A stretch of DNA of 64,000 nt from Acutalibacteraceae bacterium. GTDB lineage: Bacteria > Bacillota > Clostridia > Oscillospirales > Acutalibacteraceae. Numbering within the stretch: position 1 is the first letter of the stretch; the number at the start of each line of letters is the position of its first letter. Positions 1-64,000 of the stretch are shown here, in pieces. The stretch lies in NCBI GenBank assembly GCA_045641585.1, contig JAZUHF010000041.1:2217-66216 (forward strand). The letters run 5' to 3'. The translations under genes were made by a program, and so were the position numbers. The notes under the pieces are model-generated. The model was not told the origin of the DNA. It saw nothing but the letters and a program-made list of their open reading frames with translations, and did not search any database.

Positions 1-3
1 TCG

Positions 4-33
4 GTGCGACTGCTTCGGTGGTCGCACTTTTTG
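4..33 (+). terminator. Rho-independent terminator of a gene ending upstream of the window
   Basis: Stem GTGCGAC (4-10) / GTCGCAC (21-27) followed by TTTTT. Confidence 0.5.
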
Positions 34-83
34 TTAAAGGGGGCTATAGAATTATCGAGAATAAAACAATAAGGAGGAATATT

Positions 84-968
84 ATGAAAAAAAGATTAAG
101 TATAGGCGAAATGAAATTTTGGATATTTATTATAGTTGTGTTATTAATGATATTTACTTTTGCTGGATGTAGTTCCTTTGATTTAGATAGTGACACCACT
201 AATCATAAAGGTAAGAATAATCAAAGTGAAAAATCACCTCCCATTGATAAAGACGAATATGATTCAGTGTTAGCAGAAGGTGAAGGATATTATTTAGTAG
301 ATTCCTTTTCTGAAACATATGCGTCTGCATCAACATCTTACGGTGTTGTTAATGAGTCTGGCGATTGGGTTTGCCCGTTATCGAGTACAAATGGCTTTGC
401 AGATGCGGTAGAGAAACTAGTGTCTGATGGATATAATCGAGCATATTCAACTCCTGAATTCGCCTATTTGGGAAACGATATATTTGCTGTTAAAGTTCGT
501 TGTGTTGTTGTCGGAAAAGAGCATATACCATCAGGTTATTGGAATGATTGGGGAGCCCACGGAGGCTGTTACCTTGTAGATTGTTCAGGCAGCATTCGCA
601 ATTCAGGAGGATATATGATAACTGAGATATATGATGGATATGCATTTACTATGTATGCTAACGGAAAAATAGACAGATTAGATATGTTTGGAAATTGTCA
701 GGAATTTGGTTGGAGAACTTCGGGGGAAGCGGAATATATCGGAATACCTTCATGCGGTTTAGTGTGTTGTGGAAATATCTTTTATGACATAAAATCCGGA
801 AAAAATGTCATAAATTTAACACAGTTTGATTTGGTTGCTGACGATTGTCGATATTTTAAGGAAGACGGTACATATACATTTGAGTTTTATAATCCGGCAG
901 GCTCAAAATATGAGGCGACAATTGATACTGCCGGTAAATTCATCAATACTCCTAAAAAAGTATCGTAA
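84..968 (+). CDS. Putative secreted lipoprotein, function unknown
   Basis: ATG at 84 preceded by AAGGAGG (71-77); hydrophobic signal peptide ending in lipobox FAGC; ORF 18..968 trimmed to the RBS-supported start. Confidence 0.6.
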   Translation: MKKRLSIGEMKFWIFIIVVLLMIFTFAGCSSFDLDSDTTNHKGKNNQSEKSPPIDKDEYDSVLAEGEGYYLVDSFSETYASASTSYGVVNESGDWVCPLSSTNGFADAVEKLVSDGYNRAYSTPEFAYLGNDIFAVKVRCVVVGKEHIPSGYWNDWGAHGGCYLVDCSGSIRNSGGYMITEIYDGYAFTMYANGKIDRLDMFGNCQEFGWRTSGEAEYIGIPSCGLVCCGNIFYDIKSGKNVINLTQFDLVADDCRYFKEDGTYTFEFYNPAGSKYEATIDTAGKFINTPKKVS

Positions 969-1009
969 TATTTCATTGTTTATAAAAGAAAAAATGCCAG
1001 TGAACTTAG

Positions 1010-1047
1010 CGGTGGTGCAGATTTTAGTCTGTACCACCGATTTTGTT
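1010..1047 (+). terminator. Rho-independent terminator after the lipoprotein gene
   Basis: CGGTGGTGCAG / CTGTACCACCG stem (one G-U) followed by ATTTTGTT. Confidence 0.5.
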
Positions 1048-1149
1048 AGCAATATAATTATGTAACTAATAAGAAATAAACAACAAACCCGAATGTTGCA
1101 CCGATTAGAAAAGAACACAGGGGGATGAATCTGTTGTGTTTCTTTTTTA

Positions 1150-1306
1150 GTGAAATAATTTGTTTCGCAAATTGTGAAATATTGCTCCGTTTCACTCCGC
1201 AATGTGAAATGAAATAAATCCACCCACGCCCGCAGGCATTTCACTGTCCGAAGGACAATTTCACGCACGAAGTGTATTTCACAAATCCCGTCAGGGATTT
1301 ATTTCG
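1150..1306. repeat. Cluster of GTGAAAT / ATTTCAC heptamers interleaved with short variable GC-rich hairpins
   Basis: GTGAAAT at 1150, 1173, 1203. Reverse-complement TTTCAC copies within CGTTTCACTCC, CATTTCACTG, AATTTCACGC and TATTTCACAA, plus ATTTCG at 1301. Spacers fold as small hairpins (TGTCC-GAA-GGACA, GCAC-GAA-GTGT, AAATCCC-GTCA-GGGATTT). Confidence 0.6.
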
Positions 1307-1310
1307 TTGT

Positions 1311-1350
1311 AAAAACCCTCTTTGTCTTGGTAGACAAAAGAGGGTTTTTA
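1311..1350 (-). terminator. Hairpin terminator immediately downstream of tRNA-Ser (also works in + orientation)
   Basis: AAAACCCTCTTTGTCT / AGACAAAAGAGGGTTTT inverted repeat with T-tracts on both strands. Confidence 0.6.
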
Positions 1351-1352
1351 CA

Positions 1353-1444
1353 TGGCGGAGATGGAGAGATTCGAACTCTCGAGAACATTTCTGTCCTACA
1401 CGATTTCCAATCGTGCGCCCTCGACCGGACTAGGCGACATCTCC
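1353..1444 (-). tRNA. tRNA-Ser (anticodon GGA), class II with long variable arm, CCA encoded
   Basis: Reverse complement reads GGAGATG...CACGA-TTGGAAA-TCGTG (anticodon loop, GGA)...long variable arm...GAGAG-TTCGAAT-CTCTC...CATCTCC-G-CCA. Confidence 0.9.
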
Positions 1445-1537
1445 GTGCGAACAAGAAGTATTATACATTATCAAAATATAAAAGTCAACTAAATTATAAA
1501 ATCCCTCCGAAATAGCGCAAAAATCTTACATATTTAA

Positions 1538-3148
1538 CTATTTTCTCAGGACTTCAAAATCAAGGTTTGCGGTTCCGGCAGAAAAGTCGAGCAGACAAAG
1601 AGGAATTATAAACATATCGCCGGCAGTCATAAAGAAGTCGAACAATATATCTACAGCCAGTGTTATTGAGAGTGCTTCTGCCGGTATTCCGAGTTGCAGG
1701 AAAAGCATAGTATATGCTGCGGTTGAGCCGCCCGGAATAGGCGGTGTTGCCATTGAAATTACAATTGATAAGAATATGGCAATTATAAACCAACTTACAT
1801 TGCAGGAAATTTGATATACTCCGGCAAAATAAAAAGAAATCATCAAATAGTATAAAGCTGTTGTCGGCTTAAACATTACAAAACCCAAAGGAACGCCGAA
1901 ACTTGATATTTTGTTATCTATTCCGAAGCGTTTGGAACAACATTCCATAATCGTTCCGAATGATGCCGCCGAAGATGCCGTCGATAGTGCGATAAGTAAA
2001 GTCGGAAGACTCTTTTTAAATAATTTTGTAAGTTTTACCTTGTATTTTATTGAAAGCGTGATAAGAAAAACAGTAGCGTTTAATATGAATATTGGCAAAG
2101 CAATTAAAGCAAAACGCCAAATATCCGCAATTATCATATAGGCATCAGACCAAATCATTTGCACAAGAACAATAAAAATAAAGTAGGGAACAAGTTTGCT
2201 TATCAGCTCCACCATAAATTGCACCATATAGTTGATTTGTTCTATTGCAACGGCAACAGCGGAGGTTTTCTTACCCAAAAACAGCATTACAATGCCTACA
2301 ATCATTGCTATGAAAATAATTTGCAGGGTGTTGCCGTCAATAAACGGTGAGAAAATATTACTTGGGAAGATATTGAGTATCATTTCAAAAACTCCGCCGA
2401 GTTGTAAGTTCTTTGAAATGCCGGAATTTGTAAAGGCAGGACCCAACAAAACATAAACAGGGGATACTATTACTGTTATGAGCGACACAATAGATATGTA
2501 TTTTAAAATCATTTTTTTGCCGATTTTACTTAGAGTTCCGGCATCTCCTATGCCGTAGAGTCCCCAAGCGACCGATAAGAAAATCATAGGTCCGGAAACA
2601 CAGCGCAAAACATCAAAAAATTTGTCACATACAGGCGATAAAAAGTTCTTGAGTATGGAAGTTAAAACAGATTGCGGAATAATAACTCTTCCCAATATAC
2701 CGAAAATAATTGAAAATACAACCGAAACAACGAGGACAAAAAGCTGATTTTTTTCTTTTCTTTTAAGGCTGAATGTAAGAGTATTCCAATTTTTTTGATA
2801 AGAATATTCCGGCGTGAGGCCCATATGAACGAGAATGCTGTTGCTGTAACTGTTTTCGTCATCGGCAAACGGGTTGTAGGATTTTTCGGAAAAAACACCG
2901 ATTATTACACGGGGACGGCCAAAATAATTTCCGTATTTTAATATTATTTCTTTGCCATTGCCAAATTCTGTTTGCCAATTTAAAAGGCTTTCCTCAATGG
3001 AAAGGCGAAGAGAAATAATGTCTCTTTTTGTAATTTCTAACGATTCGGCAAATTTTTCAACAACACTTGAAATTTCTTCAATGGTGCTGTTTTGCAGTAT
3101 GTAATGAGATTCTGTTAGAGTATTAAATGGACGCAATTGTTTTAACAC
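1538..3148 (-). CDS. Dicarboxylate/amino acid:cation symporter (DAACS/SDF) family transporter with an extra ~130-aa cytoplasmic N-terminal domain
   Basis: 536-aa ORF. It is multi-TM, and the C-terminal ...PPIPGGSTAAYTMLFLQLGIPAEAL...DMFIIP... resembles the SDF family. The N-terminal 130 aa are soluble. Confidence 0.55.
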   Translation of the reverse strand: MLKQLRPFNTLTESHYILQNSTIEEISSVVEKFAESLEITKRDIISLRLSIEESLLNWQTEFGNGKEIILKYGNYFGRPRVIIGVFSEKSYNPFADDENSYSNSILVHMGLTPEYSYQKNWNTLTFSLKRKEKNQLFVLVVSVVFSIIFGILGRVIIPQSVLTSILKNFLSPVCDKFFDVLRCVSGPMIFLSVAWGLYGIGDAGTLSKIGKKMILKYISIVSLITVIVSPVYVLLGPAFTNSGISKNLQLGGVFEMILNIFPSNIFSPFIDGNTLQIIFIAMIVGIVMLFLGKKTSAVAVAIEQINYMVQFMVELISKLVPYFIFIVLVQMIWSDAYMIIADIWRFALIALPIFILNATVFLITLSIKYKVKLTKLFKKSLPTLLIALSTASSAASFGTIMECCSKRFGIDNKISSFGVPLGFVMFKPTTALYYLMISFYFAGVYQISCNVSWFIIAIFLSIVISMATPPIPGGSTAAYTMLFLQLGIPAEALSITLAVDILFDFFMTAGDMFIIPLCLLDFSAGTANLDFEVLRK

Positions 3149-3275
3149 CCGATTCCTTCGTTCTGTCAGAACATTTTGAAATAAATATGATAATATTATA
3201 ATATATACCTATATGTAAAAGCAAATGTTTTTTTGTCTTTTACTGTTGAAAAGTTTAAAATTAAGAAAATAAAGA

Positions 3276-3597
3276 CTAAAGTGAATGATACGGAGAAAAA
3301 TGCTTATATTCAAGCGGAGTTATTCCGTAGTGCTTTTTAAAAAGCTTATTGAAATTTGCCGTGTTGTTAAATCCGCACAAAAGCGCCACGTCAAGAATGT
3401 TTTGTTCGCAGTTTTCGGTGAGGTAATTGGTTGAAAGTTCTAGGCGTTTCGATATAATATATTGATTGGGCGATATGTTATAAATTTGCTTAAACAGGGT
3501 GGAAAAGTAGTTTTCTGTCATTCCCGTAATATCGGCAAGGTCTTTTATAAGTATTTTTTCAGTAAAATGGTTGGTTTGGCAGGTTTGCCTGCGTAAT
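3276..3597 (-). pseudogene. AraC-family regulator remnant (C-terminal HTH domain only)
   Basis: Translation ...FTEKILIKDLADITGMTENYFSTLFKQIYNISPNQYIISKRLELSTNYL...FNNTANFNKLFKKHYGITPLEYK is a complete AraC HTH pair. An upstream stop at ~3598 removes any sensor domain. Confidence 0.6.
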
Positions 3598-3610
3598 CAT
3601 AACTAATGAC

Positions 3611-4038
3611 TTTGATTTTATTCCATCGCCTAATGTAGAAAAATTGCTTCAAATGCGTAGAAAAATCAAAGGCGAAGATTTCCAAATTACCGATTGCGGA
3701 AAATATGATTTGATTGTTGTCGGAGGCGGTGCGGCAGGCATTGTGACAGCCATTTCGGCATCGCGCTTCGGTGTTAAAGTTTAATAACTTTCGATATTCC
3801 GTTTAAGGATTACGGTCCGGGTTATTTACCACAACCGACGGCAAAATGTATTGCTTCAGATTTTACCGTTGAATTATATGACGGAAACGGCGGTTTAATA
3901 AGTAAAGAAATCAAGAATAATTTTAATCGCCTTTCGGTAATAAAATTTGATAATACTCTTGCCAAAACCGTTAAAATCACTGTAAATAAATGTATCGACA
4001 GCGATTTTGCAAAAATCGTTAAGGTTTCGGTTTATTAA
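3611..4038 (+). pseudogene. FAD-dependent oxidoreductase remnant (N-terminal GxGxxG segment fused out of frame to a C-terminal tail)
   Basis: ...KYDLIVVGGGAAGIVTAISASRFGVKV* (stop 3782-3784). A different frame then reads TFDIPFKDYGPGYLPQP...KITVNKCIDSDFAKIVKVSVY* (stop 4036-4038). No intact ORF. Confidence 0.45.
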
Positions 4039-4050
4039 AATTATGTAACA

Positions 4051-4092
4051 AAAGTAATGACCTCGGCTTAGCCGGAGGTCATTACTTTTGTT
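4051..4092. terminator. Bidirectional hairpin terminator between convergent units
   Basis: AAAGTAATGACCTC...GAGGTCATTACTTT perfect 14-bp stem, T-tract after it. Confidence 0.7.
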
Positions 4093-4105
4093 TATTTAAC
4101 TTTAT

Positions 4106-5815
4106 TTATTTGACTTTTATTTCGTCTGTGCGGTAGATGAATTTGACCTGTCCGTCCATATCATCGCTGATACCTGCAAAATTGCGGTAATTCTTCGATA
4201 CATCAACCGTTGCTTTGAATCTTGTTATTATTCCGTTTAAGTCACCCTCAACAAGTTTAACGATTTTTTGGATACCTTCTTCGTTTAACTTTTGAAGTCC
4301 GCCGTATAATTGCATTGCGCCGTCTTTTAATTCGGTTACGCCGTCCACAAGTGCCGGAGTTCCGTTTTTGAGTTGTAAGACTCCGTCACAAAGTGCAGAA
4401 GCTCCGTTTTTAAGCCCGACTGTTCCGTTTTTCAAATCTGATGCGCCCAAAGCAAGTTCTTTGGCACCGTCTGCGGCGGAGGCAACTCCTCCGGTGTAGG
4501 TTAAAAGACCGCTGTAAAACGCATTGTAACTGTCAAGCGATGTTTTCAGTGCGGCAATCGACTTTGCACTATCGGACTCGGAGGGAAGTTTGTTTAAAAT
4601 TCCGGTAAATATACTCGCATAATTTTCAATCGTAAGTGTAGGAACATTCTGAACACCGCCTGCTTTAAGCTGTGCTTCGGCGGTTGAAAGTAAGGTTTCA
4701 AATACCTGTTTTGCTCCGCCGTTTAATGTTGCATTGTTGCTTTTCAGCGCATCAAGACCTCCTGACAGTTCTTCTACGCCCGCTTTTAACTTACCGGCAC
4801 CGTCATCGGCGGCAATCGCACCGTCTTTGAGTGCTTTGGCTCCGTCTGCAAGTTTTGTAATTCCCGAAACGAGCTCATTTGATTTTCGGAGCAATGTGCA
4901 AAGTCCGCCGTAGAGTGCCGATGAGCCGTCAAGAAGTTGATTCATTCCGTTTTTAAGTTCGCTGATTGAACCTGTTAAGCCGGAGAGAGAGTCTAATTTA
5001 GAAGTATCAAGATTATTGAATATCTCATTTGTTGCAATCGTGACCGTCATTCCGAATTGGAAGTCGGTTGCATCTGCTGTAATTTCCACATAATCGGGAA
5101 TGTCAATTTTATCTTTACTAATACCGAGATTTTCCTGCAATCCGGGAAGTGCAATACCTATAACTGCCGTGCGGTCGCCGTCATTTATGAGTTTTCCGTT
5201 TGTTACCTCAACATTACGGAATTTACCGTTATCAAGAAGCATTCCCGTAAGCATTGCAAAAGGAACATATATATTTTCATCTTTCCCGTCGATTTTCACT
5301 CTTTTTATCTGTCTGTTATCGTAATCAAAACGGATGCAGATTTTACCGCTCTTACCTGCAATTTCTTTGGCAGATACTGTTTTGCCGTCAAGTTTATATG
5401 TAACGGTAAGTCCTACGGGCAGTTCTTTTTCGATATTGCCCTGATAGTAAATATCGTTGCCCTGCGCATCCCATATCTTTGCATTTCCGCTGATTGAATA
5501 AGATTCGTTGCCCTTGACATTTTCAATATTTGAAAGTTCGGTAGTATCGGTCAGAGATGATGTGCGGAGTGCATTTTTAATCCAGTCACTTACGATTATC
5601 TTTTTGACGGAGCCGTCAGCACCGGCAAGGACATAGACTGTTTCATCTTTTACAATTTCTTCTTTTTCTTTCTTCTCGGCGGATACTGCGGTGTTTGCCT
5701 TTTTCGGCTCTTTCGCTTTTTTATCTCCCGTAACGGCAAATACCGTAATAATGCCCGAAAGACATATAACGGCACATAGCAGGGAAGCGATTATTTTAAC
5801 TGATAATTTATTCAT
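4106..5815 (-). CDS. YhgE/Pip-like membrane-anchored protein with X-X-X-Leu-X-X-Gly heptad repeats (MMPL partner)
   Basis: 569 aa. N-terminal signal anchor. C-terminal half is reiterated LxDGxxxLxxG / LKNG / LKDG heptads. Overlaps the upstream MMPL gene by 8 nt. Confidence 0.6.
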   Translation of the reverse strand: MNKLSVKIIASLLCAVICLSGIITVFAVTGDKKAKEPKKANTAVSAEKKEKEEIVKDETVYVLAGADGSVKKIIVSDWIKNALRTSSLTDTTELSNIENVKGNESYSISGNAKIWDAQGNDIYYQGNIEKELPVGLTVTYKLDGKTVSAKEIAGKSGKICIRFDYDNRQIKRVKIDGKDENIYVPFAMLTGMLLDNGKFRNVEVTNGKLINDGDRTAVIGIALPGLQENLGISKDKIDIPDYVEITADATDFQFGMTVTIATNEIFNNLDTSKLDSLSGLTGSISELKNGMNQLLDGSSALYGGLCTLLRKSNELVSGITKLADGAKALKDGAIAADDGAGKLKAGVEELSGGLDALKSNNATLNGGAKQVFETLLSTAEAQLKAGGVQNVPTLTIENYASIFTGILNKLPSESDSAKSIAALKTSLDSYNAFYSGLLTYTGGVASAADGAKELALGASDLKNGTVGLKNGASALCDGVLQLKNGTPALVDGVTELKDGAMQLYGGLQKLNEEGIQKIVKLVEGDLNGIITRFKATVDVSKNYRNFAGISDDMDGQVKFIYRTDEIKVK

Positions 5816-7916
5816 TTGCTGAAACCTCCTGATTCTTGGTTTTGATTTTTGTCATACCGAGCGTTGTTTTGCAGATAATCTTATCAAACAGCATAAAACA
5901 AGCCGGCAGGACGAAGATAACGAGAAGCATACTGATTACAGCTCCCCGTGCCATCAGCATACACATTGAACTGATGATTTCAATGTCCGAGTAAAGTGCA
6001 ACGCCGAAGGTCGCCGCAAAAAGTCCCATACCCGAAACGATGATGGATGGAATCGAAGTATAAAGCGCCGTCCATACGGCATTATTCTTGTTTTTACCGC
6101 CGATTCGCTCGGATTTATACCTTGTTGTCATCAAAATCGCATAGTCAACGGTGGCACCGAGCTGAATCGTGCTGATGCAGATTGGCGTGATAAACGCCAT
6201 ACTCTGTCCGAGATAGTGCGGCAGACCGAGATTGATGAAGATACCGACTTCAATAACGGCAATTAAAATAAACGGAAGCGAAATACTCTTTTCAACAAGC
6301 AGAATAATGAGAAAAATTGCAATAACCGAAACTGCGGTGACAACGGCAAAATCGTGTCCGGTGATTTCAATCATATCCTTTAAGAACGGTGCTTCGCCGA
6401 TAATCATACCTTTGGAATCGTATTTTTTGAGAACGGTGTTCAGTTCATCAATCTGTTTATTAACTTCATCACTTGCCGCCTTGTAGGTCGAATTCATAAG
6501 AAGAAGATTCCAACGGTCGCTTTTCATAATACCTACAACATCGTCCGGTAAAACATCTTCCGGCACGCGCGAGCCGAGCACCGAATTAAGACCTAACACA
6601 TATTTTACTCCGTCAACCTGTTCCATTTCTCTCATAATCGTCTTAACGGTTTTATTTGAAAGCCCTGCATCTACCAAAACCATGTGCGTAGAGGCAATGT
6701 CAAAATCGTCTCTTAACTTTTCATTTGATGTTACATAATTCATTTTATCGGGCAGACACTGTCCCAAATCATAATATACTTCGCTGTTTGCTTTGCTGTA
6801 TCCTATGTATGCAGGAGCGATTATAACCGCAAACATAATCAAGAATACCGGAAAAATTTTGAGTATACCTTTTGAAAGATTGCCCATATTCGGAATAAGT
6901 GAGCGATGCTTTGTTTTTTGAAGCGGCTTATCCAAAATGAGTATCAGCGACGGCAGAACTGTTACACATCCGAGAACGCCGAGCAGAACGCCCTTTGCCA
7001 TGACAATACCTAAATCCCGTCCCAAAGTAAAACTCATAAAGCATAGGGCAACAAATCCGGCAATAGTCGTAACGGAACTGCCTATAACACTTGTCAGCGT
7101 TTCCTTGATGGCGTGTGCCATCGCTTCAAACTTATCTGCACATTTTTCACGCTGTTCGTTGTAACTGTGCCATAGGAAAATGGAATAGTCCATTGTCACG
7201 GCAAGCTGTAAAACAGCCGAGAGGGCTTTGGTGATGTAAGAGATTTCCCCCAAAAAGAAGTTTGTGCCGAGATTTAAGAGAATCATTGCACCGATTGATG
7301 CGAGGAATACGAACGGAACAAGCCAACCGTCAAGGAAGATAACCATTGCGGCACACGCAAGAACGACCGCAAGCGCCACATAAATAGGCTCTTCCTGCTC
7401 GCACAACTCCTTCAAATCGACAACAAGTGCTGTCATTCCGGAAACAAAGCATTTTTCTTTGCATACCGAACGGATTTCGCGCACGGCGTCCATCGTTTTA
7501 TCGTCCGATGTTCCGGCGTTGAAAAATACTGCCATAAAAGTAGAATGGTCGGTGTTGAATTCATTTTTGATATTATCCGGCAGCAGTTCCATCGGTATCG
7601 AAATGTCTGCTACCGTATCATACCAAACCGCATTGGCAACATGGTCGATTTTTTCAATTTCGGATTTTAAGCGGGAAACCTCTTTTTTCGGCATATCTTC
7701 CAAGATGATGTAGCTGAATGCCCCGATATTAAAGTCCTCGAGGAGTTCATTTTGTCCGATGACCGTATCAATATCATCTGGCAGATATGTAAGCATATCG
7801 TAATTTACACGGGTGGCAATCATACCAATAACCGACGGAATCATCAGAATAACTGTCAGTATCAGTATTGGGACACGGTATTTGACTACCGCTTTTGCAA
7901 AACGCATATCTAACAT
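5808..7916 (-). CDS. MMPL/RND-superfamily membrane transporter
   Basis: 702 aa. Two blocks of ~6 TM helices, each preceded by a soluble loop, which is typical MMPL layout. Translationally coupled to the downstream gene. Confidence 0.7.
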   Translation of the reverse strand: MLDMRFAKAVVKYRVPILILTVILMIPSVIGMIATRVNYDMLTYLPDDIDTVIGQNELLEDFNIGAFSYIILEDMPKKEVSRLKSEIEKIDHVANAVWYDTVADISIPMELLPDNIKNEFNTDHSTFMAVFFNAGTSDDKTMDAVREIRSVCKEKCFVSGMTALVVDLKELCEQEEPIYVALAVVLACAAMVIFLDGWLVPFVFLASIGAMILLNLGTNFFLGEISYITKALSAVLQLAVTMDYSIFLWHSYNEQREKCADKFEAMAHAIKETLTSVIGSSVTTIAGFVALCFMSFTLGRDLGIVMAKGVLLGVLGCVTVLPSLILILDKPLQKTKHRSLIPNMGNLSKGILKIFPVFLIMFAVIIAPAYIGYSKANSEVYYDLGQCLPDKMNYVTSNEKLRDDFDIASTHMVLVDAGLSNKTVKTIMREMEQVDGVKYVLGLNSVLGSRVPEDVLPDDVVGIMKSDRWNLLLMNSTYKAASDEVNKQIDELNTVLKKYDSKGMIIGEAPFLKDMIEITGHDFAVVTAVSVIAIFLIILLVEKSISLPFILIAVIEVGIFINLGLPHYLGQSMAFITPICISTIQLGATVDYAILMTTRYKSERIGGKNKNNAVWTALYTSIPSIIVSGMGLFAATFGVALYSDIEIISSMCMLMARGAVISMLLVIFVLPACFMLFDKIICKTTLGMTKIKTKNQEVSANE

Positions 7917-8026
7917 TCCTCCAATATAATTATTTTTTCGTTATTATTTTATCGGTGAATATGGTTTTTGAATACAGCCAGTCTTGAACAGATGCACTAA
8001 AAACAGACACGTGCTTAAAATTGACT

Positions 8027-8056
8027 AAAAAATAGGCACGGAATACTCCGTGCCTA
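8027..8056 (-). terminator. Terminator downstream of the TetR gene
   Basis: AGGCACGGA-ATAC-TCCGTGCCT hairpin with a T-tract on the minus strand. Confidence 0.55.
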
Positions 8057-8073
8057 AAATTTATATACTGTTT

Positions 8074-8634
8074 TTATACCTGACCTTGCAAAAGCGATGC
8101 AAATTCTTTTGCCCAATCTTTTTTGAGAAGAAAAATACGCCGGATTTCTTTTGCGTATTCATCGGTCATTCCGTTGTTGAGCCAATCGAGAACCAACCCG
8201 AAACACACGCATTTGTAATAATCGGAAATAGCCTTTTTATCTGCTTCTATTATGCTTTCATCTGTTAAAACCGTATTTACATAGTTGCTGACAAAATATT
8301 CGCTGACTGCCATCAAATGCCGTTCAAATACCTCACGGTTGAGCGAACGGTAAATATGCATAATTGCTTTTTTTCGGTGAGATGCAAATTCGGTCAAAGC
8401 ATCAAAACATTCCACGATTGTGGAAACCGACGGATATTTTTCAATAATAGATTCGGCTTCTTCCTTTACGATTTCTTCAATCAGTGCCGGAATATCCTGA
8501 TAGTGATAATAAAACGAATTGCGGTTGATTTCGCATTTTTTCACAAGTTCTTTGACCGTGATTTCAGAAAGGGGATGTTCTTCGAGCATCAAGATAAATG
8601 TTTCTTTGATTGCTTTCTTTGTAAAATTCGCCAA
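8074..8634 (-). CDS. TetR/AcrR-family transcriptional regulator
   Basis: 186 aa; N-terminal ...ITVKELVKKCEINRNSFYYHYQDIPALIEEI... TetR HTH signature; sits upstream of the MMPL operon. Confidence 0.8.
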   Translation of the reverse strand: MANFTKKAIKETFILMLEEHPLSEITVKELVKKCEINRNSFYYHYQDIPALIEEIVKEEAESIIEKYPSVSTIVECFDALTEFASHRKKAIMHIYRSLNREVFERHLMAVSEYFVSNYVNTVLTDESIIEADKKAISDYYKCVCFGLVLDWLNNGMTDEYAKEIRRIFLLKKDWAKEFASLLQGQV

Positions 8635-8854
8635 TTATCACACCTCTTTCAATTGGATAAGCAAATTATATCATAAAATCACTTAAAAATCAATACGAGT
8701 CACTCAAAAGTCATAATAATTCTCTTTTTACTATTTCAAATTTGTAAAAACATTTTGAACTTTGCCCTATACGGTTGCAATCTCTGAAATGATGTGATAT
8801 TATAGTAGAACTTTCTACTAATTTGATAGAGGTTGGGAGGCAGGAAGAACACAA

Positions 8855-9523
8855 ATGAAAGACAAACATATCCCGAAAATTCAAAGCACGCTTAAGCACA
8901 ATACCATTATCATGCCGGATGAGATATACAGCGCAAGCGGAATTATCATCATTGGCAGACGAATTAAATCCTTGATATTTTCCACTGACCTTGCAATCAT
9001 TTGTAATTGCAATGCAGATGCAGTATTAGCGGTATATCCGTTTACACCGCAAAGATCCGTCAGCGACGGCATTATAAAATATGCAAATATACCGGTGTTT
9101 TGCGGAGTTGGCGGTGGAACAACCAAAGGTGCAAGAACCATTTCGCTCGCAAAGGATGCAGAATGTCAGGGTGCAATCGGAATCATTCTGAATGCGCCTA
9201 TTACGAATGATAACATTCTGTCAATTTCCGAATGCGTTGACATACCTATCGTGATTACGGTTGTGAGCGGTGACACGAATATCGGAGACCGTATTCGTTC
9301 CGGTGCATCCATATTGAATGTCGCAGGCGGCAGAGATACACCGGAAATTGTGAAAAAAATTCGTTTGGAATATCCGACTGTCCCCATTATTGCTTCGGGC
9401 GGTAACACAGGAGAAAGCATTTTGAAAACGATAGATGCAGGTGCAAATGCGATTACTTACACGCCGCCATCTACCGCAACTCTTTTTAGTCAGATGATGG
9501 AAAAATACCGTATGGAATACTAA
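8855..9523 (+). CDS. Uncharacterised alpha/beta (TIM-barrel-like, phosphate-binding?) protein
   Basis: 222 aa with alternating beta/alpha pattern. Has ...CGVGGGTTKGA... and ...IIASGGNTGESI... glycine-rich loops. No firm family assignment. Confidence 0.4.
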   Translation: MKDKHIPKIQSTLKHNTIIMPDEIYSASGIIIIGRRIKSLIFSTDLAIICNCNADAVLAVYPFTPQRSVSDGIIKYANIPVFCGVGGGTTKGARTISLAKDAECQGAIGIILNAPITNDNILSISECVDIPIVITVVSGDTNIGDRIRSGASILNVAGGRDTPEIVKKIRLEYPTVPIIASGGNTGESILKTIDAGANAITYTPPSTATLFSQMMEKYRMEY

Positions 9524-9539
9524 ATTACGGAGGGACCCG

Positions 9540-9971
9540 ATGGATTACCAAATACACAATCTTTTATTCCGTTGCAACAAGGAGTTCAGCCATGAAAAAA
9601 TTCGTAAGCAGGAACTTTCCGATACGGAATGTATGATATGTTCCTACATCTATTCGCACGAAAACTGTTCGCAGGACGATGTGTCGGTCGCGCTGAAAAC
9701 TGACAAAACTACGGTCGGAAAAGCACTTGTGTCGCTTGAAAACAAATCCTGTGTCGTGCGGACACAAGACGGTTTGGATAAACGAATTAAGCGTTTGTCA
9801 CTAACAGATTTCGGACGGGAAAAAGTTGCGGAGCTCATCGATATTCATAACAACTGGCTTCGTGATATTATGACCTGTTTATCAAAGAAAGAACAAAAGC
9901 AATTTGAAAATTATTGTAAGCGGTTGCTTGCCACCGCAGAAAAACTTACCGGAGGCGAAGGAAACAAATAA
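9540..9971 (+). CDS. MarR-family transcriptional regulator
   Basis: 143 aa; winged-helix core ...QDDVSVALKTDKTTVGKALVSLENKSCVVRTQDGLDKRIKRLSLTDFG...; stop overlaps the MATE start (ATAATG). Confidence 0.75.
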   Translation: MDYQIHNLLFRCNKEFSHEKIRKQELSDTECMICSYIYSHENCSQDDVSVALKTDKTTVGKALVSLENKSCVVRTQDGLDKRIKRLSLTDFGREKVAELIDIHNNWLRDIMTCLSKKEQKQFENYCKRLLATAEKLTGGEGNK

Positions 9972-11356
9972 TGAATAACAAAACACAAACATCGGCTATT
10001 GAATCTTTTAAGACCGATTCCATACCAAAAATTGTAATCAAAAACAGTATTCCTGCACTTATTGCCATGATGATGGTGATGGTATATAACCTTGCCGATA
10101 CTTTCTTTTTAGGTCTTACCCATAACGATTTGCAGGTCACGGCAGTGTCTTTTGCAACACCGCTGTTTATGATTTTTATGTCGCTCGGCACACTGTTCGG
10201 TGTCGGCGGAACTTCTGTCATTTCCCGTGCACTCGGTGAGGGAAAGACGGAATACGCAAAGAAAGCCTGCTCGTTTTGTATGTGGGCGTGTGTCGTCGTA
10301 GGCGGCATAATGATGGCTGTTCTTTGGCTCTTTCTTGACGATGTAACCGTCATGCTCGGCGCAAGTGAAGAAAGTATGAAACTTACAAAAGATTACCTTG
10401 CTATAGCTATCGGCTGCGGTATTTTTTCTATGATTTCCAACTGTTTTTCATCTGTTGTTCGCACCGAAGGCGAAGCGATGAAGGCTATGACGGGAACGCT
10501 CATCGGCAACCTGCTTAATATGATTCTTGACCCGATTTTCATTCTCGGCTTCAAGTGGGGCGTGGTCGGTGCGGCAGTTGCGACAGTCATCGGCAATGCC
10601 GTTGCCGCAGGATATTACATAATGTATTTCTTAAAAGGAAAATCGGCACTTTCGATTAGTCCAAAATACTTTTCGATAAAAGACAAAATTCTGTCCGGCG
10701 TTCTTTCGGTCGGTATTTCCGCATCCATTGCAAATCTTCTCTCCAGTGTAACATCCATCTTCGTAAACTCGCAGCTTTCTGCCTATGAGGGCGGCGATAT
10801 GCTCGTTGCCGGTTACGGCGTGACCGCAAAGGTCATTATGATAGTAACGCTTATCGGTATCGGAATCGGCAGCGGCGTTCAGCCTTTTCTCGGTTACTGC
10901 TATGGCGCAAGGAATAAGGAAAGACTCACCGCAGGACTCCGCTTCACATTTGTATTTGGTCTCGCTTTTTGCATCGTTATTTCCGGTCTTTGTTTCTTCT
11001 TCGCCCAGCCGATCGTCAAAATCTTTCTTACAGATTTGACCGCTTTGAATGCAGGTGTCCATTTCACTCGCATTCTCATGACTACGGGCTGGCTGATAGG
11101 ACCTTTTATCATCTGTCAGAACACACTGCAGGCGATGGGCGCCGCAACACCCGCGCTTTCGGCTACCGTTATCCGTCAGGGTATTATCTTCATTCCCGCT
11201 GTGTTCATCATGAAAGCACTGATTGGCGTGGATGGTCTTATTTGGGCACAACCAATTACGGATATTCTCTCACTGGCGGTCATCATCATTATGCTGTGCC
11301 GGAAAATAGGGAAAACCGATTTTACTGCATCGGAACCGGTCGGCGCAAGGGAGTGA
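9971..11356 (+). CDS. MATE-family efflux transporter
   Basis: 461 aa, 12 predicted TM segments, MATE-like N-terminus ...IPALIAMMMVMVYNLADTFFLG... Confidence 0.8.
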   Translation: MNNKTQTSAIESFKTDSIPKIVIKNSIPALIAMMMVMVYNLADTFFLGLTHNDLQVTAVSFATPLFMIFMSLGTLFGVGGTSVISRALGEGKTEYAKKACSFCMWACVVVGGIMMAVLWLFLDDVTVMLGASEESMKLTKDYLAIAIGCGIFSMISNCFSSVVRTEGEAMKAMTGTLIGNLLNMILDPIFILGFKWGVVGAAVATVIGNAVAAGYYIMYFLKGKSALSISPKYFSIKDKILSGVLSVGISASIANLLSSVTSIFVNSQLSAYEGGDMLVAGYGVTAKVIMIVTLIGIGIGSGVQPFLGYCYGARNKERLTAGLRFTFVFGLAFCIVISGLCFFFAQPIVKIFLTDLTALNAGVHFTRILMTTGWLIGPFIICQNTLQAMGAATPALSATVIRQGIIFIPAVFIMKALIGVDGLIWAQPITDILSLAVIIIMLCRKIGKTDFTASEPVGARE

Positions 11357-11366
11357 AGGAGAATAT

Positions 11367-12023
11367 ATGAGTTATAAAGAAAACAACATCGACACCATCG
11401 GACACTTTTCCGTTGCTCTCGGCTTGTTCGACTATATTAATCCGATTTTTTACGGAGTTACCGTCATAACAATCATGATAAAAATGTTCGGTGTAATGGA
11501 TGTTCCGACATATATCTTTTTTGCGGTCGGTGCAGTTATTTCTCTGATATTCGGGCTTTCTATCCCGACGGTCAAACTCATTGTCGGACTTGGAAAAATG
11601 CAGTTCAAAATGCCGGTTAATCTGGTATCTTTCGTAAATACGGGAATTTTATTTTCCGGCATTGCGCTCGTTTTCCATGTTGTCGGAGTAAAACCGCTGA
11701 TACTGATATTGGTGTTGTTGTGTGCGACGGGCATTATCGGTTTTTTGTGGTATAAGACCGGAAAATTCAATACTGTTGCCGTGCTGATCGGTGCGGTCGG
11801 GTATTTGATGATTTATCTTTCCCTAATTACATTGTCGATAAGAAACGGCGTGATATTACCTGTCATTCTTTATGCACTTGCAATCTGTCTGTTCGTATTT
11901 CTTTGCCTTGTCGGAATCCTTTCCAACCTCAAAAATGCAAAGGTGCATTGGGCAATAGAAATCTCCAATGTGATGTGTCAGTTCTCGGTAGCACTCGCGA
12001 CGGTAATTCTGTTATGCAAATGA
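11367..12023 (+). CDS. Integral membrane protein, function unknown
   Basis: 218 aa, ~6 hydrophobic helices, follows MATE by 10 nt. Confidence 0.6.
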   Translation: MSYKENNIDTIGHFSVALGLFDYINPIFYGVTVITIMIKMFGVMDVPTYIFFAVGAVISLIFGLSIPTVKLIVGLGKMQFKMPVNLVSFVNTGILFSGIALVFHVVGVKPLILILVLLCATGIIGFLWYKTGKFNTVAVLIGAVGYLMIYLSLITLSIRNGVILPVILYALAICLFVFLCLVGILSNLKNAKVHWAIEISNVMCQFSVALATVILLCK

Positions 12024-12096
12024 TTGGTTTATAGCGGCAATTCATAATAGGAAAACATCTGTTTATATTAAACAACAAAATAGCACATAAGAACAG

Positions 12097-12127
12097 CGGC
12101 AAGGATAATTCCCTGCCGTATTTTTTG
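12097..12127 (+). terminator. Rho-independent terminator of the MarR-MATE-membrane protein unit
   Basis: CGGCAAGG / CCCTGCCG stem followed by TATTTTTT. Confidence 0.55.
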
Positions 12128-12147
12128 TAACAAATCCGTGAAATCAT

Positions 12148-12177
12148 TTGACAAGCGACCAAATGGTCGCTTAATGT
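12148..12177 (+). promoter_or_regulatory. Promoter with embedded palindromic operator (TetR-type autoregulation site)
   Basis: TTGACA (12148-12153). The 17-18 nt spacer contains the palindrome AGCGACC-AAAT-GGTCGCT (12154-12171). TAATGT -10. Confidence 0.55.
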
Positions 12178-12195
12178 CGTTTATGGAGGTCAAAT

Positions 12196-12390
12196 ATGGG
12201 TAAGGAAAAGAAAGACAAAATTTTGGATGAAGCACTTGTGAGCTTTGTGGAAAACGGATACAAAGGAACGAATCTTCGTGATTTTGCGGCAGGCATGGGA
12301 TTGAGCAAATCGGGCTTTTCTTTCCATAATGTTTTTAATAGGTCGCAAAAAACATCAATTCTATCCGGTTTTTTCATTTTTTCCTCCTGA
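12196..12390 (+). pseudogene. TetR-family regulator, N-terminal HTH fragment only (truncated after ~48 codons)
   Basis: MGKEKKDKILDEALVSFVENGYKGTNLRDFAAGMGLSKSGF... is a TetR HTH. Homology is lost near 12340 and the frame ends in junk; no ligand-binding domain follows. Confidence 0.6.
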
Positions 12391-12542
12391 AAAGTTTCGG
12401 TATCTCCGCTGAAAAGCGGTCAAAATCTTCATTTATCTATCAGATTTTGTATGGCTTTCCGATACCGAGAAGTCGCCGGGATTTCGTTTCCGGCAGACGG
12501 TCGGGTTTCGTCTCCCGACACGGTGCAAAGCACGGCAGGGCA

Positions 12543-12584
12543 TAAAAAATCCACCCTGTATAATATTAATACCATACAGGGTGG
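12543..12584 (-). terminator. Terminator downstream of the 308-aa gene
   Basis: CCACCCTGTAT...ATACAGGGTGG stem, T-tract on the minus strand; flank resembles the terminator at 13581-13625. Confidence 0.6.
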
Positions 12585-12631
12585 GGATTTTCTGGAACAT
12601 CTCTATTAACATATAATATCCATCTGATAAT

Positions 12632-13558
12632 TCAGACAGTAAATCTCTTTACATATTCTTCGGTTAAAATTCGATGATAAGTGTTGGCAAATCTTGATAG
12701 TTCCATTTTGCCACGCAAAAAGTCGCTAATTATTGTGAGTATTCGCATTTTTCCGTTTAATTCCCCTTGGTAGTACTCTAAATCCATATAATTTGTAATA
12801 TTCTCATAATATACCGAGCCGTCCGGACGCTGAAAAAAGCCCCATGCTACGGTGCCGATATCACCGTGTTGATTTTCAATTTTATTGCTTTCATCATAAT
12901 CTTTGCTGATTTTTTTGAGAACAAAAGCACCGCCAATAAGGAATAAATTTCGATCAGACGGGTAGTTTAGTATTAAAATATCACCTTGCTTGAATGGTAA
13001 AGGAAAATTCGGCTGTATATCGCTGAGATACGATAAAACCGCCGTTTCGTCATGGGAATAACGGCTGTCATAAATACCGCTTAAAAAAACTTTTTCATTA
13101 TATCCTTTTACAATATATCCGTCTTTATAGAACCGAAAAATCGCAAATCGGTCATATTTCCTTTCTCTTTTTTCTTCTGCAATATATTTAAGACATTCCG
13201 CCTCAGATAAAAAAGCTTTATCTATACGAGTCGGTGCAGTTTCATCGTCATACCATTCCGCCTGAAAAACCGGAGTGTCTTCTGTGCTGCTGAATTTTTG
13301 TAAAGTATTTTCTTTGATTTTGATATACTCTTTTAATAATTCATGCAGAGTATTTATTCCGACTTGTTGGATTGGTTTCTCAAGTATAGCATCCGGCATT
13401 GTGTCGATTATTTCACGGAAAGCTGATAACTGTTCGGATAAACAAGCCGATTGATTGCAGTAAACAAGCCATGCTGTTTCCAATGTATTAAACTGATAAT
13501 TGATTTTACGCAAATAATCCCGAACATCCCGAGAATTAAACCACTTGAAAACATCCAT
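12632..13558 (-). CDS. Hypothetical protein; N-terminal ~90 aa paralogous to the 17982..18554 product
   Basis: 308 aa. MDVFKWFNSRDVRDYLRKINYQFNTLETAWLVY...LSEQLSAFREIIDTMPD aligns with MDILHFIDSKDIREKLKKSCYKFSTLEAAYIVY...LSEKHEAWEEIIKSMPD. Confidence 0.6.
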   Translation of the reverse strand: MDVFKWFNSRDVRDYLRKINYQFNTLETAWLVYCNQSACLSEQLSAFREIIDTMPDAILEKPIQQVGINTLHELLKEYIKIKENTLQKFSSTEDTPVFQAEWYDDETAPTRIDKAFLSEAECLKYIAEEKRERKYDRFAIFRFYKDGYIVKGYNEKVFLSGIYDSRYSHDETAVLSYLSDIQPNFPLPFKQGDILILNYPSDRNLFLIGGAFVLKKISKDYDESNKIENQHGDIGTVAWGFFQRPDGSVYYENITNYMDLEYYQGELNGKMRILTIISDFLRGKMELSRFANTYHRILTEEYVKRFTV

Positions 13559-13580
13559 CTATTAAAATCTCCTTTTGAAA

Positions 13581-13625
13581 TAAAAATCCCGCCTTGCTTG
13601 ATTTAATAATATCAAACAGGGTGGG
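13581..13625 (-). terminator. Terminator downstream of the small lipoprotein gene
   Basis: CCCGCCTTG...CAGGGTGGG stem (G-U pairs), T-tract on the minus strand. Confidence 0.5.
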
Positions 13626-13641
13626 AGTTTTTTGGAACATA

Positions 13642-14079
13642 TTATTTTATTTTTTCACGGGTTATGGATATAGACCACATAAAATTCGGTATATTCCTAT
13701 CTCTATAACAGTTATAACAACTCGAACTGTCGGAATATTGAATGGTGTCGCCGTTTGAAAAATCAAGGTCTTTTACATCAATTATATTATCTTCTGCAAA
13801 GCCGTCATCACCGCATATCGGGCATGCCGCCCAAACATGGATTTTATTTCGTGCGACTTCCTGGTCGTCACAATTCGGTACCTCATCATTCGGCCCGTAG
13901 TAGATGCAGTTACTGACACCCTGCAATGGCTTAACAATGTAAGTATAAGCCGTTGGGTCATCTGCTTTTGTATCGCTTTGCTTTACCTTTTCACCGTCTT
14001 TTTGAGGACTACCACCGCAACCGCAAAGAGCACAAACAAGCAACCCTGCCACCAACAATAAACTAATAACTTTTTTCAT
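13642..14079 (-). CDS. Small Cys-rich lipoprotein, function unknown
   Basis: ATG at 14079 with AGGAGG 8 nt upstream; MKKVISLLLVAGLLVCALCGC lipobox; CPICGDD...CYNC cysteine pairs. Confidence 0.6.
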   Translation of the reverse strand: MKKVISLLLVAGLLVCALCGCGGSPQKDGEKVKQSDTKADDPTAYTYIVKPLQGVSNCIYYGPNDEVPNCDDQEVARNKIHVWAACPICGDDGFAEDNIIDVKDLDFSNGDTIQYSDSSSCYNCYRDRNIPNFMWSISITREKIK

Positions 14080-14173
14080 AAAACTACCTCCTGAAATTTT
14101 CGGTAGTTTTATATTAGCATAGGCGATGGGATAAAAACGGGAAACAAAACAAAAAATTGAAAAAATCATATTT

Positions 14174-14824
14174 TTATAATAGTTTGTTTAAGTATTCTTT
14201 ATAGTTGTCTGCAGAATAACCGCCTCTTGCCGATGGATGTCGTAATCCATAGAAATCAACATCATGATTCAAAAGCATATTACTATTATTATGTTCTATA
14301 CCTCTAAGATATTTACAATGACCAATATAATCACTGCATTTTCCTACCATAATATTTTTATCGTTAATACGATTTTGAATGTTTTCTTCTTTGAAAAATT
14401 TTCTTGACAAACTTGGAAGATTATTGAAAACTAGTCTACTAAACACAAATACTTTTGTAATGTCATTTTCGTTAATAAAAGCAAATAGCTGGTCATTACA
14501 TTTTATTCTATTTGTTTGCAAATGTATTTTCGCTTTGCTGTCTCCTACGCCACAAAGTACATCAATATAATTCCCAAAATATACTTTGTTCCAAAAGTCT
14601 TCTCGCTGTTCTTTCGTTTCGGATTCATATCCAAACGAATTAGCAATTTTTTTGAAAAAATATAATGACTTTTTTGAGTTGTTAATATCAAGAATATGCT
14701 CTTTGACAACACTTTCTGTTGTATATGGTGCAGGTATTCCTGCTTGAGGGTAATCATCACTTGTATGGTGCGATTCTCCCAAAATCAAAATATTACTATC
14801 TTGTCCCCAAACTCCATGATGCAT
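14174..14824 (-). CDS. Hypothetical protein with uracil-DNA-glycosylase-superfamily-like motif layout
   Basis: Start ATG 14824 (AAGGAGA 7 nt upstream). ILILGESHH near the N-terminus, YFGNYIDV mid-protein and GLRHPSARGG near the C-terminus mimic UDG motif A / Asn / HPS motif B order. Confidence 0.35.
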   Translation of the reverse strand: MHHGVWGQDSNILILGESHHTSDDYPQAGIPAPYTTESVVKEHILDINNSKKSLYFFKKIANSFGYESETKEQREDFWNKVYFGNYIDVLCGVGDSKAKIHLQTNRIKCNDQLFAFINENDITKVFVFSRLVFNNLPSLSRKFFKEENIQNRINDKNIMVGKCSDYIGHCKYLRGIEHNNSNMLLNHDVDFYGLRHPSARGGYSADNYKEYLNKLL

Positions 14825-14882
14825 AAACATTCTCCTTTTGTTTTCTGTTTTATAACCGATTTGCAATTAGAATTCCGTCCAA

Positions 14883-15000
14883 TTACTTATAATTTTCTAT
14901 CGCCTCAATGAGGTCTTTTTTTATTGTATCAACCAAACTTTTGGGTGTTAGTACGGTTATATGCCTTGCGTATTGCAGTCCCAAATTTCGCATAGCATTA
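14883..15000 (-). pseudogene. 3'-terminal remnant (~39 codons) of a second WYL-regulator gene
   Basis: Translates to ...NAMRNLGLQYARHITVLTPKSLVDTIKKDLIEAIENYK*. The intact WYL gene ends ...EAMRNWALQYARHITVLTPKSLVETIKKDLIEAVENYK* (16103-16220). The nucleotide repeat is ~120 bp. Confidence 0.75.
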
Positions 15001-15015
15001 AAAATTCCGAGTATT

Positions 15016-16089
15016 TTATATTTCGATTTTGGAAAGTCCTGCATCGGCTAACATTTTTGAAAATTCTTTACCGGAGATTAGTCTTACATTATGGAGTGTC
15101 CCTTCTGCTTTTGCTTCTTCGGAAAAATCATCACAAGATGAAACAACCCAAGTTATATAGTTAAATCCGCCCTCACAGTCAATCCACAATTCGGAATCGG
15201 AATCTTCAAGTTGTTCTTTATAACGGATAATTTGTTTTACTGCAAAATCACTTGTTTCGTACTCATGTTTTTTTACTTGTATCAACACACAGACTTTCAG
15301 CGTATTAAAAAGTGCCACGACATCGGCATCAGCTTGGTCTTTTTTGCCGTGCTCGTTTTTAGCGGGAATATATACATAATCCGCACCGATACATTCCATA
15401 TAATTCTTTACAAGCATTTCAAAATTATCGGGGGTTAAAGCGGTGATGGCATTATATAGTGAACTCGCCGCACTTTCCAATGCGGTTTCGTAAAAATTGA
15501 TGGGTTTATTATCTTTGAAACCGTTTAACGCTTTTTTGACACTTACGGAAATGTCCGATATATCTCCGTTTGTTTGCCGCATTTTCATTCTTGCGGTTAG
15601 TTTGTTATCGGCATAATCCTTACGGGATATGCCATCCGCTAAAATCTCAACTTTTATGACAAATCCCAAATCAATACATTCGGTGCTGTTTTCTCTTTTT
15701 AATAATTTATTATTGTCGCACCATTTAACAAATTCGCCGGTTTTATCATAAAAATCTGCAATTTGCTCTTTGATTTCAAAAATCGGTTTTGCAATTTCCG
15801 CCACTTCACAAATTGAAAATTTACCGCCAAACAACGGTACCACTATAATATCGCCCACATTAAACTGTGCAAGATACCACATATCCCATCTTGACCGTTT
15901 TTTCTCATTCGGACGGTAATGATGATATGTATTTTCAAAAGCTTGATAATTATCGTCTTTGCGTGCATCATTCAAAATATCTGTTTCGGTAAAAGCCGAC
16001 CAGCCAAGTGATAAATAACCTTTTTCGTAAAGATAATATGACACCGCCCATTCGTGACTGATTCTGTGTAACCAATATTTCTTTTCCAT
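15016..16089 (-). CDS. Mrr-like (PD-(D/E)xK) restriction endonuclease with an uncharacterised N-terminal domain
   Basis: C-terminal ...FEMLVKNYMECIGADYVYIPAKNEHGKKDQADADVVALFNTLKVCVLIQVKKHE... matches the Mrr_cat D...(Q/E)xK core. N-terminal ~200 aa (YWLHRISHEW...GDIIVVP) may be a PUA/EVE-like reader (inference). Confidence 0.6.
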   Translation of the reverse strand: MEKKYWLHRISHEWAVSYYLYEKGYLSLGWSAFTETDILNDARKDDNYQAFENTYHHYRPNEKKRSRWDMWYLAQFNVGDIIVVPLFGGKFSICEVAEIAKPIFEIKEQIADFYDKTGEFVKWCDNNKLLKRENSTECIDLGFVIKVEILADGISRKDYADNKLTARMKMRQTNGDISDISVSVKKALNGFKDNKPINFYETALESAASSLYNAITALTPDNFEMLVKNYMECIGADYVYIPAKNEHGKKDQADADVVALFNTLKVCVLIQVKKHEYETSDFAVKQIIRYKEQLEDSDSELWIDCEGGFNYITWVVSSCDDFSEEAKAEGTLHNVRLISGKEFSKMLADAGLSKIEI

Positions 16090-16102
16090 AAATAGCAATT
16101 CC

Positions 16103-17152
16103 TCACTTATAATTCTCTACCGCCTCAATGAGGTCTTTTTTTATTGTCTCAACCAAACTTTTTGGTGTTAAGACGGTGATATGTCTTGCGTATTGAAGTG
16201 CCCAATTTCGCATTGCCTCATAATTTACGGTGGTGCGGACGGTCAGCTCGTCGTCGGTTTCGTCATAAAACTCAACATCTTTTCCGAACCAGTCAATAAT
16301 ATCGGCAACGATATACTTTTTTGCCCTGAATGTTACGGGAACACTCTCGCCGGCGAACATATAAATATGCTCCGCCATGTGTTTAGGCAGATTAAAACCG
16401 TTTTTTATTTCGGGCACATTTTTCTGCGGTTTTGCGGGGGTATCAAGCATTTTTATATTGGCTATTCTGTCAAGGCGGACATTCGCTACATCGTCATATC
16501 GGTCATAGTTGCAAATAAGATAATATTTTCCGTTTGTTGCTGCTATCTGATACGGATTTACGGTGTAAACCTTTTTGCATTTGTCCTCAAAGCTTTCGGT
16601 ATGAAGTTTTTTGTCAACGCCGTAATAGACATAGGAAAAAGAGATTTGCCTATGCTTACTTATTGCCTCGTCAATAACATCAATATTATAAAAAAGCTGT
16701 TTGTTTTGCGGAGAATTGTCAGGCATAGTGCTTATATGCTTTATCCTCGCCTTAAAATACTGATTTGAAAGCCCTGACAGTTTGCTGACAAGCTCTTTGC
16801 ACTGGCTATACGGAATATGCTTTGAAAAAATAAGACCGTCAATAAGTAAGCGCAGTTCACTGTCGGTAAACTCCCTTTCAAGATAAAAGTCGGATAGGAT
16901 ATAACTTTCCTCCATACCGCCGTCTTTTGAGGGAATCATACGAAGCGACTCGCTGTAATTGATGTCATAACCGAAGTCAATGAGGTTCATCAAATTCCGC
17001 TTGACCGACTTTCTGTCCGCTGTCATATTGTATTCGTTTTTTAGAATTTCAACGATTTCCTTTTGACTGAGCCGATGATTTTCATCGGTATATCTTTTTA
17101 AGATATCAAGAATGTTCATTATAAGCAGTTTTTTCGGTTGGGTTGTATACAT
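16103..17152 (-). CDS. HTH-WYL-WCX transcriptional regulator (BrxR/CapW-like architecture)
   Basis: 349 aa. N-terminal wHTH (ILDILKRYTDENHRLSQKEIVEIL). Central WYL-like ...FSYVYYGVDKKLH...YTVNPYQIAATNGKYYLICNYDRYDDVANVRLDRI. Confidence 0.75.
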   Translation of the reverse strand: MYTTQPKKLLIMNILDILKRYTDENHRLSQKEIVEILKNEYNMTADRKSVKRNLMNLIDFGYDINYSESLRMIPSKDGGMEESYILSDFYLEREFTDSELRLLIDGLIFSKHIPYSQCKELVSKLSGLSNQYFKARIKHISTMPDNSPQNKQLFYNIDVIDEAISKHRQISFSYVYYGVDKKLHTESFEDKCKKVYTVNPYQIAATNGKYYLICNYDRYDDVANVRLDRIANIKMLDTPAKPQKNVPEIKNGFNLPKHMAEHIYMFAGESVPVTFRAKKYIVADIIDWFGKDVEFYDETDDELTVRTTVNYEAMRNWALQYARHITVLTPKSLVETIKKDLIEAVENYK

Positions 17153-17162
17153 AAAATCACCT

Positions 17163-17861
17163 TTATTTATTGTTTAATATTATTGTGCCATCAAATTCAT
17201 TTTTTGCATGGCCATAGACCCATAAGGCTCTATCTGTATGACGATCTATTTTTGATGTTCCAAACAACTTTTCAAGAAGCCAGATATATTCATTAAGCAA
17301 AGCAAATACATCATCTATTTTGTCTTTGTCCGGTGGTGCGCTGACATAAATTTTATTTACATTAACATTAGCATAAAGCGCTTTGGATGCTTTGTGAGCA
17401 AATTTATCATAAATGGGAATTTCGCCTTTTGAAATGAAATGCATAAGCGTAATAATATATACTGTTCCGAAATTCGCAGGTGAATTTTTCGCCAATTCGG
17501 AAAAAGCAGTTTTATAATCACCGCTATCTATTAGTTTTTCAATACAATTACAGTCAATACTTTGAATGTAATCGTCCAATCCGCTGATTTCTTTTCCATA
17601 ACCGTTTAAAATATTGCCGTTTTTTGTATGCACAACTTGACCGTTGTCGTCCAATCGTCCCATTTTCCAAGCGGCAATCCAAAAATCAATTTTTCCTGCA
17701 TTTTCATATTTTTCTGCTATACTTTCGACTTCGCACGAAGTTTTATTTCTAACAGTGATATTTTTAATTGATGTGCCATCCTTATAATACATGGATTCAA
17801 ATGTTTTAATATTCTTTTTAAACCATTCTATTGAAAAAGCGTCTTCACTTAATTCACTCAT
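17163..17861 (-). CDS. Hypothetical protein, first gene of the WYL/Mrr-like operon
   Basis: ATG 17861 with GGGAGG 7 nt upstream; 232 aa; 10-nt gap to the WYL gene; no recognisable motif. Confidence 0.55.
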   Translation of the reverse strand: MSELSEDAFSIEWFKKNIKTFESMYYKDGTSIKNITVRNKTSCEVESIAEKYENAGKIDFWIAAWKMGRLDDNGQVVHTKNGNILNGYGKEISGLDDYIQSIDCNCIEKLIDSGDYKTAFSELAKNSPANFGTVYIITLMHFISKGEIPIYDKFAHKASKALYANVNVNKIYVSAPPDKDKIDDVFALLNEYIWLLEKLFGTSKIDRHTDRALWVYGHAKNEFDGTIILNNK

Positions 17862-17981
17862 ATATTTACCTCCCAAAAAAATTTTACATTTTTATTCTAC
17901 CATTGTTATTATAAAAATACAACACCCAATGCGACAATTTTGCCCCACACGGTTTGTTATTATAATTTCGGAGGGAAAATT

Positions 17982-18554
17982 ATGGATATTTTACATTTTA
18001 TCGATTCAAAAGATATAAGGGAAAAGCTTAAAAAAAGCTGTTACAAATTCAGCACTTTAGAAGCGGCATATATCGTTTATTTCAGTATAAAAGCGACCTT
18101 ATCTGAAAAGCACGAAGCTTGGGAAGAAATAATAAAAAGTATGCCGGACTGTAAAATCCCCATTGATGAAAACACACCCGAATACAACAGTATTCATACC
18201 CTTTTGCGAAAGCATATAGATATGGAAAACGAACTGTTAAATAACTTTATGAACGCCGAAAACAGCATATATACAATAGAATCAAACGCCGTATTTTCAA
18301 GCTATGAATCCTGCATAAATAACAGAAAATATGCATTTACCGGCAGAAAAGAGCATTACTGTTGTTGCCGTCTTGAAATTGACAATCCCTATAAGTCCGA
18401 TTATTTGTTTTTGAATAAAGATTTTGAAATAAGTAACACTCATTTTGAAATAGATTCATACGAGGAGGATTTTTTGGAATATGCCTTTGACGATAAATAT
18501 TTTTTGGACTTTAACAAACGGTTTTTCGGCATAACTCCAACTAAAAAACAGTAA
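17982..18554 (+). CDS. Hypothetical protein; N-terminal domain paralogous to the 12632..13558 product
   Basis: ATG 17982 after GGAGGG; 190 aa; see the alignment given for 12632..13558. Confidence 0.6.
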   Translation: MDILHFIDSKDIREKLKKSCYKFSTLEAAYIVYFSIKATLSEKHEAWEEIIKSMPDCKIPIDENTPEYNSIHTLLRKHIDMENELLNNFMNAENSIYTIESNAVFSSYESCINNRKYAFTGRKEHYCCCRLEIDNPYKSDYLFLNKDFEISNTHFEIDSYEEDFLEYAFDDKYFLDFNKRFFGITPTKKQ

Positions 18555-18568
18555 GGTGAAAGGATAAA

Positions 18569-18922
18569 ATGCAAAAATCAATAAAATGCAAAAGGACGCT
18601 TGATATGTTAAAACTTTGGACGGCGTTAAAGGACGAAAGAGATGCAGGAAGCGACGATGTCAGAGATTTGATAACCTATAAAGACGACTTATACACGGGA
18701 TATTTTATTATGGTTAATAAACATTATAAGGTCTTATATGAATTTATAGATGATGCTTATAAAACCTTTAATAAGGAATATATTGTTTTCGCACAAAAAG
18801 ACGAATTTTTGAAATTCCATAAAGTTATCCCCGAAGATATAGGTATTATCTGCACGGGTAATCTTTACGGTCTTGGCGGAGTTACTAAAATTATGCGAGA
18901 AGCAAAGTTGAAAAAGCAATAA
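18569..18922 (+). CDS. Hypothetical protein
   Basis: 117-aa ORF with RBS AAGGTGAAAGGA; same strand and close spacing as its neighbours. Confidence 0.45.
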   Translation: MQKSIKCKRTLDMLKLWTALKDERDAGSDDVRDLITYKDDLYTGYFIMVNKHYKVLYEFIDDAYKTFNKEYIVFAQKDEFLKFHKVIPEDIGIICTGNLYGLGGVTKIMREAKLKKQ

Positions 18923-18952
18923 AAATATGGTATTAAATATGTAGGTGATTTT

Positions 18953-19660
18953 ATGATTTATGTAACCTCCGATTTGCACGGACTTCCGCTTTCAAAACTT
19001 AAAGAACTGCTCGGCAAAGTCAACTTTTCGGATAATGATTGGCTTTATATTTTGGGTGATGTTATTGACCGCCAAAATGACGGCGGAGTTGAAATTCTCT
19101 GTTGGTTGCTTACACAGCCGAATGTAGAGCTTATTTTAGGCAATCACGAAGCAATGCTTTTGTCTTGTGATTTTGTTTTCAGTAAAATCACCGAGGAAAG
19201 TGTCAAGAATTTCGACAAAGAACAAATAGAATTGCTTAATAATTATATGTTAAACGGCGGTGATGTTACCTTAAAGGCACTGAAAGAGTTGAAAAATTCT
19301 TCGCCGGAAACGGTAGAATATATCGTCGAATATTTGCGTGAAGCACCGCTTTATGAAACAGTTACGGCAGGGGGAAAGGACTTTTTGCTTTGCCATTCGG
19401 GACTTGATAATTTTTCACCCGAAAAAGCACCGCAAGATTATACCGCCGAGGAGCTTTTATGGGCGTGGCCCGAAATTACCGATAAATACTATGACGATAT
19501 TATCACCGTTTTTGGTCACACACCCACAATGAGTTACGATAAAAATATGAAAGGTAAAATTCTTAAAACAGAAACTTGGATAGATGTAGATGTCGGCGTG
19601 CCGTATGGCAATCCGCCTGCGATATTAAGATTAGATGATTTACAAGAATTTTATTTGTAA
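18953..19660 (+). CDS. Metallophosphoesterase (PPP-family Ser/Thr phosphatase / ApaH-like)
   Basis: MIYVTSDLHG...ILGDVIDRQNDG...LGNHE...GHT motifs in canonical order. Confidence 0.75.
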   Translation: MIYVTSDLHGLPLSKLKELLGKVNFSDNDWLYILGDVIDRQNDGGVEILCWLLTQPNVELILGNHEAMLLSCDFVFSKITEESVKNFDKEQIELLNNYMLNGGDVTLKALKELKNSSPETVEYIVEYLREAPLYETVTAGGKDFLLCHSGLDNFSPEKAPQDYTAEELLWAWPEITDKYYDDIITVFGHTPTMSYDKNMKGKILKTETWIDVDVGVPYGNPPAILRLDDLQEFYL

Positions 19661-20171
19661 AGTAAGGAACAAGAATGAGTTTTATTGTCGAAGTTCACTT
19701 TAATTTAGTAATCTTTTAATAATATCGTAATTGTTTTCTTGAAATTGAAAACACAAGTAAGTTAAAAAGTAATTGTTGTTTTTATAAAAATGAAGGAGAG
19801 GTTACAATTACTTACACAAAAACGTTTGAAAAACCGAGTTTTTTTGCGATGAAAAAAATTAAATAAGATAGCATAGACAAATCGTATTAATCAAAACGAA
19901 TTTATGAAAACAAAATGAATAAAGTGGCGGCTCGTTATTTTTCAAGAAACTTAAGTCACCACTTGGTTTTTTACATAAAGTATGGTATAATAATTAGGTT
20001 AATAATTCCCATTTTTTCTATGTGTTTTTTAAGTATAAAAAAGGCGTAATTATGACCTTGTCTGGAACATTGCCAATTTTTGACAAAAAATACCAATGAA
20101 AAATGATGAAAAACCTTAAAATATGGTCTATAGTAATCGTAATAAAATCGTCAAAAAGGGGGGATTTTTGC

Positions 20172-20495
20172 GTGGGATCTTTCAAAATTCATTCTGATTT
20201 TAAGCCGACCGGCGACCAACCGCAGGCCATAGAGAAGTTAGTAGACGGTATCAATAACGGACTTAAAGAGCAGGTTTTGTTGGGTGTTACCGGCTCGGGA
20301 AAAACCTTTACTATGGCAAATATAATTGAAAAAGTCAACCGTCCGACACTTGTCCTTGCTCATAACAAAACTCTCGCCGCACAGCTTTGTTCTGAATTCA
20401 AAGAATTTTTCCCAAATAATGCGGTTGAATATTTTGTTTCCTACTTCCTATCCTATTGGCAAAACGCCCATTTTAAGCCGTTTTTTCGGGACTGA
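20172..20495 (+). pseudogene. uvrB: Displaced 5' fragment of uvrB (about the first 91 codons)
   Basis: GTG 20172 after AAAAGGGGGG. ...[82 protein letters not shown]. Homology stops at 20444 and the frame ends at 20495. Confidence 0.85.
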
Positions 20496-20860
20496 ATAAT
20501 GCTTTTTGGACTCAAAAAACTTAAAAAAACCTATGGTCTAGTGACCTGGAGTGGAACATTGTTCCATACAGTTTTTTGTGTCCAATAAGTTGCAAATTTT
20601 TGCTTATTTTTTCACATATTTTTATCGTTTTTTTCGAGAGATTCATCCCCATTTTTTGAAAATTTCTATTCATCCGAAATGCAAAATATGCAATTTTTAT
20701 TCGCCGTTATATTTTATGTTCTTGAAGAGATATTAAGTAATCTTGTTTTTGTTTTTCAAGAAAGAAATATTTTATCATTCGTTTTTTATTTTATTAGTGA
20801 TAATAGTGTCGAGAAAACATAAACAACTGTAATTATCGTATTATATTGGAGAAATTTTTA

Positions 20861-21919
20861 ATGGCTGAACAAGTTTCAAAGTATCATCATAAAGTACCTC
20901 AAACATACTTAAAATCGTGGTGCTTTTCGGGTGACGCTATTCATACTTACAATAAAAACTTATCAAAAATAGAGGACAGAAATATTTCAAATATATTGGG
21001 CGAAAATTATTTTTATTCAATATATGCCGGAAGTCTTTTTGCCACCGATGAATCCCTTAAAAAAATATTTGGCTTTTTGAAAGACTTTTCCATCACAATG
21101 GATGGAAAAGAACTTACATCACTACGAGAGTTGAATGAAAAATTTGAAGAATACGATAATTGGGAAATTTACTATCCAAACGGCAAAATTGTTCCGAAAA
21201 AGGGAAGGAATAAGATAAAGCAACAAATACTGTCAACAACGGATGATACATTGGAAAAGAGATGGAGTCAAGAGTTTGAAAACGATTGGGGAAGAATTGT
21301 TACAAATCTGTATTCCCGATTAGTGCGTATTCTTTCCAAAGATCCGGATGAGTGCTTAACCTATAATGAATTTCTCTCGTTAATTCGTTACTACATTATG
21401 TATGATTGGCGTGGAGAAGAAGGAAATTCCACACTGAACGATTTCTTGAAATGGCTTGGGAAATTTGTCCCAATATTTGATTACAAACTAACTGATTATA
21501 CAACAATAAAAAATTATGGATTTAATGATACCATTATCGAAGAAATAAAGCATGCTTCCTCACTAAGATTCTATGAGCAATTCCTTGATAATAAAGGAGG
21601 TATGAAGAAAATTTATGATGCATATGTAAAAGAATTAACTGTTATATTTTTGTTGGATAGGAATTCTTCTTTATTTACTTCGGACAATCCTGCATTCGAG
21701 CTAATTGATGAAGACGGTTTGAAAAAACCAATACTCGCTATTACTCCAAAAGTTCTTATGATGTTAGCACGCAAAAACCCAGAGGAACCGTTGTCATATA
21801 TAATCAATCGACTGTCTCCCGAAGAAGTTGAGTATTATAATAAACAAATTTTTAACCACGGAAACATAATTGTTTCCAAGCAACCATTTACTGATAGCAA
21901 TATTGAGAAATATAAATGA
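20861..21919 (+). CDS. DUF4238-like protein
   Basis: N-terminal ...KYHHKVPQTYLKSW... resembles the H-[HY]-V-P-Q-x-Y-L signature of DUF4238; 352 aa from ATG 20861. Confidence 0.5.
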   Translation: MAEQVSKYHHKVPQTYLKSWCFSGDAIHTYNKNLSKIEDRNISNILGENYFYSIYAGSLFATDESLKKIFGFLKDFSITMDGKELTSLRELNEKFEEYDNWEIYYPNGKIVPKKGRNKIKQQILSTTDDTLEKRWSQEFENDWGRIVTNLYSRLVRILSKDPDECLTYNEFLSLIRYYIMYDWRGEEGNSTLNDFLKWLGKFVPIFDYKLTDYTTIKNYGFNDTIIEEIKHASSLRFYEQFLDNKGGMKKIYDAYVKELTVIFLLDRNSSLFTSDNPAFELIDEDGLKKPILAITPKVLMMLARKNPEEPLSYIINRLSPEEVEYYNKQIFNHGNIIVSKQPFTDSNIEKYK

Positions 21920-22070
21920 GTTTAGCCTCGATGAATTAGAAAAAACAATGCTACTTCACCGAGGTTATCTTTATATTCAGATTTTTGTGCATTTGTATTT
22001 TCAACGGCTTTCTTTTACAAGTCTTTTTTATATATGATAATCATAATGCCTACATAAATAAAATAAGATT

Positions 22071-22118
22071 TAACCCCTGTTCTTTGCTTAACACAAAGAA
22101 CGGGGTTAAATCATTTTA
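22071..22118 (+). terminator. Strong Rho-independent terminator after the DUF4238 gene
   Basis: TAACCCCTGTTCTTTG / AAAGAACGGGGTTAA stem followed by ATCATTTTA. Confidence 0.7.
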
Positions 22119-22122
22119 TGGT

Positions 22123-22148
22123 AACTTACAATAACTATTTATTATTGT
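22123..22148 (+). repeat. Left copy of a perfect 26-bp inverted repeat (AACTTACAATAACTATTTATTATTGT)
   Basis: Exact reverse complement occurs at 25741-25766 (checked base by base); lies 52 nt upstream of the ATP-grasp start codon. Confidence 0.9.
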
Positions 22149-22199
22149 AAGGTTATTAACAAAAGTCTCTTATCATTCATTGCATAACGGAGGAGCAGC

Positions 22200-23237
22200 A
22201 TGAAGTTTACTAAATTTTGGGATCAAGTACATGTGCCAGTTTCACAGTCAGAGTTAAATTTAGTACTTATTGCACATGTACGTGAACCACGCGGGAATAT
22301 AAATATTGCACAACTTCAGTGTAGCGAAACAGAGCGATTTTCTATAGATGAATTTAATGAAATATATCAAGGTATTGTTAGTGCGGGATACTTTGTACAA
22401 GCTGTCTATTTTAATGAAATTGATTTTATAACAGACTGTATCGAACATCAAGAACGTTATAAAAATAGCTTAATATATACTCTAGCAAGAAATGGATTAG
22501 GTGATAATAAAAAGACAATTATTCCCTCGTTCTGTGAATTAATTGGTTTGAGGTATACGACCTCATCTTCATTATCATGTGCATTAGCTCGTAACAAATA
22601 TTATTTTTCTTCATTATTTAATGCCCACAATGTACCAGTGCCTAAGAGTTGGTTATACACTGAAAACAAGATTTGGTTGAACGGAACACCTGAAACTGGT
22701 ACAAAGGTTATTTGTAAACCATCTTCCGAGTCCGCCAGTCAAGGAATAAATGAATCAAAAATTTTTGAATTTTCAACTGAACAAAGTGCTAATTTGTTAA
22801 ATGTAAGCCATATTGTTCAAGAGTATGTGGATGGTTTTGAGTGTGAGGTTCCTATATTAAAAGTGCAAGATACTATATATGTTTTACCACCAATTGGTAT
22901 TGACCTTAAAGGTAAGAAAATTTTGGATGAAGAGGCTTCTGACCATAATCAATATGGTTTTTACCAATTGGACAAACATTTTTCGTCAAAAACTATTGAT
23001 GCTATTCAAAACGCAGCAGAAAGGGCTTTCCGCTTACTACAGATGGATGTATATGGACGAATAGATTTCCGTATTTCAAAAAATGGACATCCATTTATTT
23101 TTGATGTATCTACGACACCATATACCACAAAACACAGTTCATTTGCTTATGCATTTGAACTGTTAGGATTTGAATACTGTGATATTTATCGTGCAATCAT
23201 TTCAGCAGCTTTAATGCGTGAACAAAACTACATTTAG
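22200..23237 (+). CDS. ATP-grasp enzyme, D-Ala-D-Ala-ligase-like
   Basis: 345 aa. Ddl-like order of motifs: ...LRYTTSSSLSCALARNKYYFSSLFNAHNVPVP..., VICKPSSESASQGI, VQEYVDGFECEVPIL, GRIDFRISKNGHPFIFDVSTTPY. Confidence 0.7.
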   Translation: MKFTKFWDQVHVPVSQSELNLVLIAHVREPRGNINIAQLQCSETERFSIDEFNEIYQGIVSAGYFVQAVYFNEIDFITDCIEHQERYKNSLIYTLARNGLGDNKKTIIPSFCELIGLRYTTSSSLSCALARNKYYFSSLFNAHNVPVPKSWLYTENKIWLNGTPETGTKVICKPSSESASQGINESKIFEFSTEQSANLLNVSHIVQEYVDGFECEVPILKVQDTIYVLPPIGIDLKGKKILDEEASDHNQYGFYQLDKHFSSKTIDAIQNAAERAFRLLQMDVYGRIDFRISKNGHPFIFDVSTTPYTTKHSSFAYAFELLGFEYCDIYRAIISAALMREQNYI

Positions 23238-25684
23238 AAAGATAAAAATTGCAAATCAGATAATAAAAAACCACGACCCCAGAAATAACATGAGTTGTCT
23301 TGAAGATGACTACATTTCGTACTAATAATACTATGATACATAAACGGATTACCAATAAATTCTGTAGCATTAGTTAATAGTTCTTCTTGAATAAATTGCC
23401 TTTTTTGAAGAATTACTCGATAGTGACGAAGAAGCGGAGGATCAAGTGATTTTAATTTCAATAGATTTTTTTTTGCACTCGTTACATCTCCTTTTAGCAA
23501 AGCATTCGCATAATTCAAATCATATAAATAGTATTGATAAAACTCATCAAGATTCGGAAGCAATCTATTTGCATTTAATAGCTCTGACTCCGTGGTATTT
23601 GTCTGACATAACATAGATAGGCCTATATAATTGAAAAGGATAACATGGGATACTTCATCGTACTGATACCGAATTATTTTAGAAAATCCACTAACAGCTT
23701 TCTGTGCTGCAAATAAGATTTTTTCTCTATCTCCGCAAGCGTTCTTTTCATCAATTAGATAATTTAGCAGTATTTCATTGTTTTCCACTTTGTATTGACT
23801 GGGATAATACCAACCATCGCTATTGTTAACCATTGAAATACACTCATTTATTGCATTCTTAGCAGTTTGGTATTCACCTAACACGATTGCATTGCCAGAA
23901 TGATTGCATAGAGCCATATATGTACCATTACGATTGAAATGCTTTTTATAAAACTGAATACTCTGTTCAGTTTGGCGACAAGCAATCATAGCTGTATAGT
24001 ATAAAGTAGCCTTCCGATTATAACATGCCTCAAATTCGTCAAATTCAGGAATTCCTATATGGTCTTGTATTATTCGAATAATCTTGTTTTTTAGGAGATT
24101 AACTTTTTTCTGATCATTTGAGCGATCGATATAAGCATCTAACAAAACTAATGCGGCTCGACAATATTGTTCATCTTCAAAACGACCAATATCTTCAATA
24201 GTGTTATAGAGTTCATTGGCAGATTGAACAATCTGTCCTAGATCCTCTGCTAACTGAATATGACATAAAAGAATAAGTCTTTGGCACTCGGCTAAGCATG
24301 CTGGAACGAGGCGACTAGGTGTTATAGCCTGGAAATGTATTAATGCATTTTTATAATTATATTTCACAAACTCTTGATAACCTTGGGTAAACTCAACCAA
24401 CACATGATGCTGTGTATCGATAGCGTTAGCAGGAAGACGATTGATGAGTTCTTCAATTTTTTCTAATATATTATAGACATCATCGGTATTTCCTGTTTCA
24501 ATTGAACGTCTAAAATATGCTAAAAGTAAGAGCTGCCATGCTTCCACAATTGTTTTCGTATCAGACAATTGTAAGCTTAAAGCTAAATGCTTCCCCCGGG
24601 AATAATAATCTTCAGGATGATTGTTTTGCAGAAATTCAGAAAATTTATGGTGATAATATCTTTCTTTTTTAGCCAGTTTAAATTTAAAATACTCTTTAAC
24701 TTTATCGTTAGCAAAAAGAAATCTGTTTTCACCTCTAATAAACATCTGTTCTTGTGCAAGTTGCAAATATTCTTCGGCAAGATATTCAGCTTCATATTTA
24801 TCATTGGGTGTAGGATCTAGGAAATAAGCCGCCTCATCTCTCGAAAAGTAACTTTCAATTATTGAGAGTGAACCTAGAATTTTACATATTCCTTGCTTTT
24901 CAATAGGCAAACTGTCGCATCTACGATCCATAATATCAATAAAATCATTTGCACATTTCCCGCCCTCTTTATAATAATTGGCTGTCATAAGAGCTAATGA
25001 TATATCATTACCAGCACAAATGCGTATATCTTTAATGCATATTTGTTCTGCGTGTCCATTTTCACGTAGTATATGCAATAAACTTTCATCTGGAATATTG
25101 GGAACCTTTATATTATACCAATGAACTGGAACTTGTATGGATATCTTGCTTTGAGCAATAATTAACACATTTAAATTATATTCAGATAATATCCCCAATT
25201 GTGGATCCATTATCTTTTGAAGCAACTGTTTTGAAGGAGTGTCCCATAATTCAAAGTTATCTGCAATAAAGAGAATCCTGTGTTCTGAACCTATCTGCTT
25301 CTTTATATTGGAAATAATGGCCTCCTCGCTTGAAGTTAAGATATAATTTGTTGAAGTTTTATTAATTGAAGTTCCAAATTCAAGTGAAATTGGAACTGGT
25401 AAAAAACTGATGCCAAATGAAATGTTGCTTTCGAGATTAAGTTTTGTTTTTGAATATAGCCTGGTGCCAATATGCCAAGTTAAATATGGAGATAAACTAG
25501 GATCAATCCCTTCAAGGCAAAAGATGGTCCACCCTTCGAGTAGTTGATTGGCCAAGCCTAGTGCAATAGTAGTTTTGCCGCTTCCAGCATCTCCATACAA
25601 TGTGATACCTTTATTTTTTTCATCACTCAATAATCTATTGTAAAGTTTGTCCACTAATTCCTGTTCAAAAACAGCTAAAGACAT
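23234..25684 (-). CDS. STAND-like P-loop NTPase with C-terminal helical (TPR-like) repeats and no recognisable effector domain
   Basis: 816 aa. Walker A GDAGSGKT at residues 31-38. Walker B ILFIADNFELWD. About 550 aa of alpha-helical repeats. Its stop codon overlaps the ATP-grasp stop (23234-23237). Confidence 0.65.
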   Translation of the reverse strand: MSLAVFEQELVDKLYNRLLSDEKNKGITLYGDAGSGKTTIALGLANQLLEGWTIFCLEGIDPSLSPYLTWHIGTRLYSKTKLNLESNISFGISFLPVPISLEFGTSINKTSTNYILTSSEEAIISNIKKQIGSEHRILFIADNFELWDTPSKQLLQKIMDPQLGILSEYNLNVLIIAQSKISIQVPVHWYNIKVPNIPDESLLHILRENGHAEQICIKDIRICAGNDISLALMTANYYKEGGKCANDFIDIMDRRCDSLPIEKQGICKILGSLSIIESYFSRDEAAYFLDPTPNDKYEAEYLAEEYLQLAQEQMFIRGENRFLFANDKVKEYFKFKLAKKERYYHHKFSEFLQNNHPEDYYSRGKHLALSLQLSDTKTIVEAWQLLLLAYFRRSIETGNTDDVYNILEKIEELINRLPANAIDTQHHVLVEFTQGYQEFVKYNYKNALIHFQAITPSRLVPACLAECQRLILLCHIQLAEDLGQIVQSANELYNTIEDIGRFEDEQYCRAALVLLDAYIDRSNDQKKVNLLKNKIIRIIQDHIGIPEFDEFEACYNRKATLYYTAMIACRQTEQSIQFYKKHFNRNGTYMALCNHSGNAIVLGEYQTAKNAINECISMVNNSDGWYYPSQYKVENNEILLNYLIDEKNACGDREKILFAAQKAVSGFSKIIRYQYDEVSHVILFNYIGLSMLCQTNTTESELLNANRLLPNLDEFYQYYLYDLNYANALLKGDVTSAKKNLLKLKSLDPPLLRHYRVILQKRQFIQEELLTNATEFIGNPFMYHSIISTKCSHLQDNSCYFWGRGFLLSDLQFLSF

Positions 25685-25740
25685 ATGTTCACCTCAGATC
25701 AACCTTGTGTAATAATGAAGAATCCTTTATAGATAATCTC

Positions 25741-25766
25741 ACAATAATAAATAGTTATTGTAAGTT
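25741..25766 (-). repeat. Right copy of the perfect 26-bp inverted repeat
   Basis: ACAATAATAAATAGTTATTGTAAGTT is the reverse complement of 22123-22148; lies 57 nt upstream of the NTPase start codon (25684). Confidence 0.9.
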
Positions 25767-25778
25767 CGTTATGTCCAT

Positions 25779-25807
25779 ATTATATCGTATTTTGGTAAAA
25801 TAATCAA
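25779..25807 (-). promoter_or_regulatory. Near-consensus sigma-A-type promoter just outside the right inverted repeat, reading into the NTPase gene
   Basis: Minus strand TTGATT (25807-25802), 17-nt spacer, TATAAT (25784-25779). Confidence 0.55.
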
Positions 25808-25833
25808 TATATTATCGAAATATGAGGTGCAAT

Positions 25834-26745
25834 ATGGAAAATTTAATTTTTATGTCGCAAAAATTCTTAAATGAAACGCAATCTACCAAAAACTTGTCCG
25901 ACAAAACAATAATTGCGTATCGTTCGGATTTGTCTGATTTTATCGGGTTTATAGGTGAAAAACAAATAGACAATTCAACAATAATTGAGTATGTAAAACA
26001 TTTATCAACTGAGCGTCAGTTACAAGGGAGCAGTATAAACCGAAAACTTGTGGTATTAAAAGTGTTTTTCGGGTTTTTATATAGCAACAATTACACAGAA
26101 GAAAACTTTTACAACTCACATATTTTTAAATTCAAAAAAGAACGAAAGTTGCCAAAAATCATAGCCACAAAAGATGCAGAAAGATTGTTAAAGCATTTAA
26201 AAAACGAAGCAGAGAAAGATATGGGAGATTATACTCATTGGTTGTCTTTGCGAAATTTGGCTTTGATAGATATTTTAATCAGTACCGGAATACGGATTGA
26301 AGAAGCATCTAATATAACGCTAAATGATATTTTTGCTACAGAAAGAACAATTTTGATTCACGGAAAAGGGAGAAAGCAACGGCTGATTTATATTTCATGC
26401 CCGGATACTTGGATTAACCTAACAAATTGGCTGAAATCTCGAAAACAGAGAGCCGTTTATACGGACAAAGTTTTTGTCAACCGTTACGGAAATAATATAA
26501 GTATACATGGAATAGAGTACATATTTAATTCAATAAAAAAGAAAAGCGGAATCAATGAAAAATCGACACCGCATTATCTCAGACATACCTTTGCAACAAA
26601 TTTATTGGCGAATGGGGCAGATTTACGCTCGGTACAGGAAATTTTAGGTCATAGTAGTGTCTCAACGACTGAAATCTATACTGAAGTAACAACAAAACGC
26701 AAAAAACAAGTATTGAACAAATACAATTACAGAAACAAATTATAA
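25834..26745 (+). CDS. Tyrosine site-specific recombinase (XerC/D-like)
   Basis: ATG 25834 after GAGGTG. SAM-like N-domain. C-terminal ...HYLRHTFATNLLANGADLRSVQEILGHSSVSTTEIYTEV (R..H-x-x-R...H...Y). Confidence 0.85.
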   Translation: MENLIFMSQKFLNETQSTKNLSDKTIIAYRSDLSDFIGFIGEKQIDNSTIIEYVKHLSTERQLQGSSINRKLVVLKVFFGFLYSNNYTEENFYNSHIFKFKKERKLPKIIATKDAERLLKHLKNEAEKDMGDYTHWLSLRNLALIDILISTGIRIEEASNITLNDIFATERTILIHGKGRKQRLIYISCPDTWINLTNWLKSRKQRAVYTDKVFVNRYGNNISIHGIEYIFNSIKKKSGINEKSTPHYLRHTFATNLLANGADLRSVQEILGHSSVSTTEIYTEVTTKRKKQVLNKYNYRNKL

Positions 26746-26750
26746 TGATA

Positions 26751-26779
26751 TTGACAAGCACAAAAATAATGCGTATAAT
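26751..26779 (+). promoter_or_regulatory. Consensus promoter of the abiE operon
   Basis: TTGACA (26751-26756), 17 nt, TATAAT (26774-26779). Confidence 0.6.
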
Positions 26780-26833
26780 ATTAAAGTAAACATAAGTTGA
26801 TAAATTATCGTTTAATTTGATATTGGAGCAATT

Positions 26834-27442
26834 ATGAAACAAGAAAATAAAAGTTTTACAATCCGCCGTATATTTAAGGAACACAACAATGTCATGACAA
26901 CGGCTGAACTGAGCAACAACAAAATCTTTTACGCCGATATACAAAATCTTTTGAGGGATGGAAAAATCGAAAAGGTACGGCGTGGTTATTACCATTGCAT
27001 TGAAGATTTCGGCGGAAGTGAAGTATCTATTATCAATAGACTTTTTCCCGATGCGGTGTTGTGTATGGAAACGGCTTTGTTTTATTACGGTTACAGCGAC
27101 CGAAATCCTGCCGAGTGGAATATTGCGATTGATAAAAATACTTCACGATATCGTACAAAGATAGATTATCCGTTTATTAAAGATTATCGGCTTGATTCTG
27201 CAATAATCAAGTTGGGTGAGTCGCAAGGCACTATTGACGGAGAGCGTGTGCGGATATATGACAGAGAGCGGACGATATGCGATGTTCTCCATAATATGAG
27301 CAAAATGGATAAGGAAATTTTTAATAAAGCCATTATGAGCTATGTATATGACTCAAAAAAGAATATTCCGAATTTGCTCGAATACGCCAAAGTTTTGCGA
27401 GTAAGTAAAAAAGTCAAGGATTTGATAGGGGTGTGGTTGTAA
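26834..27442 (+). CDS. AbiEi-family type IV antitoxin / transcriptional regulator
   Basis: 202 aa; N-terminal wHTH ...MTTAELSNNKIFYADIQNLLRDGKIEKVRRGYYH... typical of AbiEi; TAATG overlap with the next gene. Confidence 0.7.
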   Translation: MKQENKSFTIRRIFKEHNNVMTTAELSNNKIFYADIQNLLRDGKIEKVRRGYYHCIEDFGGSEVSIINRLFPDAVLCMETALFYYGYSDRNPAEWNIAIDKNTSRYRTKIDYPFIKDYRLDSAIIKLGESQGTIDGERVRIYDRERTICDVLHNMSKMDKEIFNKAIMSYVYDSKKNIPNLLEYAKVLRVSKKVKDLIGVWL

Positions 27443-28275
27443 TGACGGATGTAGCGGCTTCGGTTTTGGCAAAACTCCGTAATAAAGCAAAGCAAAGCGG
27501 AATCAGTTATCAGCAATGCTTGCAGTTGTTTGTTCAAGAGGAATTTTTGCGTAAACTCTCTAAGTCCGGATGCTCGGAGCATTTGGTATTAAAAGGCGGA
27601 TTGTTTATTTATACGCTTACAAATTTTAAAAGCCGTGCAACCATTGATGCGGATTTTTTATTAAGAAATTATTCAAATACTGTAAATGATGTAAAGGCAC
27701 TTGTTGAAAAAATAATATATACGCCAACCGGCAACGATTATATTGTAATGAAAGCAAACGGCTTTGAAGAGATTTCTCCGCAAAGGAAATATCACGGAAT
27801 AAGCACACAAATTGTTTGTACGATAAAAAATGTTCGTGTTCCGTTTAATGTTGATATCGGCGTGGGTGATGTTATCGTGCCAGATGCAGAAGAACATCAA
27901 ATTATTACACAATTAGACGGATTTGAAACACCGGTTATTAAGACATATTCGCTTGAAAGTACTGTTGCAGAAAAATTTGATGCTATACTTCAACGCTTTG
28001 AACTTACCGGAAGAATGAAAGATTTTTATGATATATATTATCTTTCCAAAACTTATAAATTTGATGAAGAAAAATTGCGAAAAGCAATCTTTGAGACACT
28101 TAAAAGACGGGGTACACCCTATGATAAAGGCAGTTTTCACAGAATCATTTCACTTAAAGATGATCCGGACATGCTTAAAAAGTGGAAGTATTTTTTGAAG
28201 AATATTAAAGATGAAAATTTAGAGTTTGAAACTGTTATTGATGGAATACAGGCTTTTCTGGAGCCGATATTATAA
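27442..28275 (+). CDS. AbiEii/AbiGii-family nucleotidyltransferase toxin (DUF1814)
   Basis: ...ASVLAKLRNKAKQSGISYQQCLQLFVQEEFLRKL...LVLKGG...IDADF... N-terminal signature of AbiEii. Confidence 0.7.
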   Translation: MTDVAASVLAKLRNKAKQSGISYQQCLQLFVQEEFLRKLSKSGCSEHLVLKGGLFIYTLTNFKSRATIDADFLLRNYSNTVNDVKALVEKIIYTPTGNDYIVMKANGFEEISPQRKYHGISTQIVCTIKNVRVPFNVDIGVGDVIVPDAEEHQIITQLDGFETPVIKTYSLESTVAEKFDAILQRFELTGRMKDFYDIYYLSKTYKFDEEKLRKAIFETLKRRGTPYDKGSFHRIISLKDDPDMLKKWKYFLKNIKDENLEFETVIDGIQAFLEPIL

Positions 28276-28366
28276 GTTTTTAAACAAAAAATGTTTTTGT
28301 GTATTGATTTATGTTTTAAATTTGATATATAATTATCATAAGTATTAATAGAGAGGACATAATATT

Positions 28367-29578
28367 ATGTGCGAAGAAACAATGCAAAATTCACTTGATA
28401 ATAACAAAGAAAACTTTGTTGAAATTTCTAGTTTTGACACTGAAGTGATATTTGATAATGAAGATGATCAACTAAATCCATCAGCTAATTCAAATAATGA
28501 AAGGGTTTATCCTGTGAAATCAATAAAAGTAGAACGAGGATTTTACACTACATTTGAACTAAAAAGAAAATACGATAAACAACCTTCATTGGTAATACTA
28601 GATAGCGATTTTCAACGGGAAAATGTTTGGAAACTTCAGCAAAAAAGAGAATTGATTGAAAGCATATTAATGGGATTACCATTGCCTATTTTTTATTTTA
28701 ACGAAGATAAAATGGGAAAACTAATAGTTATAGATGGTCGGCAAAGATTAGATGCGATTTTTTCGTATATGAATGGAGATTTTGCTCTAGATAAATTGAA
28801 AATATTAGATGAATTTAATAAAAAAAAGTTTAAGGATCTTGACCCGATTTATCAATCCAAAATTGAAGACTATCAAATAATGGCGCATGTAATACAACCG
28901 GCAACTCCAGATAGGGTTAAATTTGATATTTTTGATAGAGTTAACCGTGCGGGGACACAATTGAACAAGCAGGAAATTCGTAATGCTTTATATCAGGGCA
29001 AATCCACATTATTATTGAATAGATTGTGTAACTCTAATGAATTTAATGAAGCAACAGAAAATTATTTTTTAAAAGATACTCGTATGAAAAACAGATATTT
29101 GTTATTGAGATTTATTGCTTTTTATTTACTGTTTAATAAAAAAATATATAAAAGAAATGGAAGTCAAAATGAGTTGTATTCATATAATGGTGATATTGAT
29201 GAGTTATTAGGATTAGCCATGGAATTCTTAAATAATTGTAGTGATTATGAAATAGATCAAATTGAAAAAACAACAATAATAGCTTTAACTCAAATAACAT
29301 TTTATTTGGGTTATAACGCTTTTAGGTTGTTAGATGTTAACAAAGATGGAACTATAAAACGTTATCCTATAAATATCAATATTTTTGAATGTTTTATGTA
29401 TGCTATGACTCTTTTGCCGATTAAAAATCATCAAATAAAAGATAAAGTTATGAATTACTTTAGTGATTTGAAAAACGATATAGAATTTAGAGAAAGTTTG
29501 AATAATCATCGTGATAGTGATGTCAAAGTGAAATTAAGAAGTGATAAAATAAATAAAATAGTGGGTGATTTTTTATGA
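28367..29578 (+). CDS. DUF262 (ParB/GmrSD-N-like) domain protein
   Basis: ...DSDFQRENVWKLQQKRELIESILMGLPLPIFYF...LIVIDGRQRLDAIFSY...NRAGTQLNKQEIRNA; no HNH/DUF1524 tail seen. Confidence 0.7.
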   Translation: MCEETMQNSLDNNKENFVEISSFDTEVIFDNEDDQLNPSANSNNERVYPVKSIKVERGFYTTFELKRKYDKQPSLVILDSDFQRENVWKLQQKRELIESILMGLPLPIFYFNEDKMGKLIVIDGRQRLDAIFSYMNGDFALDKLKILDEFNKKKFKDLDPIYQSKIEDYQIMAHVIQPATPDRVKFDIFDRVNRAGTQLNKQEIRNALYQGKSTLLLNRLCNSNEFNEATENYFLKDTRMKNRYLLLRFIAFYLLFNKKIYKRNGSQNELYSYNGDIDELLGLAMEFLNNCSDYEIDQIEKTTIIALTQITFYLGYNAFRLLDVNKDGTIKRYPININIFECFMYAMTLLPIKNHQIKDKVMNYFSDLKNDIEFRESLNNHRDSDVKVKLRSDKINKIVGDFL

Positions 29579-30603
29579 TAAATAAAGTGCATATAACAAA
29601 TTTTAAAAGTATTTCGGATTTGATTGTGTATTGTAATAAATTAAATATTATTGCTGGTGCAAATTCATCTGGAAAATCAACATTCATACAAAGCTTGTTA
29701 CTTATGCAACAAAACAATAAAACTAATATGGGATTAAATGGAGAATTTATCAAACTTGGCAATTACAAAGATATAAAAAATTTCAATTTAAATTCTCAAA
29801 AAACATCTATAGAAATAGATGATTCTAAAATCGTTTTTTCAGATGAAGGTATAATAGTTAATGATTTTTTAGATAAAGGAAATAATTCTGAAAATCCTAA
29901 TATATGTCCAACAATTAATTACCTATCTTGCGAAAGAATAGGGCCAGAAGATATTTATAAAAAAAATTACCATAGTGATGTTAATGTTGGAATGGATGGG
30001 GAGTTTGCTATTTATGTTTTAGATAAAAATAAGGATATCCCCTTGTCTAAAGAATTAATATGTGATAATAATTCATTTACATTGGGAAATCAAGTGAATT
30101 ATTGGCTTAAATATATTTTGGGAGCTACAATTGTAACAGAAGATATTATTGGTACAGATTTTGTAAAATGTTTTTTTTCAGTTGCAGGTGAAAAACTTAT
30201 TCGGCCAAAAAATGTTGGTGCGGGATTTAGTTACCTTGTAAGTATTATTGTTATGTGTTTGTTATGTAAGGAAAATGATGTTGTAGTGATCGAAAATCCC
30301 GAAATACATCTCCATCCAAATGCTCAATCGAAAGTTTGTGAATTCTTGTATTTTATTTCTTCACACAATCGTCAAGTTTTTGTTGAAACTCATAGTGACC
30401 ACATATTTAACGGTGTTAGAGCTGGAATAGCAAGTGAGAAAATGGAATCTGAGACAATAGCAATTGATTTTTTTACTATGAATGATAAATATTGCACAGA
30501 AAATAATATTATTAAAGTCGGAAAAAGAGGACGAATTAGCAATTGCCCAAACGGTTTATTTGATCAATTTGATATTGATTTAAATCGTATGCTCAATATT
30601 TAG
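29575..30603 (+). CDS. ABC/SMC-type ATPase (AAA_15/21, DUF3696-like)
   Basis: ITNFKSISDL...IIAGANSSGKST (Walker A), VVVIENPEIHLHP (Walker B/D-loop), ETHSDH (H-loop); 4-nt overlap with the DUF262 gene. Confidence 0.7.
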   Translation: MINKVHITNFKSISDLIVYCNKLNIIAGANSSGKSTFIQSLLLMQQNNKTNMGLNGEFIKLGNYKDIKNFNLNSQKTSIEIDDSKIVFSDEGIIVNDFLDKGNNSENPNICPTINYLSCERIGPEDIYKKNYHSDVNVGMDGEFAIYVLDKNKDIPLSKELICDNNSFTLGNQVNYWLKYILGATIVTEDIIGTDFVKCFFSVAGEKLIRPKNVGAGFSYLVSIIVMCLLCKENDVVVIENPEIHLHPNAQSKVCEFLYFISSHNRQVFVETHSDHIFNGVRAGIASEKMESETIAIDFFTMNDKYCTENNIIKVGKRGRISNCPNGLFDQFDIDLNRMLNI

Positions 30604-30612
30604 GAATGTGCT

Positions 30613-31518
30613 ATGGAAATAATATTAAATGACTATTCAATTGATTCTCAGTTTGATAGTGTGGAATCTTTCGTTGATTCATTAGTTGAGTATACATTGC
30701 CTTTATTAGATATACTAAAGAGCAAAGAGTTTTATATATTGAAAAGGTATGATTCATACAATTTAAAAATCACATCCGATTTATCACTTTATGATTTTTT
30801 AAAGTTGAATAAATACAATGCATATGCAGAAACTCAAAAAATGAAATCACTGCTGGTTTCATTAAGTGATGAACCTTATTGGCAAGATAATAATAGGACG
30901 GACCAAAAATCTGTTTATAAAACCGAATTTACTGGGGAGTTTTATGGTAGTAGTCCGAATTGTTTTTCGGAGGCTTTAGAAAGAGATAAGATTGTTTTTT
31001 CATTTGAAAAAGAAAATTTTAAGAGAAAAACATTAAAAATACTTAAAAATAATATTGATTTTGAATTACATAATTTTTATGATTCAATTAATACTTTTGA
31101 TTTTCTTTATGAGAAGAGCTATATTTCTTTTTCCGAATTGCTTTTGGGATACAATAATAGTCTTAAAATTTCATTCTTTTGTTTGAATGGTTCGGTAATA
31201 ATAGATAATGAGTTTGATGATTCCAATTTGACCATTGATGATGCTTACTCAATTAAAAGAGATTTTTGTAAATGGATAGAGGGAATTGAATATGACAATA
31301 TGTTGCCTAGATTAACGGATTCAATTAAATATAAAGATATAACTTATAATGAGTTTAGAACAACTTTAAAAAATAGTAGAGAGTTTAGGATGTTTTATAA
31401 ATTAATAGACAATACATATGTATTTTTTAATTTGTTATTAAAAAAATCAGAAGCAACTCCTATGAATACAAAGAAAAGAACATATGATTTGATAAAACAT
31501 TATTATAAAACGGACTAA
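30613..31518 (+). CDS. Hypothetical protein with a C-terminal RelE/ParE-superfamily (Gp49/HigB-like) module
   Basis: 301 aa. Last ~65 aa are ...YNEFRTTLKNSREFRMFYKLIDNTYVFFNLLLKKSEATPMNTKKRTYDLIKHY. They follow the Gp49-type pattern W-E-L-R...R-I-x-F-x...h-h-L-L-x-x-F-x-K-K-[TS]-x-x-T-P...E-I-x-x-A. N-terminal ~235 aa unassigned. Confidence 0.5.
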   Translation: MEIILNDYSIDSQFDSVESFVDSLVEYTLPLLDILKSKEFYILKRYDSYNLKITSDLSLYDFLKLNKYNAYAETQKMKSLLVSLSDEPYWQDNNRTDQKSVYKTEFTGEFYGSSPNCFSEALERDKIVFSFEKENFKRKTLKILKNNIDFELHNFYDSINTFDFLYEKSYISFSELLLGYNNSLKISFFCLNGSVIIDNEFDDSNLTIDDAYSIKRDFCKWIEGIEYDNMLPRLTDSIKYKDITYNEFRTTLKNSREFRMFYKLIDNTYVFFNLLLKKSEATPMNTKKRTYDLIKHYYKTD

Positions 31519-31554
31519 ACGGAATAAAGTCGAAAAAAGGAAATGAATTTTATG

Positions 31555-31593
31555 GTTTAAGCGGTTGACAAACGGCTTAAACTGTGTTATTCT
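31555..31593 (+). promoter_or_regulatory. Promoter with a palindromic operator flanking the -35 box
   Basis: GTTTAAGC (31555-31562) / GCTTAAAC (31575-31582) arms around TTGACA (31565-31570); 17-nt spacer; TATTCT (31588-31593). Confidence 0.5.
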
Positions 31594-31795
31594 AATGATG
31601 CTGAATTTTAAAATAATGAAGGAGAGGTTAAATAGTAAACTTAATCAAAAGCAAATGATGAAAGTTCATCGGCTTTTGAGGAATGCATTTGAATTCGAAT
31701 TGATTCGAAGATCGGGTGAAGTTTACTATGGTAAGATGTCCTTCATAAAGTTCGGTGGTTTTTCTGAATATAAAGGCATAGTATCATAGAAACAT

Positions 31796-31824
31796 ACGCT
31801 CATCTTCGGATGGGCGTTATTTTT
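31796..31824 (+). terminator. Intrinsic terminator at the end of a ~230-nt leader, immediately upstream of xis
   Basis: ACGCTCATC-TTCG-GATGGGCGT followed by TATTTTT. Confidence 0.55.
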
Positions 31825-31866
31825 ATGCTCAAAACGAAAAAACAAAAATCGAAAGGAGGGAAAGCG

Positions 31867-32064
31867 GTGATTTCTGAAAACAAATGCCTTTTTTATGAAG
31901 CGGAAGATATTTTTGAAATGTTAGGTCTGCAAAAGACTGCAGGATACAGATATTTGGAAAAGGTTATGAAAAGCGGAAAACCTTTTAAAACTATAAAAAT
32001 CGGAAAACTGTATCGTATTTCCAAAGTGTCGTTTGATGCTTGGATTCAAAATGAGATGCAGTAA
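31867..32064 (+). CDS. Excisionase-type (MerR/HTH_17-like) DNA-binding protein
   Basis: GTG 31867 five nt after AAAGGAGGG; 65 aa ...FYEAEDIFEMLGLQKTAGYRYLEKVMKSGKPFKTIKIGKLYRISKVSFDAWI. Confidence 0.65.
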   Translation: MISENKCLFYEAEDIFEMLGLQKTAGYRYLEKVMKSGKPFKTIKIGKLYRISKVSFDAWIQNEMQ

Positions 32065-32088
32065 AACTTTGACAAGGAGAAATATAAA

Positions 32089-33237
32089 TTGAAAAGCAAT
32101 AAATCCAAACCTTTTTATCGTTGTGGTTCATGGTATCACAGAACAAAATTTTTAAGAGATGATTTCACAGTGGGATACGGTAAGAAAGGAGGATATGCAA
32201 CCGCCGAAGAGGCGGAGAAAGGGAAAATTATTATGGATAAATTATTTGAAGAGCAAAAGAATAATGTGTTTGGTAAACAAACAATGTTGTTATCTGAATT
32301 TTTAGAAGATTGGTTTTACAATATTCAGTGTAACAAAATCAGTTCAGCTTGCAAAATGAACATGGAGCATACCTTGAAACAGTGGATTATGCCGTTTGTA
32401 GGAGATATTGAACTGAATCAGTGCAATACGGAATATATCGACCAATTACTCGAAAAAGCATCAACGCTAACGACCACATCAGCCGAAAAAGCAAGAGAAG
32501 TATTAAGCATCGCTTTTAATTTTGCCTATCAAAACAACTTGATTGATAGGAATCCTGTAAAACAGGCAAAAAAATATTCTCATACTAAGAAACCGTTAAA
32601 AGTTTTAAGTGATGATGAAATCAAGAGATTTTTGCTGTGTGCTTCTGCAAATTCACGGTTTTTGGAGATTTTGTTAGCACTGTTTTGCGGATTGTCAAGA
32701 GCGGAAATCTACGGTCTTAAATTTTCGGACTTTGATTGGGATGCCAAAACCTTAACGGTATCAAGAGAAATTGTTCAGGATAAGAAGTTTGATGCAGAAA
32801 AGCAAAAGGAAATTTACTGTTCCAAAGTTCAAGAATTGCACACACAAAACAATCACAGAACTCTTGCCGTGCCGGATATTATATTCGATGAACTGAGCAA
32901 AAGAGAAGTAATGATTGAGGCAAATAAAATGCGGTATCAGCCGTATTATGACGAGGATTACATTTGTTGCCAAAAGGACGGAAAAACACCGGCATTAAGT
33001 TTGCTCAACGATGCACTTTCTGCAATTTGCAAAAAATCAAAACTTGGCTCGATTACGGTACAAGACCTCAGAAATACCTATGCCGTTCGCTTTTTGAATG
33101 ACTTTGGGACTTTACAGGAATTATCTCTAAATTTAGGGTACAGCAGTATAAAAACGACTGATGAGCGATATGGGAATTTTTCGAGAAAACCTCAATCCGC
33201 CAAGGAAATTATTGATTCAATATTTAAGGTGAGTTGA
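32089..33237 (+). CDS. Tyrosine integrase (phage-integrase family) with N-terminal arm-type DNA-binding domain
   Basis: 382 aa; TTG start after AAGGAG; ...GLSRAEIYGLKFSDF..., ...VQDLRNTYAVRFL..., ...LGYSSIKTTDERYG. Confidence 0.8.
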   Translation: MKSNKSKPFYRCGSWYHRTKFLRDDFTVGYGKKGGYATAEEAEKGKIIMDKLFEEQKNNVFGKQTMLLSEFLEDWFYNIQCNKISSACKMNMEHTLKQWIMPFVGDIELNQCNTEYIDQLLEKASTLTTTSAEKAREVLSIAFNFAYQNNLIDRNPVKQAKKYSHTKKPLKVLSDDEIKRFLLCASANSRFLEILLALFCGLSRAEIYGLKFSDFDWDAKTLTVSREIVQDKKFDAEKQKEIYCSKVQELHTQNNHRTLAVPDIIFDELSKREVMIEANKMRYQPYYDEDYICCQKDGKTPALSLLNDALSAICKKSKLGSITVQDLRNTYAVRFLNDFGTLQELSLNLGYSSIKTTDERYGNFSRKPQSAKEIIDSIFKVS

Positions 33238-33240
33238 GTG

Positions 33241-34419
33241 ATGACGAGTAATTGTTATGTGGATTTCAAAATAAGCGGTGTAATAAAAATCAAAGGGAAA
33301 TATGGCTTTCGCATTTACTTAAAATTAACCGACGGAAGCAAAACAACAAAACAGCATTCCGGTTTTGAAACCAGAAAGGCGGCAAGTGAAGCAAGAGATA
33401 AAGCGGTGGCGGAACTGTATACACATACTTATGTTCTTAACAAGAAGTTGACGGTATCGGAATATTTGGATGATTGGTTGGAAAGCGAAATCAAAAAAAC
33501 CAAAAGATCTGCTACTTATTCGACCTATTACTATTGTATTAAAAATAATATTGCACCCTATATCGGCAAAATCAAGCTTTGTGAGTTGAGCCGTCTTCAT
33601 ATCAATTACTTGTATGAAAAGGTGAGTAAAGAATCGTATTCAAATGCAAAAATGGTAAGGAACATTCTGAAAACTTCATTGAAACACGCAAACGACCGGC
33701 AGCAGATATCTTCAAATCCCACGGAGGGTATCTGCTTGCCAAAGCGGTCGCATAATGATAATAAACCGCAAAAAACCTTGACGGCAGAACAAGTGGGAAT
33801 ACTCATTGAAAATGCTAAAGGCACCAAAATATATTTATTTGTTCTTTTTGCGGCATTGATGGGTTTAAGGCGAGGAGAGATATTAGGACTAAAATATGCG
33901 GATGTAGATTTTGAAAATCACACCATTCACATCACACGCCAATTGGGAAAAGATGTTAATAAGTCGGCACCTGTCAAAAATGTTACAAAGCAGGAAATAC
34001 CGCTTAAAACAAATTCGTCCAATCGGATAATAGCTATGCCGGATTTAGTGTATGAGGCGGTAATTAAGGAAAGAACACTATATGAAAAGCACCGCAACAA
34101 AAGAAAGAAAACCTTTGTTGATGCCGATTATATCTGCTGTTCGACCTACGGCAGACCAAGAAGTCCGGCATTTGTGTATCAACCGTTTAAGGAACTCTTA
34201 AAAAAGTGCAGTTTGCCGGATATCCGTTTTCACGATTTAAGGCATACTTGTGCCACTATTCTTTTTGAAAACGGGGTAGATATGCAGGTTATCTCGGATA
34301 CACTCGGTCATTCAAAACCGTCAATGTCATTTGATGTGTACGGAGATAAAACCCGTATGCAAATTGTAAGAATGAGTTGGATTAACGGATTAAACGAATA
34401 TGTGGGTAAAGTGTTATAG
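33241..34419 (+). CDS. Second tyrosine integrase, paralogous to the upstream one
   Basis: ...GLRRGEILGLKYADVDF..., ...RFHDLRHTCATILFENGVDMQVISDTLGHSKPSMSFDVYG; starts 4 nt after the previous stop. Confidence 0.8.
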   Translation: MTSNCYVDFKISGVIKIKGKYGFRIYLKLTDGSKTTKQHSGFETRKAASEARDKAVAELYTHTYVLNKKLTVSEYLDDWLESEIKKTKRSATYSTYYYCIKNNIAPYIGKIKLCELSRLHINYLYEKVSKESYSNAKMVRNILKTSLKHANDRQQISSNPTEGICLPKRSHNDNKPQKTLTAEQVGILIENAKGTKIYLFVLFAALMGLRRGEILGLKYADVDFENHTIHITRQLGKDVNKSAPVKNVTKQEIPLKTNSSNRIIAMPDLVYEAVIKERTLYEKHRNKRKKTFVDADYICCSTYGRPRSPAFVYQPFKELLKKCSLPDIRFHDLRHTCATILFENGVDMQVISDTLGHSKPSMSFDVYGDKTRMQIVRMSWINGLNEYVGKVL

Positions 34420-34554
34420 AAAACTTTATGAAAGTCTTTTTTTTAATAAGAAACTGTGGTATAATAGTCTTAAATAAAAAAATGACTTTTTTCGTCCAAA
34501 GCACATTTTATACATATTTAACTTGATTTATTGATTAAAAAGAGAGGAGGGCAA

Positions 34555-36519
34555 ATGCCAATGGATAAATTTGAAATCGTATCAAAATTTAAGCCGACGG
34601 GAGACCAACCGCAAGCCATTGAGAAGTTAGTAGACGGTATCAACAAAGGGCTGAAAGAACAAGTATTATTGGGCGTTACAGGCAGTGGTAAGACTTTTAC
34701 GATGGCTAATGTAATTGCCAAAGTCAACAGACCAACGCTGATATTAGAGCCAAATAAGACATTGGCTGCCCAAATCTGTTCAGAACTCCGTGAATTTTTC
34801 CCTAATAGTGAAGTTGCCTTCTTTGTATCCTATTATGACTACTACCAACCCGAAGCGTATATACCTGGCACTGACACATATATAGAAAAAGATTCGGCGA
34901 TTAACGATGAGATTGATAAATTAAGGCACAGTGCAACCTGCGCACTCTCTGAAAGACGGGATGTTATAATTGTTGCTTCTGTTTCCTGCATATATTCGCT
35001 CGGAAGTCCTATTGATTATCGAAATATGGTCATTTCTTTGCGTAAAGGAATGGCGAAAAACCGAGATGAACTTATAAAGAAACTTGTTGATTTACAGTAT
35101 GAGCGAAACGATGTAAATTTTGTGCGTAATAAATTCCGTGTTCGCGGCGATGTTGTGGATGTTTTTCCGGCATACTCATATGAAAACGCAATACGCATTG
35201 AGTTTTTCGGCGATGAAATTGACAGAATTTGCGAAGTCAACGCACTTACCGGCGAAATTAAAGGTATTGTAAATCATGTTGCAATCTATCCTGCATCACA
35301 TTATATTGTCCCGCAGGATAAATTAGAGGATGCCTTGAAAGAATTAAAGGAAGAAATGGAAGAACGTGTGGAGTTTTTCAATGAAAACGGAAAGCTCATT
35401 GAAGCGCAGAGGATAAGGCAACGCACCGAATATGATATTGAAATGCTCCGTGAAGTCGGCACCTGCAAGGGAATTGAAAACTATTCCCGTGTTTTATCAA
35501 GGCGGCCTAAAGGCAGTGTGCCCTCGACATTGCTTGATTATTTTCCTGATGATTTTTTGCTTTTTGTTGATGAATCTCATGTGACTTTGCCACAGGTTCG
35601 GGGTATGTTCGGCGGCGATAGGGGAAGAAAGGAAAATCTTGTTGATTTTGGGTTCAGACTTCCGTCTGCTTTTGATAACCGTCCGCTTAATTTTAATGAG
35701 TTTTACAGTCATATAAATCAGGCAGTATTTGTTTCGGCAACTCCGGGCGATTTTGAAAAAGAGCACGCCGCTTCAATTACCGAGCAGGTTATAAGACCTA
35801 CGGGACTTTTAGACCCGATGGTTATTGTAAAACCGTCTGAGGGACAAATTGACGATTTGATTTCCGAAATAAATAAGCGAACTGCTAAAAATGAGAGAGT
35901 GCTTGTTACCACTCTTACCAAGAAGATGGCGGAGGATCTTACGGAGTATCTCGAAAATCTTGAAATCAAAGTCCGATATATGCATTATGATATTGACACT
36001 ATTGAGCGTATGGAGATAATAAGAGACTTAAGACTCGGCGAATTCGATGTTTTGGTCGGTATCAATTTATTAAGAGAGGGACTTGATATACCCGAAGTAT
36101 CGCTTGTTGCAATTCTTGATGCCGATAAGGAAGGCTTTTTGCGAAGTGAAACCTCACTCGTTCAAACAATCGGCAGAGCCGCGCGAAACGCAGACGGCAC
36201 CGTAATAATGTATGCCGACAGTGTCACTCGTTCAATGGAGTCTGCAATAAAGGAAACCGAACGCCGTCGCAATATTCAGCAAAAATACAATGAAGAACAC
36301 GGCATTGTCCCGAAAACAATTTTAAAGGATGTCCGTGATATTATTGAAATCGGTTCAAAGGTTGAAAACAATAAGCCCGATAGTAAACTGTCCCGCGCAG
36401 AAAGGGAAGAACTTATTAAGCGCTTAACCCGTGAAATGCAGCAAGCGGCAAAAATTCTTGAATTTGAACATGCCGCCGCTTTGCGTGACAGAATAAATAA
36501 ACTAAGGGGTAAAAAATAG
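34555..36519 (+). CDS. uvrB: Excinuclease ABC subunit B (UvrB), full length, probably with an island-derived 5' end
   Basis: ATG 34555 after [30 protein letters not shown], helicase motifs and C-terminal UVR domain ([17 protein letters not shown]) all present. Confidence 0.95.
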
Positions 36520-36520
36520 T

Positions 36521-36553
36521 AAAACCCTCTGTATATGCAAAGGGTTTTATTTA
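36521..36553 (+). terminator. uvrB terminator
   Basis: AAAACCCT...AGGGTTTT stem followed by ATTTAT. Confidence 0.6.
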
Positions 36554-36652
36554 TATCGGCATTACTTTAGTGCAATAAAGTGATAAAGTGGCTTGTTTTT
36601 TTGAAAATTGTTGTATAAATTTAACAAAGTTTAAAAAAATGCAAAAAAACAC

Positions 36653-36681
36653 TTTACAACTTTAGCGAAGTGAAGTATAAT
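36653..36681 (+). promoter_or_regulatory. Promoter of the amino-acid ABC transporter operon
   Basis: TTTACA (36653-36658), 17 nt, TATAAT (36676-36681). Confidence 0.5.
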
Positions 36682-36727
36682 AACAACATCAAAAATAAAA
36701 ACCCGCGAGGGAAAAGGAGAAATTAAA

Positions 36728-37564
36728 ATGAAAAAGATTATTGCTTTACTAATGGTTGTGGCTTTGTTGTTCTGTTTTGCAGGATGCGGAGCGAAGAAAG
36801 ATGCAAAACTTAAAATCATTAACGAAGAATTGGGCGCAGAGCAATACGGTATAGCTTACCGTAACGGCGATGAAGAAACATGCAAGGTTATGGATGCAGC
36901 AGTTCAGGAACTTGTTAAGAACGGCAAGTATAAAGAAATCGCCGATAAATACCCCGATGTAGTTGATAACCTTTTGTTCCTTAATGGCGAGAGCAAGGCT
37001 GAATTCGAAGAAGTTGACCTTACAAAAGTTGAAAAGAGAACATTTACAATGGGTATTGACCCTGAGTATAATCCGTTTAGCTATATGGGCGATGACGGCG
37101 AATACACCGGCTTTGATGTTGAGATTTGCAAGGCTGCTTGCAATGTTCTCGGTTGGGAGTTTAAGGTGTTCGGCGTTAACTGGGATGAAAAACTTATCCA
37201 ACTTGATGCAAAAGAGTGCGACTGTGTATGGTCAGGTATGACAATTCTTGATTCGATGAAAGAAGCAGGATATGTAATTTCAGCACCTTACTACTACAAT
37301 ACTCAGGTTCTCGTTGTTAAAGACGGTGAGGGCATTGAGAAATCAAAAGACCTTAAAGATAAGATTGTTGCAGTTCAGCTTGGAACATCGGGCGAGGCAT
37401 TACTTAATGAAGATTTAAAAGACCTCAAGGATACATTTAAAGAATTAGTTACCTGTGACAGCTTCCTCAAATGCTTCACCGAACTTGAAAGCGGAACAGT
37501 TGATGCAGTATTTGTTGACTATCCGGTAGCAAAGGCTTATGTTGCAAAGCAGGATAAAAAATAA
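36728..37564 (+). CDS. Amino-acid ABC transporter substrate-binding lipoprotein
   Basis: 278 aa; lipobox FAGCG; family-3 SBP motifs (...NPFSY...GFDVEI...VWSGMT...). Confidence 0.85.
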   Translation: MKKIIALLMVVALLFCFAGCGAKKDAKLKIINEELGAEQYGIAYRNGDEETCKVMDAAVQELVKNGKYKEIADKYPDVVDNLLFLNGESKAEFEEVDLTKVEKRTFTMGIDPEYNPFSYMGDDGEYTGFDVEICKAACNVLGWEFKVFGVNWDEKLIQLDAKECDCVWSGMTILDSMKEAGYVISAPYYYNTQVLVVKDGEGIEKSKDLKDKIVAVQLGTSGEALLNEDLKDLKDTFKELVTCDSFLKCFTELESGTVDAVFVDYPVAKAYVAKQDKK

Positions 37565-37663
37565 TTACTTATAAAAAATTAAATTGCTTAAATTGCCTCC
37601 TCGGATACGGGGAGGCTTTGGGCGTAATTATGATATATGGCGAATATGAAATGAGGTAAAAAA

Positions 37664-38314
37664 TTGTCACTTATTACTATGATTACCACGATGGCGGAGG
37701 GACTTTCCAAAACCTGTGCAATATTCTTTTTAACACTTATATTTTCTCTCCCTCTCGGAATGGTTTTTGCTCTGCTCAGAATGAGTAAAAACGCAATAAT
37801 TTCAAATGTTATTAAATTTATAATTTCTGTTCTGCGCGGAACACCGCTTATGCTTCAGCTTTTAGCAGTTGCATACGGACCGTGGTATTTATTTAACATA
37901 CCCGGTTCGAGGAATAAACTTATTCCCGTAGTTATTGCTTTTGCAATAAATTATGCGGCATATTTTTCGGAAATATACAGAGGCGGTATTGAATCAATTT
38001 CAAAAGGTCAATATGAGGCGGCTACAATACTTGGCTATTCAAAAGCACAAACATTTATGAGAATAATTTTACCGCAGGTTATTAGGAGAATTTTACCGAG
38101 TATGACAAATGAAATAGTTACGCTTGTCAAGGATACCTCGCTTGCATTCACACTCTCATATGCCGAGATGTTTACGATAGGCAAACAAATTGCCAACTCT
38201 CAGTCAAGCTTTACACCGTTTATAATTGCAGGTGTTTTCTATTATGTGTTTAATGCGATAGTTGGGTTTGCTATGGGTAAAATTGAAAAAGCAATGAGTT
38301 ATTATAAGATTTAA
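37664..38314 (+). CDS. Amino-acid ABC transporter permease (HisM/GlnP type)
   Basis: 216 aa; ...[10 protein letters not shown]..., EAA-loop ...[22 protein letters not shown]. Confidence 0.85.
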
Positions 38315-38325
38315 GGAAGAATAGA

Positions 38326-39084
38326 ATGAATGTTTTGAAAATTGAGAACATTAAAAAGTCTTTTGGCGATAATAATGTTTTGAAAGATATATCACTTGAA
38401 GTAAATAAAGGCGAAGTTGTTTCTGTTATCGGTCCTTCGGGCGGTGGTAAATCAACACTTTTGCGTTGTGCTACACTGCTTGAAACGATTGACAGCGGAA
38501 CACTTTCGTATATGGGCGATAATGTCACATATGTTGATGAAAACGGTAAATTTGTTTATGCAAAAGACCTTAACAAATTCAGAAAAATTTTCGGACTTGT
38601 TTTTCAGAATTTTAATCTTTTTCCGCATTACAGCGTGCTCAGAAACATAATTGACGCACCTATAAATGTTTTAAAGCGTGATAAAGACGAAGTAATTGCC
38701 GAGGCAAAAGTTTTACTTAAAAAGATGGGACTTGAGGGAAAAGAAAATATGTACCCGTGTGAACTTTCAGGCGGTATGCAACAGCGTGTTTCGATAGTCC
38801 GTGCACTTTCAATGAAACCCGAAATACTTTTCTTTGATGAGCCCACAAGTGCGCTTGACCCCGAACTCACCGGAGAGGTCTTAAAGGTTATCAAGCAACT
38901 TGCCGATGAAAAAATGACGATGGTTATTGTAACTCACGAAATGGCATTTGCCCGTGCAGTTTCCGACCGTGTTATATTCTTAGACGGCGGAGTAATAATA
39001 GAGCAGGGAACACCGGAAGAATTATTCGGCGATACTAAAAATGAAAGGACAAAGCAGTTCTTACAGAACTACGATAATAAATGA
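38326..39084 (+). CDS. Amino-acid ABC transporter ATP-binding protein (GlnQ type)
   Basis: [31 protein letters not shown]-loop VTHEM. Confidence 0.9.
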
Positions 39085-39860
39085 GGATAGACTACTGTAT
39101 TTTTAATCCTACCGGTAATATTACCGCAATAGTTACTTCTGCGGTTAATACCGAAGATTACAATAGAGTCAATAACGAAATAATGGAGAAGCACCCGAAT
39201 GTGGAACAGGTAGGTTTTCTTGACTTTGAAAGGGAAGTTCCGCATCTTCGTATGTGCGGCGGTGAATTTTGCGGCAATGCAACTATGTGTGCCGCAACAT
39301 TATTTTGTATAAACAACAATATTGATAATAAAGAAGTTTTTATTTCGGTATACGGTGTTTCGGAACCTTTGAAAGTGTCTGTTTTAAAAACCGATAACGG
39401 ATACAGTTGCGAATTATCGGTATTAAAACCTAAAGGCATATCCGAAAAAATCTTCACGGTTGATAATAAAGAATACAATTTACCGATAGTAAGCCTTAAC
39501 GGTATTTCTCATATTTTGTCTTTCGGTGATTTTGATAACAGTGTTGCCGAAAAAATACTTCGTAAATATACGGCGCTTATGAATCTTCCTGCGATGGGAT
39601 TTATGATTTATAAAAGAAATGACGGAATATTAAACCCTATTGTATATGTGGAAAAATGTAAAACTCTGTTTTACGAAAATTCGTGTGCGAGTGGAAGCAT
39701 TGCCGTATGTGCTTATGAAACTGCCGATACAGCAGATTATACCGAAATTACGCTTAATCAAAAAGGCGGTGTTTTAAAGGCTGCTTCTTCAAAGAATAAT
39801 AATTATATATCACTGTCCGGAAATGTTAAACTATTAAAATTTTTTACGGAGGAATTTTAG
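39081..39860 (+). CDS. DapF-fold epimerase/racemase family protein
   Basis: 259 aa; two catalytic-Cys-like motifs GGEFCGNA and NSCASGS in the two half-domains; 4-nt overlap with the ABC ATPase gene. Confidence 0.5.
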
Positions 39861-39861
39861 T

Positions 39862-40143
39862 ATGAATAACGGAAAACGCACATCTCAAGAAGATATTCAA
39901 GAATTATTTAAGATAATTTTAAAACTTAATACGGTTGATGACTGTGAAAATCTTTTTGCCGATTTGTGCACAAATAAAGAGATAGAACAAATGGCAGAAA
40001 GAATTAAAGCGGCAAAACTTTTGATAGAAGGAAAAACCTATAACGAGGTAATCAAAGAAACCGACATATCTTCCGCAACATTAAGCCGTGTTTCCCGTTG
40101 CGTTCAATACGGAAAGGGATATTCTTCTTTTATAAAAAAATAA
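39862..40143 (+). CDS. YerC/YecD-family TrpR-like protein
   Basis: 93 aa; ...LCTNKEIEQMAERIKAAKLL..GKTYNEVIKETDISSATLSRVSRC..YG. Confidence 0.7.
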   Translation: MNNGKRTSQEDIQELFKIILKLNTVDDCENLFADLCTNKEIEQMAERIKAAKLLIEGKTYNEVIKETDISSATLSRVSRCVQYGKGYSSFIKK

Positions 40144-40228
40144 TTTGATTTTGTGAATTTATTATGTTATTATATAATTGCAAAATATTTTGTTGTTTTT
40201 TGCAAAATGAATTTTTGTGGGGACTTTT

Positions 40229-42079
40229 ATGAATAGCGTAATAAAAAAGATTTTTTTTGCTTTTCTTGACTTTGCGGCGGCGATTTTGTCCGTTTTTCTT
40301 ACATTGGTTTTCTCTACAGACTTAAAGTATGTAGTGAAAGATATAAATGTTTCGGCGCTTGTTTTTGTTGTTTATCCCGTTGCTGTTGTCGGCTTTGCAT
40401 ATGTCTTGACGGTTTATAATATCCTGTGGCAATATGCCGACCTGCCTTGCTACGGAAGGCTGTTTTTCACTTCGTTCTTTTCTTCCGCATTGCTTTATAT
40501 TGCACATTCGGCGATTTTCGGAACGGATGACCCAAACCCCATCAGGTTGGGTAACTGTATTTGTATAATGCTCATTGACATCGCCTTTATGGCGACAATT
40601 CGTTTTATTGTATACTCAACTCATAAATCGTCCGGTCCGGTAGACAATAACGCAATAAGAGGAAATGTTATGATTATCGGCGCAGGTGCCGCGGGAACTA
40701 TGCTGTTAAACGATATTCATAAGAATTTTAAGAAAACCCAGTGCAGCGTAAAGTGCTTTATTGATGACGATAAAAACAAAATCGGCTTAAATCTTTTGGG
40801 CGTTAAGGTTGTAGGTGCTTCTGAAGATATTCTTGAGAATGTTCAAAAATACGATATAAACTATATCATTTTCGCAATACCTACTTGTTCGGCAAACAGG
40901 AAATCGGTTATTTTAAGTATATGTCAGAAAACCGGATGCAAGGTTATGGTTTTGCCTTCGTATTATCAGATTATAGATGATACGGCAACCATTGAAACTT
41001 CAAGCCTTCGTAATGTTGAAATTGAGGACCTTTTGGGCAGAGAGCCTATTGATATTAAGGTCGACAGTGTGCTGAATTATGTATGTGGCAAGACGGTTTT
41101 GGTTACCGGCGGCGGCGGTTCAATAGGAAGTGAACTTTGCAGACAAATTGCTTGTCATCAGCCGAGCCAACTGATAATTTTTGATATTTATGAAAATAAT
41201 GCTTACGATATTCAAAACGAACTTATAAGAACCTGCCCCGATTTAAATCTAACAGTGCTTATAGGTTCTGTCCGTGATGAAAAGCGTCTTAATGCCATTT
41301 TTGAAAAATACAGACCTGAGCTTGTTTTCCATGCGGCAGCGCATAAGCATGTTCCCCTTATGGAAGACAGCCCCAATGAATCTATAAAAAATAATGTTTT
41401 CGGCACATATAATGTTGCCGCTTGTTCCGATAAATACGGTGTAAAACGCTTTGTGCTGATTTCTACCGATAAAGCGGTTAATCCCACCAATATTATGGGC
41501 GCAAGCAAGCGAATTTGCGAAATGGTAGTTCAGTATTTTAATTCCCGTTCCGATACTGAATTTGTTGCGGTGCGTTTCGGTAATGTTTTAGGCTCCAACG
41601 GCTCGGTTATTCCGCTCTTTAAGAAACAAATTGAGGAAGGCGGTCCCGTAACCGTTACGGATGCGAACATTATAAGATATTTTATGACTATTCCCGAAGC
41701 AGTATCTCTTGTTTTACAAGCAGGTGCAACTGCAAACGGCGGAGAGATTTTCGTTCTTGATATGGGCGAGCCTGTTAAGATTTTAGACCTTGCCGAAAAT
41801 CTTATAAAACTTTCGGGATATAAACCGTATATTGACATTAAAATTGAATTTACCGGTCTACGCCCCGGCGAGAAAATGTATGAAGAAAAGCTACTTGCCG
41901 AAGAAGGTTTAAAAAAGACCGCAAACAGTCTTATACATATCGGAAAGCCTATAAAATTTGATGAAGAAGTCTTTGAAAAAACCCTTAAAAAGTTAAAAAC
42001 ACAGATGGCTGATGATAATGCCGATATAAGAGCGCTTGTAAAATCAATCGTTCCTACATATTCATACAGCGAAAATTAA
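40229..42079 (+). CDS. CapD/WbpM/PglF-like polysaccharide biosynthesis protein (membrane-anchored NDP-sugar 4,6-dehydratase/epimerase)
   Basis: N-terminal TM helices, IIGAGAAG and VTGGGGSIGSEL Rossmann motifs, ...STDKAVNPTNIMGASKR... Confidence 0.85.
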   Translation: MNSVIKKIFFAFLDFAAAILSVFLTLVFSTDLKYVVKDINVSALVFVVYPVAVVGFAYVLTVYNILWQYADLPCYGRLFFTSFFSSALLYIAHSAIFGTDDPNPIRLGNCICIMLIDIAFMATIRFIVYSTHKSSGPVDNNAIRGNVMIIGAGAAGTMLLNDIHKNFKKTQCSVKCFIDDDKNKIGLNLLGVKVVGASEDILENVQKYDINYIIFAIPTCSANRKSVILSICQKTGCKVMVLPSYYQIIDDTATIETSSLRNVEIEDLLGREPIDIKVDSVLNYVCGKTVLVTGGGGSIGSELCRQIACHQPSQLIIFDIYENNAYDIQNELIRTCPDLNLTVLIGSVRDEKRLNAIFEKYRPELVFHAAAHKHVPLMEDSPNESIKNNVFGTYNVAACSDKYGVKRFVLISTDKAVNPTNIMGASKRICEMVVQYFNSRSDTEFVAVRFGNVLGSNGSVIPLFKKQIEEGGPVTVTDANIIRYFMTIPEAVSLVLQAGATANGGEIFVLDMGEPVKILDLAENLIKLSGYKPYIDIKIEFTGLRPGEKMYEEKLLAEEGLKKTANSLIHIGKPIKFDEEVFEKTLKKLKTQMADDNADIRALVKSIVPTYSYSEN

Positions 42080-42081
42080 AA

Positions 42082-42116
42082 TAAGCGGTTGCATAATGCA
42101 ACCGCTTAATGTTTTT
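42082..42116. terminator. Bidirectional terminator between convergent genes
   Basis: TAAGCGGTTGCA-TAA-TGCAACCGCTTA perfect stem, T-tract after it. Confidence 0.7.
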
Positions 42117-42119
42117 AAG

Positions 42120-42668
42120 TTATTTAGTCAATTTATCAATTATCATTTTGTAAAATTCTGATGGGTTTTCGAGAAATCTTTCTTTTATTGCCGTTGACTG
42201 ATTTTCGTCGGAAAGCAAAAGTTTGATACTCATTAAAGGCAGCGTGCCGTCTAATACCGAACAAACAAAATAGGGAATACCATTTTCATAAACGATATTA
42301 AAATCGGTTTGACCTATGTTTTTGAGCCTCGATAACATTTTTACCGTTACTGCAAATGCCCGGTCTTTTACGCTGTAAGAAAGCGAAGTTTTAAGTGTGT
42401 TTGCCGTATTTTTGCCTTTTTCGGTGATAACATAAGTATCATTTACAGAGTCATAGAGTTTTATGTTCCCGTTTTCATTTAATGCAACGATTGCATCGCT
42501 AACCTCAAACCCGTTTGCTATTCCTTCAAGGTGTAATTCGTTTACAAGCAAACTTGCGGGAACGGGCTCATTTACGGAATTAAGTATATAACAAATAAGA
42601 ATTCTAATTTCTGCGGTATTGAAAAGTCCGCCGAGTTTAACTCCGGCAGAAGAAGCATTATTCTCCAA
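42120..42668 (-). CDS. DUF4364-like protein (PadR-like small regulator?)
   Basis: 182 aa; N-terminal ...TAEIRILICYILNSVNEPVPASLLVNEL... resembles DUF4364. Confidence 0.45.
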   Translation of the reverse strand: MENNASSAGVKLGGLFNTAEIRILICYILNSVNEPVPASLLVNELHLEGIANGFEVSDAIVALNENGNIKLYDSVNDTYVITEKGKNTANTLKTSLSYSVKDRAFAVTVKMLSRLKNIGQTDFNIVYENGIPYFVCSVLDGTLPLMSIKLLLSDENQSTAIKERFLENPSEFYKMIIDKLTK

Positions 42669-42829
42669 AGTCCATCACCTTTACTGACATTTGTTATTTT
42701 ATTATACCATTTTTTTTAAATCTTTCAAGAAAAACTTGAACTTAATGAAAAGTAAAAAATTTGTAACTGTTAAAATACGGTAATATATATTATAATACTA
42801 CTGTAAATTTGTTTTGCGAGGTGTATTTT

Positions 42830-45109
42830 TTGAATAACGATTTTGATTTTGAGGATATTAGTTCCGGCAAGGAAGAAACGCTTGACCTTAACAGTTTTTC
42901 TTCCAAAGAAACTGCGGCTCAAAGAAAGAAATCACGCAGGCACACCAAAAACCGTAAAGAAAAAATCATTAAAATAATTTTATCGGTATTTTTAGTCGGC
43001 GTTATTGTTGTCAGTATAATAGTGAGTTCTTTTTTAGTCTATGCCTTTACTTCTGTTGACGGAACTATGGAAGAAAACCTCAATGATTTAAAACTTAATT
43101 TTACTACCACCATATATACAAAGAAAGACGGCAGTGAGGAGTTTAAAGAATATCAGCGTTTGCACGGTGAGTTCAACAGAATATGGACTGCGTATGACCC
43201 GCAGGCAGCAAAGTCTTCCGAAAACGGTTATGACGGCATACCCCAAAAACTTGTTGACTCTTTTATCGCAATCGAAGATAAAAGATTCTATTCGCATTTC
43301 GGTGTTGACTGGAAGCGGACAACTGCCGCGTTTGCAAATATGTTTTTCCATTTTTATTCGTCAAACCAAGGCGGCTCTACCATAACACAGCAACTTGTAA
43401 AAAATCTTACAAGCGATAATGAGCAGAGAGCAAGCCGTAAAGTTCGTGAAATAATGCGTGCAAGGTATCTTGAAAATCATTATGCCAAAGATACGATAAT
43501 TGAATGCTATTTAAATACAATAGCAATGGGACACGGTCTTTACGGTGTAGGTGTCGCTTCTAATTATTACTTCGATAAAGATGTGAAAGATTTATCTTAT
43601 GCCGAATGTGCCACACTTGCGGCTATTACCAAGAGTCCTGCTTATTATGCTCCCGATGACGAGCCTGAGCATAATAAAGCGCGTCGGGAAACCGTTCTTG
43701 ATGAGATGCTGTCTCAAGGTCTTATTTCCAAAAAAGATTACGACAGTGCTTTAAAAGAAGATGTTAAAATTGTCGCAAATAAGGAAAACCTAAATGAAAC
43801 CGATGTAAACTCCTACTTTGTTGATGCCCTTATAAGACAGGTCACAAAGGATATAGCCGAAAAATATAACTATGATGACGACCATGCCGCAACTAATTTT
43901 TACAGCGGTGGTTACAAAATATACACTACATTAAATCCCGATATTCAAAATGCGGTTGAAACCGTTTTCAACGATTCCGATAAATACGCAATAAAGGGTA
44001 AAGACGGTAAGACATTACAAGGCTCTTTTACTATTATGGACTATAACGGCCATGTGCTCGGAATGGCGGGCGGTATAGGCAAAAAAACTGCAAATTTGGG
44101 TATGACGGGTTTTAACAGAGCAACCGATGCAATTCGTCAACCGGGCTCCACAATGAAGCCGATAGCCGCATATGCTCCGTCTATTGAAAATAATATCATC
44201 AATTATTCAAGTATCGTAAACGATAAACCCACAAATTACGGCAAATGGAAGCCGGTAAACTGGTATAACGGATATTGGGGTAATATAACTGTTCAATACG
44301 CGCTTGAACGCTCGGTAAATACAATACCTGTTTATTTGGTTGATAAATTAACTCCGCAAGCATCTTTTGACTTTTTAACCCAAAAACTCGGAATTACTAC
44401 GCTTACAAAAGAAGATGTCAACTACTCACCGCTCGGAATGGGCGGAACAAACGGAGGTCTTACAACTCTTGAATCAGCGGCGGCTTATGCCGTGTTCGGC
44501 AATGGCGGACTTTACTATGAGCCTAAACTTTACTATAAAGTTTGCGACCAGCATGATAATGTGATTTTAGAGCCTAAGAAGGAGCCTGTAATCGCAATAA
44601 GCGAGGATACAGCTACCGTTATGAACAGACTTTTACAAAATGTTGTTTACGGCTCTCAGGGAACCGGTAAAGGTGCCGCCGGTGCGGTTTCCAATATGCG
44701 TATCTATGCCAAAACGGGAACTTCAAACGATTCAAATGACCTGTGGTTTGTCGGCGGAACACCTTATTATGTTGCTTCTTGCTGGTGCGGTTATGATACT
44801 ATGCAGGATATACCGCAAAGCACTATTGCACTTAAAATGTGGAGTGCGGTAATGTCGAAAGTCCATACGGGACTTGAAGCAAAATCATTCAACACAAGCG
44901 AATATGCCACACCGTATTACTACTGCACTTCGAGCGGTGATTTGGCAACCGAGGCTTGTCCGTCAAAAGCGCTCGGATGGTATAAAAAGGGCAATATTCC
45001 TTCTGTATGTAAAGTTCATACGGGCACTGCTCTTAAGAGTCCGAAAATTTCTTCGGATAATTCAACCGTTCAAAGCGAAGAAAAAGAAGAAAAACCGAAA
45101 GAACAGTAA
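42830..45109 (+). CDS. Class A penicillin-binding protein (transglycosylase + transpeptidase, PBP1A type)
   Basis: EDKRFYSHFGVD, GGSTITQQL, RKVREI (GT51); STMKP, SVN, KTGTS (TPase). Start uncertain: TTG 42830 after GAGGTG, or TTG 42809. Confidence 0.9.
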   Translation: MNNDFDFEDISSGKEETLDLNSFSSKETAAQRKKSRRHTKNRKEKIIKIILSVFLVGVIVVSIIVSSFLVYAFTSVDGTMEENLNDLKLNFTTTIYTKKDGSEEFKEYQRLHGEFNRIWTAYDPQAAKSSENGYDGIPQKLVDSFIAIEDKRFYSHFGVDWKRTTAAFANMFFHFYSSNQGGSTITQQLVKNLTSDNEQRASRKVREIMRARYLENHYAKDTIIECYLNTIAMGHGLYGVGVASNYYFDKDVKDLSYAECATLAAITKSPAYYAPDDEPEHNKARRETVLDEMLSQGLISKKDYDSALKEDVKIVANKENLNETDVNSYFVDALIRQVTKDIAEKYNYDDDHAATNFYSGGYKIYTTLNPDIQNAVETVFNDSDKYAIKGKDGKTLQGSFTIMDYNGHVLGMAGGIGKKTANLGMTGFNRATDAIRQPGSTMKPIAAYAPSIENNIINYSSIVNDKPTNYGKWKPVNWYNGYWGNITVQYALERSVNTIPVYLVDKLTPQASFDFLTQKLGITTLTKEDVNYSPLGMGGTNGGLTTLESAAAYAVFGNGGLYYEPKLYYKVCDQHDNVILEPKKEPVIAISEDTATVMNRLLQNVVYGSQGTGKGAAGAVSNMRIYAKTGTSNDSNDLWFVGGTPYYVASCWCGYDTMQDIPQSTIALKMWSAVMSKVHTGLEAKSFNTSEYATPYYYCTSSGDLATEACPSKALGWYKKGNIPSVCKVHTGTALKSPKISSDNSTVQSEEKEEKPKEQ

Positions 45110-45159
45110 TCTTTAACCTAACCCGTAAATGCTTCATAGTATTTACGGGAGGTGTTTGT

Positions 45160-47777
<2,618 letters not shown>

Positions 47778-47788
47778 GCGTATAATAG

Positions 47789-47829
47789 ACGCCCTTTTTG
47801 TAAAACTAACAAAAAGGGCGTGTTTTTTT
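47789..47829 (+). terminator. ligA terminator
   Basis: ACGCCCTTTTT...AAAAAGGGCGT stem followed by GTTTTTTT. Confidence 0.7.
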
Positions 47830-48276
47830 ATGCGTATAAGCGAGAAAGAATATAAAAAAGCGGTGAAAAAATTTTCGCCGAATTCACCGAAAATCAAAGA
47901 TTTTGTTTTTGCATACCTGATAGGCGGTTTGATTTGTGTGTTAGGTCAAATGCTTTTTAATTTGTTTTTATTTTTAAAAATTGATGAAACACTTATAAAA
48001 ATGCTCGTTCCTTGCAGTTTGATTTTTTTGTCGGTGGTTTTAACGGGACTCGAAATTTATCAAAAAATCGCAAAACACGCAGGAGCAGGAACATTAGTGC
48101 CTATAACTGGTTTTGCCAATGCCGTTGCTTCTGCGGCAATCGAATTTAAAAATGAAGGCAGAATTTTAGGTATAGGGACAAAAATATTCACGGTTGCAGG
48201 ACCCGTGGTGCTTTACGGAACGGTTGCAAGCGTTGTATACGGAATTATATATTATATTTTTAATGCGGTGATTTAA
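47830..48276 (+). CDS. spoVAC: Stage V sporulation protein AC
   Basis: 148 aa, 4 TM, ...AGAGTLVPITGFANAV... signature. Confidence 0.85.
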   Translation: MRISEKEYKKAVKKFSPNSPKIKDFVFAYLIGGLICVLGQMLFNLFLFLKIDETLIKMLVPCSLIFLSVVLTGLEIYQKIAKHAGAGTLVPITGFANAVASAAIEFKNEGRILGIGTKIFTVAGPVVLYGTVASVVYGIIYYIFNAVI

Positions 48277-48989
48277 TGGCTGAAAGAATAGGAAAGAATA
48301 CGATATTTTTAAAGACAAAAACATCTATAATAGGATACGGAGCAGTTTGCGGAAAACGCGAAAAAGAGGGAAGAATAGGCGAAGAATTTGACTCGTTTGA
48401 TTTAGATTGCAGATTCGGTGAAGACAGTTTTGAAAAGGCTGAAAGCCGAATGCAAAAAATCGCTACGCAAACAGCCCTGAAAAAGTGCGGCTTGAATGAA
48501 AATGATATAGATGTAATTTTCGGCGGAGATTTGCTCAATCAGTGTATAGGCAGCACCTTTGCAATCAAGAACACAGATATACCATATATAGGAATTTACG
48601 GTGCCTGCTCTACAATGGCACTCGGACTTTCACTTGCGTCAATATTTGTTGATTCAGGTGTTGCAAATAATGCAGTAGCCGTTACTTCTTCTCATTTTTG
48701 TTCAGCAGAACGACAGTATAGGTTTCCTCTCGAATACGGTGCAGTGCGTCCGCAAACCGCACAAAGAACAGTTACAGCGGCAGGGGCGACAATAGTTTCA
48801 AAGGTTTCAGATAAACCGTATATAAATGCAGTGACCTTCGGAAAAATCGTAGATTTAGGCATAAAAGATGCAAATAATATGGGTGCAGCCATGGCACCTG
48901 TTAGTGTTAAACTAAGACCATACCCGATACAAAAATCACGGCGGTATGCGTCTGTTTTTCATCACACAAAACGACAGTCAGAAAGGTAA
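48276..48989 (+). pseudogene. spoVAD: Stage V sporulation protein AD, truncated after ~208 codons by insertion
   Basis: Thiolase-like SpoVAD sequence up to ...DANNMGAAMAP (ends 48899). Unrelated tail VSVKLRPYPIQKSRR... then runs to a stop. About 125 C-terminal residues are missing. Confidence 0.8.
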
Positions 48990-49040
48990 AAAAATCGCTT
49001 GCGTATTGGGTATTTACTTGATTTTTAAGGAGAGCCCACT

Positions 49041-49217
49041 ATGCAGAAAAACAAACCAAAGAAACGAAAACCCTACACCCGAACACCCAAAGAAATACAT
49101 ATCACCGTCCTGCTAGACTCTAACCAAACCGAAGCCATAAAATTTATCAAACTGTTCGGACTTTCAAAACCTCCCGTGTTTGAAAATGTTGCGGAGACAA
49201 CAGATGGTGTTTTATAA
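49041..49217 (+). CDS. Small basic protein, possibly ribbon-helix-helix (MobC/CopG-like)
   Basis: 58-aa ORF not in the track (<60 aa). ATG 49041 six nt after AAGGAGAG. MQKNKPKKRKPYTRTPKEIHITVLLDSNQTEAIKFIKLFGLSKP... Confidence 0.3.
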   Translation: MQKNKPKKRKPYTRTPKEIHITVLLDSNQTEAIKFIKLFGLSKPPVFENVAETTDGVL

Positions 49218-49226
49218 TATGACACA

Positions 49227-49270
49227 GGCTCCGGCAGTCTAAAAACAGAAACGCCGGAGCCCAAATTTTT
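49227..49270. terminator. Bidirectional hairpin terminator
   Basis: GGCTCCGGC...GCCGGAGCC stem followed by CAAATTTTTT. Confidence 0.55.
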
Positions 49271-49317
49271 TAAGGGTGAAATTTTAATTTGCAGATTTTC
49301 ACTGCTTTGAAATATAT

Positions 49318-50328
49318 TTATAGATTTGCAATAATTCCAATAATTAAGGCCAAGACAAAAATCAATACTGTAAATCCGTTAATAATAAATCCTGCAATCG
49401 ATAGCCCTTTTTTGCTTGTTTTTTCTTTTAAAGAATTAATACCTAAGATAATTGAAACAATTATTGCGGGAAACCACAAAACGACTGTTGCACCTAACGG
49501 ATAAGCGGCAATAGCTAAAATCAAACACCATAAGGATTTTTTATTTGCTTTTTTTATAATTTTATCATTTGCGACTTTTGCCTCATATAATGTTTTGGCC
49601 TCATTCATTTCTTCAATGCTATTATATGTAACACCGTTAAAAGTCCTTGGTAGTATATCGAATGTTTTTTCAAGTTTTTCAATTTTATCGGTTAATTTTT
49701 CTAATTGCTCATCTTGAATTTTATTCAATTCATCAATTTTTCCTATATGCTCATCTTGTTTAACATCATAGTTGATGCGTTCTTTAAGATTTTCAGACAG
49801 TTTTTCCTGCTTTATCATTATATCTTCTTGGGCTTTTAATTGCTTAATAACATTTAAGATTTCTTGTCTTGCCAAATCATCAAGTTCTTCTTTAGTAGCA
49901 CCACTTAATTTTAATTCAAGTTCTCTGACCACACTTCTGTTTGCCGCAATGTTTTTGACACCAAGTGCGAAAAGGAATTTGCAAAATTGTCCAAGTTTTT
50001 TTTGATATTCAAAAGACACTTTTTCTGCGTCTGCAAGCGAACCTATCGCATCTGCGTTTTCAACAGTGGCAGTTTGTAATGCCTCAATTGCTGCTTTTTT
50101 TTGGAATAATCCGGCTGATTGACTGCGAGCATATCTTGCGGAATTTATTGCATTATTTGCCTTTCGTTCGGAAATTTCAACATTATTTTTATACCTTTCG
50201 AGTTCGGAAAATGTATTACTTATAATAGAAGGAATTTCAGCAACGGAAGGATTGCTTGGTGTCATAACATCAATTGTGTCAGAATGTTCTGTTCGGTTAG
50301 TTTCATCATTGGATATATTATTTAACAT
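49318..50328 (-). CDS. Coiled-coil protein with two C-terminal TM helices, function unknown
   Basis: 336 aa. Long heptad-rich middle (…KQLKAQEDIMIKQEKLSENLKERI…KIDELNKIQDEQLEKLTDKIEKLEK…). C-terminal LWCLILAIAAYPLGATVVLWFPAIIVSIILGI and GLSIAGFIINGFTVLIFVLALIIGIIANL. Confidence 0.6.
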   Translation of the reverse strand: MLNNISNDETNRTEHSDTIDVMTPSNPSVAEIPSIISNTFSELERYKNNVEISERKANNAINSARYARSQSAGLFQKKAAIEALQTATVENADAIGSLADAEKVSFEYQKKLGQFCKFLFALGVKNIAANRSVVRELELKLSGATKEELDDLARQEILNVIKQLKAQEDIMIKQEKLSENLKERINYDVKQDEHIGKIDELNKIQDEQLEKLTDKIEKLEKTFDILPRTFNGVTYNSIEEMNEAKTLYEAKVANDKIIKKANKKSLWCLILAIAAYPLGATVVLWFPAIIVSIILGINSLKEKTSKKGLSIAGFIINGFTVLIFVLALIIGIIANL

Positions 50329-50332
50329 CTTT

Positions 50333-51895
50333 TTAACCCCACTTTAAAATATCATTTATTTCATTGATTAATTTTGGATTTTTTTCTGCAATATCTGGTA
50401 TGTAATTACCGATTTTTTTCATATTTGTTTTTATTTCCTGATATGATTCAGAGAAAAATTTTGAAGTTTCGTTCATCATTTCATATGCTTCTTCAATTGT
50501 TTTACCGGTATTGTCTGCCGCTATCCACATATTTGCCTGTTTATAAAAAACCTTTGCATTTAGCAAAAATATTTTTTCATTCATTATAGCAATTCGTTTA
50601 TTTCGAGATTTGCTACGCTGTATTCCCATTTTTACATCGGTTCCTACTGCCAACGCAAACCTGCCAATGCCTACAAAATTCACTTTCACTATCATATTTG
50701 ATAGAAATGTTGGACCAACTCCGCCGGATTTTATAGCAGATTCAATTGCAGCATCAGCTAAATCAATTGCAGTCATAGTACCGGTTGAAATTGTAAGCAT
50801 TCTTACAATAGTTCTATTTTTAAACGGAAGTGTATTTCTCCAATTAATTCTATCTAAATCTCTAAAATGCTTAACATCTTTTTCTTTTATTTCTATATAT
50901 AATCTACGAATAAAGTAAAATCCCCTTACAATACATTCGTTTATAATAACCGGAATTGATTGTTGACCAAATTGTGATAAAACACCAATTTCAGTTCGCA
51001 AATCAAATTTTTGTGCAGATATAATATTTCCGTTTGCATCTTTTTCAGCCAACAATGTTCCGTTAAAAAGTTTTGAAATTTTTACGGAAAATTCTTTATA
51101 TCCGTTTGCATTTAACTTTTTAAAAAATGGTAGTGCAGATACTTCTTTAAGAAAAGAAACAAGCGGGCCCGGCAGACCGGTTCCGACGCTGCCGTCAATA
51201 ATTGATGATGACGAACCGGCAATATCGCTAATCATATGAAAAAACCAATTTATCACACCAAAAGTAATTTTTTCGGGTGTGTTTTTGCCTATTAAGATTA
51301 AATCTTCTTTTTTTAAATCAACCACTTTAAAAATTCCTGCAACATCGGTACCGTAAACTTTATTAGTAAATTGAGTTAACAGTGAAAATATCAATCCTAC
51401 AGGTGTCGGGTGGTGCGAAAAATCACGAAGATGGTGTTGCTTGCCTCCGCCAAAACTGTTTGTTGCTTTATCAGCAGCTATAGGATATTTATCTTCTAAA
51501 AATTTTACTGCGCCGGCAACATCATCCCCTTTATAGCCTTGAGATTTTGCTATTTTTATAACAAATTTATCTGTTTTTGCATTACCGATTTCGTTTGCTC
51601 TTTCTAAAGAAAAATCTTCGACAAAAAGAACATCGATTATGCCTGCCAATACGCCACTGCCAACAGCAACCATATAATCTATTCCGTCGGCATGATTAGT
51701 AAGTTTATCAATTTCTATATTTAATTTTTCAATGGTCTCGTTAATCTCTTGCAATTGTTCATCTACAGAAGCAATTTCATTGAAGATTTTTTGCTGACGC
51801 TCGCTCAATGAATTAGATATGTTTATAATCGTTTGGATTTTATATTCTATTTCAAAATCATCAACAACAATTTTGTTTTCAACAATATTTTTCAC
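50333..51895 (-). CDS. Hypothetical 520-aa protein (N-terminal coiled coil, several hydrophobic segments), function unknown
   Basis: GTG start 51895; 4-nt gap to the downstream gene; motif ...FGGGKQHHLRDFSHHPTP...; no P-loop or nuclease motif recognised. Confidence 0.55.
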   Translation of the reverse strand: MKNIVENKIVVDDFEIEYKIQTIINISNSLSERQQKIFNEIASVDEQLQEINETIEKLNIEIDKLTNHADGIDYMVAVGSGVLAGIIDVLFVEDFSLERANEIGNAKTDKFVIKIAKSQGYKGDDVAGAVKFLEDKYPIAADKATNSFGGGKQHHLRDFSHHPTPVGLIFSLLTQFTNKVYGTDVAGIFKVVDLKKEDLILIGKNTPEKITFGVINWFFHMISDIAGSSSSIIDGSVGTGLPGPLVSFLKEVSALPFFKKLNANGYKEFSVKISKLFNGTLLAEKDANGNIISAQKFDLRTEIGVLSQFGQQSIPVIINECIVRGFYFIRRLYIEIKEKDVKHFRDLDRINWRNTLPFKNRTIVRMLTISTGTMTAIDLADAAIESAIKSGGVGPTFLSNMIVKVNFVGIGRFALAVGTDVKMGIQRSKSRNKRIAIMNEKIFLLNAKVFYKQANMWIAADNTGKTIEEAYEMMNETSKFFSESYQEIKTNMKKIGNYIPDIAEKNPKLINEINDILKWG

Positions 51896-52079
51896 AAAAG
51901 CACCAACTTTTCAGAAATGTTTTTATTATGATAGCATATTACGACATTTTTTTCAATGTTTTATAATACAACTAATATTATATTTTAAAATGTTCGCTCA
52001 CGACCAAATAACCTTATTGGCAAAATAAATTTATCATACACATAAAATGTGCCGCCCGATTGATTTCGGACGGCATCGT

Positions 52080-52349
52080 TTATTTGTTATTCAAGATTTT
52101 CTCTGGATAGTCGGCAAAATTCAAAATATCGCCCGGCTTAACCTCTAATGCATCGGCGATAGCATATAAAACTTCAAGTGAAAAAGAACGGGATGTTCCG
52201 GGAGCTTCAATTGAACTCAAAAAGGTTCGGCTTATCCCTGCTTTTTCAGATAATTGTTCTTGTGTCATATCCCGCATTTTTCGAAGCGATGCAATGGTAA
52301 TACCGAGTTGATTTATTTTATCACGGTAATTAAATTTATTTTCGTTCAA
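52080..52349 (-). CDS. XRE-family HTH transcriptional regulator
   Basis: 89 aa; ...LRKMRDMTQEQLSEKAGISRTFLSSIE... Confidence 0.8.
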   Translation of the reverse strand: MNENKFNYRDKINQLGITIASLRKMRDMTQEQLSEKAGISRTFLSSIEAPGTSRSFSLEVLYAIADALEVKPGDILNFADYPEKILNNK

Positions 52350-52423
52350 CGCCTACACCTCTCATTCTTCATAAATATTATAATTCTTGAAGATACACAA
52401 GTCCGCAATCTCATTGTTTGCTA

Positions 52424-52471
52424 TTGACTTATATAGTTTGCAAAAGTAAAATATATTTATATATTTGCAAA
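52424..52471 (+). promoter_or_regulatory. Promoter of the SLOG gene with two copies of the palindromic octamer TTTGCAAA (candidate XRE operators)
   Basis: TTGACT (52424-52429), 17 nt, TAAAAT (52447-52452). TTTGCAAA at 52437-52444 (in the spacer) and 52464-52471. Confidence 0.5.
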
Positions 52472-52488
52472 CAAGAGAGGTTGAAAGT

Positions 52489-52998
52489 ATGAAACATTCA
52501 GTATGCTTTATCGGACATAGGAAAATCAACGATACACTGCAACTTCGGGAACGGTTGCAGAGCATTTTGCTTGATTTAGTAAAAAACGGCACAACTAACT
52601 TTATCTTCGGAGACCATTCGGCATTTGACAGTTTGTGCTATGAACTGGTGACGGAATTAAAAGAAAAATACCCCGAAATCAAACGGATAAACTTCCGCAA
52701 AGATTACGAGGACACCGACGATTATACGATGCAGTTTTTAATTAAAGGGTACGAAGAAAGCATCTGCCCGAAAGGTGTCGGCAACGCCGGCAGAGCAAGT
52801 TATGTCGTACGCAATCAGGCGATGGTTCGAGAAAGCGATGTTTGTATCTTTTATTACGATGAAAACTATCAACCCGCCCGTAGAAGAACCAGCCGCCACG
52901 ACCTCACTGACTACCAACCCAAAAGCGGCACCGCCCTTGCGTACGCCTATGCCGAAAGCAAAAAGAAAAGAATCATCAACTGTTTCAACCCCGATTGA
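52489..52998 (+). CDS. SLOG-superfamily protein (DUF1273/YpsA-like)
   Basis: MKHSVCFIGHRKI... N-terminus plus ...NFIFGDHSAFDSLC... and ...RNQAMVRESDVCIFYYD... fit the DUF1273 pattern. Confidence 0.55.
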   Translation: MKHSVCFIGHRKINDTLQLRERLQSILLDLVKNGTTNFIFGDHSAFDSLCYELVTELKEKYPEIKRINFRKDYEDTDDYTMQFLIKGYEESICPKGVGNAGRASYVVRNQAMVRESDVCIFYYDENYQPARRRTSRHDLTDYQPKSGTALAYAYAESKKKRIINCFNPD

Positions 52999-53140
52999 AT
53001 TCAATTGTCAATAGCATAGCAATATTTGCTTGTAGAAAGTTTGAAATCCTTATCAAATTATTGATTTTACGGTCGAATTGAGTTATACTGTATTTGTAAA
53101 ATTGTACCTTACGCCAAATGGCTCAAAAAGGAGAATCGAA

Positions 53141-53347
53141 ATGGCTGTCAGTTATAAGAAATTGTGGCATATCCTCTTGGATCGCAACATGAAGAAAAAA
53201 GACCTGGAAGCCGCCGCCGGCATCACTCATTATCAGATGTATAAGCTCGCCAACGATAAAGATATCACCACCGATGTAATCGGTGCTATCTGTGTTGCAC
53301 TTGACTGCAAGCCCGATGATATTATGGAATTTTTATCTGATAAATAG
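53141..53347 (+). CDS. Small XRE/Cro-type HTH protein
   Basis: ATG 53141 after AAAAAGGAG; 68 aa; ...MKKKDLEAAAGITHYQMYKLANDK... Confidence 0.7.
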   Translation: MAVSYKKLWHILLDRNMKKKDLEAAAGITHYQMYKLANDKDITTDVIGAICVALDCKPDDIMEFLSDK

Positions 53348-53380
53348 AGAATTTAAGGAACAATATGTGGTGGTGAAATA

Positions 53381-54670
53381 ATGAGACAGGCAGACAGCAC
53401 TATTAAGGGATATATTTACCAATTTAACAAATCTATTTATGAAATTCTATTGGCAGATAACGATTCTGAAATTACACTAGAAGGTGTAATTGAAGATATT
53501 GATATATCCTCACCGACCAGTTTAACAACTATTCAGTGCAAATACCATGAGGATAAAAAATATCAAATGTCATCTGTTGCTGTTCCAATATTAGAAATGC
53601 TTTGCAACTTTTGCGAAACATCATATTTGGGAAAAGATGTGAAATATAAATTATATGCCTATTATCAAGAAAATGTAGATGACATAGAGTTAACTGATTT
53701 TATAAATTTTATTAAATCAACACAAGATAAAGATATTATTGTAAAATATTTTTATCGGATTTACTCTATTCCGGATTCATCTATCTTAGCCACAGCAAAC
53801 AAAATAAAAAAGTCTTCCGATGATAAGAATAATCTTATTGCTTATTACAATAAAAATAAAAATTCTTTATCGTTGAGGGTTGCAATTGCTGATTTCTGGA
53901 AACATTTTGAATATATCAAGGCAGAACAGTTTGATGCTCTTAAAGAATCAATTCTTGTGGAACTTTGTAAGTTGACTGATGTTGATACAGCCTCTTCGCT
54001 TTTTTATCCGAATGCGTTTTCATACATTGCATCGATGTCGTCAAAAGCAGATGTCAACAAACGTAAGACCTCAAGGGGACAATTTATAGATTTTCTTTCT
54101 CATCAAAAAACAGTATTGTTAAATCAGTGGACATTGGAAGCGTTAGACAGAAAAGCGATATTAAAGGCAAAAAAAGAATCTTTGGCCCCAATGTTTGCTT
54201 CAAATACAGAAGTTCGGGCATTTTTACTGTCGGATGGATTTTTACATACTAATTCCGATTTTATTATCCCTTTTATAAGAGAATATGTGGGAAAATATTA
54301 TAAGAAGCCACGATTGCAAAAACCTCCAATTTTTATCTTTGGAAGTAACCATTCGGACTTAATGCAAAATGTAATCGTGGAATTATATAAATATCAGCAA
54401 ACCGTAAATAACGGGATGGTTGGTTTGCAATTTTTTGAAGATAGTTTTATTAACGGTAGCAATTATTCTTCAAATTATGTTTGCAAAGTTGCTTCGGAAT
54501 GTAATATTTCAATCGAGGTTTTGGAAAAGTGTTTAGTAAATCAATTATATATTATTGGTAAATCGAATCACAATATGTGCAGTATAAATTACGAAGAAGA
54601 AATTTTGGATATTTCATCTATTAAGGAATTAAAATATCTGATTGGATTAAACAAAACATTGGAGGTTTAA
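53381..54670 (+). CDS. DUF4297 (Cap4-like PD-(D/E)xK nuclease) domain protein, HerA partner
   Basis: N-terminal ...STIKGYIYQFNKSIYEILL...ITLEGVIEDIDI...IQCKYHE (G-x-x-Y-Q ... E-x-x-E-D-h-D ... Q-x-K). Confidence 0.6.
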   Translation: MRQADSTIKGYIYQFNKSIYEILLADNDSEITLEGVIEDIDISSPTSLTTIQCKYHEDKKYQMSSVAVPILEMLCNFCETSYLGKDVKYKLYAYYQENVDDIELTDFINFIKSTQDKDIIVKYFYRIYSIPDSSILATANKIKKSSDDKNNLIAYYNKNKNSLSLRVAIADFWKHFEYIKAEQFDALKESILVELCKLTDVDTASSLFYPNAFSYIASMSSKADVNKRKTSRGQFIDFLSHQKTVLLNQWTLEALDRKAILKAKKESLAPMFASNTEVRAFLLSDGFLHTNSDFIIPFIREYVGKYYKKPRLQKPPIFIFGSNHSDLMQNVIVELYKYQQTVNNGMVGLQFFEDSFINGSNYSSNYVCKVASECNISIEVLEKCLVNQLYIIGKSNHNMCSINYEEEILDISSIKELKYLIGLNKTLEV

Positions 54671-54672
54671 TA

Positions 54673-56445
54673 ATGACTGAAATAGGTAAAGTGACAAGCA
54701 GTACGCCTGGGGTAATTAGAATAATGCTGAACAGCATTGAGGACTTTGAACGGAACAAGGAAAAAATACGTATTTCCAAATATATTGCGATTGAAGACGG
54801 AAACGATCTTAAAATATTATCATCTATCCAAAATATATCTGCTGTCCAAACTGCAGATGCAAGCACTATCAGTTATTCAATCGATTGTACACCAATTGGG
54901 TGTTATTTTGAGACTGAAGAAGGTATTATTTTTAGACAGGGCGGAGTCAATCTTCCGTCTCCTACAGAACCAGCTTATTTGCCAGATGACGATGTGATAA
55001 ACGCAATATTCAGCAGCAATGATAATTTTTCCTTTCACATTGGTACTCTTTCAAACAACAAGAGTGTAAACTACTATGTTGACGGAAACCGTTTTTTCGG
55101 TAAACATATTGCAGTTGTCGGATCAACTGGATCAGGAAAATCGTGTGCAGTCACAAGACTTTTGCAGAATATTTTGAAAATTAATGAAGGCCATAATCAA
55201 AATATTGGAAATTTGAAAAATGCACATATTATTATTTTTGATATTCATTCTGAATATCGTTCTGCTTTTACGCTTGATGAACAAGAATCTTTTAGCTTGA
55301 ACTGCCTGGATGTTGAAAAGCTATGCTTGCCATATTGGTTAATGAACTCTCAAGAATTAGAAGCACTATTTATTGAAAGTAATGAACTCAATTCACACAA
55401 CCAGATTTCACAATTTAAAAAAGCTGTTATTTTGAGCAAAGAAAAACACAATCCAGATATGGAACGAATTACATATGATACACCGGTGTATTTTGACATT
55501 AACGAAGTTTATAGATATATAAAAAACAAGAACAACGAGGTAATAAACAAAAACGAATCACTTCCTCATTTGCCAAAGCGAATCGACGGTACAATTATAG
55601 AGAACGCGGATGATGTTTATTTGTTAGAAGAAATCGAATTTTCTGCAACAAGTACATCAAAAGATTCTAAAGCATCAAACGGACCATATAATGGAGAATT
55701 TGAACGATTTATCACTCGACTTGAAACAAAACTATCTGATAAACGATTAAAATTTATTACTGCATCTGAAAAAGCCAATGGTGAAAAATACACAACATCC
55801 GATTTTAGTGAAATACTTAAGCAATTTTTAGGCTATATAGATAAATGTAATGTTACAATTATCGACCTTAGTGCAATACCTTTTGAAGTTTTGAGCATTG
55901 TTGTTAGTTTGCTCTCGCGGATAATTTTTGATTTTGCATTTCACTATTCAAAGATAAGACATGCATACGGTCAGGTTAATGATATACCATTTATGTTGGT
56001 ATGCGAAGAGGCGCATAACTATATACCACGAGCTGGTGGCGCAGAATACTCTGCTTCAAAGCATTCCATTGAAAGAATAGCAAAAGAAGGAAGAAAATAT
56101 GGGCTAAATTTAATGGTGGTTAGTCAAAGACCTTCAGAAGTATCAGAAACTATTTTTTCGCAATGCAACAATTTTGTTGTTTTAAAACTTACGAACATCA
56201 ATGATCAAAATTGCATAAAAAATTTATTACCAGACAACAACGCTTCTCTTGTTGATGTTCTTCCTACGTTAGCAGCTGGAGAATGCTTAATTGTAGGTGA
56301 TGCAGTTCCGCTTCCAACTGTTATAAAAATGGATATGCCAAATCCTGTTCCAAATTCAAGTAATGTAAATGTTTATGATGAATGGAACAAGGATTGGATT
56401 GATGTTGCATTTGACGATGTAATTAGAAGATGGCGTAGAGAATAA
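54673..56445 (+). CDS. HerA-like (DUF87/FtsK-HerA) ATPase
   Basis: ...GKHIAVVGSTGSGKSCAV (Walker A), FMLVCEEAHNYIP (Walker B), ...EGRKYGLNLMVVSQRPSEV... Confidence 0.8.
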   Translation: MTEIGKVTSSTPGVIRIMLNSIEDFERNKEKIRISKYIAIEDGNDLKILSSIQNISAVQTADASTISYSIDCTPIGCYFETEEGIIFRQGGVNLPSPTEPAYLPDDDVINAIFSSNDNFSFHIGTLSNNKSVNYYVDGNRFFGKHIAVVGSTGSGKSCAVTRLLQNILKINEGHNQNIGNLKNAHIIIFDIHSEYRSAFTLDEQESFSLNCLDVEKLCLPYWLMNSQELEALFIESNELNSHNQISQFKKAVILSKEKHNPDMERITYDTPVYFDINEVYRYIKNKNNEVINKNESLPHLPKRIDGTIIENADDVYLLEEIEFSATSTSKDSKASNGPYNGEFERFITRLETKLSDKRLKFITASEKANGEKYTTSDFSEILKQFLGYIDKCNVTIIDLSAIPFEVLSIVVSLLSRIIFDFAFHYSKIRHAYGQVNDIPFMLVCEEAHNYIPRAGGAEYSASKHSIERIAKEGRKYGLNLMVVSQRPSEVSETIFSQCNNFVVLKLTNINDQNCIKNLLPDNNASLVDVLPTLAAGECLIVGDAVPLPTVIKMDMPNPVPNSSNVNVYDEWNKDWIDVAFDDVIRRWRRE

Positions 56446-56554
56446 GCTTTTTCTAATCTCATAGTATTTACATATAAAACAGAATAATTGCCATATTTAT
56501 CAACGCAATGTCATTAACACTAAGTTTTAATTTAAAAGTACTAACAAATATCAA

Positions 56555-56989
56555 ATGGATGTTATTATGGATAAACATACGCCTGAACAACGGCGACGAA
56601 ACATGCAAGCCGTTAAAAACAAAGATTCTCAAATTGAATTGATGCTTCGTAAAGAGTTATGGAGCAGAGGTTTGAGATATCAAAAGAATTCAAGCAAGAT
56701 TTTCGGGCATCCCGATATCGTATTTATCGGCAAAAAAGTCGCCGTATTTTGCGATAGCGAATTTTGGCACGGATACGATTGGGAAAGACGAAAAAGCGAT
56801 TTCAAATCGCACCAAGAGTTTTGGATACCTAAAATCGAGCGTAATATGGAACGAGATATTGAAGTAAATAAGCAACTGCAATCAGAGGGTTGGACTGTTC
56901 TCCGTTTTTGGGGGAAAGAAATAAAAAAAGACATTCAAAGTTGTGCCGACAAAATTGAAAGGGCGGTAAAATTAAATGAAAAAATATAA
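56555..56989 (+). CDS. vsr: Very-short-patch repair endonuclease
   Basis: ...TPEQRRRNMQAVKNKDSQIELMLRKELWSRGLRYQKN...GHPDIVFIGKKVAVFCDSEFWHG...; alternative start 56567. Confidence 0.85.
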   Translation: MDVIMDKHTPEQRRRNMQAVKNKDSQIELMLRKELWSRGLRYQKNSSKIFGHPDIVFIGKKVAVFCDSEFWHGYDWERRKSDFKSHQEFWIPKIERNMERDIEVNKQLQSEGWTVLRFWGKEIKKDIQSCADKIERAVKLNEKI

Positions 56990-58220
56990 TGCCATAGATC
57001 TTTTTGCCGGTGCCGGTGGTTTGTCAGAAGGTTTTTTACAAACAGGCAGATTTAACTTTTTGGCACATATTGAATGGGAAGCACCTATGGTTAATACATT
57101 GCGAAACAACCTGATAAAAAGATGGGGATATTCGCAAGAAAAAGCAAATGAATCAGTAATTCAATTTGATATACAAAAAACCGAAGAACTGATTAACGGA
57201 AATTGGTCTGAAGAAACTCGTAATATATATGAAAAATATAATTCGCCTATCATTGCAAAAAAAGGATTAAATGGTTTAATCGACAAAAAGAAAGTTGATG
57301 TCATTATCGGTGGTCCACCTTGTCAAGCGTATTCAATTGCAGGTCGAGCACAAGACCCGAATTCCATGAAAACTGACTATCGTAACTATTTGTTTGAAAG
57401 TTTTGTAAAGATAGTTGATTATTATAAACCGAAAGCGTTTGTTTTTGAAAATGTTCCGGGCATTTTAAGTGCATGTCCCGGAGATGAATTGGTAATCAAA
57501 AGAATTTATAAGGCCTTTTCGGATATCGGATATGATATTCGAACCCCCGAAATAATGAAAAAATCCATTTATTCTTCTGCCGATTATCAGGTTCCCCAAG
57601 ACAGACACAGAGTAATCATATTCGGTGTGAAAAAAGATTCAAAAATTCCGTTGGAAGATTTTTATAAAAATTTTGATAATCAAAAATCTGATGAAACATA
57701 TAAAACAGTAAGAGATGCCATTGGAAATATGCCCAAATTCAAACCTGTTGATAAACCATATAAAATCGGTAACAGGAATGTATCGCACGAACTTATCGGC
57801 AATATCAATATTCCGTTTCATGAAGCCAGATACCACAACAAACGAGATATTGAAGTTTTCAGAAAATGGCTGTCGGAAAACATGAACAATCTTCCGAATG
57901 AAGAAAAATTGAAATTTTATAAAAAGGTTTCCGGCAAAAATTCAAACCACAATAAATACCGGAGTTTGGAATGGGATAAGCCTTCGCCCACGATAGTTTC
58001 TCACTTATATAAAGACGGATTGATGTTTATTCATCCGGACATTGAGCAGTTAAGGTCCATTACCGTAAAAGAAGCGGCGATATTACAAACATTCCCGGAT
58101 GATTTTGAGTTTGTTGGTTCGACAGCATATTGTTTTAAAATGATCGGTAATGCCGTCCCTATATTATTTGCAAAAAGCATTGCGTTGGCGGTAATTGATA
58201 CATTGGAGAAAAGTAAATGA
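56976..58220 (+). CDS. DNA (cytosine-5)-methyltransferase
   Basis: AIDLFAGAGGLSEGF (motif I), GGPPCQAYS (IV), FVFENVPG (VI), ...IGNAVPI (X); overlaps vsr by 14 nt. Confidence 0.9.
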   Translation: MKKYNAIDLFAGAGGLSEGFLQTGRFNFLAHIEWEAPMVNTLRNNLIKRWGYSQEKANESVIQFDIQKTEELINGNWSEETRNIYEKYNSPIIAKKGLNGLIDKKKVDVIIGGPPCQAYSIAGRAQDPNSMKTDYRNYLFESFVKIVDYYKPKAFVFENVPGILSACPGDELVIKRIYKAFSDIGYDIRTPEIMKKSIYSSADYQVPQDRHRVIIFGVKKDSKIPLEDFYKNFDNQKSDETYKTVRDAIGNMPKFKPVDKPYKIGNRNVSHELIGNINIPFHEARYHNKRDIEVFRKWLSENMNNLPNEEKLKFYKKVSGKNSNHNKYRSLEWDKPSPTIVSHLYKDGLMFIHPDIEQLRSITVKEAAILQTFPDDFEFVGSTAYCFKMIGNAVPILFAKSIALAVIDTLEKSK

Positions 58221-58939
58221 AAATATTGAATGTTCTTGTGGCTTGTGAAGAAAGCCAACGAGTCTGCACTGAATTCCGAAAATTAGGACATAACGCTTAT
58301 AGTTGTGATATTTTGGACTGCAGTGGTGGGCATCCTGAATGGCATTTTAAACAAGATGTTTTAGAGGTCATTAAAGACCACGGTGGTACGCTTCAAACAG
58401 GCGAAAAACTATACATAAACGGTGAATGGGACTTGATGATTGCTCATCCCCCGTGCACATACCTCGCTGTCAGCGGTGCGAGATGGTATTATCATCCGGA
58501 TGACAAGGATTTACCCATTGAGAAACGCAGACCACATCCGAGATTTCCAAACAGAGCACAAGATCGAGAAGACGGTGCGGCGTTTTTTATGGCACTCGTG
58601 AATGCTCCGATAGAGCATATTGCCGTTGAAAACCCAGTTGGAATTATGAACACACGATACAGAAAACCCGATCAAGTCGTTCAACCGTATTTTTTCGGTG
58701 ATGAAGCGTCAAAATCAACCTGTTTATGGCTGAAAAATCTCCCCTTGTTGGAACCGACTGATATTGTCGGCAAAGGTGAAATGGTGGAGTTAAGCAGCGG
58801 TAAACGACTTCCCAAATGGTATTCGGACGCACTTGTAAAAGCAAAAACGCCCGAAGAAAGAAGAAATTTAAGAAGCAAAACTTTTCCCGGATTTGCAAAA
58901 GCTATTGCAGAACAATGGAGTAAGGAGTTAACAAAATGA
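58217..58939 (+). CDS. Short C5-MTase-fold protein lacking a recognisable motif I and target-recognition domain
   Basis: 240 aa; VLVACEESQ in place of FxGxG; AHPPCTYLAVSG (PC motif); AVENPVG (ENV-like); ATGA overlaps on both sides. Confidence 0.5.
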   Translation: MKILNVLVACEESQRVCTEFRKLGHNAYSCDILDCSGGHPEWHFKQDVLEVIKDHGGTLQTGEKLYINGEWDLMIAHPPCTYLAVSGARWYYHPDDKDLPIEKRRPHPRFPNRAQDREDGAAFFMALVNAPIEHIAVENPVGIMNTRYRKPDQVVQPYFFGDEASKSTCLWLKNLPLLEPTDIVGKGEMVELSSGKRLPKWYSDALVKAKTPEERRNLRSKTFPGFAKAIAEQWSKELTK

Positions 58940-61104
58940 AAATTTATGTAAGAAAAATTTATCCGCATGATACAACACATGAAATCAGTGTTACTACTGA
59001 AATAGTAAATGATTTTTTTGACGGTCAAACAAGTATGACTTTTGTCGGTAAAACATCAAATTATTCCGGAACAGTTACCATAAACGCTGCTACCGATCCG
59101 AGGTTTGGCGGTGTCATTAAAACACTTGTTGAAAAAGAAGGCGGCGTAGATGTTGATGACTTACTGTTAATTGTTAAAAAATCAGATAAATATGTTTTAG
59201 AAACAATCAAAAAGACCGACGGCAGATATCAATCATTTTTCGAGATGTTTCTTGGAAAAGAAAGACATATAGTTTTTTCAAAGGATGATAATCTTATCAT
59301 TGAACTTAACGAAAATGATAACGCTTATTCCTTTGATGAACTTGTAGAAATCATAAATAGTATTTATGATTCTGCTCAATCAGGCGATAAGTCGAATGCT
59401 ATTAGAATGTTTGGCTTCAAATATGCCGAAGCCATTTCAAAATTAAACATTAACCCACAAAAAATTATCGATTCATCAAAAATAGACAGCAATTCATATG
59501 GCGGTGAAATTACAAAAGCCATCAATATGTATAATTCGATTAAGAACAATGAATTTGGTATTAAATTTGTGCGTGAGAATTTAAATAACCAAGATATAGA
59601 TTGGCACAATGAAGAACCAACTGATGAAGAATACAATAGATTTAAAAATTTGATTAAAGAATTTGTTTCTCAAATCAATATTAATACCGGATATGTTGAG
59701 GGAACAAAAAAATATGCTTATGCCGGATCAAAAGCATCAAAAGAATTATTTAATAAGTATAGCCAATACAATGGATTTGAATTAACTTGCAGATTAGCAA
59801 GCGGTTTCCAAGTTGCCCAAGACAATGCAAATTATTTAAATTATGAATGGGTAAATTTAAATCCTCATTTTGAAAAATCAACAAAATCATGTGTGTCGTT
59901 ATTTATTAATGTCAAACCTGATATGATTGTAAAGTATTCCGGAAAATCTTATTCAGTGAGTTCGCTCGGATTATACGATGAACAACCAAACATTGTCTTG
60001 AAGGATATGTTTTGTGAATTTCGAGATCAAATATTCAAATGGCAAAGCGGAGTGTATTCGTTAGAAAATGAAGAACAACTTGAATATGATTATAGCGCTT
60101 CAAGTGGAAATGCCATCAATAAAATATACTATGGCACTCCCGGTTGCGGAAAATCTTATCATGTTGATCATGATGTTTTGGGTAAAAATGACAGTGGGGA
60201 TTATTGCGGCGAATACAAGGAAGAAAATATTATTCGCACAACTTTCTTTCAAGATTATTCAAACACAGATTTTATTGGACAGGTTATGCCTGTTATTACA
60301 ACCGAGGTAAATGGTGAAGGTAAAGAGGAACAAATAGTAACTTATAGATTTGTTCCCGGCCCGTTTACCATTGCGTTGGAATGTGCAATTGCTCATCCAA
60401 CCGAGAAAGTAGCACTTGTTATTGAAGAATTAAATCGAGGAAATGCACCGAGTATTTTTGGTGACCTTTTCCAACTCCTTGACAGAATTGATGAAAACGG
60501 AAAAGGTTATCCCATAGGAACAAGTGAGTATGGCATAACTAATGTTAACATAATAAATTATTTATCGGACAATAAGCATTACGAAAAGAAGTGGCAGTAC
60601 TCTTTTAATCTTAATGAAATTCGATTACCTGCAAATTTGTATCTTTTTGCAACCATGAACACAAGCGATCAAAATGTATTTACGCTTGATACAGCATTCA
60701 AACGCAGATGGGAATTTAAAAAATTAAAGAATGAATTTTCTGATAAGCACACATACGCTGATTACAAAATTCCCGGAATGCCTGACATCACATGGAAAAA
60801 GTTGGTTAATGATATAAATGATTACATCGTCAGCGATGTAGATGCTATTGCTTCTGAAGACAAACAAATCGGCGTGTACTTTGTTGCCAAAAACATGTTG
60901 TGTCTTACCGAATCAGAATGTGATGATGAGCAAAAAAAGCTGAAATTTGCTTACAAGTTGTTTGAATATTTGTGGGATGACGTTGCAAAGTTTTCACGAC
61001 CTAATTGGTTTGGCGATGTTAAAACATTAGACAAGTTAATTGAAAAGTATTTAACCGACGGGATAAAGGTGTTTAAAGATGGAGTCATCAAAAACAATCA
61101 ATAA
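58936..61104 (+). CDS. McrB-family AAA+ GTPase, LlaJI.R1-like restriction subunit
   Basis: 722 aa; YYGTPGCGKS (Walker A), VIEELNRGN...IFGDLFQLLDR, FATMNTSDQ (McrB NxxD GTP signature), FKRRWEF; long N-terminal DNA-binding region. Confidence 0.8.
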   Translation: MKIYVRKIYPHDTTHEISVTTEIVNDFFDGQTSMTFVGKTSNYSGTVTINAATDPRFGGVIKTLVEKEGGVDVDDLLLIVKKSDKYVLETIKKTDGRYQSFFEMFLGKERHIVFSKDDNLIIELNENDNAYSFDELVEIINSIYDSAQSGDKSNAIRMFGFKYAEAISKLNINPQKIIDSSKIDSNSYGGEITKAINMYNSIKNNEFGIKFVRENLNNQDIDWHNEEPTDEEYNRFKNLIKEFVSQININTGYVEGTKKYAYAGSKASKELFNKYSQYNGFELTCRLASGFQVAQDNANYLNYEWVNLNPHFEKSTKSCVSLFINVKPDMIVKYSGKSYSVSSLGLYDEQPNIVLKDMFCEFRDQIFKWQSGVYSLENEEQLEYDYSASSGNAINKIYYGTPGCGKSYHVDHDVLGKNDSGDYCGEYKEENIIRTTFFQDYSNTDFIGQVMPVITTEVNGEGKEEQIVTYRFVPGPFTIALECAIAHPTEKVALVIEELNRGNAPSIFGDLFQLLDRIDENGKGYPIGTSEYGITNVNIINYLSDNKHYEKKWQYSFNLNEIRLPANLYLFATMNTSDQNVFTLDTAFKRRWEFKKLKNEFSDKHTYADYKIPGMPDITWKKLVNDINDYIVSDVDAIASEDKQIGVYFVAKNMLCLTESECDDEQKKLKFAYKLFEYLWDDVAKFSRPNWFGDVKTLDKLIEKYLTDGIKVFKDGVIKNNQ

Positions 61105-62350
61105 TCTTTTCTTGCATAGTGTTACCGGCGGAGTTGATGACTCATTTGTTGGGTTAAAAACTATTGGAAATGAAATACATATTTTTCATCCTGAGTGCTA
61201 CGCAATTGATATCAACTCTCCGGAAATTCGTGAGGATATTCTTGCTTTGTTAAAAACCGTTTCAATCGCAAAGACTGCGTCCATAGAACATTCCAAAGTA
61301 TATAACACGCATAACAAAGACGGTGATTTTGCATTATTCTCATACATTTGGATAATAAAGGATTATTTGTCTCACGGATTCTATGTGAACAGAGAAAAAG
61401 TCTATCAAATTAATGAGAACGGCAAAATCAATTGGAAAAAGACGATGCAGTCGGATGCTATTGTATCCAAGAGAAACATTGTATTCCCGAATATAACGGT
61501 TGAACGCAAGAGCAATATCGATAATATCCTTGTCGAAATACATAAGTACTGTGTTAAGAAAAGTATTGATTATATTGGGTGGCTTTTTAACCTATCCTCA
61601 AGCTTTATTCAAGTTCAAAAGTTCACAACAAGCATGAAAAAGCTTTATCTTGATACCATCAATCAAGAATTGGATCATACTTTTGTTGATGAAAAAAAGA
61701 TTCTTCTTACTCATATGAGAAATGTAATAATTGGACTGAACGAAAGCTCCAACAACAAAGATTTTGTTTACGGCGTCGATTCCTACTATTACATTTTTGA
61801 ACGAATGGTTGACTCGATTTTTGGAAATGTAACAAATATTAGCAATTTCTATCCTTCTGCAAAATGGCAACTTGTTAGAAACGACTTCAAAGAAATTGAA
61901 AGTTCTAAATTGCGTCCGGATACAATCATTCTTAAAGATGATGAAAGCGGCAACAAATTGGCGTTCATTCTTGATTCAAAGTTTTATCGCTTTGGTTTTA
62001 CGGGCAATGAATCCGATTTGCCTGAAACAACATCCATTCAAAAACAAATTACATATGGCGATTATATCTTGAAAAATTCTCCAATAAGCGTTACTCGCAT
62101 ATACAACGCTTTCCTCTTACCATATGACAAGAATAGAGAAACATTTAAGAGCGATAAAAATCTCCAGTATATTGGATTTGCCAAATCAACTTGGAAAGAC
62201 AATTCCATGAGTCACGATATAATACATGCTTTTCTCATAGACTTAAAGCATGTTATTAAAACTTGGAATCAATTTAACCATTTTGACGATGTTGACGCAT
62301 TGGTGAATGAAATTCTTTCAAGCCATAAGTCTATTCCATCCAATGTGTAA
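61079..62350 (+). CDS. LlaJI.R2 / McrC-like restriction endonuclease subunit
   Basis: 423 aa; overlaps R1 by 26 nt; C-terminal ...RPDTIILKDDESGNKLAFILDSKFY... PD-(D/E)xK-like core. Confidence 0.65.
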   Translation: MESSKTINNLFLHSVTGGVDDSFVGLKTIGNEIHIFHPECYAIDINSPEIREDILALLKTVSIAKTASIEHSKVYNTHNKDGDFALFSYIWIIKDYLSHGFYVNREKVYQINENGKINWKKTMQSDAIVSKRNIVFPNITVERKSNIDNILVEIHKYCVKKSIDYIGWLFNLSSSFIQVQKFTTSMKKLYLDTINQELDHTFVDEKKILLTHMRNVIIGLNESSNNKDFVYGVDSYYYIFERMVDSIFGNVTNISNFYPSAKWQLVRNDFKEIESSKLRPDTIILKDDESGNKLAFILDSKFYRFGFTGNESDLPETTSIQKQITYGDYILKNSPISVTRIYNAFLLPYDKNRETFKSDKNLQYIGFAKSTWKDNSMSHDIIHAFLIDLKHVIKTWNQFNHFDDVDALVNEILSSHKSIPSNV

Positions 62351-62365
62351 AAGTAGGATTCAATT

Positions 62366-63301
62366 ATGAAAGTTTGTAGTTTGTTCAGCGGAATAGGCGG
62401 CATTGATCTTGGCTTTCAACAAGCCGGGTTTGATATTGTTTGGGCAAATGAATTTGACAAAGATGCAGCGACAACCTATCGCTTGAATTTTGGTGACCAA
62501 CATTTAGTTGAAACAGATATCCGAAATGTTGATGTTTCTTCTATTCCGGATTTTGATGTTTTGGTTGCAGGATTCCCTTGTCAGCCTTTTTCCATTGTGG
62601 GTATGAAAAAAGGTTTTAATGATCCAAGAGGAAATCTGTTCTTTCAAATAAAAAGAGTGGTTGAAGCAAAACTTCCAAAAATAATTTTCCTTGAAAATGT
62701 TGAGAATTTACTTGAGCATGATGACGGGAAATCATTTTTGGTCATATACAACGCATTGGTTCCGTATGGATATTCTTTCAAATATAAAGTATTGAACGCG
62801 TGTGAATACGGCAATGTCCCGCAGCATAGAAAAAGAATATTCATCGTTGCTTTTCTTGACAATGAAGCCTGCGAAAGATTTTCTTTTCCCGAACCCATTG
62901 AACTTACCGTAAAGTTGAATGACATTTTGGTTCGTAATGTTAAGCATGACGCTTCATATTATTATGACGAATCAAGCCAATATTATAACGACTTGAAAAG
63001 AATAGTCAAAGATAAAAATGCTTTGTATAAAATCAACGATTACGGCGTTTCAAAAAAAGCATATTATATTTGTCCTACCCTTACGGCAAATATGGGCACA
63101 TTCCACGATAGAGTACCGATAATACTCGATGATTACGGAATAAGAAAAATAACGCCATATGAATGTCTTTCTTTGCAAGGATTTCCAAGCACATTTCGCT
63201 TTGCTAACATTCCAATGAGTAGTGCATATAAACAATGTGGGAATAGTGTGGTTGTACCCGTTATAAAAAGAATAGCTGAAGAAATCAAAATTGCGAATTA
63301 A
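62366..63301 (+). CDS. DNA (cytosine-5)-methyltransferase (second, compact)
   Basis: SLFSGIGGIDLGF (I), GFPCQPFS (IV), IFLENVENL (VI), QCGNSVVVPV (X). Confidence 0.9.
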   Translation: MKVCSLFSGIGGIDLGFQQAGFDIVWANEFDKDAATTYRLNFGDQHLVETDIRNVDVSSIPDFDVLVAGFPCQPFSIVGMKKGFNDPRGNLFFQIKRVVEAKLPKIIFLENVENLLEHDDGKSFLVIYNALVPYGYSFKYKVLNACEYGNVPQHRKRIFIVAFLDNEACERFSFPEPIELTVKLNDILVRNVKHDASYYYDESSQYYNDLKRIVKDKNALYKINDYGVSKKAYYICPTLTANMGTFHDRVPIILDDYGIRKITPYECLSLQGFPSTFRFANIPMSSAYKQCGNSVVVPVIKRIAEEIKIAN

Positions 63302-63378
63302 TATGGAACCAAATTGATATAGAATGCAAATAGCAAAAATATTGCATGGAAATGTTATGTTTCGAGTGGGAGTAGAGT

Positions 63379-64000
63379 ATGACAACCGAAGAATATATTT
63401 CGCTGCTTATTGAAAAGCATCAAGAAAATGAATATGTGGATTTTAAGCGTTGCTATTATGATGACGATAAGAAATACGATCTCATAAAAGATGTTGTTGC
63501 CTTTTCAAACGAGCCATCTTCAATTGATAAGTATATTGTGTTTGGCATAGAGAATAGGACGTTCAATGTTATTGAAATAGATGAAAACACACTTCCGGAT
63601 GTGTCAACAATAAATGACTTAATACATACTTATGTTGAACCGTTTATTAATATAGAACTCGGAACAATTAACTTTAATAATCATTTGTTGGGGTACATTA
63701 AAATACCTTTTGAGCAGGCAGATAGACCATATGTTATTAAAAAAGACTACAGTAAGCATGGCAAAACATTTTTGCGATGCGGTGAAGTCTATATTAGAAA
63801 GAATGCCAACAATTTCATCGCAAGTCGTTATGATTTAGACAGAATATACAGGAGCAATGGCGCATTAAAGGTTGAAATATTTGATTCAAAAATAGAGATT
63901 GGACAAGTACAATTTCATCGTTACGCAAATTGTTTTGGTCAAATACGAGTTGTAATAAAAAACGACACCAATCATCCAATCAATCTATATAAAATCACTT
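63379..64000 (+). CDS. AlbA_2/Schlafen-like putative DNA-binding domain protein (partial, runs off the window)
   Basis: ATG 63379, open to the end of the window. ...ENEYVDFKRCYY...KDVVAFSNE...YIVFGIE... resembles the AlbA_2 (AAA_4) N-terminal domain. Confidence 0.45.
   Translation, partial: MTTEEYISLLIEKHQENEYVDFKRCYYDDDKKYDLIKDVVAFSNEPSSIDKYIVFGIENRTFNVIEIDENTLPDVSTINDLIHTYVEPFINIELGTINFNNHLLGYIKIPFEQADRPYVIKKDYSKHGKTFLRCGEVYIRKNANNFIASRYDLDRIYRSNGALKVEIFDSKIEIGQVQFHRYANCFGQIRVVIKNDTNHPINLYKIT

Follow-up and report, generated by a model that had tools for sequence, protein, structure and literature searches.

The question raised by this locus is whether two convergent genes lying between inverted repeats, beside a tyrosine recombinase gene and a single outside promoter, form a segment whose inversion lets that promoter serve either gene. 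We studied it in a 64,000-nucleotide stretch of an Acutalibacteraceae bacterium (contig JAZUHF010000041.1; hereafter the window) and in related loci. Our main reading, to which we give a probability of roughly 0.75, is that positions 22123-25766 form a recombinase-operated expression-site switch in which one fixed promoter reads either gene.

A first-pass annotation, made from the letters of the window, had described an exact 26-bp inverted repeat, and positions 22123-22148 are indeed the perfect reverse complement of 25741-25766, with similarity extending beyond the 26 bp at 84% over 49 nt. The putative invertible segment between the perfect repeats (22149-25740, 3,592 bp) has the gene content claimed for it, namely an ATP-grasp gene on the plus strand (22200-23237), an NTPase gene on the minus strand (23234-25684) and no other real gene. 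The remaining details of that description also hold: the stop codons of the two convergent genes overlap (TTA at 23234-23236 for the minus-strand reading, TAG at 23235-23237), and the start codons lie 52 nt (ATP-grasp) and 57 nt (NTPase) inward of the repeat copies. No terminator was found at the convergent gene junction within the window segment.

Furthermore, we found that each repeat copy is itself a palindrome, a feature absent from the earlier description, in which 10-bp arms flank an asymmetric 7-bp spacer (10-7-10). The left recombination site spans 22123-22151 on the plus strand, with a core at 22125-22151 that reads CTTACAATAA-CTATTTA-TTATTGTAAG, and the right site spans 25738-25766 on the minus strand, with a core at 25738-25764 that reads CTTACAATAA-CTATTTA-TTATTGTGAG on that strand. 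One mismatch separates the inner arms (TAAG versus TGAG), and the inverted orientation of the sites is set by the spacer, not by the arms. Scanning the 64-kb window with a tolerance of 3 mismatches returned exactly two matches to the core CTTACAATAA-N7-TTATTGTAAG, against 0.02 expected. With inverted arms around a spacer that falls in the 6-8 bp range and is the same in both partners, the window sites are of the tyrosine-recombinase type.

Comparison of homologous loci bears out the proposed inversion, with flipped orientation observed at the nucleotide level in at least seven lineages. Within the flip pairs the flanks are 98.5-100% identical and exchanged, and the segments measure 3.58-3.64 kb. 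The lineage nearest to the window flips (86% NTPase identity, 63% recombinase identity, same site type as in the window). L005 and L006 are both 100% identical to L004; L005 has flank B joined to the NTPase end and L006 has flank A joined to the ATP-grasp end. Blautia obeum and its relatives share an identical 3,583-bp segment that lies either way round between the same flanks, with the promoter-side flank facing the NTPase gene in 8 loci and the ATP-grasp gene in 5. Further flip pairs are L019/L020, L021-25/L032/L045, L036/L038, L042/L048, L062/L063 and L026/L027, the last of which flips though one of its inner arms keeps only 4 nt.

Contig ends point in the same direction. Logan graphs are built with k=31, so repeats of 25-29 bp alone should not break them. 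Contigs start or end at the repeat in L003, L006, L007, L033, L037, L046 and L052, the longest contig is 3,551-3,717 bp in 44 of the 120 NTPase clusters, and of the 648 collection blocks that contain the Blautia protein, 338 offer a longest contig of only 2-5 kb. The contig end of L018, with its Nextera adapter, was disregarded. L061 (3,689 bp) was not counted as evidence of heterogeneity, because its repeat of about 59 bp would break a short-k assembly in any case and because the record is a metagenome.

The sites themselves carry a further signature of recombination. Nearly all related loci have an ATAA-N7-TTAT core ahead of each of the two genes, and about 20 distinct spacers occur across lineages; the partner sites of each locus always match, as strand exchange, and not an operator, requires. 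The outer arm remains with the flank and the inner arm travels with the segment. The evidence for both orientations comes from these related lineages rather than from the window's own sequence, and exact-protein look-ups with the window ATP-grasp protein, recombinase and NTPase found no other assembly. By extension from its relatives, the window copy itself probably flips as well.

Next to the right copy, the XerC/D-like tyrosine recombinase that had been noted (25834-26745, plus strand, alternative start 25822, divergent from the promoter) is supported by Pfam matches to Phage_integrase (1e-37) and to a SAM-like N-domain. Alignment with XerD (1a0p) places the catalytic R, K, HxxR, H and Y residues, all present, and on this basis the enzyme is catalytically complete. 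We rejected an identity as the XerC/XerD chromosome-dimer resolvase, because the protein scores below the NCBIfam equivalog cut-offs (233 versus 335 bits for XerC, 219 versus 330 bits for XerD). In most related loci the recombinase gene adjoins the cassette. Furthermore, AATAA/TTATT arms accompany recombinases of clade A and GGATAA/TTATC arms those of clade B, so that the clade follows the type of site arm and not the cargo; cargo 86% identical to that of the window occurs with either clade. This covariation and the conserved adjacency indirectly back the neighbouring recombinase as the presumed catalyst of the inversion. Three lineages, including L062 and, within the available sequence, L001, flip or persist without a nearby recombinase gene, from which we conclude that the recombinase can act in trans and that adjacency is therefore no proof of cognate function. 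That recombinase and site have been replaced non-orthologously around a conserved cargo shows that invertibility itself is under selection.

Transcription into the cassette is predicted to come from one side only. The near-consensus minus-strand promoter proposed by the first-pass annotation, TTGATT-17-TATAAT, is present at 25807-25779, just outside the right site, and would read across that site into the cassette. Promoter-like matches over the whole region are at chance level (18 found versus 22.6 expected), and the window promoter alone is a mere consensus match that takes its weight from comparative data. Among related loci, 11 of 35 flanks have, no more than 80 nt from the site, a promoter with a score of 10/12 or higher, compared with about 0.9 expected from a null of 0.02-0.03 per flank. 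In L019/L020 and L027 the recombinase-side flank has the same hexamers and spacing as the window promoter; for L024 no strong promoter was called on the flanks. The site-to-start-codon distance is 12-97 nt across related loci, which is too short for an internal promoter, and the best promoter lies outside the site rather than within the invertible segment, where that of an inverton would be.

On the opposite flank, folding confirms the strong terminator that had been assigned there. The hairpin at 22067-22112 is bulged, for which reason it was assessed by folding after a simple terminator scan missed it, and it is strong on both strands (-26.3 kcal/mol, z -7.3 on the plus strand; -28.6 kcal/mol, z -8.5 on the minus strand, where its tail is U-rich). 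Its bidirectionality is an addition to the earlier description. Such an intrinsic terminator would keep transcription that arrives from upstream out of the cassette's left end, and it would be placed to end a minus-strand transcript exiting the cassette. Terminators are found on the equivalent flank in L001, L024/L045, L043, Blautia and L068. On these consensus-based promoter and energy-based terminator predictions, the pairing of a promoter on one flank with a terminator on the other recurs far more often than chance would give.

The gene that faces the promoter in the window (23234-25684, minus strand), and is for this reason predicted to be ON, encodes an 816-aa STAND-type P-loop NTPase with a TPR-like helical C-terminal arm. 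It had been described as an effector-less, STAND-type NTPase with helical repeats; this description holds, and neither Pfam nor the structural model shows an extra domain. Pfam matches to nSTAND5, AAA_16 and NB-ARC are all sub-threshold. The Walker A residues G33, G35 and K36 and the Walker B residue D141 are conserved, and the predicted structure (pLDDT 84.3) has its best Foldseek match in 6mfv (STAND+TPR, E 1e-10), with Apaf-1, Avs3 and NLRs ranking next. With a Walker A/B core, helical modules and a repeat arm, the protein is a STAND NTPase. Its core begins at residue 1, with the P-loop from residue 30, and GRGFLLSDLQFLSF is an invariant C-terminal peptide. A STAND core and a helical-repeat sensor arm are common to this protein and to Avs and other bacterial NLR-like sensors, and the Foldseek matches include plant NLRs. 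We rejected an assignment as an Avs-type antiviral STAND because the NTPase carries no fused effector domain; unlike Avs, it has no N-terminal effector and no PADLOC model match, and it is never co-transcribed with its partner gene.

The gene at the other end (22200-23237, plus strand) faces the terminator flank and is accordingly predicted to be OFF in the window. Its 345-aa product had been called a Ddl-like ATP-grasp protein, in agreement with the Pfam match to Dala_Dala_lig_C (4e-17, 62.8 bits versus a cut-off of 24). The AlphaFold model (pLDDT 87.5) aligns with Ddl structures at TM 0.7-0.8 and 18-19% identity, and the Ddl residues K144, R255, D257 and E270 are kept as K173, R287, D289 and D302, all invariant in the family. 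The usual Asn Mg ligand of ATP-grasp enzymes is replaced by Ser304. With the fold, the Lys, the Arg and acidic Mg ligands present, the protein is a member of the ATP-grasp superfamily. It shares the three-domain ATP-grasp fold with Ddl and Van ligases and differs from them in D-Ala-specific residues, with the invariant changes S150 to A, K215 to S, Y216 to D/E, N272 to S, G276 to Y and L282 to S. We rejected a D-Ala-D-Ala ligase identity, because the omega-loop and D-Ala residues S150, K215, Y216 and L282 are replaced and NCBIfam Ddl models give 91 bits versus a cut-off of 243; these replacements, and scores of about one third of the cut-off, indicate that the substrate is not D-Ala-D-Ala. The ATP-grasp family comprises 178 clusters, and the fusion partners of its distant members gave one weak hint, a C-terminal GNAT domain in P0380.

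Taking together the sites, the genes, the inversion in relatives and the layout of promoter and terminator, we propose the following mechanism. The recombinase would bind the two inverted core sites and invert the intervening 3.6 kb, a segment carrying two promoter-less convergent genes whose 5′ UTRs would start within the sites. Whichever gene faces the fixed right-side promoter would be transcribed, the choice being set by orientation, and the same transcript would continue antisense across the other gene and stop at the far terminator. In the window orientation the NTPase would be ON and the ATP-grasp gene OFF, a flip reversing this, and expression of the two would be expected to be mutually exclusive. 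A population would be split into two heritable and reversible states, which is phase variation, and the cassette and the recombinase would travel as a three-gene module.

An alternative that we consider unlikely accepts the inversion and reinterprets its effect: both genes would always be transcribed, one from a strong and the other from a weak or read-through promoter, and the flip would swap promoters and alter the NTPase:ATP-grasp ratio. Several flanks could be read this way. For Blautia and L004, what serves as the promoter flank is an upstream gene directed into the cassette, and L004 has promoter-like sequences on both sides, its other flank carrying a moderate promoter (TTCAAT-18-TATAAT). 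The clade-B outer arm GGATAAT includes a -10-like hexamer, GATAAT, that together with flank sequence could allow weak transcription of the 'OFF' gene, and the Paenibacillus recombinase gene, ending 10-26 nt ahead of the site, would share a transcript with the facing gene. However, no locus with both flanks visible has two promoters scoring at least 10/12, several non-promoter flanks have strong terminators directly outside the site, and antisense read-through from the strong promoter would suppress the other gene further. Lower still is our estimate for a frozen relic, in which the window copy would have the NTPase locked on while the rest of the family inverts. A single orientation is known for it and its inner arms differ at one position, but the 26-bp repeat is perfect across the outer arm, the spacer and the greater part of the inner arm, the reading frames of both cargo genes and of the recombinase, with all its catalytic residues, are intact, and far more damaged sites, such as those of L026/L027, still flip.

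The two remaining alternatives deny inversion of the window copy or of the family, and we regard both as very improbable. The first-pass annotation had offered a shared operator, a repeat bound by a dimeric regulator that co-regulates the convergent genes without inverting; such a reading is unneeded and leaves the flips in relatives unexplained. Each copy is a near-perfect palindrome between promoter and start codon, the classic position of an operator, and only one orientation is documented for the exact window sequence. Against this, recombination is demonstrable at homologous sites of this type, the spacers of partner sites covary, the promoter lies beside just one of the two sites, and the conserved module contains no transcription factor, its conserved neighbour being the recombinase. 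The least credible of all is that the repeats bound a small mobile cassette as its terminal inverted repeats, with contig breaks reflecting different insertion contexts. The module does occupy many unrelated contexts and contigs frequently end at the repeats, but both flanks are identical (98.5-100%) and exchanged in every flip pair, the recombinase gene sits beyond the repeats and accompanies the module, neither empty sites nor target-site duplications were seen, and the family has no matches in viral contigs, an NTPase profile search of these returning none. A toxin-antidote reading of the two genes was set aside, since either gene can face the promoter in dominant assemblies and L027, with a dead NTPase, tolerates the ATP-grasp ON state.

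Returning to the expression-site switch, we found that the pairing of the two genes, which had been suggested from the window, extends to every locus examined except for deletion or insertion-sequence variants, down to about 32% NTPase identity with the window and 36-37% ATP-grasp identity with the most divergent query copy. Expression of the genes in turn speaks against their products working as a pair made at the same time. A conserved disordered loop at residues 67-113 is a candidate contact between the NTPase and the ATP-grasp protein. The claimed defence island is present, with AbiEi/AbiEii and NsnA/NsnB to the right of the cassette. Consistent with the earlier remark that the pair fits no named defence system, PADLOC 2.0 matches no system for either cargo gene (ATP-grasp, no match; NTPase, only a marginal mad8 at E 0.007), and genomic context suggests the label 'defence system'. 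The three-gene module is found mostly in defence islands and mobile elements, and also in a polysaccharide locus and a glycogen-gene neighbourhood; it is widespread in gut Firmicutes including Blautia, and its range reaches Paenibacillus. Full-text literature searches, together with targeted reading of a survey of programmed inversions and of a 2026 survey of STAND proteins, yielded no published description of a recombinase-NTPase-ATP-grasp module.

The mechanism has close precedents. The M. agalactiae vpma locus is operated by Xer1, a Xer-like tyrosine recombinase. Expression-site inversion is described for this locus and for other mycoplasma lipoprotein loci (M. bovis vsp, Ureaplasma UU172/UU171 and MBA/UU376), where short sites lie upstream of promoter-less genes, one promoter is active and inversion connects it to a silent gene (PMC3047005). 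The cassette has in common with them the adjacent Xer-like recombinase, the sites before promoter-less genes, the single promoter and, by prediction, alternating expression. The mycoplasma loci, however, alternate paralogous surface antigens and so vary what the host immune system sees, whereas the cassette carries two unrelated cytoplasmic enzymes; it is also arranged tail-to-tail in one segment and is found in walled Firmicutes, often in defence islands.

The G segment of phage Mu and the C segment of P1 are about 3 kb long, with short inverted repeats, convergent alternative gene sets, an outside promoter and an adjacent invertase gene (Gin or Cin). Gin, a serine invertase, depends on an enhancer and on Fis, and the alternatives are homologous tail-fibre variants with a constant 5′ coding part. 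The cassette resembles these segments in size, repeats, convergent genes, outside promoter and adjacent invertase gene, but it uses a tyrosine recombinase, its sites are in the 5′ UTRs and its cargo is non-homologous. Invertons such as fimS with FimBE, C. difficile RecV and the Bacteroides CPS promoters likewise rely on tyrosine-recombinase inversion at short inverted repeats and on phase variation in the gut; there the moving part, about 200-700 bp, contains the promoter and the genes stay in place, whereas here the moving part is 3.6 kb of genes and it is the promoter that stays in place. Inverton surveys directed at short intergenic segments would probably miss a 3.6-kb cassette. Type I R-M hsdS shufflons, as presented in PMC9881135, similarly combine programmed inversion in defence loci with an adjacent recombinase and bet-hedging, but they recombine inside the coding sequence to give chimeric alleles, while the coding sequences of the cassette are untouched; ATP-grasp or NTPase cargo goes unmentioned in that survey.

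The switch mechanism is therefore of a known kind, expression-site inversion, and what is new is the cargo, two unrelated cytoplasmic enzymes predicted to be expressed alternately. Its role may be bet-hedging in conflict with phages or mobile elements. We further put forward, tentatively and at less than even odds, that the trio is an unrecognised and widespread phase-variable conflict module of Firmicutes, alternating between a 'sensor' state (the STAND NTPase) and an 'enzyme' state. Mutual exclusion would be essential, with incompatible or separately costly activities jointly protecting the population against phages and mobile elements, and the design would have been maintained by selection strong enough for recombinase and site to be replaced non-orthologously. 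If this is true, the 'enzyme' state would rest on a Ddl-like ligase that makes or modifies either a peptide or a compound of the cell-envelope type.

Inversion-based phase variation is usually known from surface structures, from restriction specificity or from small invertible promoters. In this case the flipping unit is an entire cassette of two genes for cytoplasmic proteins, setting an NLR-like STAND NTPase against a Ddl-like ligase. It represents a candidate new conflict system that is not recovered by PADLOC defence models, and a systematic source of fragmentation in metagenome assemblies from the gut. Abundant commensals of the human gut commonly carry the module, which offers a ready and testable case of bistable expression for an immune-type sensor.

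In the window, the 26 bp at 22123-22148 recur at 25741-25766 in exact reverse complement, and the inverted-repeat similarity reaches 49 nt inward at 84%. The only real ORFs between the two copies encode an ATP-grasp protein of 345 aa (22200-23237, plus strand) and a STAND-type NTPase of 816 aa (23234-25684, minus strand), and the gene of a Xer-like tyrosine recombinase lies beside the right copy (25822/25834-26745). Outside the right copy we found a consensus match to a minus-strand promoter (TTGATT-17-TATAAT, 25807-25779). A hairpin to the left of the left copy folds strongly whichever strand is read (-26.3 and -28.6 kcal/mol) and has a U-rich minus-strand tail; it is therefore predicted to be a bidirectional terminator. 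Collectively, the first-pass annotation's perfect inverted repeats, convergent gene pair with overlapping stop codons, near-consensus outside promoter and strong terminator are all borne out, with the terminator being strong in both directions. Furthermore, each repeat copy is near-palindromic (CTTACAATAA-CTATTTA-TTATTGTAAG): its two arms of 10 bp enclose an asymmetric 7-bp spacer, as in core sites of tyrosine recombinases. Whether the window sites count as inverted or direct is set by nothing but the spacer and the core-flanking bases. This core pattern occurs twice in the window, compared to 0.02 expected with 3 mismatches allowed.

As exact-protein look-ups found the window's own cassette proteins in no other assembly, inversion was tested by comparison with related loci. 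The nearest lineage has an NTPase 86% and a recombinase 63% identical to those of the window, and the same CAATAA-N7-TTATTG site type. In locus L004 the order is flank A - site - NTPase/ATP-grasp - site - flank B, with flanks A and B outside the sites. In L005 the NTPase end is joined to flank B and in L006 flank A is joined to the ATP-grasp end, both with 100% match to L004, so that both recombinant junctions are observed. Loci of Blautia obeum and its relatives (WP_114002655.1) share one pair of flanks, which exchange across a 28-bp repeat, and between them an identical segment of 3,583 bp occurs either way round; of the fetched loci, eight have the NTPase and five the ATP-grasp gene next to the promoter-side flank. 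Additional flip pairs are L019/L020, L021-25 versus L032/L045, L036/L038, L042/L048, L026/L027 and L062 versus L063/64/66, and among Paenibacillus isolates the gene next to the recombinase-side arm is that of the NTPase in two genomes and that of the ATP-grasp protein in a third. The recombinase-driven inversion that had been proposed from the window alone is thus matched by flipped homologous loci in several lineages, including L004-L006 and Blautia.

Contig ends also fall at the repeats: L003 starts and ends at the outer repeat edges, and L006, L007, L033, L037, L046 and L052 start or end at a repeat. The longest contig measures 3,551-3,717 bp in 44 of 120 NTPase clusters, and 338 of 648 blocks carry the Blautia protein solely on 2-5 kb contigs. 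One public metagenome contig, L018, has a Nextera transposase adapter (TGTGTATAAGAGACAG) fused to its end at the recombination site (about 5016-5074), which is an assembly artefact.

Nearly all loci have an ATAA-N7-TTAT core ahead of each of the two genes, 12-97 nt from the start codon, a gap too short for an internal promoter. Where the two genes of the window converge, a scan detected no terminator. A near-consensus sigma-70 promoter directed toward the cassette lies 5-36 nt outside the site on one flank in the window, L001, L002, L019/L020, L027, L033, L036, L037, L042/L048, L052 and L053; that of L043 is somewhat weaker (9/12), and L068 has an extended -10. Promoter scores of at least 10/12 were obtained for 11 of the 35 flanks scored (null 0.019-0.027 per flank, about 0.9 expected), in no locus on both flanks. 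A terminator is often found on the opposite flank, in the window, L001, L024/L045, L043, L068 and, on the recombinase side, Blautia. The side and direction of the recombinase gene differ among loci, and the conserved feature is a rule of one promoter flank and one insulated flank.

From one promoter flank, one terminator flank and the lack of space for an internal promoter, we infer a mechanism by which either gene can be transcribed. The promoter-facing gene would be transcribed, with the transcript running on antisense through the other gene until it meets the terminator of the opposite flank; as the window is oriented, the NTPase would be the ON gene. A softer switch, changing the ratio of the two products, is an unlikely alternative to this either/or control; in its favour are an upstream gene that reads into the cassette in Blautia and L004 and, in L004, an additional promoter of moderate strength on the opposite flank. 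In the Paenibacillus loci L067, L069 and L070, the inner arm (TTATTTGGAGG) supplies both genes with their Shine-Dalgarno sequence. Just 10-26 nt separate the stop codon of the recombinase from the site that follows it in these loci, so that the recombinase and the facing gene are probably co-transcribed.

The window recombinase aligns to XerD with all catalytic residues retained and scores under the XerC/XerD family cut-offs. The recombinases form two clades with about 30-36% identity between them: AATAA/TTATT arms accompany clade A (window, L004 and Paenibacillus; 43-63% mutual identity), and GGATAA/TTATC arms accompany clade B (the remaining ones; 46-60%). Either clade can be paired with cargo that is 86% identical to that of the window (L004, L019). 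Furthermore, L001 has tandem core sites, one per clade type, in a 48-bp repeat (9917-9964 and 13535-13582), and degenerate second-site relics are found in L024 (ATP-grasp-side UTR, about 9500-9580) and at the ends of L061; such sites look like traces of an exchange of recombinase and site. From the clade-arm pairing, the similar cargo with either clade and the tandem and relic sites, the recombinase and site pair appears to have been replaced with the invertible design retained, and we take this as evidence that invertibility itself is under selection. About 20 different spacers occur among lineages, always identical between partners within one locus; where partner sites differ, the outer arm keeps to the flank and the inner arm travels with the segment. 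No recombinase gene is found within 10 kb to the left or 1.6 kb to the right of the L001 cassette. The cassette of L062-L066 (P0076 lineage) flips across a 43-bp repeat between 99.95% identical flanks with no recombinase gene within 5 kb, implying a trans-acting enzyme; most of its contigs are long, which suggests less frequent switching.

The ATP-grasp protein matches Pfam Dala_Dala_lig_C (4e-17), but its scores against the NCBIfam Ddl models come to only about one third of their cut-offs. Its AlphaFold model is confident (pLDDT 87.5), and Ddl structures superpose on it at TM 0.7-0.8 with 18-19% identity. The ATP/Mg residues K144, R255, D257 and E270 of E. coli DdlB correspond to K173, R287, D289 and D302, and the D-Ala/omega-loop positions are changed (S150 to A179, K215 to S247, N272 to S304, G276 to Y308, L282 to S314). 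These replacements are invariant within the family. Taken with the structural match, the protein shares the Ddl fold without being a D-Ala-D-Ala ligase. A distant family member, P0380, carries a C-terminal GNAT acetyltransferase fusion, which hints weakly at chemistry on small molecules or amino acids. The NTPase has conserved Walker A and B motifs, no effector domain and a confident model (pLDDT 84.3) whose best structural matches are the STAND+TPR protein 6mfv, Apaf-1 and Avs3. A sequence-conserved insert in its P-loop domain (residues 67-113), disordered in AlphaFold (pLDDT below 30), is a candidate partner- or substrate-binding element, and so is the invariant tail at the C-terminus (residues 802-815, GRGFLLSDLQFLSF). 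Neither protein matched the PADLOC defence models.

Both genes occur as the promoter-facing gene in dominant assemblies. In L026, L027, L028 and L031, a deletion has brought the site up to approximately codon 145 of the NTPase, so that the P-loop and Walker B are lost (junction at about 5990-6020 in L026/L027, with just 4 nt of the inner arm left). This lineage still flips (L026 versus L027, 99.9% identical) with ATP-grasp intact, and its switch would thus be ON/OFF for ATP-grasp alone. We therefore rejected a toxin reading in which one protein needs the other. In our preferred interpretation, the population would hedge its bets, in a conflict context, between two alternative activities that are each tolerated on their own. 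In L009, a Blautia metagenome contig, a DDE_3 transposase insertion (8451-10640) truncates ATP-grasp and deletes one site, presumably locking the cassette.

A 130-aa ORF (20103-20495) of the window is a 71%-identical displaced copy of the uvrB N-terminus, and two phage-type integrases (32089-34419) lie directly upstream of intact uvrB (34531-36519); on this basis, the region of about 20.5-34.5 kb looks like a ~14-kb integrative island inserted at the uvrB 5′ end. Its cargo is a DUF4238 gene, the invertible module, AbiE and NsnAB, with AbiEi/AbiEii (PADLOC 2.5e-68 and 1.1e-86) and NsnA/NsnB (3.8e-97 and 1.3e-93) following the recombinase directly on its right, at 26834-30603. A 301-aa ORF with no Pfam match (30613-31518) might, from its position, belong to Nsn as a third component. 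Adjacent to the island on its left, a Mrr_cat restriction-endonuclease-domain protein beside a WYL/WCX regulator (15016-17152) may be a further defence gene pair. In other loci the module neighbours DarTG, AAA_21, HNH/methylase and Fic genes, and it is also found among glycogen genes and in a polysaccharide locus, as in L062-L066 (polysaccharide biosynthesis, with NeuB and glycosyltransferases); the three Paenibacillus loci lie among housekeeping genes, not in a defence island. The module did not occur in the viral contigs searched.

The geometry of the cassette resembles that of the phage Mu G segment. Its promoter is outside the segment, whereas that of the usual inverton is inside, and inversion leaves the coding sequence untouched, so that the cassette is neither an inverton in the usual sense nor a gene-altering inversion. 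The switch logic is that of the expression-site inversions of mycoplasma vpma/vsp genes and Ureaplasma UU172/UU171 (PMC3047005). The ATP-grasp/NTPase cargo is not mentioned in a survey of gene-altering inversions (PMC9881135) or in a 2026 STAND survey, and full-text literature searches found no description of the module. Taken together, the switch mechanism is familiar and the cargo is unprecedented, in a module widely distributed in gut Firmicutes.

What the first reader, a model, noticed from the sequence alone, without database searches (positions are those of the whole stretch)
28367..31518. Three-gene operon: DUF262 protein, ABC-type ATPase (DUF3696-like) and a 301-aa protein ending in a RelE/Gp49-like toxin module
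The genes are tightly coupled (4-nt overlap, then a 9-nt gap) and have their own promoter-like region (28300-28340). Gene 1 has the DGRQRL ParB/GmrSD-N motif set but no HNH/DUF1524 nuclease tail. Gene 2 is an SMC/ABC-like ATPase with Walker A, IENPE-HLHP and THSDH motifs. Gene 3 is unassignable over ~235 aa. Its last ~65 residues (YNEFRTTLKNSREFRMFYKLIDNTYVFFNLLLKKSEATPMNTKKRTYDLIKHY) follow the Gp49/HigB-type RelE-fold pattern almost position for position. A ribosome-dependent mRNase-like module fused to a large unknown domain, downstream of a DUF262 + ATPase pair, would be a plausible sensor/ATPase/abortive-effector arrangement. DUF262 + ABC ATPase pairs occur in defence islands. I cannot assign this three-gene form to a named system from sequence alone.
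Basis: partly seen in the sequence, partly recalled or inferred. Interest (0 to 1): 0.7.

Follow-up and report, generated by a model that had tools for sequence, protein, structure and literature searches.

The report
Menshen (NsnABC) anti-phage defence operon

Summary
The three ORFs, their 4-nt overlap and 9-nt gap, and the quoted motifs are all present as described. All three proteins match the PADLOC models of one named system, Menshen: NsnA 3.8e-97, NsnB 1.3e-93, NsnC 2.7e-33 and 9.5e-28. The window protein itself does not reach Pfam Gp49. However, 12 of 19 close homologues hit it weakly, and 53 of 147 remote relatives sharing the N-terminal domain hit it (best 2.6e-17). A confident AlphaFold model (pLDDT 88) has S. 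pneumoniae HigB, M. tuberculosis HigB1 and V. cholerae HigB2 as its top PDB matches. A family profile finds the first two by sequence (3.5e-6, 4e-5). Equivalents of catalytic residues E66, R68, R77 and K95 of HigB1 are conserved (E247, R249, R259, K277). Li et al. (NAR 2025) already describe NsnC as an N-terminal 'inactive PIN' domain plus swappable effectors that include Gp49. They propose the same sensor, transducer and effector model. This is therefore a new member of a known kind. The PIN-like fold of the N-terminal ~200 residues was not reproduced by Foldseek. The operon sits beside AbiE on a ~14-kb integrase-bearing element inserted into uvrB.

The parts
28304..28333 (+). Promoter-like site (TTGATT, 18 nt, TATAAT) 34 nt upstream of nsnA. 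This is a candidate only.
   Evidence: It matches 10 of 12 positions and is the best + strand match upstream of gene 1 (sequence). The number of such matches in the region is not above the shuffle expectation. No terminator-like site separates it from abiEii, which ends at 28275, so read-through from abiE is possible.
28367..29578 (+). nsnA: ParB-like DUF262 protein of 403 aa, the proposed sensor. It has no DUF1524 or HNH nuclease domain.
   Evidence: PADLOC NsnA 3.8e-97, covering profile positions 14-380 of 385. Pfam GmrSD_N 2e-23 over residues 77-209. Motifs QRENVW83, DGRQR123 and FDRVN189. Orthologues hold the same position in L001-L003.
29575..30603 (+). nsnB: ABC-type (AAA_15/OLD-ABC) ATPase with a C-terminal DUF3696 helix, 342 aa, the proposed transducer.
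   Evidence: PADLOC NsnB 1.3e-93, covering 1-344 of 345. Pfam AAA_15 1.4e-23, AAA_21 6.8e-19 and DUF3696 3.8e-7. Walker A GANSSGKS28, Walker B VVVIEN236 (the EN variant described for NsnB in PMC12065111), GAG215 and THSDH272.
30613..31224 (+). nsnC, N-terminal domain (residues 1-204). This is the NsnC-family domain that the literature calls an 'inactive PIN-like' domain and predicts to dock on the NsnB DUF3696 helices.
   Evidence: Five PADLOC NsnC models align from residue 1 (best 2.7e-33, residues 1-193). Of 150 listed remote relatives, many match only this part. AF2 model pLDDT 84. No significant PDB fold match (best E = 1.0), no PDB sequence match and no Pfam PIN hit in 147 relatives. Conserved positions are N6, D/E7, Q13, P88, W90, E120 and S130.
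31225..31518 (+). nsnC, C-terminal Gp49/HigB-type RelE (BECR) fold domain (residues 205-301, plus the stop codon). This is the proposed RNase effector.
   Evidence: The AF2 model shows helix 208-226, four strands (235-240, 243-251, 257-265, 268-277) and a long helix 284-300, at pLDDT above 90. Foldseek top hits are 6af4 HigB, 7nbu/7awk HigB1 and 5ja8 HigB2, with probability 1.00 and TM up to 0.71. Pfam Gp49 is hit by 12 of 19 close homologues and 53 of 147 remote ones, best 2.6e-17. The A5 profile hits PDB HigB at 3.5e-6 and HigB1 at 4e-5. E247, R249, R259 and K277 align with HigB1 E66, R68, R77 and K95.

Best explanation
This is an intact Menshen (NsnABC) anti-phage defence operon carried on an integrated mobile element. 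What is shown here is the family membership of all three proteins, the intact nucleotide-binding and ATPase motifs, and the HigB/Gp49-type RelE fold of the NsnC C-terminus with its core basic residues. The mechanism below is inferred from the published model and from homologous systems. NsnA (ParB-like DUF262 NTPase plus a DNA-binding C-terminal half) senses a phage-derived nucleic-acid cue. NsnB, an ABC ATPase predicted to form a tetramer, holds NsnC through its C-terminal DUF3696 helices, which clamp the NsnC N-terminal domain. On sensing, ATP binding or hydrolysis by NsnB releases or allosterically activates NsnC. The Gp49/HigB-like NsnC domain then cleaves RNA, most likely mRNA in the manner of HigB toxins. 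This shuts down translation of phage and/or host messages, giving an abortive-infection-like outcome. No separate antitoxin is needed because the NsnB complex keeps the toxin domain in check.
For: Full-length, highly significant matches of the three proteins to PADLOC NsnA, NsnB and NsnC. Pfam DUF262, AAA_15 and DUF3696. Intact motifs. The same three-gene order, sizes and 9-nt nsnB-nsnC gap in three independent Clostridia-type genomes, with the neighbours confirmed as NsnA/NsnB. NsnC C-terminus: Gp49 hits in relatives, a confident model, HigB-type toxins as the top fold hits, profile hits to solved HigB and HigB1, and conservation of the residues whose Ala substitutions abolish HigB1 toxicity (R68, R77, K95; PMC9098466), seen as E247, R249, R259, K277. 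Relatives with the same N-terminal domain carry other effectors such as DUF4160, which is the effector swapping reported for Menshen (PMC12065111). A Menshen system protected against T2, T4, T6 and Fado in experiments cited in PMC12065111. The NsnB4-NsnC2 docking model is in PMC12065111. The genomic setting is a defence island next to AbiEi/AbiEii on an integrase-bearing element.
Against: No experiment exists for this locus, nor for any Gp49-type Menshen; the validated S. silvestris system has a different BECR effector (PB-BECR1). The window NsnC itself does not reach Pfam Gp49, and its closest relatives stay just under the gathering score (best 22.4 against 23.9 bits). The equivalents of HigB1 K58 and K99, both needed for HigB1 toxicity, are D236 and A281 here. 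Substrate contacts may therefore differ, or activity may be lower. A 200-aa N-terminal domain fused to a RelE-like module may not fit the ribosomal A site, so ribosome dependence is only an inference. The trigger sensed by NsnA is unknown. The published PIN-like assignment of the N-terminal domain was not reproduced.
Confidence: 0.85

Rival explanations
1. The operon acts mainly as an addiction or stabilisation module for the 14-kb integrated element. It would be a three-part toxin-antitoxin-like system in which NsnA/NsnB neutralise the HigB-like NsnC, rather than acting as phage defence.
For: The C-terminal domain is a HigB/Gp49-type toxin fold. The operon lies on an integrase-bearing element next to a type IV TA/Abi pair, AbiEi/AbiEii. 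No separate antitoxin gene follows nsnC.
Against: The family was defined by, and one member validated for, phage defence (PMC12065111). The ParB-DUF262 sensor and ABC ATPase architecture parallels SspE/GmrSD and Gabija/Septu/PARIS defence logic. The two roles are not mutually exclusive.
Confidence: 0.07
2. NsnC is a dual nuclease, or its N-terminal domain is the main catalytic part. On this view the N-terminal domain is an active PIN-like or other metal-dependent nuclease and not an inert docking or RNA-binding module.
For: A nearly invariant polar and acidic set persists across relatives averaging only 20 % column identity: N6 140/141, D/E7 139/141, Q13 137/141, E120 135/143, S130 136/142. 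A 2026 preprint argues that Menshen-associated PIN domains keep an active-site-like constellation (10.64898/2026.08.28.747851).
Against: No PIN family is hit by any of 147 relatives in Pfam, and there is no PIN or other nuclease fold hit in the PDB. Only two acidic positions are strongly conserved, against four in canonical PIN. The same conservation could reflect the predicted NsnB DUF3696 docking surface (PMC12065111).
Confidence: 0.12
3. It is a GmrSD/SspE-like type IV restriction system that cuts modified phage DNA.
For: NsnA carries the GmrSD_N/DUF262 domain. It also gives weaker hits to PD-T4-2_A and a REase_II model.
Against: No DUF1524 or HNH nuclease domain occurs in any of the three proteins. 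The only recognisable effector is an RNase-type RelE/BECR fold. The NsnA match (3.8e-97) far exceeds the alternatives.
Confidence: 0.03
4. It is a decayed or silent remnant with no current function.
For: Decayed copies exist elsewhere: L005 has a 249-aa nsnA and a 157-aa nsnC. The K58 and K99 equivalents are absent from the toxin domain.
Against: All three ORFs are full length relative to their profiles and all motifs are intact. The D236 and non-Lys-281 states are shared by the whole 19-member subfamily, which is otherwise under clear constraint (59 % mean column identity, with invariant E247, R249, R259, K277).
Confidence: 0.03

Closest known systems
Menshen (NsnABC) system of Solibacillus silvestris StLB046 (Millman et al. 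2022, as cited and analysed in Li et al., NAR 2025, PMC12065111)
   Same: The gene order is the same three genes. NsnA has DUF262 with the QRxxxW, DGxQR and FxxxN motifs plus a non-nuclease C-terminal half. NsnB is an AAA_15 ABC ATPase with the EN Walker B variant, GxG, the sensor His and a DUF3696 tail. NsnC has a family-specific N-terminal domain plus a BECR-fold C-terminal effector.
   Different: The effector subfamily differs: Gp49/HigB-type here against PB-BECR1 (YafQ-like, H-R-H triad) in S. silvestris. The host lineage also differs; the relatives found here are Clostridia, Lachnospiraceae, Oscillospiraceae and Ruminococcus MAGs. This locus has not been tested experimentally.
Gp49-type NsnC variants of Menshen listed by Li et al. 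2025
   Same: The architecture is the same: an NsnC N-terminal domain followed by a Gp49 domain, downstream of NsnA and NsnB. Fifty-three of 147 relatives of the window protein carry a Pfam-recognisable Gp49 domain.
   Different: The window's 19-member subfamily is a divergent branch that stays below the Pfam Gp49 gathering score. It has a 5-residue insertion before the E-x-R strand, Asp in place of the HigB1 K58 equivalent, and no Lys at the K99 equivalent.
Gp49-like HigB toxins: M. tuberculosis HigB1/TAC toxin (7NBU, 7AWK), S. pneumoniae HigB (6AF3/6AF4), V. cholerae HigB2 (5JA8)
   Same: The fold is the same, with four antiparallel strands, flanking helices and the long C-terminal helix typical of Gp49-like toxins. 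Sequence-profile similarity is detectable. E66, R68, R77 and K95 have conserved equivalents.
   Different: Those toxins are stand-alone proteins of about 105-140 residues in the solved chains, neutralised by a HigA antitoxin (plus a chaperone in TAC). Here the module is fused to a 200-aa domain, has no antitoxin gene, and is presumably controlled by NsnB. Ribosome dependence is untested.
ABC-ATPase plus effector defence systems: PARIS (AriAB), Septu (PtuAB), Gabija (GajAB)
   Same: NsnB shares the OLD-type ABC ATPase core, giving partial PADLOC hits to AriA (3.2e-28), GajA and PtuA. The predicted logic of an ATPase oligomer clamping an effector is the same.
   Different: The matches are partial and far weaker than the NsnB match. 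The effector is an RNase-fold domain rather than a Toprim or HNH nuclease. An additional DUF262 sensor protein is present.

Membership tests
Menshen (NsnABC) | NsnA: ParB-like DUF262 domain with the QRxxxW, DGxQR and FxxxN motifs | tested here: met
   Pfam GmrSD_N 2e-23. PADLOC NsnA 3.8e-97, nearly full length. QRENVW83, DGRQR123 and FDRVN189.
Menshen (NsnABC) | NsnA C-terminal half is the non-nuclease 'ParBDB' domain, with no DUF1524 or HNH | tested here: met
   The NsnA profile aligns through residue 400 of 403. No nuclease family is hit in Pfam. The ParBDB fold itself was not modelled here.
Menshen (NsnABC) | NsnB: AAA_15-type ABC ATPase with a DUF3696 tail, Walker A, the EN Walker B variant, GxG and a sensor His | tested here: met
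   PADLOC NsnB 1.3e-93, covering 1-344 of 345. AAA_15, AAA_21 and DUF3696. GANSSGKS28, VVVIEN236, GAG215 and THSDH272. The feature list is from PMC12065111.
Menshen (NsnABC) | A third gene immediately downstream encodes NsnC, which has a family N-terminal domain plus a C-terminal effector domain | tested here: met
   Five PADLOC NsnC models hit, including a full-length match (PDLC03886, 1-299, 9.5e-28). The C-terminal domain is a Gp49-type BECR fold.
Menshen (NsnABC) | Conserved colinear nsnA-nsnB-nsnC neighbourhood | tested here: met
   L001, L002 and L003 have 403-409, 344-348 and 301-304 aa genes in the same order with the same 9-nt B-C gap. The neighbours were confirmed as NsnA/NsnB.
Menshen (NsnABC) | The NsnC N-terminal domain has a PIN-like (Rossmann-like) fold lacking the D-E-D-D catalytic residues ('inPIN') | tested here: inconclusive
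Menshen (NsnABC) | Confers resistance to phage infection | not testable with these tools
   Only the S. silvestris system has been tested, as cited in PMC12065111.
Gp49-like / HigB toxin family (Pfam PF05973; RelE/ParE, BECR superfamily) | Sequence match to the family profile above its curated threshold | tested here: not met
   The window protein has no hit at E<=1 (full length) or E<=10 (C-terminal 97 aa). Close homologues reach 13.8-22.4 bits against a cut-off of 23.9. Remote NsnC relatives do pass, with a best E of 2.6e-17 and 53 of 147 hitting. The domain is therefore a divergent branch, linked through intermediates.
Gp49-like / HigB toxin family (Pfam PF05973; RelE/ParE, BECR superfamily) | RelE/BECR fold with a four-stranded antiparallel sheet and the long C-terminal helix of Gp49-like toxins | tested here: met
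   Model elements are H208-226, E235-240, E243-251, E257-265, E268-277 and H284-300. Foldseek hits 6af4, 7nbu, 7awk and 5ja8 with probability 1.00 and TMt 0.54-0.71, followed by YafQ, RelE and ParE. The long helix feature is described in PMC9098466.
Gp49-like / HigB toxin family (Pfam PF05973; RelE/ParE, BECR superfamily) | Catalytic-pocket residues equivalent to HigB1 E66, R68, R77 and K95 (corresponding to RelE K54, R61 and R81) | tested here: met
   E247, R249, R259 and K277 align with them in the profile-to-7nbu/7awk alignment. They are invariant in the 19-member family and at least 90 % conserved in 51 relatives. The mutational data are in PMC9098466.
Gp49-like / HigB toxin family (Pfam PF05973; RelE/ParE, BECR superfamily) | Accessory basic residues equivalent to HigB1 K58 and K99, both required for HigB1 toxicity | tested here: not met
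   The aligned positions are D236 and A281 in the window protein. Most remote relatives have Lys at both, with consensus K-x-I and KKTQKTP.
Gp49-like / HigB toxin family (Pfam PF05973; RelE/ParE, BECR superfamily) | Paired with an adjacent HigA-type antitoxin gene (type II TA organisation) | tested here: not met
   No conserved small gene follows nsnC in the window or in L001-L003. The next genes differ between loci. The domain is a module of NsnC and not part of a TA pair.
Gp49-like / HigB toxin family (Pfam PF05973; RelE/ParE, BECR superfamily) | Ribosome-dependent mRNA cleavage | not testable with these tools
   This needs biochemistry.
GmrSD / SspE type IV restriction | DUF262 fused or coupled to a DUF1524 (His-Me/HNH) DNA nuclease | tested here: not met
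   Only GmrSD_N is found, and no DUF1524 occurs in any of the three proteins.
PARIS / Gabija / Septu | ABC ATPase paired or fused with a Toprim or HNH nuclease, with full-length matches to AriA, GajA or PtuA | tested here: not met
   Only partial, much weaker hits are found (AriA 3.2e-28 over residues 176-277; GajA and PtuA around 1e-12 to 1e-16), against NsnB at 1.3e-93 full length. No Toprim or HNH partner is present.

The most novel reading that the evidence does not exclude
In this Clostridia-type NsnC clade the N-terminal ~200 residues may not be an 'inactive PIN'. They may instead be a distinct fold with no solved counterpart. Its nearly invariant N6, D/E7, Q13, E120, S130 site could form a second catalytic centre or the switch that NsnB operates. 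The attached Gp49 module has lost the K58 and K99 equivalents and gained a 5-residue insertion, so it may have changed its RNA or ribosome contacts, for example to ribosome-independent cleavage of a specific RNA.
Probability: 0.15. Interest if true: 0.45.

Novelty: new member of a known kind. Interest (0 to 1): 0.2.

Why it matters
This result mainly matters as a clean annotation. The mechanism of Menshen is still experimentally unresolved: the trigger sensed by NsnA, how NsnB controls NsnC, the RNA target, and whether it acts by abortive infection. This compact 3.15-kb Gp49-type example has clearly mappable catalytic residues (R249, R259, K277) and could serve as a test case. It adds nothing conceptually new beyond Li et al. 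2025.

Tried and rejected
- **Direct Pfam and NCBIfam assignment of gene 3:** no hit, and the isolated C-terminal 97 aa gave none either.
- **PDB sequence search with the close-family C-terminal profile (A2):** only chance-level hits. It succeeded only after the profile was widened with remote NsnC relatives (A5).
- **PIN-like fold for the N-terminal domain:** the whole-protein Foldseek search showed only C-terminal matches. A separate model of residues 1-204 gave no significant PDB match. A PDB profile search gave none. No PIN Pfam family appeared in 147 relatives. The 'inPIN' label could therefore be neither confirmed nor refuted.
- **GmrSD-like restriction, PARIS/Gabija/Septu, MADS (mad3 5.8e-13) and PD-T4-2:** considered and rejected. 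The hits are partial and far weaker than the Nsn matches, and the defining nuclease partners are absent.
- **The structured stretch downstream of nsnC (31565-31826) as part of the system:** it has no Rfam family and its motif is absent from the other Menshen loci. It is only locally similar to 19780-19804. It was rejected as a Menshen component and remains unexplained.
- **Plasmid origin:** the operon DNA has no near match in PLSDB.
- **Promoter claim:** the site exists but is not statistically distinguishable from background in this AT-rich DNA.


Full report
**Observation.** Genes 1 and 2 overlap by ATGA, and a 9-nt gap separates genes 2 and 3. Gene 1 carries Pfam GmrSD_N/DUF262 (2e-23) and nothing resembling DUF1524 or HNH. 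Gene 2 carries AAA_15, AAA_21 and DUF3696. Gene 3 has no Pfam or NCBIfam hit. The quoted motifs are present: QRENVW83, DGRQRL123 and FDRVN189 in gene 1, and GANSSGKS28, VVVIEN236-PEIHLHP and THSDH272 in gene 2. The promoter-like site (TTGATT-18-TATAAT, 28304-28333) is real. However, such matches are no more common here than in shuffled sequence (23 against 26.4), so it is only a candidate. The operon has 26.7 % GC against 35.8 % for the window.

**Identity of the operon.** Against PADLOC-DB the three proteins hit the three components of one named system. NsnA scores 3.8e-97 (profile positions 14-380 of 385) and NsnB 1.3e-93 (1-344 of 345). NsnC hits five models, the best being 2.7e-33 over residues 1-193 and a full-length 9.5e-28 over 1-299. 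NsnABC is the Menshen anti-phage system. According to Li et al. (NAR 2025, PMC12065111), a Solibacillus silvestris Menshen protected against T2, T4, T6 and Fado in the study of Millman et al. 2022. Competing assignments (AriA, GajA, PtuA, mad3, PD-T4-2_A, REase_II) are partial and many orders of magnitude weaker. NsnB even shows the family peculiarities listed by Li et al.: Walker B 'EN' instead of 'DE', and GxG instead of SGG.

**Synteny.** A genome scan with the NsnC family alignment returned six loci from Clostridia-type MAGs (Eubacteriales, Ruminococcus, Oscillospiraceae, Lachnospiraceae, Bacillota) and one weak, probably unrelated hit. L001, L002 and L003 have genes of 403-409, 344-348 and 301-304 aa in the same order, with the same 9-nt gap before nsnC. 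Their upstream genes are NsnA (about 1e-98) and NsnB (about 1e-93). L005 holds a decayed copy, with a 249-aa nsnA and a 157-aa nsnC. What lies downstream of nsnC differs between loci, so there is no conserved fourth gene or antitoxin.

The evidence comes in five steps.

- **Close homologues.** The window protein alone does not reach Pfam Gp49, even as an isolated 97-aa fragment at E<=10. It has only about 20 close homologue clusters (38-51 % identity). Of the 19 aligned, 12 hit PF05973 Gp49 in their C-terminal fragment (best 1.9e-5). As full-length proteins they stay just below the gathering score (up to 22.4 against 23.9 bits, profile positions 41-85 of 90).
- **Remote relatives.** A profile search of 1.84 billion representatives found 323 relatives. 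Of the best 146 plus the window protein, 53 carry Gp49 (best 2.6e-17) and 16 carry DUF4160. Many match only the N-terminal 150-200 residues. This is the effector swapping on a common N-terminal domain that Li et al. describe, and both Gp49 and DUF4160 are on their list of NsnC-C families.
- **Fold.** An AlphaFold2 model built on the 19-sequence alignment is confident (pLDDT 88.3, pTM 0.81). It shows helix 208-226, four β-strands (235-277) and a long helix 284-300. Foldseek against the PDB ranks S. pneumoniae HigB (6af4, E 2.3e-4), M. tuberculosis HigB1 (7nbu/7awk, TM 0.71) and V. cholerae HigB2 (5ja8) first. YafQ, RelE and ParE follow.
- **Sequence link to solved toxins.** A profile of 51 NsnC C-terminal domains, with the window sequence as first row (A5), finds S. 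pneumoniae HigB (3.5e-6) and HigB1 (about 4e-5) in the PDB by sequence alone.
- **Residue mapping.** In that alignment NsnC E247, R249, R259 and K277 correspond to HigB1 E66, R68, R77 and K95. The Ala of the K95A mutant chains aligns with K277. Mansour et al. (PMC9098466) report that K58A, R68A, R77A, K95A and K99A abolish HigB1 toxicity. They equate R68, R77 and K95 with RelE K54, R61 and R81.

E247, R249, R259 and K277 are invariant in the close family and at least 90 % conserved among the 51 relatives. The K58 and K99 equivalents are D236 and A281 in the window protein, and its subfamily also has a 5-residue insertion before the E-x-R strand. That divergence explains the failed Pfam match. 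It leaves some doubt about substrate contacts but not about the fold or the core site. The domain is about 95 residues long (205-301), not 65.

**Mechanism.** Three things are shown here: membership of all three proteins, intact NTP-binding and ATPase motifs, and a HigB-type fold with a conserved basic pocket. The rest is inferred from PMC12065111 and from the homologous systems it cites. NsnA senses a phage nucleic-acid cue, as DUF262 does in SspE and GmrSD. The NsnB tetramer holds NsnC by its N-terminal domain. ATP binding or hydrolysis then releases or activates NsnC, and the Gp49-like domain cleaves RNA. No experiment yet tells whether it acts in the ribosomal A site like HigB toxins, or whether it hits phage or host RNA.

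**Context.** The operon lies in a small defence island. Directly upstream is a complete AbiEi/AbiEii pair (2.5e-68 and 1.1e-86, and Pfam AbiEii 7.5e-40). Further upstream are a XerC-like recombinase and an 816-aa STAND-like NTPase on the opposite strand. Downstream are a small HTH_17 protein and two tandem tyrosine integrases that abut uvrB. A 245-nt direct repeat (75 % identity) links 20199-20443 to 34588-34832. The 130-aa ORF at 20103-20495 is a displaced UvrB N-terminal fragment, 71 % identical to residues 7-112 of the intact UvrB. A ~14.4-kb integrative element has therefore inserted into the 5' end of uvrB and carries the island, Menshen included. This fits the low GC content of the operon.

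**Verdict.** It is a new member of a known kind, and interest is low (0.2).

Noticed in passing
window 20103-20495 and 34531-34832 (repeat copies at 20199-20443 and 34588-34832): A 245-nt direct repeat (75 % identity) links these two sites. The 130-aa ORF at 20103-20495 is a displaced UvrB N-terminal fragment, 71 % identical to residues 7-112 of the intact UvrB at 34531-36519. This indicates a ~14.4-kb integrative element inserted into the 5' end of uvrB that supplies or duplicates the gene's 5' end.
   Followed up: partly
window 26834-27442 and 27433-28275 (+): A complete AbiEi/AbiEii abortive-infection (type IV TA) pair lies immediately upstream of nsnA. PADLOC scores are 2.5e-68 and 1.1e-86, and Pfam AbiEii is 7.5e-40. 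Only 91 nt and no terminator-like site separate it from nsnA.
   Followed up: partly
window 31565-31826 (+): An unexplained stretch lies between nsnC and the HTH_17 gene. It has a promoter-like TTGACA-17-TATTCT site with a TG extension (31565-31593) and a 232-nt region that folds at -74.2 kcal/mol (z = -7.3 against shuffles). It ends in the only terminator-like hairpin of the region (31796-31817). It has no Rfam family, is not found next to Menshen in other loci, and shares a 25-nt near-identical match with 19780-19804. It could be an element-encoded sRNA or a leader for the excisionase and integrase genes.
   Followed up: partly
window 23234-25684 (-): An 816-aa protein has weak N-terminal STAND/AAA_16/NB-ARC-type NTPase hits (about 5e-5, below Pfam cut-offs) and a long helical C-terminal part. 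It matches no PADLOC model. It is a possible uncharacterised STAND-type defence sensor on the same element.
   Followed up: no
window 20846-21919 and 22200-23237 (+): A DUF4238 protein (1.8e-21) and an ATP-grasp / D-Ala-D-Ala-ligase-C-like protein (4e-17) are further cargo at the left end of the element. Neither hits PADLOC.
   Followed up: no
window 25822-26745, 32089-33237 and 33238-34419 (+): The island holds three tyrosine recombinase genes. One is XerC-like and lies in the middle. The other two are tandem integrases next to uvrB, preceded by a small HTH_17 (excisionase-like, weak hit 6.4e-4) ORF at 31810-32064. The terminator-like hairpin overlaps the first ATG of that ORF, so its true start may be the ATG at 31825.
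   Followed up: no
window 1233-1309 (-) and 1356-1444 (-): Rfam finds a Gut-1 RNA (70.1 bits, E 5.8e-12) next to a tRNA gene. This fits a gut-associated Firmicute origin for the window.
   Followed up: no
L005 1288-3565: This locus, in a Bacillota MAG, holds a decayed Menshen copy. nsnA is truncated to 249 aa (matching only profile positions 152-383), nsnB is intact, and nsnC is cut to 157 aa and so lacks the toxin domain.
   Followed up: partly
relatives P0025-P0170 (alignment A4): Sixteen of the 147 proteins sharing the window's NsnC N-terminal domain carry DUF4160 instead of Gp49. Many others have C-termini with no Pfam match. The same docking domain is therefore combined with several effectors, some still unclassified.
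   Followed up: partly
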